Origin: a virus
Direction: 5' to 3' (one strand)
IMG/VR virus record: IMGVR_UViG_3300034103_002674
Location: 6,301-70,300 of that record
DNA length: 64,000 nt
Notes under the pieces: generated by a model
What the model was told of the DNA's origin: nothing
What the model saw: only the letters and a program-made list of their open reading frames with translations
Database searches by the model: none
Position numbers and translations under genes: made by a program
Part shown: piece by piece, positions 1-64,000 of the stretch
Layout: the number at the start of each line of letters is the position of its first letter
Numbering within the stretch: position 1 is the stretch's first letter

Positions 1-598
1 GTAATGCCTTAAATGCACTGCCCACATCCAGACGGTTAATAACCTGCAAAAGAAAGAGAGGTACTTCCTCTGCATTTAATGTTTCATAACTAAACAAGCA
101 TTCAATGCTACCACCACCACTGAGAAGGCCAGCCGAATATTGCTGCCTGAAAACATCACTGAGGCTAGTGGTGTCCAGCGCAGCTCTGTCAGTATTCACT
201 TGAAAAGAGGTGACCGAACCAAGCGTATTATGTCGAGTGTCTTGAATGGCGACAGTAATATTTAACGGCTCGCCACTGAAGCTCGATAAAGAAATCTCCG
301 CCGCTCGATTATTGTTAATTGCATCAGCAAAGTTATGGAATAGCCTTACTCCACCTGCTTCGTTAATGTGAATAAATGCACCAATAGATTCTGGCGCGGA
401 AGTTAAAAACTCTAGCCCACGAGCATCGTCTGTTGAAAACGAAACAAAATCTCCCGTAATTAAATTTGTATCGCCGCCATCAAAGCCAAAGCGATTTAGC
501 GATGTATTGATATCATCTGGAGCGACAGACGAGACAAACTGATTATCTCCTCCCCTTTGGAGCCTGATTGCACCAGTGTGGCCAACAAAAAAAGTCAT
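1..598 (-). CDS. Partial tail protein with a tail-tube-like segment (runs off the window edge)
   Basis: Hand-translated from ATG at 598: MTFFVGHTGAIRLQ...LGSVTSFQVNTDRAALDTTSLSD...SGGGSIECLFSY. No stop before position 1; resembles the neighbouring 135-aa ORF. Confidence 0.65.
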   Translation of the reverse strand, partial: MTFFVGHTGAIRLQRGGDNQFVSSVAPDDINTSLNRFGFDGGDTNLITGDFVSFSTDDARGLEFLTSAPESIGAFIHINEAGGVRLFHNFADAINNNRAAEISLSSFSGEPLNITVAIQDTRHNTLGSVTSFQVNTDRAALDTTSLSDVFRQQYSAGLLSGGGSIECLFSYETLNAEEVPLFLLQVINRLDVGSAFKAL

Positions 599-620
599 TG
601 GATTATTTGACTCGCTGGTC

Positions 621-1028
621 TTAAATGGTTACTGTAGTCAGTGGTCCATTAATGGTAAAATTAAACGAAACCGTGGTAAGTTCGTCTGTAGACGAAGTAA
701 TGCTTGCGCTATTAATGAATGCATTGGCAATAAAAAGCTGATCGCTTCCCACCTCAAAAGTAAGAGTCACCTCGTCGCTTTCTGTGATGGCGCCAATTTT
801 TGCAATTTTTTCTAAAAGATTTGTCACATCCGTTGTATCGCCATTGTAATAAGACAAAGCGGCACTTCCCGTGGCGCTAAACAGGCCAGGAGTGAAGGTA
901 TTGGCAGTGTCCCCTAGCGCTGTGGTATCCAGCATGTTCACGGACGTGTCTAGCGTCCAGTTGCGCACCTTCGATACCTCGCTTCCTCCAAGACGCAACT
1001 TGCCGGTGCGACCAGTGTAAAAAGGCAT
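621..1028 (-). CDS. Tail-tube-like minor tail protein
   Basis: 135 aa with the pattern G-x-x-G-x-L...V(R)NWTLD...LDTTALGD...ITS...VSFNFTING, typical of siphovirus tail tube folds; lies in the tail operon. Confidence 0.65.
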   Translation of the reverse strand: MPFYTGRTGKLRLGGSEVSKVRNWTLDTSVNMLDTTALGDTANTFTPGLFSATGSAALSYYNGDTTDVTNLLEKIAKIGAITESDEVTLTFEVGSDQLFIANAFINSASITSSTDELTTVSFNFTINGPLTTVTI

Positions 1029-1073
1029 TGCTTCAAAAGCTTTTCTTTATGCTAACAAGATTTAGTAATAGCT

Positions 1074-4000
1074 CTAGTCGATGGCAAAAGCATCATCAAA
1101 GTTAGCGATTTTAGAAAGTGTAGAACCCCCGCTCTCATCACATGGATGCTCAATGGCGCTGATTGTAATTTCGCCTTCTTCTTCCATGGACACCTCTGTC
1201 ACGCGAAAGACGCGCTTTGTTGTCAATTGAGTGCCAAGCACAAAAAGCCACCCTTCATAACTGGTTAGTGACGAAGACTGGTTATCACTAATGGAAACAG
1301 AGGAAAGCTTGGTTGGGCTGTCTTGGCCGTTGTAAAGCAATACTGTGTAGGAACCATTTACAACGTCTTCAGCTAGTGGAATATTAAGACGACCATCTTC
1401 TTCTACTATTCCACTCCTGATGTCATCCCATTGATTTTGATCAAGCTGTACATAAATATATGAACCCGGAGAAACAGGGCTTTCAGTGGGGAAAGTCTTA
1501 AATTCAATGGCTCGACGAGAAAAGCGTCTTTGCTGGCAAAGTAATTTACCGTATTTAATAGCCTGTTCTCTGCTGCTTACAAAAGCAGACAAGTCAAACG
1601 TCTGCCGAATACTATTTGCTTCAACGAAATCCGGGTCACTCTTGTGAATTTGCACGCTAGTGTTCTGGGGGAACACATTATCGTTAACCGTATCTCTGTA
1701 AACAATTGTGGCAATCAAGTCCTGCGTATTATCTCCATAGTCAAGAAATTCTTCCTTGTAACTGTCCTCTAGTATATTGCCTTGATTAAACAAAGCTTCA
1801 ATGCGCACCTGCCTAGAAATCTGGTAAAGACTGTCATAAGGCACAGCAGGAACTAGCGCTTCTTTCCCTCCAATGCGTGCAAATTCAAGCAAACTAAATG
1901 GAGCCACTTCTGCCCAGAACTCCCGCCAAGCCCCCGGATCAGCAATCACTCCATCCATGAAAAGCTCGTTTTTTTCGCAAAAAGCCTGAGAAATACTAAG
2001 CTGTTTCGTATCAATTCCATTAATATTGGCGTAAGCCTTAATACCATTCTCTTCATCTAGCACTGTATCAAGAAAGATTTCAGGAGCATAGCTTGTTGAG
2101 CTAGAAGGAGAAGATTCATAATTGCCATTAAAATCTAAAAATTTTCTTACCTTTTTACCTCTGTTTACCCATACACTAAGTGAACGCAAATCCTTCACTC
2201 CCTGCCCACTATAAATATTAAGCCCAAACATAGACATGCCATCGTAAATATCGCTTGTCAATGGTTGCTTCTGTTGTTCCGTGACGGCCACTAATGTAAT
2301 TTCTGGGCCGCTTTCAAAAGAAAATGAAATTTGCGTATCACTACGAAGTGAAAAGAGCCCCCATTCATCAACAAATTTAGGAGTGCGGTTCAACGGTGGG
2401 CGACGACGAATTGTACTTATAGGATTTCTTCCGCGATAAACAACAGAAAATCCATTACCAAAAGATAACTGCTGTCCGCCGATGCTTCCCCCATAACCAG
2501 CGGTTCGCAAATAAATCATCTGCATATCATTGCCAGAATTGTGTGTGCGCAGCTCAGCAGCAAGGTCAACAATCGGATCAAGTTTGAATTGCCATTTTTC
2601 CTTGGAAGGTGCAACAAATCTTAAGTTCACATAGGAATCAAGCTCTTTCCCGCTTCTCACTCCAAACACGTATGGCACAAGTTTGTATTCCGTTTCTGTT
2701 GGTTTTTTGTACCAAAGCCAAAACATTGAGGTGCGATTGCGAATACCATTGTCGCTATCTTTATGTCCTTGCTGATCTTCTTCTGCATATTTATTCATGC
2801 GCCCCTGAATTCGCTGAAATATTTTGGCTTTAAAAGAGAAATTAATTACTTCGCATTTTGTAATTGCTTCATATCTAATTTCGTCCACTTTGGCAATGCA
2901 TTTTGTGTTGAAATAATCGTTCCAAGAATCTTCGTCTTTAAGCAGCTTAATTGTGTCATTTAAATCTTTATTTGCAGAATTGTATTGACTTGTCCATACA
3001 GCTTGCGCTGCTTGCTCTGCCGCGTAGTCCCGTTCAACAGTGGCCGCAATCTTTTCTCTCTGATTTTCAAGGCGACGCTTTCTTTGCTTTAAGGCACGCC
3101 GCTCTTCTTTTAAGTTGGTATTTTTATTATTATCGTACAAACCCTGCTCGATTGCACGAGTAGAAAGTCTCGCAAATTGATCCCTAAGTTCAATTCGTTT
3201 CTCCTTCTTGTTTGCAATTTTTGTATTTTTTTCAGCCCTAGCGCTATCAAGCCGCCTCTTCTGAGAATTAGTTCTTTGATTGGCTGGAGTGTCTCTTATC
3301 TGGTCGATTTCATTTTGCAACGACTCAATGTCATCGTTTAATCTTTTAATCTGCTCTTCCAACGTGTCAATATCACGCCTAATTCCACCAAATGTGCCTT
3401 CATCTTTAACAATGTTTAATAACTCAGTTCCACTTAGATCACCCTTGAGGATGGCAGTGGCATTTTCGATATTGTTATCAATCTCTTCTAATTCGCGATC
3501 GAAGGCATCAATTCGGTCAGCTCCAGGCCCCTTAAATCTTTCAGCAAAAGCAGCACCTTTTTCTGCGTTTAACGTTTCAATTGTCGCTTCAAGTTCACGC
3601 TTCTGCCTGCGCAAATCACCTTCATTTTGCTGATAACGCTGAGTAGCATAATCCTCCTCGCATAACACGCCACTTTCAAAGCATTGAAAGATAAACGTGC
3701 CTTCAATATCACTGCCGCTTTTTACATCATCAGAAACTAATTTAAACTTTGCCGCGCCTATTTTGTAAGTGCTAGCCGAATCAAAGGTTCCAATGTATGC
3801 ACTACGCAAGTCAATAGCAGCTCTCTCTACTCCATCGGTGGGTTTTTTATCGTCCTCTTCAAAAACAATAGTGAGTTGATTGCCAACAGGGAAAGAGGGG
3901 CGTACTCCCGTGGTGGGCCATGTAGAAGGCCAGTATTCTCCTCGTCCCGATGAAACATTAATACCAAGAGAATCCTGTTTTAACTGGCCTTCATCATCTC

Positions 4001-4763
4001 TATCTTCCACTTGTACTCGCAAGGGAACCACGTCATACAACCCCAACGATGAGCTGGTAGTAGGGGAAAATGCCTGACTATAGCCCTGCGTTCTATTGTA
4101 GGCATTATCAATTACACTGCAAATCAAATCACTAGCCGATGTATAAAGAGGATCAAGAGTAGAGTCGCCAGGAAGCTTTTTGTCGCTAAAGAAAAGCCTT
4201 CCTTCTCCTTCGTTAGCGTAAAGAAAGTAACGCTGCGAAGCCAAGTCTCTTAATGGTGTCTGGCCAAACGCTGTACGCCCATAGGCAAAACTTTGAATGG
4301 GGCCAGCGCCCACCACTGCAAGCATTTGCATGTATTGACTGGTGCCAAAGCTATGAACGGCAGACCAAACAAGAGACGTATTGACGCGCAAGCCTCCTGC
4401 TAATTTATTTTCGTCAATATTCGTATAGACAAGATTGACGGGCTGCCCATAGCGAGCTACTTCCTGAAAGGAATTAAAACCATAACGTGGGGCAAAAAAT
4501 TGGTTTCGGGACTGTCGTCCCATTGTTTGATCAGGAGCCTGAGGCTTGGGTGCAAGTAATGCAGCACCCACTTGCGCCAAAGTACCAACAATACTGAGAA
4601 TGAGCGCAACAGTTCCGACTTCCAGACCATTGCGTACATCAAGAATGGTGCCTTCTTTATTGTCTCGATAATTTAACCGCGCTAAATAAAATTGCCAATA
4701 TTCTTCTTCTGAAATCTGAAGAGCATCAATTAGAGCGCGTTCGTAGGGGAGGAGGCGTCTCAT
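1074..4763 (-). CDS. Central tail / host-specificity protein (lambda J-like) with a coiled-coil insert
   Basis: 1229 aa following M/L/K-like genes. N-terminal hydrophobic 'ALILSIVGTLAQVGAALLAPKP', 'YGQPVNLVY', C-terminal 'FRVTEV..EEEGEITISAIEH'. Confidence 0.75.
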   Translation of the reverse strand: MRRLLPYERALIDALQISEEEYWQFYLARLNYRDNKEGTILDVRNGLEVGTVALILSIVGTLAQVGAALLAPKPQAPDQTMGRQSRNQFFAPRYGFNSFQEVARYGQPVNLVYTNIDENKLAGGLRVNTSLVWSAVHSFGTSQYMQMLAVVGAGPIQSFAYGRTAFGQTPLRDLASQRYFLYANEGEGRLFFSDKKLPGDSTLDPLYTSASDLICSVIDNAYNRTQGYSQAFSPTTSSSLGLYDVVPLRVQVEDRDDEGQLKQDSLGINVSSGRGEYWPSTWPTTGVRPSFPVGNQLTIVFEEDDKKPTDGVERAAIDLRSAYIGTFDSASTYKIGAAKFKLVSDDVKSGSDIEGTFIFQCFESGVLCEEDYATQRYQQNEGDLRRQKRELEATIETLNAEKGAAFAERFKGPGADRIDAFDRELEEIDNNIENATAILKGDLSGTELLNIVKDEGTFGGIRRDIDTLEEQIKRLNDDIESLQNEIDQIRDTPANQRTNSQKRRLDSARAEKNTKIANKKEKRIELRDQFARLSTRAIEQGLYDNNKNTNLKEERRALKQRKRRLENQREKIAATVERDYAAEQAAQAVWTSQYNSANKDLNDTIKLLKDEDSWNDYFNTKCIAKVDEIRYEAITKCEVINFSFKAKIFQRIQGRMNKYAEEDQQGHKDSDNGIRNRTSMFWLWYKKPTETEYKLVPYVFGVRSGKELDSYVNLRFVAPSKEKWQFKLDPIVDLAAELRTHNSGNDMQMIYLRTAGYGGSIGGQQLSFGNGFSVVYRGRNPISTIRRRPPLNRTPKFVDEWGLFSLRSDTQISFSFESGPEITLVAVTEQQKQPLTSDIYDGMSMFGLNIYSGQGVKDLRSLSVWVNRGKKVRKFLDFNGNYESSPSSSTSYAPEIFLDTVLDEENGIKAYANINGIDTKQLSISQAFCEKNELFMDGVIADPGAWREFWAEVAPFSLLEFARIGGKEALVPAVPYDSLYQISRQVRIEALFNQGNILEDSYKEEFLDYGDNTQDLIATIVYRDTVNDNVFPQNTSVQIHKSDPDFVEANSIRQTFDLSAFVSSREQAIKYGKLLCQQRRFSRRAIEFKTFPTESPVSPGSYIYVQLDQNQWDDIRSGIVEEDGRLNIPLAEDVVNGSYTVLLYNGQDSPTKLSSVSISDNQSSSLTSYEGWLFVLGTQLTTKRVFRVTEVSMEEEGEITISAIEHPCDESGGSTLSKIANFDDAFAID

Positions 4764-5155
4764 TCTTTGATATCAGGCAACATTTTAAACAGCTTTAACG
4801 ATGGAAAAGATGGCGACCAGTATGATCGCCCTCCCCGCGAAACTGTAAGTATTCCACCATCATAAGCCACGCCAACTGCTATTTCACCGCCTGGTCTTGG
4901 AAGAACAATCGCTACGTTTCCATTTTCTCGCTGTTTTGTCCTTTTGCCATTTTCAAAAAGCCATCTAATGATTCGCTTCATGGGCAAATTTCCAGAATCA
5001 TATTCATCGTATGCCCATCGAAAATCATCTTCGTAATCATAAAGACCAAGGCGACGCCTTACTTCGCAAACCAACATAAAACAATCGCTCTTTCCTTCTC
5101 CTTCGCAAAAGCGAGCCCTGCGCTCGTAAGAAAGGCCAATTAAATCATTAATCAT
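4760..5155 (-). CDS. NlpC/P60-like tail assembly protein (lambda K-like)
   Basis: 'DLIGLSY...DCFMLV..V.RRLG' carries the NlpC/P60 Cys motif; syntenic position. Confidence 0.65.
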   Translation of the reverse strand: MINDLIGLSYERRARFCEGEGKSDCFMLVCEVRRRLGLYDYEDDFRWAYDEYDSGNLPMKRIIRWLFENGKRTKQRENGNVAIVLPRPGGEIAVGVAYDGGILTVSRGGRSYWSPSFPSLKLFKMLPDIKE

Positions 5156-5673
5156 CGCAAGCTTACTTCTGCATTTAAGGGAAGAATCCCAACGTTTTTA
5201 GAAGTGAATGTACGGCGTGGAAAGTTTGCTCCTACGCTGTCCATTGCAGAGCGAAATCGGAGTTCAACAGTTGTATCGTCAAACGAAGCCCCCACACCAA
5301 CATAGAACTCTTCGTATTGCGCTGTGGCAGAAGCAAGACTATAAGATGCGTAGTCTGTAATATCGCCAGTACTTGCCATCCACACTGTCTTCAAAGAAAG
5401 CTTGCTAAGCCTATTCCCTTCTCCTTCTTCTACCATGGCGATAGTGAATTCACTATGAGGGAACAACAAGCGCAAAATACTATTGTCTCCATTTAATGCC
5501 GCCAGGGCGCCTTCGGCTCTAAAAGGAGCGAAACGATAAGTGGGGGAAGCCGTGCCAGGCACTGCCACTGCAGTGAAGTCCTTACCAAAAAAATAGTTCT
5601 GGTAGTAATGACTGCGCCCATTTGCAGTTTCGATGAAAGCAAAATTGGCGATATGGACAGTGGTATTAGACAT
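5152..5673 (-). CDS. Minor tail protein (lambda L-like hub)
   Basis: Lies between the distal tail and K-like genes; C-terminal 'MDSVGANFPRRTF'. Confidence 0.55.
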   Translation of the reverse strand: MSNTTVHIANFAFIETANGRSHYYQNYFFGKDFTAVAVPGTASPTYRFAPFRAEGALAALNGDNSILRLLFPHSEFTIAMVEEGEGNRLSKLSLKTVWMASTGDITDYASYSLASATAQYEEFYVGVGASFDDTTVELRFRSAMDSVGANFPRRTFTSKNVGILPLNAEVSLR

Positions 5674-5675
5674 AA

Positions 5676-6071
5676 TTAAGCGCCAGAATAGTCCAATTCG
5701 CCAATAAGCCTCACTGTAACAGTGCTTCGCCCATTGAATATGCTTTCTACTTGCGGAGGTTCAGCGTATTCCCAAAGAATATTAGTCGGCGCTTGCACAA
5801 CGCCACGAAGGCTATCGCTCATGCCAGAGAAAATTTCATTTGGCAATGCAAAACGCGTGTAGTTTCCACCCTGCGCATAGTAATGATCAAGAATGAGCTT
5901 TACATTGGCGTCAGTGATATTGGCAAACTCTAGTTCGATGGAATGACCAAATGAACGATTGCCGAAGATGCGTTTTACAGTAGCACCAGAAAGCCCCCGA
6001 TAGATTTTTGTTGGAAATTGTCCTGGCGAATAGGATCGTCCAGTTGGCCTAATAGAAGGAAAATTTGCCAT
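5676..6071 (-). CDS. Distal tail protein (lambda M-like)
   Basis: 131 aa immediately downstream of the tape measure gene, overlapping its stop codon. Confidence 0.6.
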   Translation of the reverse strand: MANFPSIRPTGRSYSPGQFPTKIYRGLSGATVKRIFGNRSFGHSIELEFANITDANVKLILDHYYAQGGNYTRFALPNEIFSGMSDSLRGVVQAPTNILWEYAEPPQVESIFNGRSTVTVRLIGELDYSGA

Positions 6072-9000
6072 TAGCGCATACCAATGCGAGAGCGAGTGGA
6101 GGGGCTTTGTTGTATCTTATCTAAGGTCATGCTCATGCCTCTGGCAGCGCCGCCTGCAATGGATGCACGGCGCGTTTCTGCCATGGCCATTTCTAATTGT
6201 TCGCGGCTTACATACTCTACGCCATTGATCTTAGTGGTCTCGAATTTCATGTTCAACGTGGGAGATTGAGGCATACCAGGGGCATTTCCTCCCATTAGAT
6301 CACGGGCAGATTTGCCGCCAAGCTGCACGGGAATGCTCTTGCCATCGGGAAGAGGGACAATGGCTTCGTTGTAACGTCCTTCGCCTACAAGGCCAAGAGT
6401 GGGACCGGAAACGACGCCGCCGTTGGCAAAGGCGCGGAAACCTCCGGGAGCAATGCCACCATTTGCAAAGCCTGCAAAATTCGGAGCCATGTTCCCAGCC
6501 GCATCTGTATATTGCCGCATAGGAGCAAGAGTGCCTTCTGTAATGCCAGTTTTTGACATGTCCGCTCCGCCCCCTCCAAGACCTGCAAACATTTTTGCAA
6601 TGCCAATGGCGATATAAGTGGCAATCATTTGTGAAGCAGCTTGAGAAAGCGCTTGGCCAACGCTTTCTAGGAATCCTGCAAACACTTCCTTGGCAGTAGC
6701 AGTGCCGCTGATCATGTTTGCCACGCCTTCTGTAAGGACATTAGCGAAAGCTCCGCTCACGCCCTGAATGGCGCCTTGCAGCCCTTCAAAAACGCTACGA
6801 AGCTGCATTGCGGCTGTTTCCACATTGGCAAGTTGCGTGGCGTAATCTTCGTCGCCATACTGCTCCATCGCTCTCTCAAAGACGTTTGCAGCACCGCCAG
6901 TGAAACCAGCTTGCAATCCAGTGCCAATTGTTTCCAATCCTCTTTGAGCAGAAGTTAAAGCAGTTTGTTTTTCCAAAAGCTTCACATTTTCAAGGCGCTG
7001 AGCGATAATTTGAGTGAGTAAATCAAGCTCTCCCTTCGCAATGTCTCTTTCATCTGCAGCCAAGTCTGCATATCTTTCTTTGACTGCCAGTTCAGCTTCT
7101 TGAGCAGAAGTAAGTTCAAGGCGACCATCTTTCAGAGCCTCCATTTGCAGGGCCTGCCTCTGAATTCCTAGCGTTTCGCGATCAATCTCATCAATGATGG
7201 GCTTAATAATCTTTTGGCGAGCTGCTCCAATTGCTAAATTGCGCTTGTCTTCCGCGATGGTTAAAGCATTGTTTTTGTTGATTTCTAAATCTTTCAACTT
7301 AAGAGCTTTGTCTGCAGCGCTTAAATTGTCTTTATTTGTCTTATCAACTTCCAAGCGATAACGCTCGGCTATTTCAAGCTTTGCGGTTTCCAGCTCTAGT
7401 TCTGCTAACGAAATATCGTATTGAGTTTGCGAAATAAGCTGACCTTGCAGTTGTTTATCAAGGCGTTGTTTTTCAATGTCAAACTGATCTTGAATAAATT
7501 GTAGTTGGCTTCTGCTATATTCATCAAGCTCTTTGCCTTTTTTCTTTTTCCCTTCCCCTTCACTAGGTGGAATTGCGCCAAGCACGGCAGGAGCTTGAGC
7601 CTGCTGTTCTTCGAAGCTGATCTGCTTTTGTCTAAAAGCAGCTTCAGACTGCAACCGCTGCGCCTGGGGCGCTAAAGCCATCGCCTCGCTTCTCTTCACA
7701 TAGATTGGTCCACCTGGGGCCTGTTGCGAACGAATGGGGCCAAGCTCTTGAAGCTGCTTGAGCTCTTTTTCACTTACGGGAACAAGTCGATCTCCACCTG
7801 GCTGCTGAGCACCGCCACGTCCCGCTATTGCCCCAATTGTCTGATAAGCCGATTGTGCTTGCTGCTCTGCTGCGCGAGCCTCAGTCTGAGACATGGAGCG
7901 AATGGCTTGTGCCGCACCCATCGCCTTTGCCTTGGTATCAGCCAGCGCCTGATTCATTGTCAGGAATTTTTCAATGAGCATACTGATGCCCACAACAACC
8001 AGGCCAACGCCAGTTGTCGCGAAGAAAGTGCGCAAGGTGATGCCAGCAGTGCGGATGGAAGCTGCAGTAGTCTGCGCTGTAGCGCCTGTTGCAGCCATCA
8101 TCCCCCTGAACGCTGATAAAGTCGAAGTACCAGAAGCAACTCTTGCATTGAAAATTAATAGTTGCAATGCATTAGCAGCCCACAATCCACGCATCACGCC
8201 AAGTGCAATATTGATGGGGAGAGCAATTGCATAAAGCTTTGCAAGATAACCAACAATTGGATTGCCAGCAATTTGCAAGAATACCTTGCCAACATCAAGA
8301 GCAACCCTCGCGAGTTCTCCTAGCTGAACAACAAAAGTAGAAACATTTTGTCCAATGCCATCAAACGCTGGGCGCAACCGCTCCAGCTCTTGCGCAATGG
8401 CAAATCCTCCTGCTGTTTTGGCTGCAGTGCCAGTAAAGAATGTATTAAGCCCATCAGTAAGCTGCTTAATTCCATCCGTCATCGGAACAACAACACTATT
8501 CAAGAATCCCACTGCAATGGGCTCAAAGCTCTCGTAGAAAAGAGCCATTGAGTTTTGCATGCGGTTCATTACGCCCTGGAAGGTTCGTGCCGCTCCTTCA
8601 GCGCCAGGGCCAAACTCTTTATTCATTACGATGGTTACATTTTTCAACAATGCGACCATCGCCTCGCCTTTATAAGCGCCCTCTTCTAGGGCGGCAGAGA
8701 AATCCTGGATAGCTTTAGGCCCTTCAAATCCTGCCGCTTCAGCAAACAATGCCATCGCGCCAGGCAGTACGTCACCTAACTGCCCCTTGAGTTCTTCGCT
8801 CATCACTTGTCCTTTGCTTGCCATCTGAGCAAAGGCATAGTTCACGCGATCAACTTTATCTGCGCTCATGCCAAACGTGGCCGCAGCTTTTGTAATGCCG
8901 GTGAATAAATCACGGATTTCATCGCCACTAAAACCAGCCGGAGCCATGGAAGCATATAGCTTGGTAAAACCATCACGGGCCGATTGCAAGGGCACGTTAT

Positions 9001-10645
9001 ATCTCTCCATAAGCCCAAGCAAGAGCTCATTAGAAGCTCGCGCTTCTTCTGCTGAAGGCGTCACTGCATTCAGCGTATTTCTAAAGCTTTGTAGCTGGCC
9101 AACTGCTGCACCTACTTGTGCGGGAAGATTTTGAATGAATGCAAGCAATTTATAAGCCTGTCCAAATAAGACCACTTGCTTAGCGGCAAAGCCAAATTCT
9201 TCACCAAGCTCTCTGATTGTTCCAGTGCCTGGAAGATTAACTCCTCCAACGGCCCGACCAAAATCACCAGCACCTGGAATCATGCCGCCAAAGCCACCAA
9301 ATCGTCCGCCGCCTCCACCGGCAGGAGGCTGCGCTCCACCACCTCCAAACATGCTGCTTTGAGGAGTGATGCGACCCAGCGGCGACGAAGGATACATCAT
9401 TCCGCTCATTGGGAATTGTTCCATTGAGCCTCTGCCAATCATCCCTGACATTGGGAATTGTCCCATTGAACCAAGTGGCGATGAAGGCCCAATGGGAAGC
9501 CCAAGTAGCCTGTTTGCTTTGTTCAAAGAATATTGTGCAGCTCGGCTCAAAGGAACGTTTTCAGCCCCAATCATTGGTGCTGTAATTGGAGGAAGCCCCT
9601 TAAACATTTGCTGGGTCATTCGCGAGGCGCTAGTCTGCCCCGCTGCTGGCAATAGCTTTTGCGTCTGAGCACTATTTGCCGCTTTGGCGACCACCTGCAT
9701 AATGCCTTTGCCAATTTGACCCACCCATGGATCAGAAATATTGACTGTTCTTGTGTAGTCAGAAAAATCTTTTGCAATTGCTTTCAGCAAAGGGTCAAAT
9801 GCTCTCGGGGCATTAAAGCCAGGAAGAGTAAAACCCTCAGGAAATTGTTGCTGAAATGCCGCTTGGCGATTAGCCGCACCAACCAAATCGGTTGTAATGC
9901 GACTTTCCGGCATCATGCGCAGCATACGTTGCGCAGCACGAGGATTGCTGGTTAAATTAGCCATGCGATCCAGCATCTCATTGAGATTGGGCATGGAACG
10001 CGCAGCACTTGTTTGAGCCTGCCCACGAATGGGGCGAAGCTTCATTTGTAAGTCTTTTAATCCTTCAAAGACTGCATCTGCAATACCATCTGCTTCTTCT
10101 ACTAGTTTTTTCGCCTGCGCCGCAAGATCTTTCCTTCCTCCAGTTGGCGTGCCTCCTAAATCGCGAATGATTTTTTCTAGACCAGCAATGTTGTATCCAC
10201 CTTTGCTCAATGATCCCTTTTCAAGACGCGATAAAACCGCTTGTCTTGCAATGCGCTCTTGCGCTTGTTGCACGCCAAAAGCACGCCCAATCAGTCCCTG
10301 TTCGCGCATGAAGCGCTCAAGGCCAGCGGCTCCTTGCGGTCCCTGGGAAAAAGCTCCTCCCGCAGCGGCTTTAACCTTGCCGCTTAATTCCGTAAGTTTA
10401 CGAGCAAGCGTGTCTGCTTTCGCAATTTCAGCAGATAAATTTGTTTCGATATTTAAGCGATAATTTCTCCGCCTAATATTTGCACCAAGAGCATTAAGCT
10501 CATTCTGTACACTACGTCTATCAAATCTAATTTGCACCGGCAATGGAGTGCCAGCAGCAGCCTGCCCAAGGCCCGCTAATTGCTGCCTGAAGAAGGCTAG
10601 GTCAAGACTTACCTTAAGCTTCAATTCGGCGTCTTGAGCTGCCAT
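6071..10645 (-). CDS. Tail tape measure protein
   Basis: 1524 aa, Ala/Gly/Gln-rich helical. Tape-measure motif 'AFAQMASKGQVMSEELKGQLGD' and C-terminal 'FANGG...GPTLGLVGEG..EAIVPL'. Confidence 0.95.
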   Translation of the reverse strand: MAAQDAELKLKVSLDLAFFRQQLAGLGQAAAGTPLPVQIRFDRRSVQNELNALGANIRRRNYRLNIETNLSAEIAKADTLARKLTELSGKVKAAAGGAFSQGPQGAAGLERFMREQGLIGRAFGVQQAQERIARQAVLSRLEKGSLSKGGYNIAGLEKIIRDLGGTPTGGRKDLAAQAKKLVEEADGIADAVFEGLKDLQMKLRPIRGQAQTSAARSMPNLNEMLDRMANLTSNPRAAQRMLRMMPESRITTDLVGAANRQAAFQQQFPEGFTLPGFNAPRAFDPLLKAIAKDFSDYTRTVNISDPWVGQIGKGIMQVVAKAANSAQTQKLLPAAGQTSASRMTQQMFKGLPPITAPMIGAENVPLSRAAQYSLNKANRLLGLPIGPSSPLGSMGQFPMSGMIGRGSMEQFPMSGMMYPSSPLGRITPQSSMFGGGGAQPPAGGGGGRFGGFGGMIPGAGDFGRAVGGVNLPGTGTIRELGEEFGFAAKQVVLFGQAYKLLAFIQNLPAQVGAAVGQLQSFRNTLNAVTPSAEEARASNELLLGLMERYNVPLQSARDGFTKLYASMAPAGFSGDEIRDLFTGITKAAATFGMSADKVDRVNYAFAQMASKGQVMSEELKGQLGDVLPGAMALFAEAAGFEGPKAIQDFSAALEEGAYKGEAMVALLKNVTIVMNKEFGPGAEGAARTFQGVMNRMQNSMALFYESFEPIAVGFLNSVVVPMTDGIKQLTDGLNTFFTGTAAKTAGGFAIAQELERLRPAFDGIGQNVSTFVVQLGELARVALDVGKVFLQIAGNPIVGYLAKLYAIALPINIALGVMRGLWAANALQLLIFNARVASGTSTLSAFRGMMAATGATAQTTAASIRTAGITLRTFFATTGVGLVVVGISMLIEKFLTMNQALADTKAKAMGAAQAIRSMSQTEARAAEQQAQSAYQTIGAIAGRGGAQQPGGDRLVPVSEKELKQLQELGPIRSQQAPGGPIYVKRSEAMALAPQAQRLQSEAAFRQKQISFEEQQAQAPAVLGAIPPSEGEGKKKKGKELDEYSRSQLQFIQDQFDIEKQRLDKQLQGQLISQTQYDISLAELELETAKLEIAERYRLEVDKTNKDNLSAADKALKLKDLEINKNNALTIAEDKRNLAIGAARQKIIKPIIDEIDRETLGIQRQALQMEALKDGRLELTSAQEAELAVKERYADLAADERDIAKGELDLLTQIIAQRLENVKLLEKQTALTSAQRGLETIGTGLQAGFTGGAANVFERAMEQYGDEDYATQLANVETAAMQLRSVFEGLQGAIQGVSGAFANVLTEGVANMISGTATAKEVFAGFLESVGQALSQAASQMIATYIAIGIAKMFAGLGGGGADMSKTGITEGTLAPMRQYTDAAGNMAPNFAGFANGGIAPGGFRAFANGGVVSGPTLGLVGEGRYNEAIVPLPDGKSIPVQLGGKSARDLMGGNAPGMPQSPTLNMKFETTKINGVEYVSREQLEMAMAETRRASIAGGAARGMSMTLDKIQQSPSTRSRIGMR

Positions 10646-10685
10646 CTTGCTTTCTAATCACAGTCCCTTCATTCTATAATCATTG

Positions 10686-11114
10686 CTATTGATTACGTCC
10701 AGAAAAGTTTTTTAAATCATCAGCCAGCAAAGCAATAACTCTGCCGTCCATTTTTCTGGTTTTCATTAAACGTTGAAAAACAATCAAGCTCGCGTCGGTG
10801 ACGCCTGTATCTTTTTGTAAAGATTTTGTATCAAACGGCAGGAAGTCTTCCGGCTTAATTTTAGACTTGCGTCCAGCCATCATGCCCGCAGCCATTGTGC
10901 CAAGCTTTGCAATAGCAACGCTTTGCACATTGTATTTTGCAATGTCGTGCTTATCCAAATATTTCAATGCACGCTTAATATCAGACAATTGCTGCAGGCC
11001 AAATTGATCGGCATGCCATCGCCGATCATTAAAATCCGATGCAGAAAGTCGGAAATAAATCTCGTTCCAATCCGTTAAGCCTTTGAGCTGGTTACGCGCT
11101 CGCGCTTCCAGCAT
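10686..11114 (-). CDS. Tail assembly chaperone, T part (C-terminal segment of the G-T frameshift product)
   Basis: Lies in the -1 frame of the upstream ORF and is open from the A7 slippery run at 11147-11153; directly upstream of the tape measure gene. Confidence 0.75.
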   Translation of the reverse strand: MLEARARNQLKGLTDWNEIYFRLSASDFNDRRWHADQFGLQQLSDIKRALKYLDKHDIAKYNVQSVAIAKLGTMAAGMMAGRKSKIKPEDFLPFDTKSLQKDTGVTDASLIVFQRLMKTRKMDGRVIALLADDLKNFSGRNQ

Positions 11115-11119
11115 TTCCG

Positions 11120-11656
11120 CTACTGAGGAGAATTCCTCTTCGTTGCTTTTTTTGCGGCCACTGCCTCCTGCGTCTCAGCATTTTGCTCTTCAGCAATAAA
11201 CTCAACCACTTTAGTAATGGCTTTGCGCGGAAGATTTTTTGTATCTTCCATGTCCCAGTCAGACAAATCTTGCCATTCACCATCAATCATTCCCTGACCA
11301 CGAGAGCGCATGAAGGCAGTCACCATGCGGGCATTGGTGCTCTCTACCGACGAGCCGCTAGTAATCATGCTTAATGTTTCTTCCGTATATTCCGAAAGAA
11401 GTTCTGCTTCAGTGATAGAACCACCACCACCTTGCAATAGGCCAAAAGCTTCATCCAGAGGAATCTCTTTGTCTTTTGCAATGCGCTTAGCAAGTTGTAC
11501 AGCGCGAATAGTAGCCTGACTTTGAAGCTTGCTAATCTCTTCTTGCTCAATGGCTTCGGCAACTAGCCAGCCGCCATATTTCTTCAGACGGATACCTGGC
11601 AGAAGCTCGCAATACTCTTCAGCCTTGGTCTGCAGAAGGAAGCTGTATTTGCTCAT
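11120..11656 (-). CDS. Tail assembly chaperone G
   Basis: 178 aa ending ...AAKKATKRNSPQ with a GCA-AAA-AAA-GCA slippery site. Confidence 0.75.
   Translation of the reverse strand: MSKYSFLLQTKAEEYCELLPGIRLKKYGGWLVAEAIEQEEISKLQSQATIRAVQLAKRIAKDKEIPLDEAFGLLQGGGGSITEAELLSEYTEETLSMITSGSSVESTNARMVTAFMRSRGQGMIDGEWQDLSDWDMEDTKNLPRKAITKVVEFIAEEQNAETQEAVAAKKATKRNSPQ
11147..11153 (-). other. Programmed -1 ribosomal frameshift site (tail chaperone G/GT)
   Basis: A_AAA_AAA heptamer. The -1 frame reads AAA AAA AGC AAC GAA GAG GAA TTC TCC TCA GTA GCG GAA ATG, in frame with 10686..11114. Confidence 0.8.
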
Positions 11657-11882
11657 GATCGAGAACGTTTAACAATGCGTTGAATACCTTCACTCTTTCG
11701 CTGCTAGAGCGAAATTCTTTAGGCACTTCAACCAACATTGAATGAATTTCGTTGCTTATTCTAAGCGTCTCTTCCCGACAGGAAATAAGGCATAATATGC
11801 CAACGTCTAGAGCCATGCCGTTAAGCTCGCAATTAATGGCATGCACAGTATTATCCTGGCTCCATAGATAATCGATGTTCAT
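11619..11882 (-). CDS. Hypothetical protein (tail operon)
   Basis: 87-aa ORF overlapping both neighbours. Confidence 0.55.
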   Translation of the reverse strand: MNIDYLWSQDNTVHAINCELNGMALDVGILCLISCREETLRISNEIHSMLVEVPKEFRSSSERVKVFNALLNVLDHEQIQLPSADQG

Positions 11883-12331
11883 CCGCCCAATGCTTTACGT
11901 ATTCGCGATCTTAGCTCCTTGCTTACATTGCTACTTGCAAATAGATCGCGCTGCTGAAACACGTCTGTCCACTGCCTTGGCGCCAAATTAGTTGACAGTC
12001 CTTCATGAACATACCACGCATAGCCTCTTCCTGAACTATTCTTTGCATCCCAGTCCCACGATGCAGTGATATCTATGCTTCCTTGCGTAATTTTAAAGCT
12101 ATCCCTACCACTTCTATAAAGATCACCAAGATCGAAAATGTTACGTGGATCCCTGGCAAGCTCTCCGCTTTTCCTTTCTGTCTCTCCAGGATAGTTCCAC
12201 TTGTCTTCCGTGAATTGTCCACGAAAATAATCGTTCGCATCAAAACGTGCCCAAGTTTCAAAAGCTTGCGCTAATTTCTGCTCAAGAATTTTTCCATTAA
12301 TAATTGAGCCTCCATTAATGACTCCACTCAT
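11879..12331 (-). CDS. Putative neck / tail completion protein (HK97 gp10-like)
   Basis: 'RNIFDLGDLYRS...YAWYVHEG...PRQW' motif; syntenic position. Confidence 0.65.
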   Translation of the reverse strand: MSGVINGGSIINGKILEQKLAQAFETWARFDANDYFRGQFTEDKWNYPGETERKSGELARDPRNIFDLGDLYRSGRDSFKITQGSIDITASWDWDAKNSSGRGYAWYVHEGLSTNLAPRQWTDVFQQRDLFASSNVSKELRSRIRKALGG

Positions 12332-12738
12332 GGCGCAATTAAATTACGAAGAATTAAGTCTGGAATCAAAAATCGACAGCGCTCATAGGCAATATCATCT
12401 CCCTGAAAATACCTTGGCGTTGCATCAGGAAAACGTCTAACCATTCTGTCCATCGCGGTAGCGAGCGTATTGCTACTGGGTGTAAATTGTGTTAAAACCA
12501 CCTCCCATACTTGACTTACTTTTACAGTGCCTCCCAATGGAGAGCCAGGATTAAGGATTGGAAACTCTCTCATTGTCACTTCCAGCCCCTTCACTTTCCA
12601 TTCGTGCGGCACGCTTTGCCTTCCTACTACGTAAACAGCAGGAAGCGTGGATCCATTTGGTAATGTATAAAAACCAATTAAATTAGGCGATGCTGAAAGA
12701 AGCTCGCTAACTACTTCCCGAAGTTGTGCAATGTTCAC
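12328..12738 (-). CDS. Putative tail terminator / completion protein
   Basis: Adjacent to the tail tube gene. Start moved to GTG at 12738 because the longer ORF overlaps a terminator. Confidence 0.55.
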   Translation of the reverse strand: MNIAQLREVVSELLSASPNLIGFYTLPNGSTLPAVYVVGRQSVPHEWKVKGLEVTMREFPILNPGSPLGGTVKVSQVWEVVLTQFTPSSNTLATAMDRMVRRFPDATPRYFQGDDIAYERCRFLIPDLILRNLIAP

Positions 12739-12741
12739 AAT

Positions 12742-12768
12742 AAAAAAGCCTTCCCGTAAAGGAAGGCT
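12742..12768 (-). terminator. Intrinsic terminator after the major tail gene
   Basis: On the - strand, AGCCTTCC-TTTACG-GGAAGGC followed by T6. Confidence 0.7.
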
Positions 12769-12792
12769 AGCAAAGAACAATGGAAAGATGAA

Positions 12793-13371
12793 TCAGCTAT
12801 TGGGAGCCGAAGGGATGATGGAACCAGTCTCAGAGGCATTCTGGTGGATGCCAATGCGACCACGGCTAATCAGATCGAAGGTGCATTCCACGAGGTTATC
12901 AGCAGGATAGCTCTCGTTGTAGTTCATCACGCAAGCAGTAAATGCCACGCGATCATAGTAATAAGTAGTGCCAGAAGCGCCAAGCTGCTTGTTGATTTCC
13001 ACGTACACTTCGTGGTTCTTGTCATAGCGCGAAGCGCTAATCACTTGAAAAGCTTCGTCAAAGCTATTGGGCAGGAACACGGTGCCATCAACATCCTTCT
13101 GGAAATAGGAAGTGATGGAAGCAGTGGCCTGGCTAGTAACGATCACGCTATCAGCGAAACCGCCGCCGCCAAGCAGGTAAAATTCTTGGTTGCCATCGTT
13201 AAAGGCAACAGAAGCCGTGGTAGCGGCTTGCAGAGTGTAGAGGGTGGGAGCGCCGCTTACAGTGAAGGTAGCGCCGCTCTGGGTGATCACAGGACGTGCA
13301 GTTCCGTTGATCGAGCCAACGCGCACAATCACGTCTTGGCTCTTCACCAGTTCTGTGGGATGGTAAAGCAT
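12793..13371 (-). CDS. Major tail tube protein
   Basis: 192 aa, beta-rich 'NYNESYPADNLVECTFDL..RG'; C-ending codon bias like the capsid gene; followed by a terminator. Confidence 0.75.
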   Translation of the reverse strand: MLYHPTELVKSQDVIVRVGSINGTARPVITQSGATFTVSGAPTLYTLQAATTASVAFNDGNQEFYLLGGGGFADSVIVTSQATASITSYFQKDVDGTVFLPNSFDEAFQVISASRYDKNHEVYVEINKQLGASGTTYYYDRVAFTACVMNYNESYPADNLVECTFDLISRGRIGIHQNASETGSIIPSAPNS

Positions 13372-13424
13372 GAGAAGATCCTCAGCGATGGAAAGAATGA
13401 TTAAGCGGCGAAGGCTTGATTAGA

Positions 13425-13814
13425 TCAAGCATTGTCAACGCTTCCTTTGCCAATTAGTCTAAAAATTCCCCTAATTGGCGTGCCGAGGAACTGCCAATAA
13501 TGAATAGCAATCTCCTCGTTTGGCAACAGTTCAAAGCGCCCTTCTCTTCCATTGATTGTTGCTTGGGCGGAATCACCAGGCGTTACACCAGAGAGCGTAA
13601 GCGGAGAAGTGAGACGGCCTTCCATATAGACAGCCGTCTGGTCCGCACCAAGCAAATAATCGTACTGAGGATTGCGTTTTTGTCTTAACGATGCGTAATA
13701 AGTGACGCCCGTTGCAACTGCCACGTAATTCCCTGTTTCACTGTCAAGCGCATAGCCTGAAGCCACTGACCATACCAATGTGGAATTAGCAAGTGGCTCC
13801 AGGAAGTTGCTCAT
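13425..13814 (-). CDS. Putative head closure / head-tail joining protein
   Basis: Follows the adaptor gene; 'DSETGNY' beta-hairpin pattern. Confidence 0.55.
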   Translation of the reverse strand: MSNFLEPLANSTLVWSVASGYALDSETGNYVAVATGVTYYASLRQKRNPQYDYLLGADQTAVYMEGRLTSPLTLSGVTPGDSAQATINGREGRFELLPNEEIAIHYWQFLGTPIRGIFRLIGKGSVDNA

Positions 13815-14122
13815 ACAACGAAACCAACAGAAGAAGAAGGGAGCGTATTCAACATACGCTTGAACTCTTGACCATATTGAGTGGCATCTAGCCCCTCACC
13901 ATATACCTTGCCTTCAGTGGCACCAATTTGAATGCCCATTTGCGCAAGTTGAATGGCAATGATATGAGCAGCAAGAAACTTAACTGCCCTATCAGTTTGT
14001 TCCCCAAATACGTCTGCAGAAGCATCGTAAGTAGCCTCTGAGATGGCGCCATTCACAATTCCCGATGGATGGGGAGTGAATTCAGGGAACCGCTCAAGAA
14101 AACTCGCATAAGTGACGGCCAT
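13811..14122 (-). CDS. Head-tail adaptor (DUF4054-like)
   Basis: 'FLERFPEF...LAAH...ATQYGQEF' signature. Confidence 0.8.
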   Translation of the reverse strand: MAVTYASFLERFPEFTPHPSGIVNGAISEATYDASADVFGEQTDRAVKFLAAHIIAIQLAQMGIQIGATEGKVYGEGLDATQYGQEFKRMLNTLPSSSVGFVV

Positions 14123-14124
14123 AA

Positions 14125-14511
14125 TCAGGCTTTCCCAATACGAATGGCTTCTTGACGTTTGCTAATAGCATTACGCACCCTTACGCGGCCTTCAATCTTT
14201 TTCCAGCCATTCAACTGATCCGGATCATGAATGAGTTCAATCATGCGGATGGCTTCCACCATTGGCATTTGAGAAAGCGTTTGCACATCTTGAGGAATGT
14301 CTTCCACCATGATCTGCTCGCGCACTTCCTCGATGGCTCCGATGTTCATAAGGCGTTTAACTGCCTTATTTTCACGAGCCACTTTCCATTGATACTCTGG
14401 AATATCTTGATTAAGGCCAGGCGTGAGTTGAATCATGCCTGTTTGCGTAATAATGCCAAACCCGCCTTCACGGGGCGGGTTCTCAAGTTCGGGACGATAA
14501 GCAATGAGCAT
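14125..14511 (-). CDS. Hypothetical protein downstream of the capsid gene
   Basis: 128-aa ORF, 'IQLTPGLN', in the head operon. Confidence 0.6.
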   Translation of the reverse strand: MLIAYRPELENPPREGGFGIITQTGMIQLTPGLNQDIPEYQWKVARENKAVKRLMNIGAIEEVREQIMVEDIPQDVQTLSQMPMVEAIRMIELIHDPDQLNGWKKIEGRVRVRNAISKRQEAIRIGKA

Positions 14512-14566
14512 TGTTCAAAAGAAACAATTGTCCATAGCTTAACGCCCCTCCCTTGATCAACTATCC

Positions 14567-15475
14567 TCAGGCGGAAGCCTGAACGTAGATAACGCTCTTG
14601 GGATAGTACAGAGCCACGCCACCCACGCGAGCATGAGCGGGAACAATGAACTCAAGACCGCGCTGTTGAGGCGGGAAGAGTTCCAGGGGCTGAGGAATGT
14701 GCAGTTGCACCTTCTCGGGATCGCGCTTGTACACAACCATGCGGTTGGTGTTCAGCACGCTGTTGCCAGCATCCAGTTGGTTGATGGGTTCAACGTTGCG
14801 GATGTAAGGGTTGGTGCGCAGGAAGTATTCCAGCACGGTCACATCCGAAGAGTCGGAGTTGCGAGTAGTGGAAACTTTGTTGTAGTCCTCATAAGCCATG
14901 AGGATGGTGTCGGGCTGCTCCTTCATCTTGGAGGCGTTGATAATGGCGCTCACGCCATAGTTCAGCAGCTCCAGCATTTCCTGAGCAGTGGTGCCGCTAT
15001 CGGTGAACCACTTATCAGCAGCAACAACGTCCACGGTGGAGTTGTTAAAGAAACCAGACAGGCCAACAGTGCTCTCGCCGAACAGAGCCACTTCTTCAAC
15101 CTTCTCCTCATAGGCGCGACGCACAGCAGCAGCACGACGCTGCTCCAGAGCGATGTTGGCCATTTGAGCGGCACGCAGTTCCTGCACGGTGTAACCGAAG
15201 GAACCACCGAAGGAGCGGATGTTGATGCTCTTCTCAACTTGGCTGATATCGGCACGGGGCAGATCGTCAGCAGCATCAGCGATCAGCTTGAACTCACCAG
15301 TGGAGTCCATGATGCGATAGGTGAAGGTCTGAGCGCCAGGGCCAGCTTCACTAGTGACAGGCAGAATGGTCGGATACTTAATATCCGCATACTGCACTTC
15401 AAACACTTGGGGGCGGATGTACTCAAGCTGACGCTCAAGGAACAGACCCGCGTCATCCATACGGAATTCAGACAT
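14567..15475 (-). CDS. Major capsid protein (HK97 fold, DUF2184-like)
   Basis: 'FLERQLEYI...YTVQELRAA...HIPQPL...GGVALYYP' pattern; strong codon bias. Confidence 0.9.
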   Translation of the reverse strand: MSEFRMDDAGLFLERQLEYIRPQVFEVQYADIKYPTILPVTSEAGPGAQTFTYRIMDSTGEFKLIADAADDLPRADISQVEKSINIRSFGGSFGYTVQELRAAQMANIALEQRRAAAVRRAYEEKVEEVALFGESTVGLSGFFNNSTVDVVAADKWFTDSGTTAQEMLELLNYGVSAIINASKMKEQPDTILMAYEDYNKVSTTRNSDSSDVTVLEYFLRTNPYIRNVEPINQLDAGNSVLNTNRMVVYKRDPEKVQLHIPQPLELFPPQQRGLEFIVPAHARVGGVALYYPKSVIYVQASA

Positions 15476-15490
15476 TGTTAGGGCCTCCTA

Positions 15491-16051
15491 TCAAGAATCA
15501 GCGGAAAGAGTAAAGCTGGGGCCATTCAGCTCCAGAATTGCAATACCGCTGGAAGTGGTGGTGCTCAGGAAACGTGCGCCAGCGAGGCGAACAGTTTTGC
15601 CAGAAGCAAAAGCATGCGAGAATTGACCAGCCTTGCCAGTGCCGCTAGCGGAATACAGCACACGCACGGGCGAAGTGGGCGAAACAGCGCCGGTCACATA
15701 GACAGCCACTGCACCTTCGTTAGCCACGTTCAGCACTTGCTGATTCTTCACACCAGGACGGTTATTGGAATCCAGAGCGGTTTCGTCAACATAGGTGAGG
15801 ACGTTCACGCCTTGAACAGTGTCAGATGCGCCAGAGATGGTAGCAGCAGAGTTTGCAGCAGTACCAGCGGTGTTGTACACAACCACATTACCGAAAGGCA
15901 GCACAGCGCCAGTTTCGTTGACGTAGGTGCCGATGGTGTTGTCGCGAATGTCAGACAGTTGGCCTTCCAGCAGTGCGTCATGCTCCAGAGCGTAGCTCTG
16001 TTGCACGCCACCAGCCGAAGGAGTGCCCGAGGTAGAGAAAACAACGGCCAT
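15491..16051 (-). CDS. Capsid decoration / cement protein
   Basis: 186 aa, Ser/Thr/Ala/Gly-rich, between the protease and capsid genes; 'LPFGNVV...G.VAV'. Confidence 0.7.
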   Translation of the reverse strand: MAVVFSTSGTPSAGGVQQSYALEHDALLEGQLSDIRDNTIGTYVNETGAVLPFGNVVVYNTAGTAANSAATISGASDTVQGVNVLTYVDETALDSNNRPGVKNQQVLNVANEGAVAVYVTGAVSPTSPVRVLYSASGTGKAGQFSHAFASGKTVRLAGARFLSTTTSSGIAILELNGPSFTLSADS

Positions 16052-16053
16052 GA

Positions 16054-17253
16054 TTACTTAGCCTCCTTAGAAATGGAAAGGGGCTTCTTCCAGGCATTCT
16101 GCAGCATATCCATATAAGCGGACGGCGCAGAAACAGGAGAAGCAATGGAAGCTACGGCTTTACGCAGCTCATCAGTGGTGGCAGAATCAGAACGACCTTC
16201 AGAGAGAGTGTCGAACATTGCCTGTACGTAGTCGTCGCTTTTCTCAGAAAGATCAAGCTCATCACCACGCACTGCTTTGATGGAATCAACCATCACTTCA
16301 CGGGCAGTTTTGCCAGTGAATTCATAAGCGCTATCCAGAACGGGCTTGGCTTTCTCAATGAGAGCCACGCGCTCTTCAACCATCGAATCAAGGTTGATTT
16401 CTTGGGCAGCAGTCAGTTCAGTCTTCAGTTCTTCGACCTGCTCAGCCAGAGCATCGGCCCGCCCTTCGGCAGAATCCATTTTGCCCTTCATTTCTTTTTC
16501 CATGGCGTCCATTTCAGACTTCATGGAATCAGCGGCTGCTTGCAGTTCGTCGTACTTCTTCTTCATGTCCTCGAAGGACATTTTGGCGTCTTCGCGTTCT
16601 TTAGTGATCGCAAGAGCAACGCTCTCCGTCACTTCAAACTCGGCGCCATCAAACACGACTTTTGCAGTCATTAGATGGTCTCCTCCGTTAGAGATCAAAG
16701 ATGGGTCAGCAGCATCTTGACGATCAAGATGAAGCTTCACTTGCGGGCCAGCGCGGCCCCGACGAACAATAGCGATGTGATTGCCGATGATTTCCTTTTG
16801 GACGCCATCGTAATGCTCGCCATTTTCTGTAACGCCAGGCGTGGGATCGTAATTCACCCTGTAGCCAGCGCTTACCTCACGAGCATCCCCCTTCATGATG
16901 CGCTTAATGGTGTCTTCGTCAGTGATTGTCATCACTGCTTTAACAAAACCATTGTCGTACACCACTTCGGTGCCACTAAAGCCCACTTGGTAGTCTTTGG
17001 TGTTCTCAGAATCGAGAAGTACGGGGGGATGTTCCGAAGTGATTGCCTTGCCCGCAAATGAAGCAAGACTATCGGGAGACGCCACTTCTATTTCGGGACG
17101 ATATTCACGACGAATGGAGCCATCACTATCTGTGTAGTGTTGGATGCCAGTGCGTGCGATAGAAGCCCATGCCCGAAGATAACCTTCTGGCGTGAGTTCG
17201 TATTTCTCAATAGGAGAGAAATCGTATCGACAAGAAATGGTGCTCATATTCAT
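16054..17253 (-). CDS. Prohead protease-scaffold fusion (DUF2213-like)
   Basis: 'TPEGYL...ARTGIQHY...ITSEHP...EVSAGY...NHIAIVRRGRAG' followed by a coiled-coil scaffold. Confidence 0.88.
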   Translation of the reverse strand: MNMSTISCRYDFSPIEKYELTPEGYLRAWASIARTGIQHYTDSDGSIRREYRPEIEVASPDSLASFAGKAITSEHPPVLLDSENTKDYQVGFSGTEVVYDNGFVKAVMTITDEDTIKRIMKGDAREVSAGYRVNYDPTPGVTENGEHYDGVQKEIIGNHIAIVRRGRAGPQVKLHLDRQDAADPSLISNGGDHLMTAKVVFDGAEFEVTESVALAITKEREDAKMSFEDMKKKYDELQAAADSMKSEMDAMEKEMKGKMDSAEGRADALAEQVEELKTELTAAQEINLDSMVEERVALIEKAKPVLDSAYEFTGKTAREVMVDSIKAVRGDELDLSEKSDDYVQAMFDTLSEGRSDSATTDELRKAVASIASPVSAPSAYMDMLQNAWKKPLSISKEAK

Positions 17254-17312
17254 ACTTTATCAAGAAGCGAATGTTATACTTTATAAGCTTATGCAAAATG
17301 GAATAAAAACTT

Positions 17313-17591
17313 GTGATGTTCTTGGCACGCAGCACGACGGACGCTCTTAAACTTCCCCATCAAGAAGCTCGTATTCTCATTGCAAGTCGCATTAAAGAAG
17401 CCCGGCTTAATGCCGGGCTCACTCAACATGACGTGGCAAAAGAGCTTCACATCAGTCAAAGTTCTTACTGCCGCATCGAAAAAGGCACTGCCCCACCAGA
17501 TTGCGTGCAAATTCGCACTCTTAGTGGTCTCTATGGAATTAGCGTGCTGTGGTTGATGGGCTACCCATCATTCATTGCAAAAATTAATTGA
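17313..17591 (+). CDS. XRE-family helix-turn-helix regulator
   Basis: 'RIKEARLNAGLTQHDVAKELHISQSSYCRIEKG'. Confidence 0.88.
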   Translation: MMFLARSTTDALKLPHQEARILIASRIKEARLNAGLTQHDVAKELHISQSSYCRIEKGTAPPDCVQIRTLSGLYGISVLWLMGYPSFIAKIN

Positions 17592-17620
17592 TTTCTCAAT
17601 AAACGCCATTTATTGAGAAA
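17592..17620. terminator. AT-rich 12-bp inverted repeat between convergent genes
   Basis: TTTCTCAATAAA-CGCCA-TTTATTGAGAAA. Confidence 0.5.
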
Positions 17621-17628
17621 CTAAATAA

Positions 17629-17940
17629 TCAGTCCTCGTCGTCGTCTTCGCCACGAATGCTGGCAAGCTGATTTTCAATGTCTTCCATAATGTAAGACTT
17701 TGCCATCGCCTCAATTTCAAACGTGAGGAACTTTGTCGGCTCAAAATGCTCGTCTGGTTTTTCATAAACGCTCATCACATAGATGTGCGTTTCATCTAGT
17801 CGGCCATTCTTAAAACATTGCTTTTCGACAAGCTCCCACCGCGAAGTATTGCGATGCTCATTAGCCGACAAAATAGACAGAGCCTTCAAAAGACCAATAC
17901 CTTCATCCTCTTCTTCAATGACACGCACATATTCGCTCAT
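17629..17940 (-). CDS. Hypothetical acidic protein
   Basis: 103-aa ORF overlapping the upstream stop (ATGA). Confidence 0.65.
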   Translation of the reverse strand: MSEYVRVIEEEDEGIGLLKALSILSANEHRNTSRWELVEKQCFKNGRLDETHIYVMSVYEKPDEHFEPTKFLTFEIEAMAKSYIMEDIENQLASIRGEDDDED

Positions 17941-18248
17941 TGGTCTTTTTCGCGACTCTCTACCATCTTAATGATGCGATTTGCCCACGCCCTACCAGCA
18001 TCTCCTCCCCACAAAAGCCACGCAATGTAGCCTGCATCGTTTTCACCTCCACTTTTATTCTTTTCGTGACGAGAGAAGAACGCTGACATGCGCTTAATAG
18101 TGGCGAAGCTTACGGCCCCGCCGCCAGCTAAATCAGAAGCCCTGGCCACTCCACTGCCAATGCCTTGCTTGCCTGCCTCTTGCGTCGTCAATCCTCCTTT
18201 CCCATGCTTCTTGCGCAGCTCCAGGCCGCGACGAGCCGCAGATCGCAC
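17937..18248 (-). CDS. Basic head-associated domain, probably made as a -1 frameshift extension of 18284..18556
   Basis: 'AARRGLELRKK...TIKRMSAFFSRH...IAWLLWGGDAG'. No ATG start; the frame is open back to the A_AAA_AAG site. Confidence 0.7.
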   Translation of the reverse strand: MRSAARRGLELRKKHGKGGLTTQEAGKQGIGSGVARASDLAGGGAVSFATIKRMSAFFSRHEKNKSGGENDAGYIAWLLWGGDAGRAWANRIIKMVESREKDQ

Positions 18249-18283
18249 AGCAGCAGGAGGGGCAAAGCTTTCAGCGTCACCCC

Positions 18284-18556
18284 TTAGCGCTTTTTTCCGC
18301 AGGAGCCATCCTCCATTTCTTCCATCCCTTCCTCTTCTTCCTCTTCCTCTTCTTCCTCTTCGCCGATGAGAGTCATAAAATAATTATCCCAATAAGCATC
18401 GCTCTTGCCTTGACGGCTCATGCCGGCTTCCGACAGAGCAATTGCAATCGCCTGCTTACGATTCTTGACGGGCTTCTTGTCGCTGCCCTTCAAGGTGCCG
18501 GCTTTGAATTCGCGCATAACTTTAGCAACTTTTGCTTGCTTTTCTTTCGTAGTCAT
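18284..18556 (-). CDS. Small basic protein (DUF6496-like) with a poly-Glu tract
   Basis: 'KVAKVMREFKAGTL...NRKQAIAIALSEAG', then E11, ending GGA AAA AAG CGC TAA. Confidence 0.75.
   Translation of the reverse strand: MTTKEKQAKVAKVMREFKAGTLKGSDKKPVKNRKQAIAIALSEAGMSRQGKSDAYWDNYFMTLIGEEEEEEEEEEEGMEEMEDGSCGKKR
18290..18296 (-). other. Candidate programmed -1 frameshift site with downstream hairpin
   Basis: In-frame A_AAA_AAG, a 5-nt spacer, then a stem-loop AGGGGU...GCCCCU. Confidence 0.7.
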
Positions 18557-18575
18557 GACTAAGCTTTGAGCGTGA

Positions 18576-19286
18576 TTAATTAATAAATCCTATCGGAGCC
18601 GTGGCAATTTTTACGCCTGGAAGAATCCTATCCCTACATAAAACCATTCCAGTAATTAAGCGTTCAGCAATAAAAGCAATTGCACGCTTGTCATATCCTT
18701 CAATGGAAAGAAAATGCTCTTTGTTTTCGCGCCAAATTGGAGCAAGTCCGACAAATAATGTTGTCATGAAGCGCAAATAAGATTGCCTTGGCCCGCGTGC
18801 CATATTGCAGCCAACAAAGGAAGACTGCGCCCAGATCTTATCAATCTCCTCGCGCGTAAAAATCCACTTGCCTTCGTCTGCTAATTTGCGCGTAATTGCT
18901 GGTGCATCAAACGCAGAATGACCGCCGTAGAACTGTTGTTCAAGCGTACAGGAGAATTGAGCCGGTTCTGGCACATACAAAGTTTCCGGGCAATACCATT
19001 CATCTTCTGGCTCTAACCAATTACGCCGATACTGTGCATTGCCAATGTTGAGCTCTTTTGCATTAAGAATCATCCAATGCACGCACGAAAGCTCTCCCCA
19101 TCGATCATTTAATGGAGACAGCATGGCATTTTCATCGTCAAAAGCATAGCCTTCAGCACGAAGACTTTCGCGCTCTTCTTGGCTCAGCGCATGACTTCCT
19201 CCCATAATGGGAACAATGCGAGATTTGGCCGTGTAACGCACCTTCTCCCCTGGGATGCACACCGCATAAATGGTGCTGTCAGCCAT
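18576..19286 (-). CDS. DUF4422 / GT111-like glycosyltransferase
   Basis: 'LNDRWGELSCVHW...IGNAQYRR...CNM...RAIAFIAERL' matches the DUF4422 pattern (N..xEL..yW...G..hYRR...R..gfl.ERL). Confidence 0.7.
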   Translation of the reverse strand: MADSTIYAVCIPGEKVRYTAKSRIVPIMGGSHALSQEERESLRAEGYAFDDENAMLSPLNDRWGELSCVHWMILNAKELNIGNAQYRRNWLEPEDEWYCPETLYVPEPAQFSCTLEQQFYGGHSAFDAPAITRKLADEGKWIFTREEIDKIWAQSSFVGCNMARGPRQSYLRFMTTLFVGLAPIWRENKEHFLSIEGYDKRAIAFIAERLITGMVLCRDRILPGVKIATAPIGFIN

Positions 19287-20001
19287 CTCCATACACCTTA
19301 CGGGCTTGCCACAGCTCATTGTAATTGTTGACGCCCTTAGCGCCAAGTCCAGTCAAGTCGCCACCGCCAGCAGGCTTACTCCACGCCATGATCGTGCCAT
19401 CGGGGAGCACAAAGGCCCTGTTCTTCTGGCTGTGCGTAGGCGTTAACTCGAGGTAGTCGCCATAAACGAAATCGGCTTGGCTTCCATTCGCTGCCAAAGC
19501 TTTCCCAAGCAAAGTTGGGCCAGTGGGGCACAATGGAGTGATGCCGTAATATTGCTCGATGCAATTCGCAACAATCATTTCAATGGCAGTTTGCAAAGCA
19601 GGATTACTTGGCTGGGAATAAAGCACCGTCGTGGCGCACGCCCAGCTTGTATAGCTAAAGCGCTGAATATCACGAAAAGCCAAGAACTTAATTCGCGGCC
19701 CAAGATCCACCGCATTAAAAGCCCTCGCGCCAATATCAAAATACCAGCCACCAAGCTTATTCAATAGACAGAAACGCCCAAGATCCGCCTTGTAAGAAAA
19801 AGGCCTCAGCGTATCGTACGCCCATAGCACTTCTTCTTCATAGTTATCAGCAATGAAAGCTCGAAGTGAATCGTTGTTATAAATGACATGCTTTGCTTCA
19901 GGGAAGCAAGCATCAATGGTGCCCGTAGCATGCTCGAGGAACGGACTAAGCTTTTCCGCTGGATCAGTGGAAAGAAAGATTTGTGAAATTTGCATGATCA
20001 A
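19279..20001 (-). CDS. Glycosyltransferase family 32-like (sugar-binding DxD region)
   Basis: 'YKADLGRFCLLNKLGGWYFDI...PTGPTLL'. Confidence 0.8.
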   Translation of the reverse strand: MIMQISQIFLSTDPAEKLSPFLEHATGTIDACFPEAKHVIYNNDSLRAFIADNYEEEVLWAYDTLRPFSYKADLGRFCLLNKLGGWYFDIGARAFNAVDLGPRIKFLAFRDIQRFSYTSWACATTVLYSQPSNPALQTAIEMIVANCIEQYYGITPLCPTGPTLLGKALAANGSQADFVYGDYLELTPTHSQKNRAFVLPDGTIMAWSKPAGGGDLTGLGAKGVNNYNELWQARKVYGDG

Positions 20002-21221
20002 ACAATCTTCGCGGGAGTGCCAAAGCCTTTAAACTCAGGAGCGGCTGGCTTTGCATTAAGAGTGCGTTCTACCACGTCAAGAAGCTGCTGTTGAATATAA
20101 GGCCAGGTAAAAGGCTCTTCGTGCAAACGGTTATAGCACCATTGCCCATCTTTCTTCAACGCATCGCGATTTTCATAATAATATGACAAGATTTCCGCTG
20201 CGCTTTCAGGGTCAGGAAGCAAACGTTCAAGACCATAGTTGCGATCAGTCTCAGAAGCGTTGCATTGAATACGAGGCATCTCATCAAAGATCTCAGCAAG
20301 GCTTGTATGGTCAGGCACAACTTGCGCCACGCCAACGGAGCCATGCTCGCTATTGACTAAGCCCCAGCCCTCTCCAATGCAAGTGTTGAGCCCAATATCA
20401 GCAGCGTTATACACTTTGTTTAGCTGTTCAATAGAGAGGCAGTTGTCCACCGAGAAATGAGGACTAGTAAGAATCAGCTTGCTTGTCGCATCAAAACCTT
20501 CATCGCGGGCAATGCGCTTAAATAATGGAATGACTTGCCACCCAAGATCTTTGCTACCCATATTGAGCCACAGACGAGCATCATCCTTATCTTTTGCAAA
20601 CTTGATAAATGCCTTAAGTGTTAAATCGATGCGTTTTCGCGGTTGGTTCCTATTGCCATTAAATACGATGAATACATCCTCTGGTACGCCCAGCTCCTTG
20701 CGACACTGCTGTTTATCAAGAGGAAAAAATTTGGTAAAGTCGGTGCCGTGCCCGATAATATCAATCGGCCCGTCCCATCCCATCAAGCGCAGTTCTTTTT
20801 CAGCAAACTGCGTATAAGTGGCAAGACCATCCCACCCTTCCATTTGCCGCTTCAGTTCCGGAAACAATCCATAGGAGTCAATGGGAGTATAGACAAACCA
20901 TTTGAAGCCAAGTTTTTCCCTAAGTGAATTGGCTTGCTCCCACAAGTTGATAGCAATCCAAATATCATTTGTCACCCAAACAAGATCTGGTTTTTCTGCT
21001 TGAATGATGCTGGCAATGCGATGCGACCCAAACGGATCGGATCCATGCAGCATGGCTGGATACACCTTGTATTTCTTCGCCTCGGGATGGGGGTCGCCAT
21101 GGTAGTTTGTGCTCATTACCACCACTTCATGCTTTTGAGCAAGAGCAGGCAGTAGATATTGGGCCACTCTCCCAAATCCCGTTTCTACAAATGCATCGCC
21201 GCAATAGAGAATTTTTGCCAT
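19998..21221 (-). CDS. Glycosyltransferase family 4 (GT-B)
   Basis: 'TGFGRV...IIGHGTD...NRNQPRKRID...YNAADIG...GEGWGL...E'. Confidence 0.9.
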   Translation of the reverse strand: MAKILYCGDAFVETGFGRVAQYLLPALAQKHEVVVMSTNYHGDPHPEAKKYKVYPAMLHGSDPFGSHRIASIIQAEKPDLVWVTNDIWIAINLWEQANSLREKLGFKWFVYTPIDSYGLFPELKRQMEGWDGLATYTQFAEKELRLMGWDGPIDIIGHGTDFTKFFPLDKQQCRKELGVPEDVFIVFNGNRNQPRKRIDLTLKAFIKFAKDKDDARLWLNMGSKDLGWQVIPLFKRIARDEGFDATSKLILTSPHFSVDNCLSIEQLNKVYNAADIGLNTCIGEGWGLVNSEHGSVGVAQVVPDHTSLAEIFDEMPRIQCNASETDRNYGLERLLPDPESAAEILSYYYENRDALKKDGQWCYNRLHEEPFTWPYIQQQLLDVVERTLNAKPAAPEFKGFGTPAKIV

Positions 21222-21283
21222 GGTTCTCTCGAAATCTTCGTCATCATAAGCAGCTTCTATACTTACGGCACAAGGAGAAAACT

Positions 21284-21973
21284 ATGCTGTCGCCATCTTC
21301 TGTACGCTTTTGCATCAGCACTTGCAACAAGTTTGCCGCTCATACGCTTAAGACCATTATTCCCTCTCTCACTCGCGCTGGAATTGGCACCAATGAAATC
21401 TTAATCATCAATGGAGGCCAAGAAAACTGGCAAATTGACCATTACGGCGACGTACCAATGATTTGCACACCGCAAAACTCCTTTGAATACACGCCCCTCA
21501 TTGAAATTGTCGAACACAATCTCATGAGCCCCTTTTGGTTCCTCCTTCATGACACTTGCATTGCCGGGCCAGCATTCAAAAGCCTCGTTTACGATCCGCC
21601 AGAAGCTTTTGAGAAGGTGGCGATGAAGCACACGCCATCAATGAGTATCGGTCTTTACAGCATGGACTATCTCATGCGTCATAAAGATCGTCTCGCAGCG
21701 ATTAAAAACATGGACAGCTCGCCGCAGGCATTGCAAGCATGGAAACAATGGGGAGTGCCTAACGAAGACTACATGCTTTGGAAGCTGAGAGATTCACCAA
21801 CGGGCCTTTATCACCCTGATAAACATGGCATCGATGAATGGAATTATCAAGGGCATGCGGATGTCTATGGAACCGGCATGCCTCGCCGCATAGAATACTT
21901 TCCACAGTTGGACCTGTTCAAAGCCAAATCAAACTGGCAGGGAGTGCAGCCAACGCTTTGCATTGACATTTAA
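21284..21973 (+). CDS. Putative GT-A-like glycosyltransferase
   Basis: 'FCIST...IPSL...ILIINGG...NSFEY...FLLHDT...NED'; AAGGAG Shine-Dalgarno before ATG at 21284. Confidence 0.55.
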   Translation: MLSPSSVRFCISTCNKFAAHTLKTIIPSLTRAGIGTNEILIINGGQENWQIDHYGDVPMICTPQNSFEYTPLIEIVEHNLMSPFWFLLHDTCIAGPAFKSLVYDPPEAFEKVAMKHTPSMSIGLYSMDYLMRHKDRLAAIKNMDSSPQALQAWKQWGVPNEDYMLWKLRDSPTGLYHPDKHGIDEWNYQGHADVYGTGMPRRIEYFPQLDLFKAKSNWQGVQPTLCIDI

Positions 21974-22950
21974 TGACGCTCAAAATTGCGATTGTCGGTG
22001 GCGGCTGGACTGGATGCCATTTAGCTTCACGCTTAATGAGCGAAGCTGATGTGACATTGTTTGAGCGTAATGAAATACTTATTTCTGAAGCCTCATTGAT
22101 CAATCAAAATCGTTTGCACTATGGCTATCACTACGCCAGGAATCATGCCACGCGCATGTTATGCAAAAATACGTTTGAGCGGTTCATGCTTGACTATGGT
22201 CGTCTAACAGAGAACATTCAAAACAATTTCTATGCGGTGTCAGAAGACGAAAGCTTGCTAGATGCAGAAACCATTCGACTTATTTTCAAGGACTGGCCAC
22301 ACACGGAAGCGGATGCAAGCCTACTGAATCACTCATCATTGCTTTTGCACACCATCGAAAAATATATATCACCAACTGCCACTGGTAAATATTTTGAAGA
22401 GCTATTGCTTCCCATTGTCAGAAGAGAAGAAATCAACGAAAGCTCTATTGCGCTGCTAAAGCAAGACTATGATTTTGTTTTTGATTGCACCAACAATTCT
22501 CTTTTGCCTGCTATCGAGGGAGACTATTTTGAGGCAGTAGCAATGTTTGTCTATCGCCCAATTAAAATGCCGCCATTTGGCGCCCTCACTTTTATTGACG
22601 GAGAATTGTTTTCCATCTATCCATATGGCTCTTCAATGTTTTCACTGAGCCATGTCAAGCTTGGCATTATTGAGCAAAAGGAAATGAATTGCTTTGGCAA
22701 TAACTATGGTTCAATGCATGACCGTCGATATTCAATGGAGGAGCATGTAATGCGCTATTGGCCCGAGTTTCATGATTATTTTAAATACGTATTTCCAGTG
22801 GTATCAATTAAAGCAAAAAGCAAAAATGCCAGCGCCCAGCGCACTCCTATCTTTAGGCAACAAGATAATCTGTTGTCTTTTTATACCGGCAAAATTCAAG
22901 GGATCTACGCCATCGAAGCAATGGCTAAAGAAGCGCTGTCTCAAGCGTAA
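21973..22950 (+). CDS. FAD-dependent oxidoreductase (DAO-like, polysaccharide-locus type)
   Basis: 'IAIVGGGWTG' Rossmann motif; 'ASLINQNRLHYGYHY'; 'GKI' near the C-terminus. Confidence 0.85.
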   Translation: MTLKIAIVGGGWTGCHLASRLMSEADVTLFERNEILISEASLINQNRLHYGYHYARNHATRMLCKNTFERFMLDYGRLTENIQNNFYAVSEDESLLDAETIRLIFKDWPHTEADASLLNHSSLLLHTIEKYISPTATGKYFEELLLPIVRREEINESSIALLKQDYDFVFDCTNNSLLPAIEGDYFEAVAMFVYRPIKMPPFGALTFIDGELFSIYPYGSSMFSLSHVKLGIIEQKEMNCFGNNYGSMHDRRYSMEEHVMRYWPEFHDYFKYVFPVVSIKAKSKNASAQRTPIFRQQDNLLSFYTGKIQGIYAIEAMAKEALSQA

Positions 22951-23681
22951 ATGCTGCGGAACAGTGGATAGTCGCGCATGTGCTTTTTAGCTTGAAACAA
23001 CTCGCGGACAATTGCACCTTCGTAGTTGATTCCATCAAGCATTCGTTTTATTTGCTTGTGTTCGTATTTATTAAGCAGCGGACCATTGTCAGTATCGCTG
23101 ATATGCACATGAGCAATGTAAGGCCAGTAATGATTCAATAACTTCTTAGGGCTATCGCCCTGAAGCCAGGCATTATTAGTATCGAGCATTGTCTTGACAT
23201 TTTTAAGATTGCAGAAATCAATGTGATTAACAATTTCGTTCACAGTAAAGAAATAAGATCCTCCGTAGCATTTTGCTACAGGCTCGATACAGAGGATGGC
23301 TCCGTTTGCATCCAATACTGCATCCATGCGCTTCAATACGTTCATCAAGCATGATGGACTTCCTTTACGTAGATTCGGGCTTCCCAAGACAAAGCGCTTG
23401 ATTCCCATGAGAGAACCAAGTCCGATCACTTTTAGCAAATGCTCCGACACTGCTGTTGTATCTTCAAAGCTTTGCACATTGCTTTGAAAAAACAATGCTT
23501 GAGCTGAATATGCCCATAAGCCATAGCTCTCGCGGTATTCTTTCGCAATATCGGCGCAGTCTTTGTCTTGAGCGAAGATGCGTGCAGGCACGATCTCCAG
23601 CACGTTAAATGCTCCCGCGTTAGCACTTAAGATTTGCTCTTCTTCCTCATCGGTCCAGCCGATGGCACTAATTCCAAGCAT
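22941..23681 (-). CDS. Sugar phosphate isomerase/epimerase (xylose-isomerase-like TIM barrel)
   Basis: 'GISAIGW...EIVP...VLGSP..R...CIEP...MLDT.N...HVHISD'. Confidence 0.8.
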   Translation of the reverse strand: MLGISAIGWTDEEEEQILSANAGAFNVLEIVPARIFAQDKDCADIAKEYRESYGLWAYSAQALFFQSNVQSFEDTTAVSEHLLKVIGLGSLMGIKRFVLGSPNLRKGSPSCLMNVLKRMDAVLDANGAILCIEPVAKCYGGSYFFTVNEIVNHIDFCNLKNVKTMLDTNNAWLQGDSPKKLLNHYWPYIAHVHISDTDNGPLLNKYEHKQIKRMLDGINYEGAIVRELFQAKKHMRDYPLFRSIYA

Positions 23682-24390
23682 TGATAAAAGCCTCCATCTT
23701 TTTCATTATCTTTGCTTTGTCATCTTTATATGGAGGAATGTTATATTCCACACGCGGACCACTGCCTACTTTTGCATCTGGGAAAAAGCGCTCAATAATC
23801 TCCGCTGTCTCAATGGGAGCTGTATACAGTTCATTTGTAGTGCCACTGATAGCCCTCTTTGTATCTGTCCACAAATCATCCAAACAGTACCATTGATAAG
23901 CCGAATTGATATTAATCTTTTCCACGTTATTGTTCGTTAATAGGTCAAACAGGATATTCTTTTTAATGAAACGATGGAATAATGCGGGGAGGCGAATAAT
24001 TGTCACCACCGAATCGCGAAACGCGGCTTTGACAAGCATCTCGAAGATGTAGCGATTAGTACCGTAATCAATAGCAAAAATTTCCGGAGTGCCGTCTGCA
24101 TAATATGCAGTTTGCCCATGCACGTCAATCGTTGAATAAACAATGACTTCCGCTGGCCTTGGAAGATGTCGGATGTTTTGAATGATGCTGTTCATATTGT
24201 CAAAATCAGCCAGCGGCGCTGCATTGGCCTTCCATTTCTCCGCTGGCATGCAAGCCAGGTAGAGCCTTTCAATGGGCTCCTTAAATGACGAAGCTTTATG
24301 AATATTTTGGGAATGAAAACAGGCGCCAAACTCATGCGCCTCACGAAGCACTTGTCCGATGAGGCCAGTGCTGCCAACTAAAACGTCCAT
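23668..24390 (-). CDS. NAD(P)-dependent epimerase/dehydratase-like (short SDR)
   Basis: 'VLVGSTGLIG...PAEKWKAN...STIDV...YG.NR..FE...IIRLPALF'. Confidence 0.8.
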   Translation of the reverse strand: MDVLVGSTGLIGQVLREAHEFGACFHSQNIHKASSFKEPIERLYLACMPAEKWKANAAPLADFDNMNSIIQNIRHLPRPAEVIVYSTIDVHGQTAYYADGTPEIFAIDYGTNRYIFEMLVKAAFRDSVVTIIRLPALFHRFIKKNILFDLLTNNNVEKININSAYQWYCLDDLWTDTKRAISGTTNELYTAPIETAEIIERFFPDAKVGSGPRVEYNIPPYKDDKAKIMKKMEAFINAWN

Positions 24391-24391
24391 C

Positions 24392-25072
24392 TCAAACTGC
24401 CACAGTTGGCGCTTGCTGTCGGAAGTATTTTACGCTGCATCGGCAGTTCGCACGGCATGCGCAGCGCTGCCCTGGAAGCGGTACGCTACCAATGGGAACC
24501 ATGCCACGAGCAGCATAATCCAGGCAATCTTGGCAATGCTTCGCCTGGGAATCAAGGATGCGCCGCATCAATGAATATCCTTGTTTTTCTTGCCGAATAC
24601 TAGCTCCTTCCCAAAAACTGCCGCGTATAGCTTGAGCGTATAGGCCGATGCGAGCAAGAGACTGGGCAACAGAAACGCGACCGCCCAGAAGGTCATTAGC
24701 AAAATTCTGTAAGTAAGCATATTCCACACGGAGACGCTGCCCGATGCGCCCCCAGTCGGTAGCCACCATTGTTTCGCGCCCGCCATTGCCGATGATTGCC
24801 GCTTGTACGTGAACAAGCTTAAGTGCTTCCCTCACGCTTCCTTGCCATTGATCCAGCGTAATATCACCAGCGCTAAGCATACGTGTAAAACGCCGTAGCT
24901 CAGCGCCAAGCTTGTTAATTCGACCATCCACCAGTGCTTCCACTGCACGAGCGCTGAGAAAGCGTCCGTTAGTGCCGCGATACCGACCACTGATAGGGTC
25001 GTAACGCCAGGATGATTCGTCAAAACGAACAATGGCTTCAGAGAATTGAGAAAGATCATTGAGGCTGGACAT
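24392..25072 (-). CDS. Head morphogenesis protein (Mu gpF / SPP1 gp7-like)
   Basis: C-terminal 'HCQDC...PLPG..C.C.ANCRC'; follows the portal gene. Confidence 0.75.
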   Translation of the reverse strand: MSSLNDLSQFSEAIVRFDESSWRYDPISGRYRGTNGRFLSARAVEALVDGRINKLGAELRRFTRMLSAGDITLDQWQGSVREALKLVHVQAAIIGNGGRETMVATDWGRIGQRLRVEYAYLQNFANDLLGGRVSVAQSLARIGLYAQAIRGSFWEGASIRQEKQGYSLMRRILDSQAKHCQDCLDYAARGMVPIGSVPLPGQRCACRANCRCSVKYFRQQAPTVAV

Positions 25073-27149
25073 CCTCTGCCTCCAGGATATCCTTGAAGCG
25101 CTCAGGCGCTTCTTCTTTCCATTGATTCAATGCAGCAGAAATGTCTTCTTCATCAATGAGAGAAGCTTCGTCAATATCAGCAAGAATTAGCCCACTTGTT
25201 TTTAGCGGCTCAATTGCGTCCGTTTTGCTGCTAACCATTTTTGCTGGTCCTTTCCGCTCCGGATCGGGATCTGCTGCACGCTTGCGACGCACAATTGTCT
25301 GGCGCTCTTCCTTGCTCATAGCCTGAGCTTTTGCCTGAGGAAGGCACTTGGGCTTACCTTCTTTTTCTTCGCGAGCACCGCAAGGTCCAAGAATTTCACC
25401 ATTAGCGCCAATCCTCACCCATTTCTCTTTGAACCATTTGTCAAGATCGTCGGCATGCAGCTCGCCTTCATCGCTTTTAAAGGCGCCGCTCAAAGAACCG
25501 TGCTTTTTCTTGTACATTTGCTTGTACTGCTGGACAACATATCCACTTGCATAGGCAGAAGGCCATACTTTAAACTTAGCCTTGGCAGCACTTACTGCAC
25601 GAGAATGAAGCTCTTTGTCAGCAAACTCCACGTCACCGCGAATTTCTTCTAAATCGCGAGGCAAGAAAAGCCCTGCAGCGGAGTCCTCGACTTCCCTGCT
25701 CCCATCCATTGGAAGCGTGCCATTTTCTTCATTCATTGGATCACGACCACCAGGAGGCACTGCAAAGCCACCCCGATCAGGGGTGGCTCCACCCATTTCT
25801 TGAGTGGGCATTTCATTGGCCCGTTCCACTGAGGGATCGAGCGTAAGCTCCATGCTCCACTCAGAACCGCCGTAACGGGCGTCTGCCACTTCCTTAGGTG
25901 TAAGGACACCCAGTTGGATGTAGCGACCGTCTACAGCCGCTACGCGAGCCCTTACGTCAGCCATTTCGCGCTCGTTAAGCTCGAACAATGGGTTGAACGC
26001 AATGCGCCATGAATCGGGCATTTCTCCCTTCGTTGGACCTTCCTTACTCAGCATGATGTATTCCATCAGCTTTTTCATTGGGCGTTTGAAATGAACACTT
26101 TGATAGTCAGCAAGTGTCTTAGCAAAATCACGCTCTTCACTCCGACCAGTGGAACCAAGTCCGCTTGGACTTTCACCAAATAAAACAGTATGAGGAATTT
26201 TGCTGGCGCCAATAATATCCACGCGAAGCTTCTCTAAAATTTCTCCAATGCCACCAAAATTACGACTAATAAATTCAAGCTCTTCTTTTTCAGCGTCAAT
26301 CGCGTAGCCGCGATAAATGCTCTTGCTCATATCATTCACTTGCAAGCGATCACGAATGGAGCTTTCTTTGCCAGCAGCAAGCATCGCTGCGAGCCCCCTC
26401 ACCTTGTGAACAAAAATATCAAATTCAGTAAGAAGCGTTGCAGCAGAATTAAGGCCAGTCCAATAATGACGGAAGCTGTCATAAACAGTTTGCAAGCTGC
26501 TCATGCCCCAGCCATAATTGCGCTGCCTCACGCGATAAGGCAGCCAATCGCCATCAAAACGCAAAATCCTGTCCTTGTGAATATAGGTGAGTGTAGGTTC
26601 GTTAATTAAATCGCCAGAAATAATTTGATAGTAAGTTGCCTTGGAATAGTCATAGAGATTTTCTTCGTTGATAACTGGAGCAATTTGCCAACGATCAAGG
26701 CATTCAATCTCTTCAATGCGGCGAATATTGCGTTTATCAACAGGCATATAAGCAGGGCGTCCATCGTCAATAAACAAAAGTAGGCATGCCCCTCCATAAA
26801 GACGTGAATTCTTTGCGGCGAGATTTAAGTGCTCAAGAATATACAAATCTTCAATTGCCTGCTCAATCCCTTGCACTTCCTCGGCCCTTACACCATCGCC
26901 ACCAAACAACACCTTGAAACCCTTACGCGTGGCTTGATCTGCATAGATATCTACAATACGACGAGGCAGCCATTCGCCATAAAGATTTTCAAGCTCTTCC
27001 TGGGCAAGGAAGACAGTGGCGGTGGTCTTGGTGTACTGGGCCTTGTCACGGCCAGTTCCCATGCCAATCAGCACGTTTTGAAGACCATCCGCGCGAATAC
27101 CGCCCGCACTGGCATGGCCTAAATCAATTGCTTCGCCTTCCATAACCAA
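25056..27149 (-). CDS. Portal protein (DUF1073-like) with C-terminal extension
   Basis: 'RIVDIYADQATRKG...RLYGGA...IHKDRIL...IPHTVLFGESPSG...FNPL'. The extension contains 'WPSAYASGYVVQQYK...LDKWFKEKW'. Confidence 0.88.
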   Translation of the reverse strand: MVMEGEAIDLGHASAGGIRADGLQNVLIGMGTGRDKAQYTKTTATVFLAQEELENLYGEWLPRRIVDIYADQATRKGFKVLFGGDGVRAEEVQGIEQAIEDLYILEHLNLAAKNSRLYGGACLLLFIDDGRPAYMPVDKRNIRRIEEIECLDRWQIAPVINEENLYDYSKATYYQIISGDLINEPTLTYIHKDRILRFDGDWLPYRVRQRNYGWGMSSLQTVYDSFRHYWTGLNSAATLLTEFDIFVHKVRGLAAMLAAGKESSIRDRLQVNDMSKSIYRGYAIDAEKEELEFISRNFGGIGEILEKLRVDIIGASKIPHTVLFGESPSGLGSTGRSEERDFAKTLADYQSVHFKRPMKKLMEYIMLSKEGPTKGEMPDSWRIAFNPLFELNEREMADVRARVAAVDGRYIQLGVLTPKEVADARYGGSEWSMELTLDPSVERANEMPTQEMGGATPDRGGFAVPPGGRDPMNEENGTLPMDGSREVEDSAAGLFLPRDLEEIRGDVEFADKELHSRAVSAAKAKFKVWPSAYASGYVVQQYKQMYKKKHGSLSGAFKSDEGELHADDLDKWFKEKWVRIGANGEILGPCGAREEKEGKPKCLPQAKAQAMSKEERQTIVRRKRAADPDPERKGPAKMVSSKTDAIEPLKTSGLILADIDEASLIDEEDISAALNQWKEEAPERFKDILEAEDVQPQ

Positions 27150-27217
27150 CGCTAATGGCTAAGTTGTATTGCTTTTAGTCTAAAAGCTGGATACATTGTC
27201 CGTAGAAACTAGCCATT

Positions 27218-27730
27218 ATGGACTTCTTGGCTCCGCCATTGACTTTTGCCTTTAGCGAAGACCAGCGGCAACGCGCTCGCGCCGAAGCGCTTCGCAGGCA
27301 AGCCCTTAATGAGCATCAATGCAGAAAAAGTCGGAACAATGGTGGGGAAAAAGCGGAAAAGGGAGAACTAGCGCTTCGCTATCACCTTCTAGGCGCCGCA
27401 GGCGAAATGGCAGTAGCCGTCATGCTTGGCATGGAAGATAAGCTCTATCAAGAAACTGAAGCAAAGCGCGGTTCCGCAGATCTTCCTCCCAACATCGATA
27501 TCAAAACTCGCTCCAAGCATTACTACGATTTAATCGTTCAACTAGATGAAAGTCCAGATAAGATATTGGTGCTCGTCACAATTGAAAATCGCATTACGCT
27601 CATCCATGGTTGGATAAAAGCAGTCGATGCGATGAAGGAACAATGGAAGAAAGATCCAGCAGGTGGTCGCCCTGCCTATTTCGTTCCCAAGACTGAGCTA
27701 CTTTCTTTGTCTCTATTGAAATACAAGTGA
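27218..27730 (+). CDS. Hypothetical protein, possible PD-(D/E)xK-like nuclease
   Basis: 'GAAGEMAVA...ADL...IDIKTR'; coupled to the terminase gene by a GTGA overlap. Confidence 0.55.
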   Translation: MDFLAPPLTFAFSEDQRQRARAEALRRQALNEHQCRKSRNNGGEKAEKGELALRYHLLGAAGEMAVAVMLGMEDKLYQETEAKRGSADLPPNIDIKTRSKHYYDLIVQLDESPDKILVLVTIENRITLIHGWIKAVDAMKEQWKKDPAGGRPAYFVPKTELLSLSLLKYK

Positions 27731-29097
27731 ATTTAACTTGCAGTCAATTCGCTAAACACGCCCTCGGCCTTGAACTCTATCCAGCGCAAGCTCGCATCTT
27801 GGATGAATTCTTTCAGCCAGGCAAGTCTCATGCAGTATGGGCACTAGGACGAAGAAGCGGCAAAACATTGATGGCTGCAGTGGCATGCCTCTATATGTGC
27901 TTTGTTCTAGAAGAGGAATACCGTCGCAAGGTGAGAAAAGGGGAGCGATGGTATCTGGTGACAGTGGCAAACAGTCAAGATCAAGCCCGCATTGCTCTAA
28001 ACAATATCCGTCAATTAATCATTGAAAGCCCTTTCGCGCAAGAAATTGTTCGCGAGACAGCGGACATTATCGAACTCAGTAATAATTGCGTGTTTAAGGC
28101 CATTCCTACGTCAGGCCGAGCTGCTCGTGGTCTTGCCTGCGCCGGAGCAGTATTTGACGAGCTTGCATTTGCCACTGAAGGCGATGCAAACAGTGGAGGT
28201 CGTGGCATCTATGACGCACTCTCTCCCGCCATCGCTCAGTTTGGAGGGAAAGGACGCATTCTTGAACTATCTTCTCCATGGCTGACTGACGGTATTTTCT
28301 ACCAGCATTTCAAAGAAGCATCATCAGGACGATTCCCTTTCATGCAAGCAGTGAATCTCCCAACGTGGGAGATGAACCCAAATATTTCGCAAGAGTTTCT
28401 TGACACAGAGAGGCAGCGCGATCCCGAAAAGTTTAAGGTGGAATATGGAGCGCAATTTGCCTCCAATCTTTCGGCGCTAGTCAATAGCGATGTGATTGAT
28501 GCTTGTATTGATGACCGCCGTGCAGCACTACCACCACGTCCTGAATTCCAGGGAGCTTACGTCCTTGCCCTTGACCCCGCCCGTGGTGGCGTTGGCCGCG
28601 ACGACTACACTGCTTGTATTGTTCACTACGAAAACGGCACTCTCGTCGTGGATAAGTTCCATTCGTTCGTAGCTGATTTTGAAATTAATGGAAGAAAGGA
28701 GGTGAATATCAATGCAGTGGAAGATTGGATTAAGGAGCAACATCGCCTATATGTATTTGACACTATTGTGATGGACCAGTTCAACAGCGCTGGCACTATT
28801 CAAAGCCTGGCCAGTGATTTGCCCATCACGGAACTCACTTGGACCGTTAGTTCAAAAATGAAAGCTTTCAGCAAGATGCGAGAGCTTTTTAACGCAGGAC
28901 AAATCAATATTTATCGTCACGAGAAGGCAATTATGCAGCTCAAAAATCTAACAGTGGTCTATAAACCAAGTGGACAATGGAGTGTAACTGGTGGTAAAGC
29001 CACTGGTATTGACGACTTGGCATTCGCCATGGCTGGTGCCATTCTTGCCGCGAGCAAAGATGATGACATTGGTTGGATCGAAAGCTTAATCTCCTAG
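27727..29097 (+). CDS. terL: Terminase large subunit
   Basis: Walker A 'GRRSGKT', Walker B 'AVFDELA', motif III 'LSSP', nuclease 'LALDPA...DD.A.A'. Confidence 0.93.
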   Translation: MNLTCSQFAKHALGLELYPAQARILDEFFQPGKSHAVWALGRRSGKTLMAAVACLYMCFVLEEEYRRKVRKGERWYLVTVANSQDQARIALNNIRQLIIESPFAQEIVRETADIIELSNNCVFKAIPTSGRAARGLACAGAVFDELAFATEGDANSGGRGIYDALSPAIAQFGGKGRILELSSPWLTDGIFYQHFKEASSGRFPFMQAVNLPTWEMNPNISQEFLDTERQRDPEKFKVEYGAQFASNLSALVNSDVIDACIDDRRAALPPRPEFQGAYVLALDPARGGVGRDDYTACIVHYENGTLVVDKFHSFVADFEINGRKEVNINAVEDWIKEQHRLYVFDTIVMDQFNSAGTIQSLASDLPITELTWTVSSKMKAFSKMRELFNAGQINIYRHEKAIMQLKNLTVVYKPSGQWSVTGGKATGIDDLAFAMAGAILAASKDDDIGWIESLIS

Positions 29098-29128
29098 TAT
29101 GATTTTCAAACAATAGTTCTGTCATGAA

Positions 29129-29392
29129 GTGACTTATTGCAAATTAACTATGCAGGAAACAAAGTTTCTTGTGGCCTTGTTGGAAAATGCTCCCACTAGC
29201 AAGCAAACTTCTCTTCAGCTTCTTGCTGCCGAACACTTATATATTCCTACATTGCTTCCAAAGCTCAAAGCTCATGCCAAGCGCCTAAAAGAAGAGGAGC
29301 AATTGGAGCGCTCTTGGGAAGCGGAGGCCACCACTGACGACTATATGCCAGATCATCAAGGCGATGAAAGCTTAAGAGAATATGACGCCTGA
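29129..29392 (+). CDS. Hypothetical protein
   Basis: 87-aa ORF downstream of terL. Confidence 0.55.
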   Translation: MTYCKLTMQETKFLVALLENAPTSKQTSLQLLAAEHLYIPTLLPKLKAHAKRLKEEEQLERSWEAEATTDDYMPDHQGDESLREYDA

Positions 29393-29416
29393 TCGTCGTC
29401 GTGTTATGATTTCAAA

Positions 29417-29560
29417 GCTTTCGCGAAGCACGCTGGCCAGCGTTTTAAAGAACAGTATCGGGGGATGCTGTTCGTTGTCACAAAATGGAGTCAAGGCCAT
29501 GGGCCGACCCATGGTTAAACGCTGTGCAAAGGCGGATTGAAGCCCCGCCCTCAGCACCTT
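29417..29560 (+). ncRNA. Candidate structured ncRNA upstream of tRNA-Leu
   Basis: Extended -10 TGTTATGAT at 29402-29410. Enclosing helix CAGCGTTT/AAACGCTG with two internal hairpins, plus a 3' GGCGG/CCGCC hairpin. Confidence 0.5.
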
Positions 29561-29570
29561 TACTCCTCAC

Positions 29571-29645
29571 GCCCCTATAGCCCAATAGGCAGCAGGCAGG
29601 TCGCTTAAAACGACCACAGTGCAGGTTCGAATCCTGCTAGGGGCA
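29571..29645 (+). tRNA. trnL: tRNA-Leu(TAA), intronless, short variable loop
   Basis: Acceptor GCCCCTA/TAGGGGC, anticodon arm GGTCG-CTTAAAA-CGACC, T arm GCAGG-TTCGAAT-CCTGC, discriminator A; CCA not encoded. Confidence 0.9.
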
Positions 29646-29664
29646 TCATGTTAAGCTGAAAGGA

Positions 29665-29715
29665 CGTTCACCCCAGCGATGGGGCGCATGACTCGCACGG
29701 TACGGAACGGGACCG
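29665..29715 (+). promoter_or_regulatory. Glutamine-II (Downstream-peptide) riboswitch-like element
   Basis: CGTTCA-CCCC..GGGG-CGCA...GACTCG...ACGGAACGGG directly upstream of a DUF4278-like peptide, which is the established context of this motif. Confidence 0.7.
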
Positions 29716-29734
29716 CGCATCATCGGGAACCATC

Positions 29735-29854
29735 ATGAACCCTCTTGCCCTGATCAAGCAGCAGCTTGAGAAAGCCGCTCGTTTGCGTGAAGCTCAAATG
29801 GCTTCCCTCGTTTATCGCGGCGTTGCCTACGTGCCCAAGCCTCATTGGTTTTGA
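29735..29854 (+). CDS. DUF4278-like small protein (39 aa)
   Basis: Hand-translated MNPLALIKQQLEKAARLREAQMASLVYRGVAYVPKPHWF; carries the L.YRGV.Y motif. Confidence 0.8.
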   Translation: MNPLALIKQQLEKAARLREAQMASLVYRGVAYVPKPHWF

Positions 29855-29863
29855 GCATTAAGC

Positions 29864-29888
29864 AAGGGGCCTCAAGGCCCCTTTTTTA
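29864..29888 (+). terminator. Intrinsic terminator
   Basis: AAGGGGCC-TCAA-GGCCCC followed by T6. Confidence 0.8.
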
Positions 29889-30063
29889 TTGACTGCACTG
29901 TGCATTCACTATCGTTCCAATGGCGAATGGCATTAGCAACAATGGCAATATTAGTAATTAAATAAGAAGCAAAAATAAACGTGCGGACAATTGCAACTGT
30001 ATCTGCTTCGCGATTATGCTTTCCCGCCTTCTCTCCCAGTGCCTTCGCCCAAATTCGCCACAT
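29872..30063 (-). CDS. Small membrane protein
   Basis: 'MWRIWAKALGEK...AD.VA..RT' followed by one hydrophobic helix. Confidence 0.6.
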   Translation of the reverse strand: MWRIWAKALGEKAGKHNREADTVAIVRTFIFASYLITNIAIVANAIRHWNDSECTVQSIKKGP

Positions 30064-30259
30064 TTGCTTCTTGCCGATGAATGTAAGATTTTAGTTCATG
30101 AAGATAAGCCCTAAGCATGGCCGCCTTCTCTAGATGCCATGGATCGCGATATTTTAGATACAAAGCCATATGAGCATCTACGGCTTTAAGAATTTGATGA
30201 ATGGGAGCGTTCCATGGCTCCCTAATGGGCGTGTTGAATGTCCGACGACGTTCGTCCAC
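30014..30259 (-). CDS. Hypothetical protein
   Basis: 81-aa ORF overlapping its neighbours. Confidence 0.55.
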   Translation of the reverse strand: MDERRRTFNTPIREPWNAPIHQILKAVDAHMALYLKYRDPWHLEKAAMLRAYLHELKSYIHRQEANVANLGEGTGREGGKA

Positions 30260-30794
30260 GGCGGAAAAATTCTTTTATATCTTCAAATGCTACTGGAGCG
30301 AAGTCATTCACTTCTAAACAAGCATTAAAGAAACGCTTGTCAACTTGTCCATTGTCATCCAGAATACGATGGCAATGCAAATGGCCATGTACATTACCTG
30401 TGTAATGCCCAGATAAGCACGATGGATGTACGGGAATATGTGTGAAAATTAAGCCACCGGGAAACGTGCTATCACAAGGATGAAAGAATGCTCCCCTCAC
30501 ATCTTCAAAATATGGCAAATAGTCTTTCAATGCGCCTTGATCATGATTACCACGAATGAGAATCTTTCTTCCATTGAGACGAGAAAGAAGCTTTAACGAT
30601 GCGCGAGGAATAACTACATCACCGAGATGGTAAACAGTGTCGCGTTTGCCTACTTTCGCGTTCCATCGTTCGATAATAGTTTCGTCCATTTCTTCACACG
30701 ATGCAAATGGACGCAATGGTTCGCCATCGGGACGCGCAAAATCAATCATTTTTGCGTGACCGAAGTGAGTATCGCTTGTAACGAAAGCACTCAT
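30222..30794 (-). CDS. Calcineurin-like metallophosphoesterase
   Basis: 'SDTHFGH...HLGD...GNHD...TH.P...HGHLH'. Confidence 0.9.
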   Translation of the reverse strand: MSAFVTSDTHFGHAKMIDFARPDGEPLRPFASCEEMDETIIERWNAKVGKRDTVYHLGDVVIPRASLKLLSRLNGRKILIRGNHDQGALKDYLPYFEDVRGAFFHPCDSTFPGGLIFTHIPVHPSCLSGHYTGNVHGHLHCHRILDDNGQVDKRFFNACLEVNDFAPVAFEDIKEFFRRGRTSSDIQHAH

Positions 30795-31039
30795 TTCTCT
30801 TTGCTCTGCGCATGCTCAACAGCGGCTCTTAATTTGCAGCCCGCCACTTGCCCATCTTTGGCAACGCTAATGACATAAGCGTCTTCTCCTTGCACCTTCA
30901 CTGCCTCCTCTATCGCTGCTACTCCCATTGCAATGATGGTGCCAGTACTTACATTCAGTCTTCTTGCAAGATATTTGAGAACTGTTTGCAAATCTTCGCC
31001 AACGTCATACGTGGCTGCGCGAGGCGATGGTTTGAGCAT
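30791..31039 (-). CDS. Hypothetical protein (possible ribbon-helix-helix)
   Basis: 82 aa; strand-helix-helix pattern. Confidence 0.45.
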   Translation of the reverse strand: MLKPSPRAATYDVGEDLQTVLKYLARRLNVSTGTIIAMGVAAIEEAVKVQGEDAYVISVAKDGQVAGCKLRAAVEHAQSKEK

Positions 31040-31245
31040 TATTGATATTCACCTACCACGCAAGTTCCTACAAAAGGCCGGTCCATTGCCTCAAGTGTCT
31101 TGATAATCAGTTCCTCGGCTTCCTCAACGCTTGCAAAGTGCATAAAGCGATCTTCCCACCACCACAACACCTTTTGCTGCACATGATACCTTGCCACTCG
31201 TGGATCAAGAATAGATGGCTTTTGAACAATGCGAAACCGTGCCAT
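31039..31245 (-). CDS. Hypothetical protein
   Basis: 68 aa 'MARFRIVQK...Y.VQ.K..WWW'. Confidence 0.6.
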   Translation of the reverse strand: MARFRIVQKPSILDPRVARYHVQQKVLWWWEDRFMHFASVEEAEELIIKTLEAMDRPFVGTCVVGEYQ

Positions 31246-31271
31246 GGTTCAATGGAGAAGCGCATTTATCA

Positions 31272-31628
31272 TAGGGCATCTCTGGGAATTGAACCCAGTA
31301 CTCTAGGCTCCATGGCCTAACGTGTTCCGTACACCAAGATGCAGGGCCCCTCCTGTTTGTGCATCATCCCTAAAAACCATTTTGTTGGCGCCAACAATAT
31401 GGTCTCCGTCTGGGAGCTAAGCATGGAGGGGAGTGATGGAGCAAGCGTGACTGGCCTACCGACAATCGGGCTGTGAGTTAACCAGGCGTATCCAAACAGA
31501 GGCTTGCCCTCTATCAAAATGCAAGCCAGGAAAGGCACTCCACAACCAACGGTGGACCTCAGAACTGGCTGCACACTGCCGACAGAGCAGCAGTGGTGAT
31601 GGCCCGATGCAAAGCAGAGCGGGAACTC
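31272..31628 (-). ncRNA. Candidate ~350-nt structured RNA ending in a tRNA-like cloverleaf
   Basis: Extended -10 TGATATAGT at 31641-31633; several nested helices; 3' element with T arm CTGGG-TTCAATT-CCCAG. Confidence 0.5.
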
Positions 31629-31638
31629 ACTAACTATA

Positions 31639-32376
31639 TCACGCCCGCCCGTATTGAGGCAGGTCGTTGTTAGCAGCCTCGAAAAAACTGGGCATTCTGC
31701 TGCGAGCCGTATCATTCAGCTCTTCTGCCTTGCCCTTCTCAAACAAGCTATCACTCTGGCGCAGCCAGAAATCCTTGTTCAACCACTTGTCATTACTTGC
31801 CTGCAGCGCATCAAAAGCCCACAATGCAGTAGCACGGCGCAGTTTGTTCAGGCTCTGCCCAGCAGTTTCGCCAAGCTCGCGAGCAACAAGGCTATGCACG
31901 CCAACGTGCGTAATTTCATCCCGGCTAATGTCGGCAGCCACAGTGCGAATGCCAATATCTCCATTGAAACGGAAAAAAGGCAATGCAACAAAGAAAATAC
32001 TCCGCTCGAGAATGGCAGCTTTCAAAATGGGATGGGCAGGATGCTCTTGCCATGCCTTAAGGATGTTCGCCACTTCCTTTTCGGCCTTCTCATTGGTGCC
32101 ATGGGCAGCCGTCACATAGTTCAGTGCCTCATCATGCCGCTGCTCATCGTCTTGGTTATGACGCAGCGCTTCAACCACGCCAGGCGTAGCAGGGAGGTCG
32201 CGCTCTAGTCCCTGCTGTAGAAAGTCCTTCACAGGCAGTTCCAGGTGGCGCAGAGCCAGCAGATTGTAAATCGTGTCCTCGCCACCTTCCTTAAGCTTGC
32301 CCTTGCTAACAGGCACCGCTTGCCAAGGACGCTTCTTGGCAATCATGGACAGATAGGGGCTCTTGACAGCGTTCAT
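31639..32376 (-). CDS. nrdB: Ribonucleotide reductase beta subunit (ferritin-like, cyanophage short type)
   Basis: Di-metal ligands 'ELPV...DEQRH...ERSIFF...DEITH'; downstream of the alpha subunit. Confidence 0.85.
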   Translation of the reverse strand: MNAVKSPYLSMIAKKRPWQAVPVSKGKLKEGGEDTIYNLLALRHLELPVKDFLQQGLERDLPATPGVVEALRHNQDDEQRHDEALNYVTAAHGTNEKAEKEVANILKAWQEHPAHPILKAAILERSIFFVALPFFRFNGDIGIRTVAADISRDEITHVGVHSLVARELGETAGQSLNKLRRATALWAFDALQASNDKWLNKDFWLRQSDSLFEKGKAEELNDTARSRMPSFFEAANNDLPQYGRA

Positions 32377-32405
32377 GGTCGTAGTATCGTGCAGGTGTGT
32401 GAGGA

Positions 32406-32433
32406 GAAAGGGGCCCTAAGCCCCCTTCTTTTT
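32406..32433. terminator. Hairpin between the RNR genes
   Basis: GAAAGGGGC-CCTAA-GCCCCCTTC followed by a T-run. Confidence 0.5.
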
Positions 32434-33884
32434 TATTCGGCGCAGGCAGCGCAAAAGCCAGCCTCTAAATTGCAAGACGCAGAAGATCCATCAGCTTCAG
32501 ACTCTTCGTCTAAGCCAAACATGCTCTTAAAATCGTCGTCCAATGCAGCGTATGCATCATCCTTGCGCTGAGTATCAGGCAGGACTTGCAGGCTGTAATA
32601 GAGGCTCGTCTGAGAAGATTCTAGCCAATCGCGAAGGAATGCTTCGTCGTAAATGACCATATCGCTCCACGAATTAAACGAATAACCATGGAAGAGGCCA
32701 GTGCGTTGATAAAGCGAAACAATGCCATCAGCAACGCGCTTGTAGTTAGCCCAACCCACTTCAGCAGCAATTTCTACATCACCATAGTCAAACGTTTCCA
32801 CGCCAAAAGTGCCAGAATCCCGGTCAACAATGCGGCCAATGGGAGGAGCAATTTCAGGAGCAGTGGTAAAGCCGCGAGTGTCTAGATAACGATAGGAACA
32901 CGATGCAGTGGGAGCAATGCAAAAGGCACGTTCCATGCCATGCTCACGGGCAATTTCAGCCGCTTTTTGAATGCCTTGGTCTAATTGCCATACTGCTTCG
33001 CCAGCTACAGTCTCTTTCCACTGCTCAAACCATGCACGAGGATCCTCGGCCAGGAATGCATTCAATGCATAGCCAAAATCCTCATAGCTAATGCCATGGA
33101 TGGCAAGGAAATTAGCCAAGCCCAGCACGCCTAAGCCAATTTGTTTATCAATGGTGGGAGAAAGATATTCTCCGGTGTCGCCAACGCCAGTATTGGGATG
33201 GAGATCAACTAGCTGCTGCATGCCTTCAATAAAGGCTCCTTGCAAATTATCAAAATTACAGGCGCCGAGATTTACATGCTGCAGCAAACAAGTGCCACGA
33301 TGCGGAAGATAAACTTCGAGGCAGACATTTGCCCGAATCCGCTCTCCTTTCGCATTGAAACGAATCTTGTTCAACCAAATATCACCATTACCAATTCCCC
33401 TCAGCAATGCATCGATAAATTCTTGAGAACTATTCTCAATAAACTTCTCGTCTACATTGATGCAACGTTTCACCCAAGGCAGTTCACTTCGCGAAGCATT
33501 AATAAATTCCAATGCATCGGGGCAGTCGTAATCAAGATGAAGCACTATCGCCCCATTTTTGTAGACACCCCCCCTGCGCAAAATTTCATTAAGCGTGGAA
33601 TAAATCTTGCCAAAACTTACTGGTCCACTTGCCACCAGGCCCTTGCCATTTTCAGCATTCCTTTCACGGAGAGAAGAAAGATGAATAGCGACCCCCGCAC
33701 CATTGCGCAAGCCGTGGCTAACAAACCGCCAAGATGCTTCAATACCATCTGGTCCCTCCATTGAATCTTCTACGTTGAAAACCGTGCAGCTTACAGCGAG
33801 ACGACCTTCTGGGCTATCCATCCAATCTTGCACTCGCCCGGTACGGGCAATCGGAGTGCATTTTGCTTTTTCTTTCAGGCTCAT
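32433..33884 (-). CDS. nrdA: Ribonucleotide reductase alpha subunit (minimal cyanosipho/podovirus type)
   Basis: 'VSCTV', 'ANVCLEV', 'CLLQHVNL', 'IAPTASCS', 'TSLYY', C-terminal CxxC. Confidence 0.9.
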   Translation of the reverse strand: MSLKEKAKCTPIARTGRVQDWMDSPEGRLAVSCTVFNVEDSMEGPDGIEASWRFVSHGLRNGAGVAIHLSSLRERNAENGKGLVASGPVSFGKIYSTLNEILRRGGVYKNGAIVLHLDYDCPDALEFINASRSELPWVKRCINVDEKFIENSSQEFIDALLRGIGNGDIWLNKIRFNAKGERIRANVCLEVYLPHRGTCLLQHVNLGACNFDNLQGAFIEGMQQLVDLHPNTGVGDTGEYLSPTIDKQIGLGVLGLANFLAIHGISYEDFGYALNAFLAEDPRAWFEQWKETVAGEAVWQLDQGIQKAAEIAREHGMERAFCIAPTASCSYRYLDTRGFTTAPEIAPPIGRIVDRDSGTFGVETFDYGDVEIAAEVGWANYKRVADGIVSLYQRTGLFHGYSFNSWSDMVIYDEAFLRDWLESSQTSLYYSLQVLPDTQRKDDAYAALDDDFKSMFGLDEESEADGSSASCNLEAGFCAACAE

Positions 33885-33961
33885 GAGACGACAAAGCCCC
33901 GCTCAGCGGGGCACGATCAACTTAGGAAGGCTAGCGTAAACGCCCTTTTCCAAGGGCTTTC

Positions 33962-34102
33962 TTAAGGAAGACGACATAACCAAATGGCATGCCAAGTGCC
34001 AGCCATCAATGCAGCGCCAAGTAGGCCCGACCATAGTGCCACGCGCAGCTCATGCTCACGAATGGAACGATGGACAAAAGCTTTCATTTCTTCTTCAGTC
34101 AT
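33962..34102 (-). CDS. Small membrane protein (46 aa)
   Basis: Hand-translated MTEEEMKAFVHRSIREHELRVALWSGLLGAALMAGTWHAIWLCRLP; start overlaps the upstream stop. Confidence 0.55.
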   Translation of the reverse strand: MTEEEMKAFVHRSIREHELRVALWSGLLGAALMAGTWHAIWLCRLP

Positions 34103-34293
34103 TAGTCGCAAAGATTTTCAGCATCTTCCATGGAGAGACGATCTTTAATAAAAAGCTTCGCCTCGTTCAAAGTACGGAAATAATAAGGAGCACCATCTAT
34201 CGCTGCAAACCATTGAAATTCTGGCTTGCTGAAACATGGCCATAGCTTATAGGGACCATAGTTAAATGGCTGGCGTTCTGGCAAACCAAACAT
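34102..34293 (-). CDS. Hypothetical protein
   Basis: MFGLPERQPF..., aromatic-rich 63 aa. Confidence 0.55.
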   Translation of the reverse strand: MFGLPERQPFNYGPYKLWPCFSKPEFQWFAAIDGAPYYFRTLNEAKLFIKDRLSMEDAENLCD

Positions 34294-34479
34294 GGCAATA
34301 GTCCGTAGTTTTACCACGCTAGTTCTTATTGCAAACTGTGCATGCATTATTTAATACATTCTTCAGCAAACCAGCATCCACTGCTTGAATCCTTAAGAAA
34401 TTGTGAAGATTTTTAGGCTTTTGTATCACAGTGATACGGAAAAAGCCACATTTAAGCCACAGGCCGAGATACGATTACC

Positions 34480-34776
34480 GTAAGCGGAGCACACGCCAAG
34501 CCCGGCTCCTCCCGCTTAGTCCCTCCCGGACATCTCTCCTCCAACGGAGCGCCCTAAGCGCGAAGTGACGGACAAAAAGGCTAGACCAGCCCCGATGTCC
34601 TAGTAGCGGAGTCCCCCCAAAGGGACGGAGCCTCTCCATCGAGGGGCAAATTTCAAAAAAAGCTGTGTCAGTCTTATGTGATGACACGGCCAAGCTATGC
34701 GCAGCTTCTGAGAAAAGCTAAAAACAGGCAATTTCTATCTTTAAAAGCTTGAACGGCGGCTTTGGGCCGCCTTTTT
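34480..34776 (+). ncRNA. Candidate structured RNA or origin region
   Basis: -10-like TACGAT at 34470, at least four helices, then a GC hairpin with T5 at 34755-34776; no credible ORF. Confidence 0.4.
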
Positions 34777-34954
34777 GTTGAGAACAATGGAAAGGAAAAT
34801 GCGCGATTTTGTGCGTCATTACGACGGCTTTGGGCCGTCTCCATTGGAGAAGCTAATCGCCTGAAATGCCTCAAGCGGCGTCCTGCGGACTTGCTTTCGG
34901 CATAGTGCCACTAGCTTTTTGCTCGTTAATATTGTCCAAGATTTTTGCGCATTC

Positions 34955-35335
34955 ATGAACTACGACCACGATTATGATCGCCAAAATCCAGTGATGCGCC
35001 AAACAAAAGATATGGTCGCTAAAGCCAGAACACGAGCAAAAGATAAAAATATCCCCTTCGATATTGACCTTCCTTATATTCGCTCAATAGTCCCTTCTCA
35101 TTGCCCAGTATTTAATATTCCCTTGGAATGGTCACGACGACGTGGCGTTGGCCCCGTTGCTCTCTCTAACAGCCCTTCCCTGGATCGCATTGATCCAGAA
35201 CGTGGTTACGTCAAAGGCAATGTATGGATTATTAGCTTTAAGGCAAATCGCATTAAAAACGATGCCTCTCACGAAGAGCTAAAACTAGTCACAGAAGCCG
35301 TAGGACGCGCTATCACTAATTCGCTTGATTGGTAG
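34955..35335 (+). CDS. HNH-like (His-Me finger) endonuclease
   Basis: 'HCPVF...PSLDRIDPERGYVKGNVWIIS..AN..K'. Confidence 0.8.
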   Translation: MNYDHDYDRQNPVMRQTKDMVAKARTRAKDKNIPFDIDLPYIRSIVPSHCPVFNIPLEWSRRRGVGPVALSNSPSLDRIDPERGYVKGNVWIISFKANRIKNDASHEELKLVTEAVGRAITNSLDW

Positions 35336-35501
35336 ATATAAACACTGGGGCAAAAAAGCAGGTGAAAAATGGCTCCACTTTTCGGAGCGTATACCGCAGC
35401 CCCACAATTTAAATTTGCCGTACTATCGCGCCAGGGCTCAAACGTCAAGCGTTTATCACAATATTTTACGTGGCGGATTGTTGCAAAGCTTAATTTTATT
35501 G

Positions 35502-35518
35502 TTGAGAATCGTTCTCAA
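35502..35518. promoter_or_regulatory. Fur-box-like palindrome at the left edge of the GC-rich island
   Basis: TTGAGAA-TCG-TTCTCAA. Confidence 0.5.
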
Positions 35519-35654
35519 TAAGCTATTAATCCCTCCACGCCACCAAAGCAAAGCGCCCACCTAGCAGCAGGGGCCATCAGCAAAGGCCACCCTATGGGCC
35601 AGCAGCAGGGCCAAAGCGGGGGCCAGGCAGGGTAGGGGCAGGCAGGCAAAGCAA

Positions 35655-35679
35655 AGCCCCCAGGGGCTGCCTGGGGGCT
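35655..35679 (-). terminator. Terminator-like hairpin ending the island operon
   Basis: AGCCCCCAGG-N5-CCTGGGGGCT, followed by TTGCTTT on the - strand. Confidence 0.55.
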
Positions 35680-35696
35680 GGAGAGGCTAGGGGCTG

Positions 35697-35828
35697 TCAG
35701 TCAATCTCCCACCAAGGCTCTAGGTCTTCAGGGTCCGGCTGATGATCCTCTGGCAGGCCCTGAGCTTCCAACCACTCGGCCAGTTCGGCCTCGCGATCCT
35801 GCCAAAGCGGGGGCTGTAGGGGCAGCAT
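35697..35828 (-). CDS. Small acidic protein (43 aa)
   Basis: MLPLQPPLWQDREAELAEWLEAQGLPEDHQPDPEDLEPWWEID, starting 2 nt after the upstream stop. Confidence 0.5.
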   Translation of the reverse strand: MLPLQPPLWQDREAELAEWLEAQGLPEDHQPDPEDLEPWWEID

Positions 35829-35830
35829 GA

Positions 35831-37411
35831 TCAGGCTCCCATCAGAGAAAAGCAAGCAAAGCCACCACCGGCCAGGGGCTGCCATCGGCCAATAACGGGG
35901 GCCAGGCTGAATGCATCGGCCTCCGGCCCTTTGCCCCTGCTGCGCTTAGTGCGCAGCAGCACAGCCACGCCATCAAAGCCATCGTGAGGGCCTGCAGGGT
36001 CGGCCCATCGATGGTCTGTAGTGTCGCCATCAATGCAACGCAGCATTGTGATGGGGCCGCCTTGGCGGGGCTGCAGCAGCAGGGCCGGGGGCAGGGTCTG
36101 GCCCTTTGCAAAGCTGGCAGGTACGGCCAGGCGGAACCCAGCGGCCACGGCCTGCAGGGCCTGATCGATGCCGCGGGGCCTGTCAGCAGCCAGGGATGCC
36201 GTCACGTCAAAGCCAGCACTGGCCTGGGCCTGCAGGCCGTGGGGGCCTGCCACGGGGGCTTTGCTGTACTCATAAAAGTGCAGAGCGCCGGCAGGGGCCA
36301 GGCTCAGGGCCTCTGGCAGCGTCATGCCCTGGCCAGGGGCTACGGGCAGGCCGTAACGGCGGGCCAGGCTTTGGGCTTCTGCTGCTGACACGTCAAAGCG
36401 CCAAAGGTGGACGGGGCTGTCGTCTGTGCCGCGCAAACGAACGGCCAGGGGCAGCCCTTTGGCCTGGGCTTGGCGGTAGGAGCGGGCGATGGCCCAAAGC
36501 ACGGCCCTGGCGTAGGTGCGCCCATCGGCGAGCATCGCAAGCGTGCGGCGGGCACGGGCAGCGGCCACATTGGTGCTCATCCCGCCATGGCCAGCCCAGG
36601 CCAGGCAACCAGCGGCACAGCCAGCAGACGCCCAAGGGCAGCCGTTATGGGCCAGGGCCAGGCTTAGGACGTTCTCACGCTCAGCCAGGGCCTGCAGGCC
36701 GTCGATCCGGGAGCGTGGGGCCGTAGGGCCGGCCTTGGGGCCAGCTACGGCCTGGGCCAAGGCTTTGGCGGGCAAGTGGTGGAGAATGACGGGCCAGGCC
36801 AGGGCTTTGCCCTTTGCCAGCTTTGCATTGGAAGCGCCAACAGTCAGCAGGCCGTCAACAGCCAGGCCAAAGCGGGCTAGGTGGGCTTTTACGTCAGCGG
36901 GCACTGCGGCGGGGGCCGTCTTACGGGCAGCAGGGCCAGCGGGCACGATGGGGGCAAAGCTTGCGGGCTCAGCCTCCCACTTGCGGCTCAGATCAGTCAA
37001 AGCGGCGAGCATCTCATCGGCCACACGTTCAGCAGGGCTGACAGGGGCAGGGCTGCAGCCCAAGGCTGCGGCCACGTGAGGAGCCATGGCTGGCTTGCCC
37101 TTTGCAGCACGGGCACGCAAGCGGGCAGCGGCGCTGGCTTTGCCTGCAGGGCTCACGCGCCAGTGAGCGTGGTGGATGCTCAACAGGCAAGCGGCCACGT
37201 CAGCCAGGTTTCGACAAAGGTCGGGGCCGGCGGCGTGGTTGACGCTATAGCCGTGGGAAGTAGTGGCGATGGAGACGGGCAGGGCAAGGGCTTTGGCGGC
37301 CTGGCTCACGCTTGCAAAGGTGGGCCGTTTGAGGCCGGCATCCTTGCAAGTGCCCTGGCTCACGTGGCCCAGGTAGTTGGCGGCGGTGGCGGGAATAGTA
37401 GTGGCGGGCAT
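35831..37411 (-). CDS. GP88-like protein with an Ala-rich N-terminal extension
   Basis: 'NAKLAK...CPWASAGCAAGCL...GHG...AVRLRGTDD...FYEYSK...IDGDTTDHR..D....AVLLRTK' matches the phage gene-product-88 pattern. Confidence 0.7.
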   Translation of the reverse strand: MPATTIPATAANYLGHVSQGTCKDAGLKRPTFASVSQAAKALALPVSIATTSHGYSVNHAAGPDLCRNLADVAACLLSIHHAHWRVSPAGKASAAARLRARAAKGKPAMAPHVAAALGCSPAPVSPAERVADEMLAALTDLSRKWEAEPASFAPIVPAGPAARKTAPAAVPADVKAHLARFGLAVDGLLTVGASNAKLAKGKALAWPVILHHLPAKALAQAVAGPKAGPTAPRSRIDGLQALAERENVLSLALAHNGCPWASAGCAAGCLAWAGHGGMSTNVAAARARRTLAMLADGRTYARAVLWAIARSYRQAQAKGLPLAVRLRGTDDSPVHLWRFDVSAAEAQSLARRYGLPVAPGQGMTLPEALSLAPAGALHFYEYSKAPVAGPHGLQAQASAGFDVTASLAADRPRGIDQALQAVAAGFRLAVPASFAKGQTLPPALLLQPRQGGPITMLRCIDGDTTDHRWADPAGPHDGFDGVAVLLRTKRSRGKGPEADAFSLAPVIGRWQPLAGGGFACFSLMGA

Positions 37412-37449
37412 GGCTTTAGAGGGTGTGGGGTTGACGGGATGAGAGGGAA

Positions 37450-37614
37450 TCAGCGGCCGCTGATCTGCAGTAGGCAGGCGTCAGCGCTTGCGCCGGTAGC
37501 GCGGCAGGCGACGAAGCGGCGCTGATCATCCACGGCAAGCGAGGCCGTGAAAAGGGCCAGGAGAGAACCACCGAACAGCGCGGCGAGCTTGGCGGTGATG
37601 GTGAGAGCGGGCAT
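37450..37614 (-). CDS. Small exported or membrane protein (54 aa)
   Basis: Hand-translated MPALTITAKLAALFGGSLLALFTASLAVDDQRRFVACRATGASADACLLQISGR. Confidence 0.55.
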   Translation of the reverse strand: MPALTITAKLAALFGGSLLALFTASLAVDDQRRFVACRATGASADACLLQISGR

Positions 37615-37945
37615 GGCTTAGTCCGTTGATCGAAGGGCTGGCTCGCGCCAGGCCCCCAGATTGCCAAGCACAAGGGCCAAAGCTCAGGGCAACTAGGCCG
37701 GTGCCAAGGGTGGCCCACTAGCTAGAGGCTTTGGGCTGCTGGCGATGGTAGGGGCCGCTGCCTGCAGGCCCGTGCCAAAGCAAAGAGAGACGATCGCAGG
37801 CGCGCGTATCGCATCGCAGGCCCTTGCGTCAACCCTGGGGCGGGCCAGGCCGTCGATTGGCACAAGCAAGGGCAAAGGGCCAGGGCTGTTAGCACGGCCG
37901 GGGGCAAACGGCGCAAATATTGCGAAACCTTACAAAAGGTCAGAA

Positions 37946-37961
37946 TGTAGCAACGGATACA
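37946..37961. promoter_or_regulatory. NtcA-box match
   Basis: TGTA-GCAACGGA-TACA, an exact TGTA-N8-TACA. Confidence 0.6.
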
Positions 37962-38006
37962 GACAAAGGAGCCGCTGTGACAGCAGGCAGGATTGTCACA
38001 CGCTAA

Positions 38007-38030
38007 CGGCGCTGCTGATCAGCAGCGCCG
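38007..38030. repeat. Perfect 24-bp palindrome
   Basis: CGGCGCTGCTGATCAGCAGCGCCG. Confidence 0.95.
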
Positions 38031-38034
38031 CCCG

Positions 38035-38081
38035 TCACGATCCGCACCGCATGGCCTCCGGCGTTCACGATCCGCACCGCA
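38035..38081. repeat. 17-bp direct repeat, two copies
   Basis: TCACGATCCGCACCGCA at 38035 and 38065. Confidence 0.9.
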
Positions 38082-38235
38082 GGGCCAGCGTGATCACGAT
38101 CAGCAGCGCTTGCGCCGGCTTGATCACGTTCCGTATCGGCAGGGCAGGCCATCGCGATACGTACCGCCATCGTGTGACAGTGCCGGATTGGCACAAGCAC
38201 GCCTGTACTATAGTGCGCCTGTACTATTATGCCTG

Positions 38236-38253
38236 TATGCGCATATGCGCATA
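38236..38253. repeat. Perfect 18-bp palindrome
   Basis: TATGCGCATATGCGCATA. Confidence 0.95.
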
Positions 38254-38290
38254 TCACCATATCGCTATATGATCATATGCGGCAAGGCGC

Positions 38291-38313
38291 ATAATGAAAA
38301 CGATTCTCATTAT
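38291..38313. promoter_or_regulatory. Fur-box-like palindrome at the right edge of the island
   Basis: ATAATGAAAACGATTCTCATTAT; its reverse complement contains TGAGAATCGTTTTCA, one mismatch from the core of the 35502 site. Confidence 0.55.
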
Positions 38314-38345
38314 CATTCCCACGCGGGAAAAATCGACCAGGGGCC

Positions 38346-38412
38346 TGATACGCCGCTAGCCGGACCCTTGATACGACCCTAGCCGGGTCTTGATACATTT
38401 CTAGCCGGGTCC
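38346..38412. repeat. Tandem 22-23-bp iteron-like repeat, three copies
   Basis: TGATAC-N4-CTAGCCGG units at 38346, 38369 and 38391. Confidence 0.85.
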
Positions 38413-38450
38413 AATACAAAGCCAGCGGGATCCTACCAACCATGACCATC

Positions 38451-38476
38451 AAAAGCCGCCTTTAGGGCGGCTTCTT
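38451..38476. terminator. Intrinsic terminator, possibly bidirectional
   Basis: AAAAGCCGCC-TTTAG-GGCGGCTTCTT. Confidence 0.7.
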
Positions 38477-38587
38477 CGCTGGCAAACGGTCCTCCTACAA
38501 AACCTTCATCATCATCAGCATAGAAATACCAGCCTTCCACAAGTTCTGTGCCTTTGCAGCAATCTTCAGAAAAGAAATCAACGAGGA

Positions 38588-38998
38588 TCACGAGAATTCT
38601 CCAATGATGTAATCAAAAGGCCCTTCACCATGACCTATGCAATGCCCTGCAAGTAAAGTATGCCTGGCGAGGCCATAAGGCCCTATTTCTGCATAATTGT
38701 CTTTTAACCATTGTTTATCAAAGAGTTTATCGGGCTTTCCGCTCCTGTCCCAGACAATGGAGAAGAATTTTCCATTGCCAACAAAGTCTCCGTATTCATC
38801 TCTTATTTCATGGTGATGATCTTGCGTTAAATAATCAATGCGGCTCCATAGTTGCTGCCAATTGTTGATGCCATCTTCTGGATAGACATGGAGACCAAAG
38901 CACCAGCCGTAAGAGCTTTTACCAAGATGCAAAGGAGGCTCTTCTTCTTTGCCGCAATGAGGGCATTTAGGAGCGTGAAGATAGTAGTTGCAGCCCAT
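38588..38998 (-). CDS. Hypothetical phage protein
   Basis: 'MGCNYY...CPHC...LHLGKSSYGWCF...IRDEYG'. Confidence 0.65.
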   Translation of the reverse strand: MGCNYYLHAPKCPHCGKEEEPPLHLGKSSYGWCFGLHVYPEDGINNWQQLWSRIDYLTQDHHHEIRDEYGDFVGNGKFFSIVWDRSGKPDKLFDKQWLKDNYAEIGPYGLARHTLLAGHCIGHGEGPFDYIIGEFS

Positions 38999-39297
38999 TA
39001 TTTCATTACCTCCTGAAGCCTGTTCCACATCCATTGTTCCTTGGTATCAGGGCGCATCAGCTCATAGCCTTCATGATCAATGATGGCATCACCAGCGCTG
39101 TCCACATGGCCCTCTAGATCCCGCCTCCAGATGCCCTTGCAGGAGCCTTCTTCGTTAAAGATGGCAATAGTATCCTCCCGGTCCTCCATGGCAAGCCTGA
39201 CGTGGAAGAGAAGGTCTCTTAAGCGGGCCGCTTGGTAGCGGCCCTTGCTGGGAGGAAAATACGGGCCGTTGTCTTGGAAAGTGGCAATGGTAAGCAT
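38998..39297 (-). CDS. Hypothetical protein
   Basis: 99-aa ORF in a tightly packed operon. Confidence 0.6.
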   Translation of the reverse strand: MLTIATFQDNGPYFPPSKGRYQAARLRDLLFHVRLAMEDREDTIAIFNEEGSCKGIWRRDLEGHVDSAGDAIIDHEGYELMRPDTKEQWMWNRLQEVMK

Positions 39298-39300
39298 GGT

Positions 39301-39486
39301 TCAGTCCTCGATAATGCGAAAATCAGGATCGTTGTTGCGTTGTATCCACCTGCATTGATTTAGCTCGGGAAAAACAACGAAAAGCTTATCGTGATGATCC
39401 TGTTCAACAATGGCAGTGGTAAGCTTAGTGCCAATGCGGCTTTTGCCTTTCTTTGAAATGGCAAGGACGTTAATTGCATGCATCAT
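39301..39486 (-). CDS. Hypothetical protein
   Basis: 61 aa 'SKKGKSRI...RWI....DPDF'. Confidence 0.6.
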   Translation of the reverse strand: MMHAINVLAISKKGKSRIGTKLTTAIVEQDHHDKLFVVFPELNQCRWIQRNNDPDFRIIED

Positions 39487-39713
39487 GCTGCCTCTTTGGC
39501 CCAGCGCTCGATAGTGGCAACGATTTTGTCGCTACTTGGATCGATAAGGCGAGAAGATACAAGCTCAGTGCGAGACAGAGAAAAACTACCGTCCGGGGCC
39601 TTGATCAGGAAAGAAGCAGCAGGCAAAGCCATGAGATCACCAGGCTTGCTATCCACCATGAAACGTGATACGTCCCACAGAAGGTTTTCTTTGAAAGAAG
39701 GAGAGAAAGTCAT
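39483..39713 (-). CDS. Hypothetical protein
   Basis: 76-aa ORF with an ATGA overlap. Confidence 0.55.
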   Translation of the reverse strand: MTFSPSFKENLLWDVSRFMVDSKPGDLMALPAASFLIKAPDGSFSLSRTELVSSRLIDPSSDKIVATIERWAKEAA

Positions 39714-39885
39714 TGCTGAAATTAAAGAGAAAGAATGCGACGATGAAGAAGCTTCACGCGATGTGCATATGATTCGGACTCACTAAAGTCAGAATCTTTG
39801 TCAGCTTCCAGATTCTTCAAAGCATCATTAACCATGGAAGCGAGGATGGCGGCTTCTTGATTAGAGAGAGAAATGGTTTTCATGA

Positions 39886-40149
39886 TCAGGCGAGTTTGGT
39901 GTAGACGAAGGTGACGTTGCGGATGGAAGGGTTGATATCTTGCCAGCTTTGGAGGTAGTAAGCAGTAGCGGGGACGACATACATGCCGAAGTTGCTTACG
40001 GGAGGCTCTTCGTGAAATTTGGAGAGCAATTGAGTGGTTTCCTTGGTGCAATGCTCAGCAACGGTGCCGTCTTGGAAATGGAGCATTTCCTTCACTTTGA
40101 AGCGGCCAGAAGGGCCGCTGTGCTGGCTGTAATCCACGGGGTAGGTCAT
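39886..40149 (-). CDS. Hypothetical protein
   Basis: MTYPVDYS..., downstream of the sigma70 promoter at 40191-40219. Confidence 0.55.
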   Translation of the reverse strand: MTYPVDYSQHSGPSGRFKVKEMLHFQDGTVAEHCTKETTQLLSKFHEEPPVSNFGMYVVPATAYYLQSWQDINPSIRNVTFVYTKLA

Positions 40150-40190
40150 GGTCTTGCAGAGGGTGGGACTCGCGTCCCTCAACGAAATCA

Positions 40191-40219
40191 AAATTAGTTC
40201 ATTTCCAGGCGGGTGTCAA
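40191..40219 (-). promoter_or_regulatory. Sigma70-type promoter
   Basis: TTGACA-N17-TAATTT. Confidence 0.7.
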
Positions 40220-40477
40220 GCCCTGTTGCTTTTCTTCATAATTGCTCTTGCCATGGCGCATGATCCAGCCCGTGTAGTGCTGGGCGGAGCGATCCACGAT
40301 GATCAGACCTTTGCGCTCTAGGGCCACAAGGGCATTGAGATAGTCATCGATGCGAGAGGCAGTGGTAGGGATTTTGGGAACAAAGCATGGTGCATGCTTG
40401 TTGCGTTTTTGATGAGCGAGGAAATAGTGATAGATATTGCGCTGGTTAATGGAAAGACCGAGAGGAAGAGAAGTCAT
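40199..40477 (-). CDS. Winged-helix-like hypothetical protein
   Basis: 'NQRNIYHYF...LVALERKGLI'. Confidence 0.5.
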   Translation of the reverse strand: MTSLPLGLSINQRNIYHYFLAHQKRNKHAPCFVPKIPTTASRIDDYLNALVALERKGLIIVDRSAQHYTGWIMRHGKSNYEEKQQGLTPAWK

Positions 40478-40517
40478 GATGAAGAAAGAAGAGAAGGAAG
40501 CTTGCGCCTCCTGGTGA

Positions 40518-40877
40518 TCAGTTAAGCAAGGAAGTGATGATGCCGAGAGATTTGCTTTTCTTCCAGAAGAAACGAGCCTTCTCAATGTCATCAATGCGAA
40601 CACACCACTTATCTTTGCCCCAGGTTTTGTAGGTGTTGCCGTCGCCTGCTTTATCAAGCTTCCAGGTGCGGCAACGAAGCCAAGCGTGCCAGAACTCTCC
40701 GCGAAGCATTTCCACGTCCAGGATCACATCGCTGTTAGGGCCGATGAAGCTTTTAATAACGATGGTGCCAGTGCCGCCACAGGCGAAGCAGTCGCCGTTA
40801 GCAATGTGGGAATAGTGGGGAAGCTTACCAGTGCCGTCGCAGTTGGGGCAGGTGCAATGGTCAATAGTGGTTTGCAT
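40518..40877 (-). CDS. DnaJ-type zinc-finger protein
   Basis: 'CPNCDGTG...CFACGGTG'. Confidence 0.7.
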   Translation of the reverse strand: MQTTIDHCTCPNCDGTGKLPHYSHIANGDCFACGGTGTIVIKSFIGPNSDVILDVEMLRGEFWHAWLRCRTWKLDKAGDGNTYKTWGKDKWCVRIDDIEKARFFWKKSKSLGIITSLLN

Positions 40878-41112
40878 GGTTTGGGAGGCAGGTGGGCTCT
40901 CACCCCTGACGAAATTAAATTTATCTCACCATGGTCCGTTTGCCAAGCCCCAGTGGGGACGGTTTATATATCGTTACAAAAGGAGGGGAGAGGGCTGCGG
41001 GGGCAGCCCTTGGCTAAGTTAGGACAGGCTTCACGAGGCCTGGCTTTAACGACACTTAGTTACCGGTAACGCTCCAATGAAGAAAAATTGGGCGATGCAA
41101 TTGTAAAGGAAA

Positions 41113-42117
41113 TCAGGCGAGAGCCAGGGAATGAGCGCGAGTGAGAGTGGTAGCTGCTTTGCCCCAATAGAGGCTCTCAAGGCGCTTACGAGCAGCTTCC
41201 GTGGAATCTTGCTTGCTACGACCAGCATCGTGAGAGAAATACTCCGTGATGGCCTGATAAGCGCCCCACATGGTGCCTTGCACGCCAGGAATGTCAAAAC
41301 CAATGCCTTCGCCTGCAAATTTGTTTGCAACGGCGTCCCATGCAGAGAGATCTTCTAATTGTTTAGGACGAGCAGTAGTTTTATCGCCACGGGAATCATT
41401 GGTGAAACCTTCTAGTTGGTCTGCAAACACTTGCTGACAGTATTGACGGAATTGCGTTTCTGTGCAGGGCTTTGCTGCCATTGCTTTTAGTTCTTCCAGG
41501 CCACCAGTGAACTGTTGGCGCTGCATGTTGATCATGCTGGGCAGATGTTTGATGAGAGTATTGGCGTTGGCAGTATGACGAATGGAGAATTTCTTAGCTT
41601 TATTTCCTGCAGCAGCACGACCAAGAGCAGCAGAAAGAGTATTTTGACATACCACACGAATGGGGCTAAACATAATTTGGAAAGCCACTGTTCCATCATG
41701 ACTGGTGCAACCAACTAAATATTGGTTGATTTCATCACCTTTGACCACTTCTCCTTCCGCGTTGTTGATTTTTGCAGTGAAGGCAACTTTACGACCTTCG
41801 GAGAGAACAACTACGGCATCCATTGCTGCATCTTCATGAAGGGCTTCTGCAATGCGAATGAGCTGTTCGTTTTGAACAACGGTGTAGCTGTCTTTCTGGA
41901 CGGAGAGAACAGTGCCATTGTCCATGCGAGTGATGGCTTTATGACCAGGAATTTCCAGCATGTCGCTGGTATAGATGGGAGCAGCTTGCACTTCCCAGTC
42001 TGCATTGGCAAGTTTGAACGCTTCACGAGCAGGGAGAGTGTTATCGAGAACAGTGCCTAGCTTGTGCCAGGCAGCTTTACCGTGAAAGAAAGCGCCGGAG
42101 GTGAACTGGTGGCTCAT
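41113..42117 (-). CDS. DUF932-family protein (phage/plasmid)
   Basis: 'AWHKLG...Y.VVQN...SHDG...PIRVVCQNTL...IRHT...GTMWGAYQAITEY'. Confidence 0.85.
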   Translation of the reverse strand: MSHQFTSGAFFHGKAAWHKLGTVLDNTLPAREAFKLANADWEVQAAPIYTSDMLEIPGHKAITRMDNGTVLSVQKDSYTVVQNEQLIRIAEALHEDAAMDAVVVLSEGRKVAFTAKINNAEGEVVKGDEINQYLVGCTSHDGTVAFQIMFSPIRVVCQNTLSAALGRAAAGNKAKKFSIRHTANANTLIKHLPSMINMQRQQFTGGLEELKAMAAKPCTETQFRQYCQQVFADQLEGFTNDSRGDKTTARPKQLEDLSAWDAVANKFAGEGIGFDIPGVQGTMWGAYQAITEYFSHDAGRSKQDSTEAARKRLESLYWGKAATTLTRAHSLALA

Positions 42118-42185
42118 GGGGAGGTTGCGGAGGGCTCGGAGGGTGAGGGGGAGGGCAGTAATCAGGACTGCTCTTAACGAGATAA

Positions 42186-42237
42186 AAATTAGATAAAAAT
42201 GGAGCCAAAGTCAAGCCCCGTTACAAAGCATCACATT
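42186..42237 (-). promoter_or_regulatory. Sigma70 promoter with an adjacent HLR1-like direct repeat
   Basis: TTGACT-N17-TAATTT (42214-42186); GTTACAAA-GC-ATCACATT at 42220-42237. Confidence 0.6.
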
Positions 42238-42488
42238 TGATCCATAATGCCCATAAGGATCTGCTCTGCATAAGCCTTGGCATCACGAAGCTTAGTCAGG
42301 ACTTCATCCCGTTCATCACGAGCTTTATAAAAGGCGTCAGAGCCTTGAGGATAGAAGTCGCGTCCGTTACAAGTGGTGGCAGCCATGGCATCGATGGCGG
42401 CACCTATCGCCTTGTAAGCAGCATGGTATTCAGCGTAAAGCGTTTTACCGCCAGTGCCATTGAGATGGACAGTAGGGATCATGGTCAT
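42231..42488 (-). CDS. Hypothetical phage protein
   Basis: 'PTVHLNGT...NGRDFYPQG'. Confidence 0.65.
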   Translation of the reverse strand: MTMIPTVHLNGTGGKTLYAEYHAAYKAIGAAIDAMAATTCNGRDFYPQGSDAFYKARDERDEVLTKLRDAKAYAEQILMGIMDQM

Positions 42489-42553
42489 GAGAGGAGGCAT
42501 CGCTGCCCGAACACAAGAGAACAATACAGCAAAAAGGCCCCTTGAACGGGGTC

Positions 42554-42570
42554 TGTAACATTTCGTAACA
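42554..42570 (-). promoter_or_regulatory. HLR1 (RpaB)-like direct repeat
   Basis: GTTACGAA-AT-GTTACA on the - strand, upstream of an extended -10 (TGCTGTATTGT). Confidence 0.55.
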
Positions 42571-42571
42571 A

Positions 42572-42775
42572 TTAATGGAGGCTCTCAATGCGGAATGGGC
42601 CAAGGCGGCCCATTCTTAATGCTTTTTCCTTTACAAATTGTTGACTATTAGTTTTAATGTTTTTGATTTTATATAAGCCAGACTCAGGAATTGCTTTAAC
42701 AATGATATATTCTCCTCTCCATTGTTTAAAGCCGAAATCATACAAATCGACAACAAGACCAACGGAGAATTTCAT
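42572..42775 (-). CDS. Small SH3-like hypothetical protein
   Basis: 67 aa 'MKFSVG..V...Y.I.....Y'. Confidence 0.5.
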   Translation of the reverse strand: MKFSVGLVVDLYDFGFKQWRGEYIIVKAIPESGLYKIKNIKTNSQQFVKEKALRMGRLGPFRIESLH

Positions 42776-42963
42776 GAGGACAATAAACGCTTAATGTCTC
42801 GCTCTACATTCTTCAATGCTCGCCAATCAGTGCAGCTTGTGCTGCAAACGAGAGTCTTGCCGGAAAAATGCTTAAACACATAATGCTTGTTCTTTCTATG
42901 AAGAACAAAGCCATGTTGTTTAACAAGCTCAAACAATGCGCGTCTATTATCCTTTAATGCCAT
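42772..42963 (-). CDS. HicA-like small protein
   Basis: 'LVKQHGF.L.RKNKHYVFKH..G....S.S.TDWRA..N'. Confidence 0.55.
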   Translation of the reverse strand: MALKDNRRALFELVKQHGFVLHRKNKHYVFKHFSGKTLVCSTSCTDWRALKNVERDIKRLLSS

Positions 42964-43202
42964 TACAAGAAGCGCCAGATATCGTCTTGCATACTGTCAG
43001 CAAGCGTCAAGAAGAAGGCTTTTGTGCGCTTTGCTGGCTTACTTGCTGGGGCATGCTCAGGGGCTTTATGAACAAGGGCCAGAAGCTTAGAGCGAGCAGC
43101 AGCGCGATCATCACGAGAATAGTTTGACAAAGAATAGCCAGAGCCTTTTACCATGCGAGCAATGGCACGCTGAGAGCGAGTGAGAAAAGGAGTGCGGGTC
43201 AT
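42963..43202 (-). CDS. Hypothetical basic protein
   Basis: 79-aa ORF in the operon. Confidence 0.5.
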   Translation of the reverse strand: MTRTPFLTRSQRAIARMVKGSGYSLSNYSRDDRAAARSKLLALVHKAPEHAPASKPAKRTKAFFLTLADSMQDDIWRFL

Positions 43203-43205
43203 TTT

Positions 43206-43484
43206 TCAGAAGATGAGAGTTTGACCATTAGCCTTGATGCTCAACACGCGCTCACAATCAAACGAGCGCCATGCACCTTCGCCTGCAGTGCGAGCAATGG
43301 TGAAATCACGGCAGCGAATGATAGAAGGCTTCTTTACGGCAGTGCCTGTGCCTTTGATTTCCTTGGTATCGCGAGGATTAAAGCAAAGGCTACGAACAGA
43401 GCCGTCTGCTTTTACAAAGCGCACGTTCACAATGCTGCTACCAGCATTGAAGATGAAGCTTTTGATTTTATCAGTTTTAGTCAT
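43206..43484 (-). CDS. WYL-like / SH3 beta-barrel protein
   Basis: 'VRFVKADGSVR...AWRSF..ERVLSI'. Confidence 0.65.
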   Translation of the reverse strand: MTKTDKIKSFIFNAGSSIVNVRFVKADGSVRSLCFNPRDTKEIKGTGTAVKKPSIIRCRDFTIARTAGEGAWRSFDCERVLSIKANGQTLIF

Positions 43485-43559
43485 TGGAGGAGCCATCGCT
43501 GGCAAAGGACTAGAGAAGGAAAGAAGCCCCCGAAAGGGCTTCCCCGCGTTCCCGAGGGA

Positions 43560-43588
43560 ACAATAGAGCTACTGCACGGCGTTGTCAA
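43560..43588 (-). promoter_or_regulatory. Sigma70-type promoter
   Basis: TTGACA-N17-TATTGT. Confidence 0.7.
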
Positions 43589-43797
43589 GGGGGGCAGAGC
43601 CGCTTTGCGGCTCAGAGCCACGAAGTGGCGCCACTGGAAAGCCATTGGCAATGCGGCAATAGCGTTCTGGGTGGAGCTTGAGGCATTTTGTCAAGCCCTC
43701 TTGATTTGGCACTGTTTGAGGCGCGGCGACAATGGCAAAAGCACCGAGTCCAAAGGCGCAAGTGACAAGCATGAAGGAAGCAAGGTTTTTAGCCATG
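43569..43797 (-). CDS. Small exported protein
   Basis: Signal-like N-terminus followed by 'KCLKLHPERYCRI'. Confidence 0.5.
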
Positions 43798-43800
43798 ATT

Positions 43801-44160
43801 TCAGAGGCGAGCGATACAGACGCGGGCAGTGCCTTGGCTGGGTGAAGCAATCTTTGAGAAGCTGCCATAGGACAAGTCAATCATGCGTCCTCCGTAGTAT
43901 GGGCCGCGATCAAGAATGGTCACTACAGTCTGCTTTCCATTGTCACGGTTCGTTACAAGGAGGCGCGTGCCAAATGGAAGCGATGGGTGGGCAGCAATGG
44001 AGCCGTAGGCGTTAAATCGAGCACCACTAGCGGTGCGTTGTCCGTCGTAGCCATCTCCAACGCCATAGTGAGAGGCTGTTCCGCATTGCCTTGCATGGGC
44101 AGGCGTTGGAAAAAGGGGAGCCAGGAGCAGGAGGGAAAGAAGAAATCGTGAAAGCATCAA
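43801..44160 (-). CDS. rlpA: RlpA-like lytic transglycosylase (DPBB domain)
   Basis: Signal peptide; 'GTASHYG...RTASG.RF....IAAHPSLPFGTRL.V...DRGPY...IDLS'. Confidence 0.88.
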   Translation of the reverse strand: MMLSRFLLSLLLLAPLFPTPAHARQCGTASHYGVGDGYDGQRTASGARFNAYGSIAAHPSLPFGTRLLVTNRDNGKQTVVTILDRGPYYGGRMIDLSYGSFSKIASPSQGTARVCIARL

Positions 44161-44260
44161 GCTGGTGAAAAGAACTAGAGAGGCCCATCGCCCTCGCGGA
44201 CGACAGTCTTACCATTGTGCCATGGTCGTCAAGGGGGTTGCCGGATGCTATGCTTTGAAA

Positions 44261-44478
44261 GCAGTCGGTTCTAGCGGCTTAATTGCTGCTCCTGTCCTTG
44301 GGCGGGCCGTGAGGGTGAACGCTTGACGGTAGTGTGGGCAATGCTGTATAGCTTTGCCAAGGAGCTAGTCATTCTCCTGAGAGGCACACCACCCTTCTAG
44401 GCGAGGAGCTTTCCCCTAGTCGTTGTCAAGCATCGGAGACTGCGCAAGGGAGGGAGGGCGAAAGCCCTCCTTTCTTTG
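44261..44478 (+). ncRNA. Candidate ~215-nt structured ncRNA
   Basis: Extended -10 TGCTATGCT at 44246-44254; nested long-range helices; its own GAAA-tetraloop terminator. Confidence 0.55.
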
Positions 44479-44530
44479 TGCCTATACAAAGCTGGCCGGA
44501 GGTAGGCTATACAAGACCAGCCGATTTTTC

Positions 44531-44731
44531 ATGGAAAGGAAACTTCCTGCAGAACAAGAACGCGAACGTCTTGCGCGATGGCTAGGAAAAGGAGAAGTTT
44601 ACATTCCACCAAGTGAGGAGATGTATGATCCTCGTAATGAAGATGATTTTGATACGTGGTCTGTAGGCATGGAGCCTATTCCTGGCGATCATACATGGGC
44701 AAAAGAAAAGGCTCCTGATGGAGCCTTTTGA
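44531..44731 (+). CDS. Hypothetical acidic protein
   Basis: MERKLPAEQ..., 66 aa. Confidence 0.5.
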   Translation: MERKLPAEQERERLARWLGKGEVYIPPSEEMYDPRNEDDFDTWSVGMEPIPGDHTWAKEKAPDGAF

Positions 44732-44735
44732 TTAA

Positions 44736-44936
44736 TTAGAGATTGTTCTCATAGTCGCTGTGCAAATATTGCCAGCGAAGGAGCGACGGAATGGAAGCTG
44801 GTTCAATGCCCATGTCTTCCAATAAAAGTTCAAACCATTCCGCCATGGTGTCAATCACCTCTACCACCTGCTGATCATCAACTCTCTTGTTAAGAGCCTC
44901 TCCTAGCATTAGTTGAAGCTTGGTAAATTTGCTCAT
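44736..44936 (-). CDS. Hypothetical protein
   Basis: 66-aa ORF. Confidence 0.5.
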   Translation of the reverse strand: MSKFTKLQLMLGEALNKRVDDQQVVEVIDTMAEWFELLLEDMGIEPASIPSLLRWQYLHSDYENNL

Positions 44937-45099
44937 GATTAAATGCCAGTGGCAGCACGATAAAGCTTAAGACACATATCCTCATGCTTTTGTTTCCATA
45001 GTTCAAGACGACTTTCCAATTGCTGGAGAGAAAGCTGTCTGTTTAAACGCTGAGGACGCTCCCAATCAAGATCAGGATCGTTTTCATATTCTCCGTAAA

Positions 45100-45306
45100 T
45101 CATTCTTCATCCTCCGGAAATTCAAGGTCAATGCGTTTAATGTTTACGCAATAATCAATTCCTGCATGTTGCTCCACTTCGCCTCTTATGCGTTCTGTGA
45201 AAGCAAAGATTTCTTCTGCAGTGACGCGCCTGCCAAAATCAATGGCAAGTTCAATGTAGGAATAATCGCGAATAGCTTCTTGGTTTTTAAGTAAGCCCAT
45301 GTTCAC
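45100..45306 (-). CDS. Hypothetical protein
   Basis: 68-aa ORF. Confidence 0.5.
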   Translation of the reverse strand: MNMGLLKNQEAIRDYSYIELAIDFGRRVTAEEIFAFTERIRGEVEQHAGIDYCVNIKRIDLEFPEDEE

Positions 45307-45638
45307 AAAGCTCCTTCTTTGACGGCACGTGCATAAGAAAGCAGATATTCTTCCAGATCTGCGCCAGTAGGAGCTTCTTCGACAAGGGCTTCATGATCTT
45401 TCTTGTGATGCTGCAATGCGGCTTCAAATACGTAGCGAATCGAATTAAGAGCTATTTGCTGGACAACATTAGGCTCTTCATCAGCAGCCTTTTCAAGCGT
45501 ACAGATAAATTCTTGTAGCTCTTGAAGGCTGATATTGACATTCACCATGGGAGAGCCGAGGCTCATCACAAGATTGTTGCCATGAAAGGCGCTAATTCCG
45601 CCTTCTTCGCCTAACCAATGATAGAACCTTGTAGTCAT
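45303..45638 (-). CDS. Hypothetical protein
   Basis: MTTRFYHW..., downstream of the promoter and HLR1-like site at 45683-45734. Confidence 0.55.
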   Translation of the reverse strand: MTTRFYHWLGEEGGISAFHGNNLVMSLGSPMVNVNISLQELQEFICTLEKAADEEPNVVQQIALNSIRYVFEAALQHHKKDHEALVEEAPTGADLEEYLLSYARAVKEGAL

Positions 45639-45709
45639 TGCCTTAAAGAGAAAGGGCATGCAAGCTCTCGCCCGCATGCCCTGTAGTATGCCGCCTGTCG
45701 TGACCGAGG

Positions 45710-46150
45710 TCAAGCGTTGTAACAATTCTTTACAGAGCCTGCCCTTTCCCGGAGTTCTAGCGTGGTCCGATAAGCGGCCTTGTGGCTTGGCAATGGCTTG
45801 TCCCGCCATTTAGTAGCAATGCAGTGGCAAGCGCCCATGGGCTCTAGCACGGCATGCCTGTTGGTCCTGTCAAGCAGAATTTGCAGGGCCTGACGTTTCC
45901 GCTTTGTAAGGTCAGGCTCTGGCTCTTCGATGCCAACGCGGGCGTAATCTGCTAGCTCAGACAAATCGTCTAACGAATTGGTGGTAATCACGAAATGGCG
46001 TCCGCGATGCTGAGCTTTGTTCCATGCAGGGTGGATGTTTTCTGCTGCTAGAGCTTTGGCATCTTCCTGAAGTTCAGGAGGAAGCACAATGTGAACTGTG
46101 GGCGCCAATGGCGTGCCTTCAACAATAAAGGAAGGCTGATGCGTGTCCAT
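45710..46150 (-). CDS. Hypothetical protein
   Basis: 146-aa ORF. Confidence 0.6.
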   Translation of the reverse strand: MDTHQPSFIVEGTPLAPTVHIVLPPELQEDAKALAAENIHPAWNKAQHRGRHFVITTNSLDDLSELADYARVGIEEPEPDLTKRKRQALQILLDRTNRHAVLEPMGACHCIATKWRDKPLPSHKAAYRTTLELRERAGSVKNCYNA

Positions 46151-46493
46151 GAAGAATCAATGGAAAAGGAATTCACGGCTTTTGAAGATAACAAGCACAT
46201 TGCCCCACTTGCGATGTGGAGCAAAGGCATAAGAGCCCATGCTGTTTTGCCAACTGATAGAAAGAGGGCCGAACCATGCACTGCCCCAATCACTAGCGCA
46301 AACTAGGCCAATGAAATCATTCATGGCAATTGTTCTGGAACATCTTCAGGAAGAGGCTTGATTTCTTCAATTAAGGCAATCTTAATATCAGGGCGTATTG
46401 CAAGCATAAAATGTTCAGCTTGCTTAGCAGAAATAGCTCCCAATGCAATAGTTTTACCTTCGGAAGTAGTTATCTTCCAAGTACGACATGGTG

Positions 46494-46925
46494 TCATAAT
46501 TCTTCCTCAATGTGTTCAAGAATGGCTTGAGAGAGTTCTTTCTCCAGCATAATTTTCCAATCTTGATCACCGCCGAGACTTCCCACTTCACAGATGAGAT
46601 GGAGACTGTCTGAAATGCGTGTGGCGTCCATCATGCAAGCAACGGCCTCTGGCATTTGACCAGTGGCGAACAGATCTTCTGCTGCTTCCGTATGGGCCTC
46701 AAACCATTTGCCAAGGGCGAACAGCGCCACTTGCCGGTAGGTCTCATCGCCATAGCGCTCCAGGAGCTTTTCAATGCTCTTATGAAGCTTCGGTGGAATG
46801 CCTACAGTGCCATGGTCAGCCAAGTGGGGAGCAATGGAAGCGGAGATGGCATCACGCTTGCTTTGCTTGGCTGCAGCAGCCTCTCGCAGGAAGGCTTCAG
46901 CAGTGGAGAAGGTGAAATCAGACAA
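46494..46925 (-). CDS. Hypothetical protein
   Basis: 143-aa helical ORF. Confidence 0.6.
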   Translation of the reverse strand: MSDFTFSTAEAFLREAAAAKQSKRDAISASIAPHLADHGTVGIPPKLHKSIEKLLERYGDETYRQVALFALGKWFEAHTEAAEDLFATGQMPEAVACMMDATRISDSLHLICEVGSLGGDQDWKIMLEKELSQAILEHIEEEL

Positions 46926-46970
46926 GAGAGGAAGGCAACAATGACAGTGTGCCTACGCTAGCGGCGCTTG

Positions 46971-47720
46971 TCAATAGTCGTCCTTATTAATTGTTTGTAA
47001 AGGAATGGCTTCAGGCCATTCCTCTTTCTCTGGTTCTGCATCGAAGCTCACTTCCGCCGATGCAGGCAAAGAATTCTTCCTGCGTTCCTCAGTGGCATTT
47101 GCTTCTTTTTCTTTTGCAATGGTGGTAGAAAGATCCTTCAGGAATTTCCTGTAGGAATTGTCTTGTTGTGATTCTTGTTTGATTTCATTGAGACCAAGAA
47201 GCTTGGCCTGTTCAACGAGAGAGTTCTTTGCCACATTAAGAAACGATGCGTCGCCAGCACTTTCTTCAATCTTGATCATTTCTTTCCCGCCATCGTCACC
47301 GCCTTCCATCATTGTTATCACGCGCTTTCTTTTGCTCTTCTCAAAGCTATCCAGAGCTAAGTCTTTTAAGTCCATTTGCTCCTTTAAAAGACGTGCGCGA
47401 TGCACGTCTTGATTCTTGAGAATTTCTTCTGTATATAACTGCCTGTTGTGATGCCTATCTCCATTAACTGTTTCTTTGCTTAGTTTTAGAACATTTGCAA
47501 TTTGACGATTGCTCATCTTTGCTGCAAGAAGCTCTTGCACCATCCACCTCCTAAGACCAAGCATTTCTTTGGAATAGCCAGCAGAACCACGCCCGCCATT
47601 TACTTCGGTTTCTCTTACTGCTTCAAACTGCGTCAAGCTTACGCCTGCTTTTTTCAATGCATTAGCAGCATATTCAAGCTCTTCTTCTGGGGATGTAAAT
47701 TCAATCTCAGGCTTGGCCAT
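46971..47720 (-). CDS. HTH protein, candidate terminase small subunit
   Basis: 'MSNRQIANVLKLSKETVNGD' HTH, then 'GDASFL...QAKLLGL' oligomerisation-type helices. Confidence 0.55.
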   Translation of the reverse strand: MAKPEIEFTSPEEELEYAANALKKAGVSLTQFEAVRETEVNGGRGSAGYSKEMLGLRRWMVQELLAAKMSNRQIANVLKLSKETVNGDRHHNRQLYTEEILKNQDVHRARLLKEQMDLKDLALDSFEKSKRKRVITMMEGGDDGGKEMIKIEESAGDASFLNVAKNSLVEQAKLLGLNEIKQESQQDNSYRKFLKDLSTTIAKEKEANATEERRKNSLPASAEVSFDAEPEKEEWPEAIPLQTINKDDY

Positions 47721-48176
47721 TACGCAGTTCTATTCTCTAACGAATTGTATCTCCTTTTCCATGGAGAGAACGAACAAACAATTCAGTGAAGCGTTCCATT
47801 GTTGCAGTGGCAATGCTTGCTGGATAGCCATCAATGGCTTCTTTCAAGCTAAATAGCTCTTGCCATTCTTCTTGCGAAAGCTCTTCTTCTGACGATGCAG
47901 GGAAAATGGTCATAGCAAAAGGGGCGCCTCAAGCGCCCCGTTCTAGAAGATCAATGATACTGCCAAAAAGCTTGATCCATCAAGGCATCTAGCTCAACCA
48001 AACGCTTAGGGCAATACTTCCTTACAAACTCCTCCATTTCTCCATGGAAGGAACTGATGATTTCTGCATAGGCAGCGTCAAGCCCAGCAGGAACTAGCTC
48101 TTCGTCTGTTTCGCGACGATAAGCAACCGCCATGCAAGATTTGGGGCTCTCGCAGTATTCGTTTTTTATGGCTCCT

Positions 48177-48460
48177 TCATTCTGCATCGCCTTGCTCCTG
48201 AGCGGCAAAGCCACTATCAATCAGCTTTTCAATTTCATGCAGGCTAGAGCGCCAATGGCGCTCTCCATTATTATCCCGTGCTCCGTAAAGCGTACGGGCC
48301 GCTGGTTGCGGCCCTTTCCTAGGAGAAGAAAAGCCATAGTGAACAATTGGCAAAATTTCAGTGCCGTTATGTTCAAGCAAAGGCAAGTGGTCAACTGTTC
48401 GTGGAGCGTTAAGCATTGTTAGGAGAAATTCCTTCGCAATACTAAGGAGGGTTTTGTTCA
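48177..48460 (-). CDS. Hypothetical protein
   Basis: C-terminal part of the 180-aa ORF; the start is uncertain. Confidence 0.45.
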
Positions 48461-49037
48461 TTGAAGGCTTCTTTGCCTTAAGTAATGAACGTTTCGCCCT
48501 TTGGGGGCTCCACTCTGGCTTGAGCGGCATTGCGGGAGTGTTTGGTCTTGTGCAGGCTTTTGTTCTTTTTAGGGAATCTTGGCCTGCTGGACTGAACGCT
48601 CCGCCCTTTGGGGGGCTCCGCTCTGGCTGGTGGCCATGCCTGAGGAGGCTAGAGAGCCGAGCACTGGATTTTTGGGTGCGCTCGGGACTTTCCGTAACCA
48701 TTCTATGCACGGCCACCAAATTTTCACAAGAGGGTCAGTCATGAAAGCGTCACAACATAAAAAAGCGGCCCTCAGGCCGCGCGCTCATTCTTCATCATCG
48801 TCTTTTTCTGCTGCAATTTCCGCTTCCATCTCAGCGAAGAATCGTTCGATTTCAGCTCCCGTCGCAAGCACAAGCGGCGCTACAGGCGCCGCGCTCTCGC
48901 TATTGTCCCAAATAATTTTCATGATTCACAATATTCTTTCCTCCATCGTAATTAAAAAGCTAAACTATTGAAAGCCGCTCGCTACGGTAAGCGGCAGGGA
49001 GGCTGTGAAATAGAGCCTCCCTCCTATTGCGAGAGAG

Positions 49038-51074
49038 CTAGAACCAATCTTCCTGATCTTCCTTCTCGGGAAGATTTTCATTGGAAGCGATGTAAACGGG
49101 CGAGGAAATTAATTGCTCTTCCTGTTCGGAAATAATATTTTGCTCTTTATTGGGAGAAGTGAAATCGAGATCAGGCCCTTGATAGTCCCATGAATGGTAC
49201 ATGCGAGTGCGCTCGTCATGCGGGCCAACAATGAAACTGCTAGTAATTAAGCCTTGACGACGAGCCATTTCTAGCAGTTTGCCAGTGGTGACATTCTCAT
49301 TCATGCCGGTTCCCAGCGACACTTGCTGCTTGCTGAACCTCTCATGCGGACGCATGTTCACATAGTTGGCCACGCGATCCAGCTCTGCGATGGAATTACC
49401 AAGTGGACCAGCGTAGTCCCAGCCATAGTTCACAGCATTGCGCTTCAGAACGTGCTTACCAGCCAAGCCGCTCCTGCTCTTCACCCATTCCAGGACAAAC
49501 TGGTTTTGATCAAAATTGCCCTCTTGGCGATAGAGCTTCACCACTTCACTCACGTTGTCAACAAAGCTAGAGCTATCACGCAATCCACCTTGACGGTTTA
49601 AGTGGTGGAGAATGACGATAGAGCATTTGTAGACATTGGCCATGTCCCGTAATGCGTAGAGAGAATCACCGGCATTGCTCTTAATGAGATCGACGTTCAT
49701 GCCAGCGAAACAAGCCGTAAGCGAGTCGATTACGACAAACACCGGACGATGCTTTTTGATGAAACGCTCAAGCTGTTGCATATGAGCAAAGCGCCAGGTT
49801 TCCCAAAAAGAAATCATTCCAGGCTGAATGTTGGCTTCTTGATAGCCGATGATAGAAAGCTTCTCTTTAGTGTCTGACAATGGTTCGTCAGCGGAGATGA
49901 GGAGGCATTTGCCAGGAAGACAACGCCGCCCAGACCAAGAAGAACCAGTAGCCACGCCTAGAGCCCAGTTATAGACAAGAGAGGTTTTGCCAGTGCCGCC
50001 CTGCGCAGCAAGAAGAGTGACGCTGCCAAGCGGAACGATGCCAGCAATCAACCACTCACGAACGGAATCATCATCAATTAATTGCAGCACGTCAATAGTT
50101 TCTATTTCTTCCTTGCCAAACAAACGAGAACGCGCCTCGTCAATCATCTTGTCGATATTTGCTTGCGGCATCTTCACGCCATGAGCTTCTAGCCATTTAG
50201 AAGCTTCAAACGCCACGCGAGCATCATTATCGAACAGTCCGACCATGCGCTCAAAGGTGCCAATGATTTCCTCATAGGAAGGAAGACCATCTTTGCCTTC
50301 GTGGCGATCCTTTGAAACAATGGAGGAAAGGATTAGCTCCTGGTCTGCGCCATCGTCAAGCCAATCAGCTAAGTCGTAGCCTCCATTCTGAGGCAAACTG
50401 TCCCATTCAAAACTGCCAGGATCGGCGTAAAGCCATTGCGCTCCAGGATTATCTGAAGCCACTTCTCGCATAAGAGCAATGCCGGGCTCATCACGATCAG
50501 GACATAGAACAATCTTCTTGCCACGAAATAAAAGCGAATAGTCGCCGTTTGCGCGGTACTGGCCACTGCCGCCAAGAAAAGTGACCGAAGGAATGCCGAT
50601 TTCCCATAGCCTGTCACAGGTGAGTTCCCCTTCAACAATGAAGATGGGAAGTCCTGTTACTTGCGAAGCGGTGAGGGCTTCATCGAAGCGATAAGGAAGA
50701 ATAGTGCTTCTTATCTCATCGATATATGCCTTGCGTTGATGCGTACCTTGCGGTACTGACGGATAGCTTTGCTTAATTGTTTTCTTGCCACTTGCATCAT
50801 CACGATGCACATTGATAGTAGTTTCGCCTTGCCTATTTTTGTAGGGAAAAGTGTAAGACTGTGGTTCACGAAGGGGGCGCTCCCAGCGATCAAGCGGAGC
50901 AAGAATGTTACGAATTTCGGCGCGGTGTTTTGCCGAATCATCATTGAAACAGTTGTAGGCACCGTTGTTGGTGTTAATGGAGAGGTCGTTGCCTCCGCAT
51001 GCCGGACAGATGTACTTCCCTGGATGATCGCTTGTCTCAAGCTTCTCAATGTGGTCCAGGATGGAGAATGCCAT
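49038..51074 (-). CDS. Primase-helicase (Zn finger, TOPRIM, RepA/AAA_25-type ATPase)
   Basis: 'CPACGG..L......YNCF', 'IVEGE..C', 'PDRDEPG', 'GGTGKT', 'VVIDSL', 'ILHH'. Confidence 0.9.
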   Translation of the reverse strand: MAFSILDHIEKLETSDHPGKYICPACGGNDLSINTNNGAYNCFNDDSAKHRAEIRNILAPLDRWERPLREPQSYTFPYKNRQGETTINVHRDDASGKKTIKQSYPSVPQGTHQRKAYIDEIRSTILPYRFDEALTASQVTGLPIFIVEGELTCDRLWEIGIPSVTFLGGSGQYRANGDYSLLFRGKKIVLCPDRDEPGIALMREVASDNPGAQWLYADPGSFEWDSLPQNGGYDLADWLDDGADQELILSSIVSKDRHEGKDGLPSYEEIIGTFERMVGLFDNDARVAFEASKWLEAHGVKMPQANIDKMIDEARSRLFGKEEIETIDVLQLIDDDSVREWLIAGIVPLGSVTLLAAQGGTGKTSLVYNWALGVATGSSWSGRRCLPGKCLLISADEPLSDTKEKLSIIGYQEANIQPGMISFWETWRFAHMQQLERFIKKHRPVFVVIDSLTACFAGMNVDLIKSNAGDSLYALRDMANVYKCSIVILHHLNRQGGLRDSSSFVDNVSEVVKLYRQEGNFDQNQFVLEWVKSRSGLAGKHVLKRNAVNYGWDYAGPLGNSIAELDRVANYVNMRPHERFSKQQVSLGTGMNENVTTGKLLEMARRQGLITSSFIVGPHDERTRMYHSWDYQGPDLDFTSPNKEQNIISEQEEQLISSPVYIASNENLPEKEDQEDWF

Positions 51075-51306
51075 GGAGGGGAGTGGGAATGCCTCCGTTG
51101 TAGCAAGGAATTCAAGGGGCAACAGCCCTATAAACCAAAGTGATATTAAGAGGAGCAATCAATAACTTATGGCAATGCGTGGCCTGGTTGGCAGCCTTGA
51201 AAACTATGGCTAGTCTGGCCATGTTCCCGATGCCTCTCGCCCATGGAACTCTGGTTGGCCGCCATTATCGGCTTTTCAATCGGCTACCTGCTCGGTCCCT
51301 TGTTTT

Positions 51307-51549
51307 ATGACAAATAGCAACAAAGAGCTGAAGAAGGGACGCCATTTCAGCTTAACTGATACTGCGTACGCCCACCTCGGCAACATCGCCCATGAAGCTC
51401 GATTGAGCCTCAGCGAAACCTTGGAGCGGCTCGTTCGCTCCACGCCCATCTGGGAAGGCAGTGCCACCTTGGCAAATGGCGCCTTCGATCTCATCGAAGA
51501 CTATTCAACGTCCCTTGAAACTGATTTCAATGAAAGTTTCCCAGCTTAA
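51307..51549 (+). CDS. Ribbon-helix-helix DNA-binding protein
   Basis: 'RHFSLTDTAYAHL..IA....LSLSE.LE.LVR'. Confidence 0.65.
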   Translation: MTNSNKELKKGRHFSLTDTAYAHLGNIAHEARLSLSETLERLVRSTPIWEGSATLANGAFDLIEDYSTSLETDFNESFPA

Positions 51550-51793
51550 ACTTGCTTGCGAAGAATTCCTTCTTGACCATGGTGATCAGGAAGTGAAGCT
51601 TCTATGGGAGCAAGGAGCCATTGATGAAGGCTTCGATCCCAAATACTATGAGCTTCCCACTGATATTCGCGCAGTTGCTGATTGGCCTCTGCCCGGCAAA
51701 AGCATCATCACCAAGAACGAAGGTTCTGAGATGAGCATTGATTTCGTCATTATGTATGGCGAATGCATGAGCTTGCCGCAGTCGAAGCAGTGA
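51530..51793 (+). CDS. Hypothetical protein
   Basis: MKVSQLK...GDQEV. Confidence 0.55.
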   Translation: MKVSQLKLACEEFLLDHGDQEVKLLWEQGAIDEGFDPKYYELPTDIRAVADWPLPGKSIITKNEGSEMSIDFVIMYGECMSLPQSKQ

Positions 51794-52752
51794 ATCATTC
51801 CTTTATGCTCTATTCCCCGTCTGATTTTTCTTCCATGGACCCTGCCCAGCAAGCCGCAATGGATCGTTATAACGGCATCTTTTCTCCCCTGGAGATTAGT
51901 GCCGAAGCCTTTAAAGCTGCTTACGATACGCCCGATATCGGGCCTCATATCGAGAAAGACTACAAAGGGCTTTCCTATTTGTCGTGGCCTTTTGCCTATC
52001 GCTATCTAAAGGAGCATTTTCCCACGTATTTTGTGGCCTTTGAAGAAAAGACCATCGGGGAAGTGGTGTTTGGCACACCAGGCGCTTACTATCTTCGCCC
52101 CTACCTTACTGATGGTTGTCGCCGTACTGTTGCCTTGATCTTCCCGATCATGGACAGGAAGCACAATTCCATTAAGGAGCTTGATGGTCGCGCCATCTCT
52201 GACAACTGCCAGCGTGCTGCAGTAAAAGCTATTGCCACCTTCACTGGCCTTGGCCTGCGTCTTTATGCAGGAGAGGACATCCCCAAAGAAGATGAAAAAG
52301 CCCCATCTAAACTCCCGCTCCAACAGGAAGCTCAGAAACAAACTACGCGGGCAAGTAAGGCGGCAACGGGAGCTAAAGCTCCTAGTGAGCCTGCTGGAGA
52401 AGGAGGGGATACTCCCGCTACCGTGGCAGGGGCCAGTGGAGAAGCGTTTGATGCCAAAACTGCCCTGACCACCATTTGCAAAGCCAATCCATTTGGCTAT
52501 GCGGATGAGAAGAACAGTATGGCGCTTGGTAAAGCTGCGCTGGAAGCCATTGGCTTATCCCGTGCCACTGAAGTGAAGACTTGGCAGCAGTTTGGCAATG
52601 TGGCAGCAGCCATGATGACTGTCTGGGCAAAAGAAGAGCAAATGGTCATTACCAAAACAGAAATGACCAAGGAAATTGATCTTGTTCGTGCTTGCGACAC
52701 TACAGAAGCAATGGTTGAAGCAATGAAAGCTTTCGTTGCAAAAAAGCCATAG
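51763..52752 (+). CDS. Sak/Rad52-like single-strand annealing protein (DUF1071-like)
   Basis: 'KGLSYLSW..A...PIMD..HN...QRA.VKAIA..TGLGL.LYAGEDIP'. Confidence 0.85.
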   Translation: MHELAAVEAVNHSFMLYSPSDFSSMDPAQQAAMDRYNGIFSPLEISAEAFKAAYDTPDIGPHIEKDYKGLSYLSWPFAYRYLKEHFPTYFVAFEEKTIGEVVFGTPGAYYLRPYLTDGCRRTVALIFPIMDRKHNSIKELDGRAISDNCQRAAVKAIATFTGLGLRLYAGEDIPKEDEKAPSKLPLQQEAQKQTTRASKAATGAKAPSEPAGEGGDTPATVAGASGEAFDAKTALTTICKANPFGYADEKNSMALGKAALEAIGLSRATEVKTWQQFGNVAAAMMTVWAKEEQMVITKTEMTKEIDLVRACDTTEAMVEAMKAFVAKKP

Positions 52753-52940
52753 ATCTAGCAGCGGCCCGTTTTGCGCGGGCCTTTGCTGGAACCATTTGTC
52801 TTGACAAAGATCATGCTCCAATTGACAGCCTTCCTCCCCGCCTCTTTGGCTGACGATCCACTTGGCTTGTTTCTGTTAGTTGCTTTTGCTTCTACAGCTT
52901 TAGCCTTGCTCATTTTGTTTCTTGCAAGTTTAGTTCTGCC

Positions 52941-53192
52941 ATGAACGATTCTTCCCTTTCTCCATGGAAACATTCATGGAAACATTCAATCACCAATCGC
53001 TATGGCGATCCGAGTTTTGACATTGAAGTGACAAGCTATAAGGCAACTATATACGAAGTTGTCGAGGACTTTGCTTGTTATTTAATGGGCTGCGGTTATT
53101 CCCGTTCTCTCATTGTTGATGCCTTCAATGCGCAAGCAGAAGAATTTGCAGATTTGCTGAAAGATGTTAACAAACAGACGGACGCTGATTGA
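52941..53192 (+). CDS. Hypothetical protein
   Basis: 'VVEDFA.YL.GCGY' pattern. Confidence 0.55.
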   Translation: MNDSSLSPWKHSWKHSITNRYGDPSFDIEVTSYKATIYEVVEDFACYLMGCGYSRSLIVDAFNAQAEEFADLLKDVNKQTDAD

Positions 53193-53487
53193 TGCATGCC
53201 ATGAAGCATTCTGGAGCTTTCCTGAAGATACGCTTAGCAGCGACAAACGCATTGCTGCGATGCTGCTTGCTATTGCTGAGTGCCCTACTGCTGATCGAAC
53301 TTTTCTTTTTCAAACTGCACGGACTATTCTCATGCCCGATATTGCTTGCTGCACGGGGGATGAATGCCCTGTCAAGGAAGATTGCTGGCGCTACATGGCG
53401 CCCCCTGATCGCTTCCAAAGTTATTTTGCAACGCCGCCTTATACGGAAGAAGGCTGCGAGTATTTCTGGGATATGAATGAGAAATGA
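53164..53487 (+). CDS. Hypothetical protein with a Cys-rich C-terminal domain
   Basis: 'MPDIACC.G..CP.K..C.RY.A....QSYF..PP.....C.YFW'. Confidence 0.6.
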   Translation: MLTNRRTLIDACHEAFWSFPEDTLSSDKRIAAMLLAIAECPTADRTFLFQTARTILMPDIACCTGDECPVKEDCWRYMAPPDRFQSYFATPPYTEEGCEYFWDMNEK

Positions 53488-53714
53488 AAACAATACTTTT
53501 CCTAGCCTTGCTTCCCATGGCAAGCCTTGCCCAGTCAATGCCAGTGCCTCGTGTGGGAAATAGTTGCCCTCTTGGTTTTTACGCCTCTAGCGGCTATTGC
53601 ATGCCTAGTTCTTCCAATAAGAATCAATGGGCAGTTATTAAAGAAAAACAACAGTCTTGCCCTCTAGGCTCCTACGCAAGCGGAAGCTATTGCGTGAAAA
53701 GCTATGCCAGATGA
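53484..53714 (+). CDS. Small secreted protein with two CPLGxYASxxYC repeats
   Basis: Signal peptide MKTILFLALLPMASLA; duplicated Cys motif. Confidence 0.65.
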   Translation: MKTILFLALLPMASLAQSMPVPRVGNSCPLGFYASSGYCMPSSSNKNQWAVIKEKQQSCPLGSYASGSYCVKSYAR

Positions 53715-53749
53715 TGGCTTGTTACGATCTATGTCTCGACGCCCTTTCG

Positions 53750-54514
53750 ATGCCCTCTCTCGCCCGCTACGAACCCAATCGGATCCAGCTCAACGGCAAG
53801 CGGAATTACGTTTTGAACGGTTTTCCAAATGCCCCAGAAGGCATTGTTTTGCCCTCTGTGACGACTATTGCGAGCGCGTGTTCGCCGCCTGGCAAGATTG
53901 CAGCGCTCATGAACTGGAGGAAGAAAGTAGGCAATGAAGAAGCCAATCGTCGTACACGTTCTGCTGTAGAACGTGGCAACTGGCTTCATGGTGTGCTGGA
54001 GGATTTCTGGAACGGCGAGGACATTAATTGTCATCTTGACTCCCATCCATTGTTCGTTCCTTATTTCGACAGCATCGCCAACTTCCTCACTGGTGTGGCT
54101 AGCCCTCTCTTAGTGGAAAGCGCCATTGCTTGGTATTGCCCCTCCACTGAAACTGGCTACTCAGGCACGTTTGACATGCTTGCCACCATGGGCAACGGCA
54201 ATATCGCCCTGCTCGATTGGAAGACAAGCTACAAGCAAAAACCTGACACGCAGCTAGGCGACTACCGCATGCAGCTCGGGGCCTATTCCCAAGCCATTGA
54301 GCAAATGTACGGCATCGAAATCAACGAGGCGCATTGCGCTATTGCCATTTACGATCCAGACACGGGCAAGGGGCAAGAAGCTCAAATTGTAAGTCTTGAC
54401 GGCACTGACCTTGCGATGCAGGCGGGTATCATGGCTCAAAAGACTCAGCAATATTTTTTTGAGCATTATCCAGGCGGGCGCCCCTTAACCATTTCTATGG
54501 ATAGGGGAGCTTGA
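53750..54514 (+). CDS. PD-(D/E)xK exonuclease (RecB/Cas4-like phage exonuclease)
   Basis: 'LPSVTTI...WRKKVG...RG..LH...YSGTFD...LLDWKTS...QLGAY'. Confidence 0.85.
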   Translation: MPSLARYEPNRIQLNGKRNYVLNGFPNAPEGIVLPSVTTIASACSPPGKIAALMNWRKKVGNEEANRRTRSAVERGNWLHGVLEDFWNGEDINCHLDSHPLFVPYFDSIANFLTGVASPLLVESAIAWYCPSTETGYSGTFDMLATMGNGNIALLDWKTSYKQKPDTQLGDYRMQLGAYSQAIEQMYGIEINEAHCAIAIYDPDTGKGQEAQIVSLDGTDLAMQAGIMAQKTQQYFFEHYPGGRPLTISMDRGA

Positions 54515-54585
54515 CTCCTGGTTTAGCCCCGCTATGCTTCTAAAGCCCCTCCAGGGCCGACCACTCTCCTTCTGAGGAATACTAA

Positions 54586-54867
54586 ATGCCCTCTGGCAAT
54601 CTTCCCGTTTTCAGCGGCACTGTCGATCTCACCCCCGACATTCTGAATGCAGCCAAAAAGGCTGGTCCCAATGCACAAGGAAACTACAGCTTCCGCGTGG
54701 CACTGTGGAACAACGACAAGCGTGACAAGGACACTGCCCCTCATTTCAAAGGGCAGGTGACTGTCAACAAGATGGAAAACAGCCCTAAGGCTTATTCTTC
54801 CTTCTGGCAGAACGGCGAAAGCGCAGGCAGCAGCTTCGCATCGTCTTCCAGCGATGATCTTTTCTGA
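54586..54867 (+). CDS. Putative single-stranded DNA-binding protein
   Basis: 'ALW......APHFKG.V'; acidic C-terminal 'DDLF'. Confidence 0.6.
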   Translation: MPSGNLPVFSGTVDLTPDILNAAKKAGPNAQGNYSFRVALWNNDKRDKDTAPHFKGQVTVNKMENSPKAYSSFWQNGESAGSSFASSSSDDLF

Positions 54868-54931
54868 TCCTCTGTTCTGAAGCTTTTCCTCCATCGTTGT
54901 TTCTTAGGGGCGGCAACGCCCCTTTTCTTTC

Positions 54932-55519
54932 ATGCTCCTCAACGACAAGCAAATTAGCATTCTCGCTGAAAACGACATCATCTTTCCTTTCACGGGAGAG
55001 AAGCGTCGCGAGCTGGATAATGGCACGAAAGCTTTGTCTTACGGCCTGTCTCATGCTGGCTATGACCTACGTCTTTCTCCTGAAGGCTTCATGGTCATTG
55101 ACAATTCCGCCAGTAAAGGCGCTCCTCTTGACGTGAAGAGCTTTGATACGGGGCTAATGGAAGAGCAAAAGCCTCGTCAAGAAAACGGCAGCACATTCTT
55201 CGTACTCCCGCCGTTTTCCTACGCTCTTGGCGTTAGTCTTGAACGCATCTCGATGCCTAACAATGTGATGGGCATCACGGATGGGAAGTCAACGTATGCA
55301 CGTCAAGGCACAATCATTAACGTTACGCCAATTGAGCCTGGTTGGTCTGGTTTTCTCACTATTTGCATTGTCAATCCCTTGGCTTTTCCAGCTCGCATCT
55401 ATGCCAATGAAGGGATAGTACAAATTATGTTTATGAAGCTCGATGGTGATGTTGCTAGCGCCTATGGCGACGGCAAATACCAGAATCAGCAAGCTAAAGT
55501 GGCCTTTGCTGCTGTATAG
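54932..55519 (+). CDS. dcd: dCTP deaminase
   Basis: 'LSYGLS..GYDLRL...GKSTYAR.G...TPIEPGW.G...IYANEGI.Q...KYQ.Q'. Confidence 0.92.
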   Translation: MLLNDKQISILAENDIIFPFTGEKRRELDNGTKALSYGLSHAGYDLRLSPEGFMVIDNSASKGAPLDVKSFDTGLMEEQKPRQENGSTFFVLPPFSYALGVSLERISMPNNVMGITDGKSTYARQGTIINVTPIEPGWSGFLTICIVNPLAFPARIYANEGIVQIMFMKLDGDVASAYGDGKYQNQQAKVAFAAV

Positions 55520-55522
55520 CTT

Positions 55523-55885
55523 GTGAGTGCTCTTGAAGATCAATTTCTTGGGCTTTGGCAAGCTCACTATCCCGATCTTTCATTGATCCGGGAATTCAGC
55601 GATGTAGAAGCTTGGGAAGCTGATTTTCAAGAGCGCTATGCAAAAAGCAAGCGTTCAAAGCGTTACAGAGCAGATTTTGCACATCTTCCTTCTCGCTCTC
55701 TCATTGAAATACAAGGCGGCACTTTTAATCGTGGCCGTCATGTTACTGGCTCTGGCTACGAGCGAGACGCCAGAAAGTTTAACCTAGCCATGTTTTGTGG
55801 CTGGAAAGTATTTTTGCTTACTTCCCAAACGGCCAAAGAAATCGCCTGGCTTGAGAAGATTGCTGCTGTTCTGAGAATGCCTTAA
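55523..55885 (+). CDS. Vsr/DUF559-like endonuclease
   Basis: 'SALE..F...YRADFA......IEIQGG....GRH......D..K.N.A...GW.V'. Confidence 0.75.
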   Translation: MSALEDQFLGLWQAHYPDLSLIREFSDVEAWEADFQERYAKSKRSKRYRADFAHLPSRSLIEIQGGTFNRGRHVTGSGYERDARKFNLAMFCGWKVFLLTSQTAKEIAWLEKIAAVLRMP

Positions 55886-56195
55886 TGGCTTCACCGGCTT
55901 CGCCAAGCAAAGCATCTGCTGCTTCTAAGTCCATTTGCTGAATCTGCATGGCTTGACGCAGCTCAAGATTTTCCTTCACAAGCGATGCAGTGGCATCTTG
56001 CATGTTGCTCCAACCCTGCATCATGTTCCATGCCACTTCCTTGATCTTTTCAATATCATTGCATTCATCCAATGCTTTCTTATTGGCAACAAGGGCAAAA
56101 TCCCTTTCCATGCTCCGCTCAAAAGGCCCCATTTCAGCAATGTAGTCGCGTCCGTTATAGCTTAATGCTACTGGAACACTGAAAAGCCTTGACAT
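55818..56195 (-). CDS. Hypothetical coiled-coil protein
   Basis: 125-aa ORF. Confidence 0.55.
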   Translation of the reverse strand: MSRLFSVPVALSYNGRDYIAEMGPFERSMERDFALVANKKALDECNDIEKIKEVAWNMMQGWSNMQDATASLVKENLELRQAMQIQQMDLEAADALLGEAGEAIKAFSEQQQSSQARRFLWPFGK

Positions 56196-56225
56196 TGATC
56201 CCCAGTCATTTGCTTTAGCCTAGCG

Positions 56226-56561
56226 ATGCAGCGAAATGGCAGGCAGTTTGTTTACCCAGTGGACGATGGAAGGAAAGCCGAAAAGCTTGGTACGGCTTCC
56301 TTTAAAGCCCTCCCGAAAACGCCAGCGTCCCACACTTGGGAAGTTGGGCAAACCGTCGTGTATGTGCAGCCCACTGCTGCGGGGTGGATGCCCACGAGCC
56401 TCTTGGGCACCATTGCCGCCATCGTGAAAGACGGAAGACAAAGCAAAGCTCGCATCGTCTGGCACTCTGAAACGAAGCTGGCGCCTATCATTGGCTTCCA
56501 GAGGCTTCGCCCCTTCCTCTTGATTCATGACTTTATTTCCAACTCACGACGATCCCCTTGA
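56226..56561 (+). CDS. Hypothetical protein
   Basis: 111-aa ORF. Confidence 0.5.
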   Translation: MQRNGRQFVYPVDDGRKAEKLGTASFKALPKTPASHTWEVGQTVVYVQPTAAGWMPTSLLGTIAAIVKDGRQSKARIVWHSETKLAPIIGFQRLRPFLLIHDFISNSRRSP

Positions 56562-56745
56562 GACTATTAGCAAGGGCATTGCTGAAATTCTTGTTGCCTT
56601 TGGCTTGATTTGCCTGCGGTCATGGCTGCTAAGTATTTGCGCGGGATGGATTTTCCCTGCATTTGCGCTTGGCTTTTGGCAGTGGGTGCTAATTGCCATT
56701 ACTATTCGCATGCTCATTTGGCCCACCAATAAAACTAACAAATGA
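56527..56745 (+). CDS. Small membrane protein
   Basis: Two hydrophobic helices; ATGA overlap with thyX. Confidence 0.55.
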   Translation: MTLFPTHDDPLETISKGIAEILVAFGLICLRSWLLSICAGWIFPAFALGFWQWVLIAITIRMLIWPTNKTNK

Positions 56746-57461
56746 CTTCTTCTCCTCTTCAAATCATTGATCCCCTCTGTGACGGTATTAGCTTTGTCAG
56801 GCTCATCGATTGGATGGGAACTTCGCTTGACATCGTTTGTGATGCGCGGCAAAGTTTCGATCAAGCCTCTTTTGAATGGACTGATAAAGATCAAAAGCTT
56901 CTTAACTATTTGGTGAAGCATCAGCACACCAGCCCATTTAGGGGAGTTGTCACAAAATGGCAAGTGAAGGCCCCGCTGTTCATTGCTCGCCAATGGTGGA
57001 AGCATGTCATTGGTGGTACATTTGCCAATGATCAACTTGGCTGGAATGAAAAGAGCTTTCGTTATTGCGAAGCAGATGATGACGTGTATTACATGCCTCG
57101 TGAGTTCAGGCAGCAAAGCGCCAGTAACAAGCAAGCCTCTGCCGGCCCTCTAGAGCCCTCCATGAATCAAATGGCAATGATTGAATATGCCAAGGCACTG
57201 GAGCAGGCAAAGCAGGCTTACAAAGCTCTCCTGACACTAGGAGTGAGCAAAGAACAAGCTCGTGGAATCATGCCCATGAGCACCTATACAAGTTTCACTT
57301 GGACCTGTAGCTTGCAAGCCCTTCTGCATTTCCTCTCGTTGCGCGACAAGCCTGATGCGCAAGGTGAAATCCAATGCTACGCTCAAGCCTTGGCCACGCT
57401 GGCCCGCCCTCTCTTTAAAGAAGCCTTCCAAGCATTCGAGGAAAATAGCAATGCCTTTTGA
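56742..57461 (+). CDS. thyX: FAD-dependent thymidylate synthase
   Basis: 'HTSPF...PLFIARQWWKH......WNE.S.RY...KEQAR..MP...LR....AQ.EI'. Confidence 0.93.
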   Translation: MTSSPLQIIDPLCDGISFVRLIDWMGTSLDIVCDARQSFDQASFEWTDKDQKLLNYLVKHQHTSPFRGVVTKWQVKAPLFIARQWWKHVIGGTFANDQLGWNEKSFRYCEADDDVYYMPREFRQQSASNKQASAGPLEPSMNQMAMIEYAKALEQAKQAYKALLTLGVSKEQARGIMPMSTYTSFTWTCSLQALLHFLSLRDKPDAQGEIQCYAQALATLARPLFKEAFQAFEENSNAF

Positions 57462-57828
57462 ACAAGCCCCTGAAGCCTTCCATCCTGTGGAACGCCCCAT
57501 TCATTACGCCAGTGGTGGCTTGGAAGCTATTGAGGCAATGGAAGCAAGCATGACGCCCGAAGCGTTTCGGGGCTTTCTGAAAGGCAACATTCTGAAATAT
57601 GTTTGGCGTTATGAACAAAAGAATGGCCTGGAAGATTTAGAGAAAGCCAAGTGGTATCTGGGTCAGCTTATCTTTGCACTTGAAACAGATCAAGAGCGCG
57701 AAGCTCTTGCCGCCATTGAAAATAGCATTGACAATGGTTGTAAAGATGGCGTATGTCCCATCCCTGGCGTTCGTTACGATCTTCCTCCAAAAGAAGGCGA
57801 TCTATTCGCGCCAGTAGACAAAACCTAA
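57451..57828 (+). CDS. DUF3310-family protein (T7 gp1.7-like)
   Basis: 'V..P.HY..GG.EAIEA...GFLKGN.LKY.WR...KNG.EDL.KA.WYL'. Confidence 0.85.
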   Translation: MPFEQAPEAFHPVERPIHYASGGLEAIEAMEASMTPEAFRGFLKGNILKYVWRYEQKNGLEDLEKAKWYLGQLIFALETDQEREALAAIENSIDNGCKDGVCPIPGVRYDLPPKEGDLFAPVDKT

Positions 57829-58307
57829 GCTGCTTGCCATTCCGTATAGCAAAAGCCCCCAGAAATGGGGGCTTCTTCTTTTGACGGTGGAATGTAATAA
57901 TCACGCTCCTCCGCAAAAGCCTCAATATCCTGCAATGAAGTGTGGGCGCTAATAAAACTATTGTGATGCACCCATGCCAGAAGAAGCTGTTCTCGTTTTT
58001 CACTCCAGAAGCGCTGCGGACGCCACCATTCAAAAATAGGCTCCGCTCCTTTAAGAAGATTACATGATTGACAACTTGGCACTAAATTATATTTTGCAAA
58101 GTGCGGTCCTCCTTTGCTCTTTGGCACAATATGGTCAATAGTTAGCTTCTCGCTCCACCGACCACAATATGCGCAAGCACATTGTCCAAGTGGCCCCCTC
58201 AATGGATAATCTTCAAAAATACTCTTGCGAAATCTACGTCTTGCGTCTCCGGGGCGAAGTTCAATGAGGGAATACAATAGCTCATCGGGACCATTCGCTC
58301 TATGCAT
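57825..58307 (-). CDS. HNH endonuclease
   Basis: 'CAYCG......TIDHIVPKSKGG....NLVPSC..CN..K'. Confidence 0.9.
   Translation of the reverse strand: MHRANGPDELLYSLIELRPGDARRRFRKSIFEDYPLRGPLGQCACAYCGRWSEKLTIDHIVPKSKGGPHFAKYNLVPSCQSCNLLKGAEPIFEWWRPQRFWSEKREQLLLAWVHHNSFISAHTSLQDIEAFAEERDYYIPPSKEEAPISGGFCYTEWQAA
57851..57880. terminator. Bidirectional terminator
   Basis: AAAAGCCCCC-AGAAAT-GGGGGCTTCTTCTT. Confidence 0.6.
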
Positions 58308-58393
58308 GGCGCTATTAAATTTTCATGCAAATAATCTAACCAGCAACAAGCGAATAATGCGCCTTTGCTAATATAAAAACTGCAGGACTCTCC

Positions 58394-58603
58394 ATGGAAC
58401 CATTCAAAGAAGGCATGGCCAATTTTGTGGCCACTATCACGGCTGGCATGCTTCTTTCCACTGGAGCCATGCTTATCACTGTTGGCAATCAGCAGGCAAG
58501 GGTTGCGGTGCAGATTGATTCCATCACCGAAAAACTTAATACTCTTACTGACAATATGAGTGGCATTGAAACTCGTTTGCGCACTCTCGAAACAGAACGC
58601 TAG
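58394..58603 (+). CDS. Membrane-anchored coiled-coil protein (lysis module)
   Basis: N-terminal transmembrane helix plus a coiled coil ending 'RLRTLE'. Confidence 0.6.
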   Translation: MEPFKEGMANFVATITAGMLLSTGAMLITVGNQQARVAVQIDSITEKLNTLTDNMSGIETRLRTLETER

Positions 58604-58633
58604 GCTATAGAAAACTCTCTTAGGAGATTAGCC

Positions 58634-58777
58634 ATGTCTGGTGCAGAATGGTTCATCATTGGCGGCATCATTATTGCTGCTGCAGATCAAATTCTTGATC
58701 GCTCCCCGTGGAAAAGCAATAACGTACTGCAGCTTCTTCTTGAAGGTCTGAAGACTATCTTCCGCGTCAAGGGCTGA
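58634..58777 (+). CDS. Holin-like small protein (47 aa)
   Basis: Hand-translated MSGAEWFIIGGIIIAAADQILDRSPWKSNNVLQLLLEGLKTIFRVKG; AGGAG Shine-Dalgarno; directly upstream of the endolysin. Confidence 0.6.
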   Translation: MSGAEWFIIGGIIIAAADQILDRSPWKSNNVLQLLLEGLKTIFRVKG

Positions 58778-58781
58778 AGCC

Positions 58782-59726
58782 ATGTCGGCTTCTAATAAGG
58801 CTTTCTGGGATTCGTGCTTTCTTCTTGCCCGCAGGCATGGCGCGCGTTTCCCAGAACTTGCTGCGGCACAATGCTGTTTAGAAAGTGGTTTTGGCAAGCA
58901 TACTTCTGGCACCCATAACTATCTAGGCTTAAAAGGAGATGGCACTAGAACCACCACTCAAGAATGGTACGATGGTCAATGGGTGACAATTAAAGCAGGC
59001 TTCCTTGACTTCCCAAGTCTTTCTGCTTGCATTGAATATCTCATCACGCGATGGTATAAAGATTATCGTCAGTTCAAGGGCGTCAATAATGCGCCCAATC
59101 GTTACGCAGCGGCACGCATGCTCAAGGAGCAATCGTACGCCACTGATCCAGAATATCCTGCAAAGCTTTCAAAGCTTATGAAGGAATATGCTCCAGAAAC
59201 CACACAATTTACAATGATCGGCCCTAAAAAACGTCCTCAAGATTTTGGTTTTAAAGCTGGTGATTCGCATTTAGTTGTGAACGATGCAGTGGAGACCATG
59301 AAAGCTTTTTCATTTGAAGGAAAGCTCTTGTGGGAAATCCCCTGTCTTGCTCGTGGACAATATAGTGATTTTGAATGGAAAATCACCAACTCTGATACGC
59401 CGCCTGGTCTGTACAAAGTCGGCGCCATTTACAAAGATTATGAAAGTGATGAGCCAAATCCCCCTTTCAATCGAACATTAATGGCATATGGTTGGTACAG
59501 CTTTGACATGATTGATCTAGAAGGTCAAGAAAGGAACAATGGCAGAGCAGGAATCATGCTGCATGGTGGAGGTTCAGCAAATGGATGGCCAGGCGCATGG
59601 GCTCCTAAGCAGCCATTAGTTCCCACTCATGGTTGCATTAGGGCTTTTAATATTGATCTTCGTGATAAAGTTTTACCATTGACAAAACAAGGCGCGGTTT
59701 ATATTTCTGTTTGGCAAGAAGGATGA
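58782..59726 (+). CDS. Endolysin: GH73 glucosaminidase-like plus L,D-transpeptidase (YkuD)-like domain
   Basis: 'AAQCCLESGFG...NYLGLKG...YATDPEY'; C-terminal 'TPPG.Y...IMLHGG...THGCIR'. Confidence 0.88.
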   Translation: MSASNKAFWDSCFLLARRHGARFPELAAAQCCLESGFGKHTSGTHNYLGLKGDGTRTTTQEWYDGQWVTIKAGFLDFPSLSACIEYLITRWYKDYRQFKGVNNAPNRYAAARMLKEQSYATDPEYPAKLSKLMKEYAPETTQFTMIGPKKRPQDFGFKAGDSHLVVNDAVETMKAFSFEGKLLWEIPCLARGQYSDFEWKITNSDTPPGLYKVGAIYKDYESDEPNPPFNRTLMAYGWYSFDMIDLEGQERNNGRAGIMLHGGGSANGWPGAWAPKQPLVPTHGCIRAFNIDLRDKVLPLTKQGAVYISVWQEG

Positions 59727-60127
59727 GCCGCGAAAGCTGGTTTAATGCACTTTGCTACGAAGCAGGATTGTGGGCCGTTTCACGATGGCCCTCTCTTGCT
59801 TTTAATGCATGGTTCAAACTGCTCATGGCGCATTGTCGTCCGGATTGGGCAGAATGGAAAACCAAAATTGTCATGGAGAAAGTAGACGAACAGGCGGCAG
59901 TATTAGTGAAACAATGGGAGAAAGATGAAAGAGAAGCAAAAGCAAATGCATTAGCGGAGAAAGCTCGCTCCCTTTATCCCGAAGCTAAAGTGACGCCCCT
60001 TCCCGACGCTATTGTTCCGTCTGTTCTCATTGAAACAGCCCCGCCGGCGGACGCTAGCGAGGCTGTAAAGGCACTAGGGGGAGAACTGCGAATTACGTAC
60101 CAGCTTCCCAGCTCAGAAGCGCCCTAA
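59724..60127 (+). CDS. Hypothetical protein (lysis region)
   Basis: MSRESWF..., overlapping the endolysin stop. Confidence 0.55.
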
Positions 60128-60296
60128 GGCGCTTCCACTTAGCCAGCTCCTTCTCGTGGTAGTCTTCCCAGCTAGCAATAGCTTCACTTAATCCTTTAAT
60201 GGCGACAGCGGGATCATCGTCAACGAGAAGCTCTTGAAAAGCATCAGAGATGTGATCCACTTGCTGTTGATACCATTGATCCTTGAAGGCATCCAT
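60093..60296 (-). CDS. Hypothetical protein
   Basis: 67-aa ORF. Confidence 0.5.
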   Translation of the reverse strand: MDAFKDQWYQQQVDHISDAFQELLVDDDPAVAIKGLSEAIASWEDYHEKELAKWKRLRALLSWEAGT

Positions 60297-60329
60297 GGAA
60301 GGAAAGACAGGAGCCCCTAGCTTAGATGG

Positions 60330-61553
60330 TCAAACCACTTCCACCCAGCCAATCATGCCTAAAGCTTTGGCGCTTAAGCTGCTGTCTACAGTAAGAATTA
60401 AAGTGTCGCTAACGCCAGAGGCATTTTGCCCAAGCGCTAAGCGAATGGCTTCCGCCACTGCATAGTTATTGGCACTACCTTGGCTAACAAAGCCAGAATC
60501 AATTACAGTGCCTCCCGTGGCAGTGCCACTTGTCGTCACTTCTACATTGCCTCTACCATTATTGGCTGCGCTCCAAGTAACGCCAGAAAGCGTAGGGTTC
60601 AACCGTAGTCGCCACAACACTACGTCACTAGAAGCAGTGGTAGTAGAGATCCTCACGGGAAGAATGACATTACCAGTGCGACCGCTGGCCATGCGAATAC
60701 CAGCAGTAATGCGTTCTCCAGAAGTGTTGGGTACTGTTGAAAGATCAAGCCCCACTGAATAAATTGCACCATCTGGCTCGTAGCCGCCTTCGCTTAGCAG
60801 GCTGCAACATACGTGCTTCATTGTTGCTGAAGACGCTTGAGCGGAAGCATTATGAATGCGATAGGACAATGGCAAAATAGCTGTTGTCATATAAACACTA
60901 TCCAATGCGTTGAAATGTTCAAACTCATGGCAATAAACTATCTCCCCGGCAATAACAAAACCACATCTAACACGCCCTGCTCCTAACCATTCCAGATCAG
61001 CGGTAAAAATTTGTGCTTTAGTAAAATCAAGAGAATCCAGCGTATTAATATTCCAATCGCTTTGATTTACCACGTCTTCATTAATGGTGCCAGATGCGTA
61101 GCTTCTAATGACAAACTGCACCGTGGTACCACTGGCGCGTAACATCACACCATTCTGGTCGTTGAAAATTCCTACTTCCTGAATAAGACCAGAAGCAAGC
61201 GGAGCACCAACAAAGCTTTGCAAAAGCATCATGCTTTTGCCCGCCTGATACGGGAAATTCTGTTTGGTACGACGAAGAACAGTGTCTCCCGATGCAGTGG
61301 TAGTGCTCATTGCAACACTACTTTGATGCGTCAAGAATGTAGAAGTGCCACTGCCAACAATGCTGTCGAACCATTGATCAGGACGCTTGTCATAGCGCAT
61401 TGTGCTATCAAAAAGCGTATAAGGAGCACTCGTGCGCTGCCTCCCAAAAGCATCTACACTGCCGCTATCTGGTCCTTTTTGTAAAATCTTTCCCCGATAA
61501 TCTGCTTCAATATGAGTTTCAAACTGTTCACCGCCTGCAATAATTTGTCCCAT
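60330..61553 (-). CDS. Beta-rich putative virion protein (lectin-like fold)
   Basis: 'DAFGR.R.S.P.TLFDS...YQAGKS...DLEWLG.G.VR.GF...LPLSY.I'; Ser/Thr-rich. Confidence 0.65.
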   Translation of the reverse strand: MGQIIAGGEQFETHIEADYRGKILQKGPDSGSVDAFGRQRTSAPYTLFDSTMRYDKRPDQWFDSIVGSGTSTFLTHQSSVAMSTTTASGDTVLRRTKQNFPYQAGKSMMLLQSFVGAPLASGLIQEVGIFNDQNGVMLRASGTTVQFVIRSYASGTINEDVVNQSDWNINTLDSLDFTKAQIFTADLEWLGAGRVRCGFVIAGEIVYCHEFEHFNALDSVYMTTAILPLSYRIHNASAQASSATMKHVCCSLLSEGGYEPDGAIYSVGLDLSTVPNTSGERITAGIRMASGRTGNVILPVRISTTTASSDVVLWRLRLNPTLSGVTWSAANNGRGNVEVTTSGTATGGTVIDSGFVSQGSANNYAVAEAIRLALGQNASGVSDTLILTVDSSLSAKALGMIGWVEVV

Positions 61554-61612
61554 GATAATGCTGTCTTTCTTGTATTGTAGGAGCAAAAAGAAAGGGCCTT
61601 TCGGCCCCTTGT

Positions 61613-61750
61613 TTATTTGCCTTGTCCTTTGCGGAGTTTGCGTCCGTGACTGGCTTTGCTATTTTTGCCATTACCTTGCCTAGTAGTTTTAGGCTTGCCA
61701 GGTGTAAACAGCTTTTGCCCGCTGATGCCAATTTTGCTTTTAGAGGCCAT
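61613..61750 (-). CDS. Small basic protein (45 aa)
   Basis: Hand-translated MASKSKIGISGQKLFTPGKPKTTRQGNGKNSKASHGRKLRKGQGK; followed by a hairpin terminator. Confidence 0.6.
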   Translation of the reverse strand: MASKSKIGISGQKLFTPGKPKTTRQGNGKNSKASHGRKLRKGQGK

Positions 61751-61775
61751 TGCTAAAAATCAATTCTTGCACAGT

Positions 61776-62306
61776 TTAAGCCATGTTTTCGTCTGTTAAA
61801 CCGACATCCTCAGCAGGCTCTAATTCAACAGAAGGAGGAGTGGGGGCATAAGGACTACTAGGCCAAATGGGGTAGTCCTGTCCAGTGACGTAAGCAGCTA
61901 ACGCATCGGTATCAATGGTTTCTTTAATTGCTGCAACTTTTGAACCAGCCGCTAGGCGAATATCTTCACGCCAAGTTTTTAACAATGGATCGGCAATTTT
62001 ACCATTATCAGCTTCACGAATAATAATCCAGTCGGTGGGAGCCAAAATAGAGTTGGCAGTGGTGCGGGTTTGCTGAGACCATAATTCAATAAGCTGGCCA
62101 TGATCCTTTGGAATGGCATGTCCCTCATTGTCCCATCCCCAATAAAAGCGCTGATCTGGCGGAGCCGGTGGGTCAGCTACTTCCGTAATGCCGACTGCAG
62201 CCTTGTCTTCTGGCGATGAAAGTCGAAGCCAATTGGCGGGTAAAAGCAGCCCGTCTAAGTTAAGAGGGGTGTCAAGGGGTAATGGCCGGCCTTTGTAAAC
62301 AAACAT
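61776..62306 (-). CDS. Tail fibre assembly chaperone-like protein
   Basis: 'PANWLRLSSPED..AVGITEV.D....DQRFYW...LAPTDW.IIR......WRE.IR'. Confidence 0.7.
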   Translation of the reverse strand: MFVYKGRPLPLDTPLNLDGLLLPANWLRLSSPEDKAAVGITEVADPPAPPDQRFYWGWDNEGHAIPKDHGQLIELWSQQTRTTANSILAPTDWIIIREADNGKIADPLLKTWREDIRLAAGSKVAAIKETIDTDALAAYVTGQDYPIWPSSPYAPTPPSVELEPAEDVGLTDENMA

Positions 62307-62380
62307 TGTTACGAATTGTGGCGAACCTTCCGGTCGGAAGCGCTTTGCTGTATTGTAGCCAGATTGTTCGTCTTTTCCTC

Positions 62381-63232
62381 GTGAACAGTTTGTATGACGC
62401 CTGGCTTCAATTTAAAAAAGAACGGTCAATTACTCTGTGCCCAACTAGTCTAACTTCGGACTATGTGGTGGTTGACAAATGGCTTAAAAATTGCCCAGAG
62501 CAAAATCTTTTGAAAGGACGATTGATTATGACGTGGGTATTACAGCAACAACCAATTAAAACAAGCAGGCGTGTTGCAATGTACGTCAAAAGTCTGTATC
62601 GCTGGGCTTGCAATGAGGATATTGCACTAATTGACCGCAACCCAATTTCTTCTTTTCGGATGCCAAAACCTCCTCAAGAAGACGAAGAAATTATTGTTAT
62701 ACCAAGAAAGGAAGTACCTATTGTTCTAATTGCTTTGGAGGGGCGAGGTCGTCGTCCTTCTTCTAATTGGTCTGCTTATTCTGAATTCATGCTACAAACG
62801 GCGATGAGAACGGGAGAGGTGAGGGCGCTTAGGTGGGATGACATCAAAGAAAACAAGATTCTTGTGCATTCAAACTATACGCTTACACATGGCCTAAAGG
62901 CATCAACCAAGACAAACAAAAAACGCTGGGTTCCTCTTAACAACCGCTGTCAAGATATTTTATCTAGCGTGAGCAAGGTCAATGAATATATATTTCCTTA
63001 CAATCGTTATGCTTACCAAAGCTATTTTTATGATCGAATGAAAGAACTGCATAATGCAGGATTAACCGAGCATCGTTATCGCCCTTACGATCTTCGTCAT
63101 ACAGCAATATCTCGTTGGATTGAAGCTCAAATTCCAGTGGCCCAAGTCGCCGCCTGGGCCGGTAACAGTTCAGAGGTTATTTGGAAACATTATTGCAATG
63201 TCACGCAAGAATACGAAATCCCTGAGTTGTAA
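62381..63232 (+). CDS. Tyrosine recombinase / integrase
   Basis: 'TAMRTGEV.AL.W.D', 'TKT.K.R.VPL', 'YDLRHT', 'AGNS', 'HY'. Confidence 0.88.
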   Translation: MNSLYDAWLQFKKERSITLCPTSLTSDYVVVDKWLKNCPEQNLLKGRLIMTWVLQQQPIKTSRRVAMYVKSLYRWACNEDIALIDRNPISSFRMPKPPQEDEEIIVIPRKEVPIVLIALEGRGRRPSSNWSAYSEFMLQTAMRTGEVRALRWDDIKENKILVHSNYTLTHGLKASTKTNKKRWVPLNNRCQDILSSVSKVNEYIFPYNRYAYQSYFYDRMKELHNAGLTEHRYRPYDLRHTAISRWIEAQIPVAQVAAWAGNSSEVIWKHYCNVTQEYEIPEL

Positions 63233-63237
63233 AGCAT

Positions 63238-63261
63238 AAAAAGAGGCCTTTAGGCCTCTTT
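63238..63261. terminator. Bidirectional terminator
   Basis: AAAAAGAGGCCT-TT-AGGCCTCTTT between convergent genes. Confidence 0.7.
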
Positions 63262-63271
63262 GAGAAGGTGA

Positions 63272-63541
63272 CTACTGGGCTTCAAGCTGGTCAGCGATGG
63301 CAAGGAGTTCTTGTCTCACATCATTTGTTTTTGAAAACAGTGCCCACGCATAACCGAAGTCAATGGTTGGGCCAAGGGATTCCTCTGTAGGCTCTGGTTG
63401 CCACGGAGCCACCTGATCCGCAGCAGCTCGCAAGACGGCGGCAACGCATTGATAATCCCTCTGCAGAGGGCCATCTAGCCAGCCACAGTTATCCATGTAG
63501 GCATTTAGAACTGCTTCTGCAGCGGGTGAAAGTTCAGACAT
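63272..63541 (-). CDS. Hypothetical phage protein
   Basis: 'LSPAAEAVL.A...AAVLRAAADQV...LLAIADQLE'. Confidence 0.65.
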   Translation of the reverse strand: MSELSPAAEAVLNAYMDNCGWLDGPLQRDYQCVAAVLRAAADQVAPWQPEPTEESLGPTIDFGYAWALFSKTNDVRQELLAIADQLEAQ

Positions 63542-63555
63542 AGAAGTGGAAGCGA

Positions 63556-63885
63556 CTACTCGTTGTCAGGGAGTTGTTCAAGGGCGCGGCGAACAACGTC
63601 AGCAACATCTGCTGCTATACGATAATCAGCAACAGCGGTGTCAACTGCAAGTAACGCTTGTTCCTTCAAGCTCGGCGGCTTGGGGCGGCGGTCAATGCGG
63701 AGTCTGCTGATGACTGCTCCGTAACCATTGAGCATCAGCCACTCACCGCACGCCTGCAGCTCAACGTCTGCTCCTGCTCTGTAAATATCTTCAAACATTG
63801 CATAGAGTGATCTCCCTGCTTCAAACTGTTCTGACCACCTCTGGATCAGCTCCGGCGGCGGGGTGATGGGGTGTTGTTGTGTCAT
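63556..63885 (-). CDS. Hypothetical phage protein
   Basis: 'HPITPPPEL...GAD.EL.AC..WL...RRPKPPSLKEQAL...RALEQLPD'. Confidence 0.65.
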   Translation of the reverse strand: MTQQHPITPPPELIQRWSEQFEAGRSLYAMFEDIYRAGADVELQACGEWLMLNGYGAVISRLRIDRRPKPPSLKEQALLAVDTAVADYRIAADVADVVRRALEQLPDNE

Positions 63886-64000
63886 GGGTGATTAGTGGTA
63901 ATGGCTACCAGCGGCGCCAAGGGTCCGCTGCCAGCACAGAGTACCACGCCGGTCAACCCTTGGCCGCTGCATAAGTCTTGTTCACTACTAGGCCGCTCGT

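Follow-up and report, generated by a model that had tools for sequence, protein, structure and literature searches.

The stem-loop of Escherichia coli dnaX (tau/gamma) lies a few nucleotides past its slippery heptamer, and the gene has in addition an upstream SD-like enhancer. In the orfA-orfB genes of the IS3 family (IS911/IS150 type), a short product ends after a heptamer of the A_AAA_AAG type, a 3' structure follows, and the trans-frame product carries a second domain. That A_AAA_AAG is shifty, and is used in dnaX, is documented in the Atkins review (PMC5009743), which also treats the tail-assembly chaperone genes G/GT of phage lambda, in which a conserved −1 frameshift leads to two products, one short and one extended, and capsid proteins extended by frameshifting, i.e. 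those of T3/T7 gene 10, Lactobacillus phage A2 and the Listeria phages A118/A500/PSA (PMC5009743).

The locus described here is very probably a further case of programmed −1 ribosomal frameshifting, of the dnaX/IS3 type, in a head-module gene of a cyanosiphovirus resembling Synechococcus phage S-CBS4, as judged by sequence comparison. It resembles dnaX in having an A_AAA_AAG heptamer that is followed, after a few nucleotides, by a 3' stem-loop. In dnaX, however, the shifted frame stops almost at once, giving the shorter product, whereas here it is the zero frame that stops and the shifted frame that would add a domain of 117 residues; further, a counterpart of the upstream SD-like enhancer of dnaX is only weakly indicated in the gene family. 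The likeness to IS3 orfA-orfB extends to the short zero-frame product, the 3' structure and the predicted trans-frame fusion with a second domain. By contrast with IS3, the proteins are without transposase domains, the gene belongs to a phage head module, and in-frame fused variants coexist with the split form.

With lambda G/GT the locus shares a conserved −1 frameshift signal in a structural module of a tailed phage, but that module is the head module, and the DNA analysed has a G/GT-like site of its own elsewhere (11147..11153). As in the capsid extensions, frameshifting in a head gene would add a C-terminal domain to a fraction of the molecules; the T3/T7, A2 and Listeria cases, however, extend the major capsid protein, often with an Ig-like domain, whereas in the present case a small DUF6496 protein would be extended by a helical module.

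Genome context

The window, i.e. the whole stretch of 64,000 nucleotides that was analysed, is a piece of a tailed-phage genome in which the genes of interest lie on the minus strand. Its relevant features are as follows.

27727..29097, plus strand: large terminase
27149..25056, minus strand: portal protein with a C-terminal DUF5872
Between the portal gene and the two ORFs of interest: accessory genes, including glycosyltransferases
Between the two ORFs of interest and the prohead protease gene: an ORF of 103 aa
17253..16054, minus strand: DUF2213 prohead protease
Between the prohead protease and major capsid genes: cement protein
15475..14567, minus strand: major capsid protein, its gene separate from the frameshift gene
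11147..11153: G/GT-like heptamer site of the window, upstream of the tape measure gene
10645..6071, minus strand: tape measure gene

The candidate frameshift site is thus within the head module, flanked by the portal and glycosyltransferase genes and by the DUF2213 prohead protease gene. The metagenomes containing the stretch come from a lake and from other freshwater, and one RNA run (X24) matched 0.04 of the sampled words of the stretch. Among the named phages of the phage collection, only S-CBS4 is closely related, its capsid gene having 83.7% DNA identity to that of the window.

The junction between the two ORFs

The elements of the junction, all on the minus strand, are the following.

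18284..18556, minus strand: ORF1, zero frame, ATG start, 90 aa, ending ...GSCGKKR-stop
18290..18296, minus strand: slippery heptamer A_AAA_AAG, in the zero-frame register GG-A AAA AAG (X_XXY_YYZ type)
18284..18286, minus strand: zero-frame stop TAA, one codon 3' of the heptamer
18258..18284, minus strand: candidate stimulatory hairpin, with an 8-bp lower stem, a 1x1 internal loop, a 3-bp upper stem and a GAA loop
17937..18296, minus strand: −1 frame reading (P0002), 119 aa counted from the KK of the heptamer, with a helical C-terminal domain
18246..18248, minus strand: GTG, the annotated start of the second ORF and an internal Val codon on the frameshift reading

ORF1 consists of an N-terminal DUF6496 domain followed by a poly-Glu acidic tail; residues 4-44 match PF20106 (DUF6496) with 38 bits against a cutoff of 24 (E = 2.2e-9), so passing the Pfam gathering score. 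The minus-strand text at its end reads ...GGC TCC TGC GGA AAA AAG CGC TAA GGGGTGACGCTGAAAGCTTTGCCCCTCC..., in agreement with the terminal codons (GGA AAA AAG CGC TAA) given in a preliminary description of this DNA. Translation likewise bears out the statement made there that the −1 frame runs into ORF 17937..18248, which lacks an ATG and is listed with GTG as its first codon: the −1 frame is free of stops from 18296 to 17937 and its translation begins KKALRGDAESFAPPAAVR.... With its last A, the stop TAA overlaps both the hairpin and the −1-frame Arg codon, each of which begins at that base. As to product sizes, the 90 aa first given for the zero-frame protein stands, and the fusion, first put at roughly 205 aa, is corrected to a predicted trans-frame product of 206 aa (89 zero-frame residues plus 117).

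The heptamer sequence AAAAAAG is rarer in the window than expected, with 14 occurrences against 28.1 +/- 4.7, all 100 shuffles having at least 14. A T>C variant at 18285, present in two of four sequencing runs, replaces the zero-frame TAA by TGA without altering the amino acid read in the −1 frame.

The corresponding genes of S-CBS4, gp018 and gp019, are joined by AGA AAA AAG GGC TAA, followed by a hairpin as in the window. There are two differences from the window in the lower stem (U-G to C-G and G-U to G-C), with pairing retained in both, and the linker upstream of the signal has diverged from that of the window, including by indels. The S-CBS4 annotation gives gp018 and gp019 as two ORFs, the second starting at GTG.

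Conservation of the heptamer and the zero-frame stop

Three scans of the viral-contig collection, together with S-CBS4 and the window itself, yielded 237 loci, corresponding to 150 unique gene sequences. Relative to DUF6496, the C-terminal domain is encoded in the −1 frame in 112 of these and in the same frame in 33, is cut by a contig end in 5, and is in the +1 frame in none. The 33 scored as in-frame include L160, a noisy contig whose true form is the split one, and L064, an A7 version of a split-type sequence; there are 31 unique fused gene sequences besides the latter.

A canonical X_XXA_AAG heptamer is present at a fixed position and in a fixed frame in all 112 split sequences, as A_AAA_AAG (86), G_GGA_AAG (22) or C_CCA_AAG (4). 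The zero-frame stop, which can be TGA (66 sequences), TAA (37) or TAG (9), follows the heptamer after one codon in 100 cases, directly in 10, and after 15 nt and 42 nt in one each. The preliminary description had raised the conservation of heptamer and hairpin in homologues; both are present in S-CBS4 and among the 112 unique split sequences, and in these alignments the heptamer, the zero-frame stop and the candidate 3' hairpin are all conserved at fixed register. A separate observation is that an AAAGGGN motif overlaps the site in 4 of the split rows.

The variation among heptamers bears on the proposal that RNA polymerase, rather than the ribosome, slips on the A run, such that mRNA with one extra A would give the fusion by normal translation. 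The A6 run of the window, which is lengthened to A7 or A8 in a few relatives (e.g. L003 and L072), would be compatible with this, as would the A7 DNA variant L064, which leads to the same protein. Productive transcriptional slippage usually requires longer runs, however, and 26 of the 112 split sequences, i.e. those with G_GGA_AAG or C_CCA_AAG, lack an A6 run and have only three A's, an arrangement that fits the slippage of two tRNAs in tandem and does not fit a slipping polymerase. In all cases, furthermore, the heptamer is in the X_XXY_YYZ frame, and the 3' hairpin described below is selected at a spacing of 5 nt. Polymerase slippage is, on this evidence, very improbable as the source of the fusion, and programmed ribosomal frameshifting is preferred.

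The downstream hairpin

RNA folding gives a hairpin, AGGGGUGA-C-GCU-GAA-AGC-U-UUGCCCCU, separated from the heptamer by a 5-nt spacer, the same spacing as was originally noted for the stem-loop. In the window, the 46-nt stretch has a folding energy of −17.5 kcal/mol (z = −2.1), with 7 of 200 shuffles folding equally well; in a 131-nt context z is +0.31. These single-sequence statistics are modest, and the case for frameshifting rests on comparative data, taken for the hairpin over 90 unique split junctions.

Standard pairs occupy 86.3% of the pair cells of this alignment, compared with 51-62% after displacement of the 3' partner by 1-3 columns, and all 8 lower-stem pairs are present in 75 of the 90 junctions. 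For the 27-nt element the MFE averages −13.9 kcal/mol, compared with −6.6 kcal/mol after synonymous resampling. The sole freely variable pair of the lower stem is 21-37, which matches a Gly third codon position with a Ser/Ala first position, and it is found as AU (39), CG (32), UG (9), GU (3), GC (1) or other combinations (6). In phylogenetically independent contrasts, for which the tree was made from the flanks, A at column 21 is associated with U at column 37 (8.3 of 10 pairs concordant and 0.0 discordant, median p 0.008) and C with G at the same columns (6.8 of 12 concordant and 0.2 discordant, median p 0.016). The predicted hairpin thus shows covariation that is phylogenetically controlled.

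There are exceptions and constraints to be set beside these results. The upper 3-bp helix is not conserved, being unpaired in 35-46 of the 90 split junctions, the covarying pair 21-37 is mismatched in 6 of the 90, and one sequence (L156) has a broken stem with 5 of 8 pairs left. For much of the hairpin (AGG GGN ... NCC CCU), the choice of letters is also limited by coding, through the codons for Arg-Gly and Ser/Ala-Pro, and by the stop that overlaps it.

Upstream of the heptamer, an anti-SD duplex of −6 kcal/mol or stronger at a distance of 7-8 nt is found in 42-46% of split forms and 23-26% of fused forms, in a region rich in Glu/Gly codons; by this measure a putative SD-like stimulator is only weakly enriched. 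Searches of 18100..18450 against the curated Rfam families gave a best score of 16.5 bits, against a gathering value of 50, for an unrelated family, and no frameshift-element family of Rfam matched this region up to E = 10.

In-frame fused relatives

The relatives in which the two domains are encoded by one uninterrupted ORF provide a natural control, for which the 26 unique junctions of truly fused genes were used. The heptamer is absent from all 26, and the Arg codon can freely be CGN or AGR. Their pairing at the positions of the hairpin (59.8%) is no better than in slid registers, their mean MFE is −4.9 kcal/mol compared with −5.4 kcal/mol for resampled sequences, and only 1 of the 26 has the 8 stem pairs. 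When the tree is taken into account, the association of the split form with an intact stem has p 0.125 from only 5 independent pairs, so that this version of the comparison is underpowered. Sequence comparison shows both conservation of, and selection on, the putative signals and the −1 ORF.

The existence of fused relatives also raises the possibility that the gene is in truth one continuous ORF, split in the window by an error of sequencing or assembly in the homopolymer or by a recent mutation that inactivated it there. In addition to the 31 unique fused sequences, contig L064, with A7, has a split-type junction that is read in frame, and two proteins among the 120 clusters listed (P0010 and P0102) have a heptamer-type junction in frame, that of P0010 being exactly the junction predicted for the window. 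These natural in-frame sequences count equally in favour of the frameshift reading, which predicts just such a junction. The split form is, however, common to 112 unique sequences from many samples, 26 of which have no A6 run in which such an error could reside. Homopolymer error had been considered at the outset, with a check of the A6 run; contigs from four sequencing runs contain no indel at the A6 run, and the gap in their cover at 18332-18355 (the poly-Glu repeat) is of no significance. Among split forms, the C-terminal domain has a dN/dS of 0.06, compared with 1.5 for the same DNA in another frame, i.e. by this estimate it is under strong purifying selection, and selection on the hairpin is seen in split forms only. 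An error or inactivating mutation is accordingly regarded as having almost no likelihood.

A further alternative is that two separate genes are present, the second ORF being translated from GTG 18248 or by reinitiation after the ORF1 stop, with the heptamer and hairpin incidental. The annotated-start GTG is present both in the window and in S-CBS4, which is annotated as having two genes, and a 103-aa form is recorded in protein collections (P0109 and an ESM Atlas record). Since 28 of the 112 split sequences, including the window, keep the GTG, some independent initiation there could occur. The GTG is missing, however, from the other 84; in 110 of the 112 there is no ATG, GTG or TTG between the Arg codon and the GTG position, and 75 of the 112 have no start further upstream in the open −1 frame. 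The GTG encodes, moreover, a conserved Val (V100) within the F-x-P-P..V motif with which the C-terminal domain opens, a motif that begins upstream of the GTG, is common to distant homologues and fused forms, and has nearly invariant F94, P96, P97 and V100 in the alignment of distant homologues (A4). Independent initiation at the GTG, which the preliminary description had named as a finding that would refute the frameshift, is thus not general and would cut a conserved domain. That the heptamer, stop and hairpin are conserved and covarying, and lost exactly where the gene is fused, also argues against their being incidental. The two-gene explanation is therefore considered very improbable, and the frameshift reading is retained for the split forms.

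On the flank-based tree, changes between the fused and split forms number at least 5 on well-supported branches and 10 by parsimony, and changes of heptamer state number 26 in all. Such switching may have come about by repeated conversion or recombination of the linker as a cassette. Fused and split solutions are both viable, which suggests that the role of the frameshift is to set the dose of the long form against that of the short DUF6496/acidic form.

Proposed mechanism

The original reading of the locus as a −1 frameshift site, with A_AAA_AAG and a 3' hairpin, gains support from the conserved signals, the covariation and the absence of the signals in fused homologues. On this reading, ribosomes translating ORF1, i.e. 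the DUF6496 domain and its poly-Glu tail, would arrive at GG-A AAA AAG and be slowed by the hairpin 5 nt downstream, and perhaps also by the zero-frame stop one codon on. In a fraction of the ribosomes both Lys-tRNAs would then slip back by one base, and reading would proceed in the −1 frame. The predicted outcome is a 90-aa zero-frame product together with a 206-aa trans-frame product, the latter sharing its two-domain architecture with the relatives that encode one uninterrupted ORF. We infer the slip itself, and the efficiency of the slip, from sequence features.

The tandem-slippage mechanism is known; what is new is a well-supported case in the DUF6496 gene family. No report of frameshifting in this gene family was found in the literature on DUF6496, S-CBS4 and phage frameshifting, S-CBS4 being covered by titles and abstracts, with the original genome paper outside this scope; nor is the family mentioned in the portions covered of the PRFect paper and of the Atkins review (PMC5009743). 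The finding adds a phage frameshift beyond those of tail-chaperone and major-capsid genes. It also affects annotation: in S-CBS4 and in the protein collections the locus appears as two 'hypothetical proteins', one of them with an artificial GTG start, whereas on the frameshift reading the real long product is a single two-domain protein. The three heptamers, the covarying hairpin and the fused relatives that are without signals make this family convenient for measuring the effect of heptamer and hairpin variants on frameshift efficiency in cyanobacteria.

The C-terminal domain and possible functions

The −1 product matches phrog_2859 (E = 2.6e-18, positions 164-268 of 740), and matches no Pfam family even at E values up to 10. 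Homologues of the C-terminal domain comprise 1188 proteins of near-equal length and 1352 longer ones. The former include many single-ORF proteins of 180-207 aa with an N-terminal PF20106. In the latter, the partner domains are those of portal proteins (PF04860, PF06381), XkdF-type protease, ChaB, InPase and LPD1, and also of ddrB-ParB, 2H phosphoesterase/Acb1-like, SNF2-type helicase and methyltransferase proteins. The portal protein of the window, which carries DUF5872, gave no BLASTP match to the domain (best E = 1.0).

The sharing of the domain with LPD1, InPase, ddrB-ParB, 2H, SNF2, methyltransferase, portal and XkdF-protease proteins is a point of likeness to the polyvalent proteins, for which packaging within the capsid has been proposed (Iyer et al. 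2017, PMC5512222). By contrast with polyvalent proteins, the predicted product of the window consists of two small domains only, with no enzymatic domain. Frameshifting is not mentioned in the polyvalent-protein paper (the word 'frameshift' occurring 0 times; PMC5512222).

From the place of the gene, which has the portal/accessory genes on one side and the prohead protease on the other, and from the occurrence of the C-terminal domain in portal, XkdF-type prohead-protease and polyvalent proteins, we infer that the products may be capsid-internal components, possibly delivered with the DNA. The guess in the preliminary description that they are internal head or DNA-condensing proteins is compatible with the fusion partners of the C-terminal domain. 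A more speculative and rather doubtful extension is that the frameshift works as a dosage valve, open to evolution, by which a module that is capsid-internal and possibly injected is metered. Toggling between fused and gated forms, and swaps among the three heptamers, which differ in shiftiness, would then tune how much of the C-terminal module, as against the short form, each capsid receives. Were this so, the family would amount to a set of naturally occurring alleles that differ in frameshift efficiency, within an abundant group of aquatic phages.

As modelled with AF2 (mean pLDDT 79.5), the in-frame homologue P0010 has two helical domains with a disordered acidic linker between them. Foldseek found no match to this model in the PDB at E <= 0.001, and the best match in the wide VIA-align search (Z 4.3) is non-specific for helical bundles; as the model resembles no solved structure, the fold offers no functional lead. 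Matches in ESM Atlas are to unnamed viral clusters only. Those in the viral structure library are to prohead protease, portal and ParB proteins, and the domain would appear to be a widespread, as yet unnamed helical domain of portal, prohead-protease and polyvalent proteins.

In-frame variants and the downstream gene

The heptamer-type junction occurs in frame in rare variants, namely the viral-contig locus L064, which has A7 at the junction (locus positions about 1498..1548), and the homologous proteins P0010 and P0102. In all three, the type of junction expected from frameshifting is encoded in one ORF, that of P0010 being an exact match to the junction predicted for the window. These variants could be genuine constitutive alleles or, alternatively, homopolymer assembly errors.

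The frameshift gene is followed by a short ORF:

17940..17629 (-), 103-aa ORF, next gene after the -1 frame ORF

The -1 frame stop overlaps its start ATG, as ATGA at 17937..17940 (-), and because of this overlap its translation may be coupled to ribosomes that have already frameshifted. The 103-aa ORF has neither a Pfam nor a PHROG match.

The tail-module frameshift site

The preliminary description, in terming the head-module site the second programmed -1 frameshift, implied a first, which is the following:

11147..11153 (-), heptamer, read GC-A AAA AAA, in the 178-aa ORF, 8 codons ahead of its TAG
11656..11120 (-), upstream ORF, 178 aa, TAG stop
11114..10686 (-), downstream ORF, 142 aa, immediately preceding the tape measure gene (6071..10645)

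From the heptamer the -1 frame leads directly into the 142-aa ORF, a tail-chaperone-type arrangement like that of lambda G/GT. Neither ORF has a PHROG family match.

Other head-module and tRNA genes

25056..27149 (-), portal protein, Phage_portal_3
31274..31342 (-), tRNA-Leu, anticodon taa (ARAGORN)
29571..29645 (+), odd tRNA-like gene, anticodon called as two bases (ARAGORN)
18576..23681 (both strands), sugar-related accessory block

The portal protein carries a C-terminal DUF5872 domain (residues 511-609), a further small add-on module of a type found fused to portals in relatives; its sequence has no detectable similarity to the frameshift-encoded domain. ARAGORN found no phage-encoded tRNA-Lys within the window.

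The accessory block is located within the head module, with the portal gene on one side and the frameshift gene on the other. It includes glycosyltransferases (DUF4422, DXD-motif and GT4-type), an oxidoreductase of the FAD/NAD-binding type and a TIM-barrel protein resembling xylose isomerase. Glycosyltransferases also occupy the equivalent position in the related Synechococcus phage S-CBS4.
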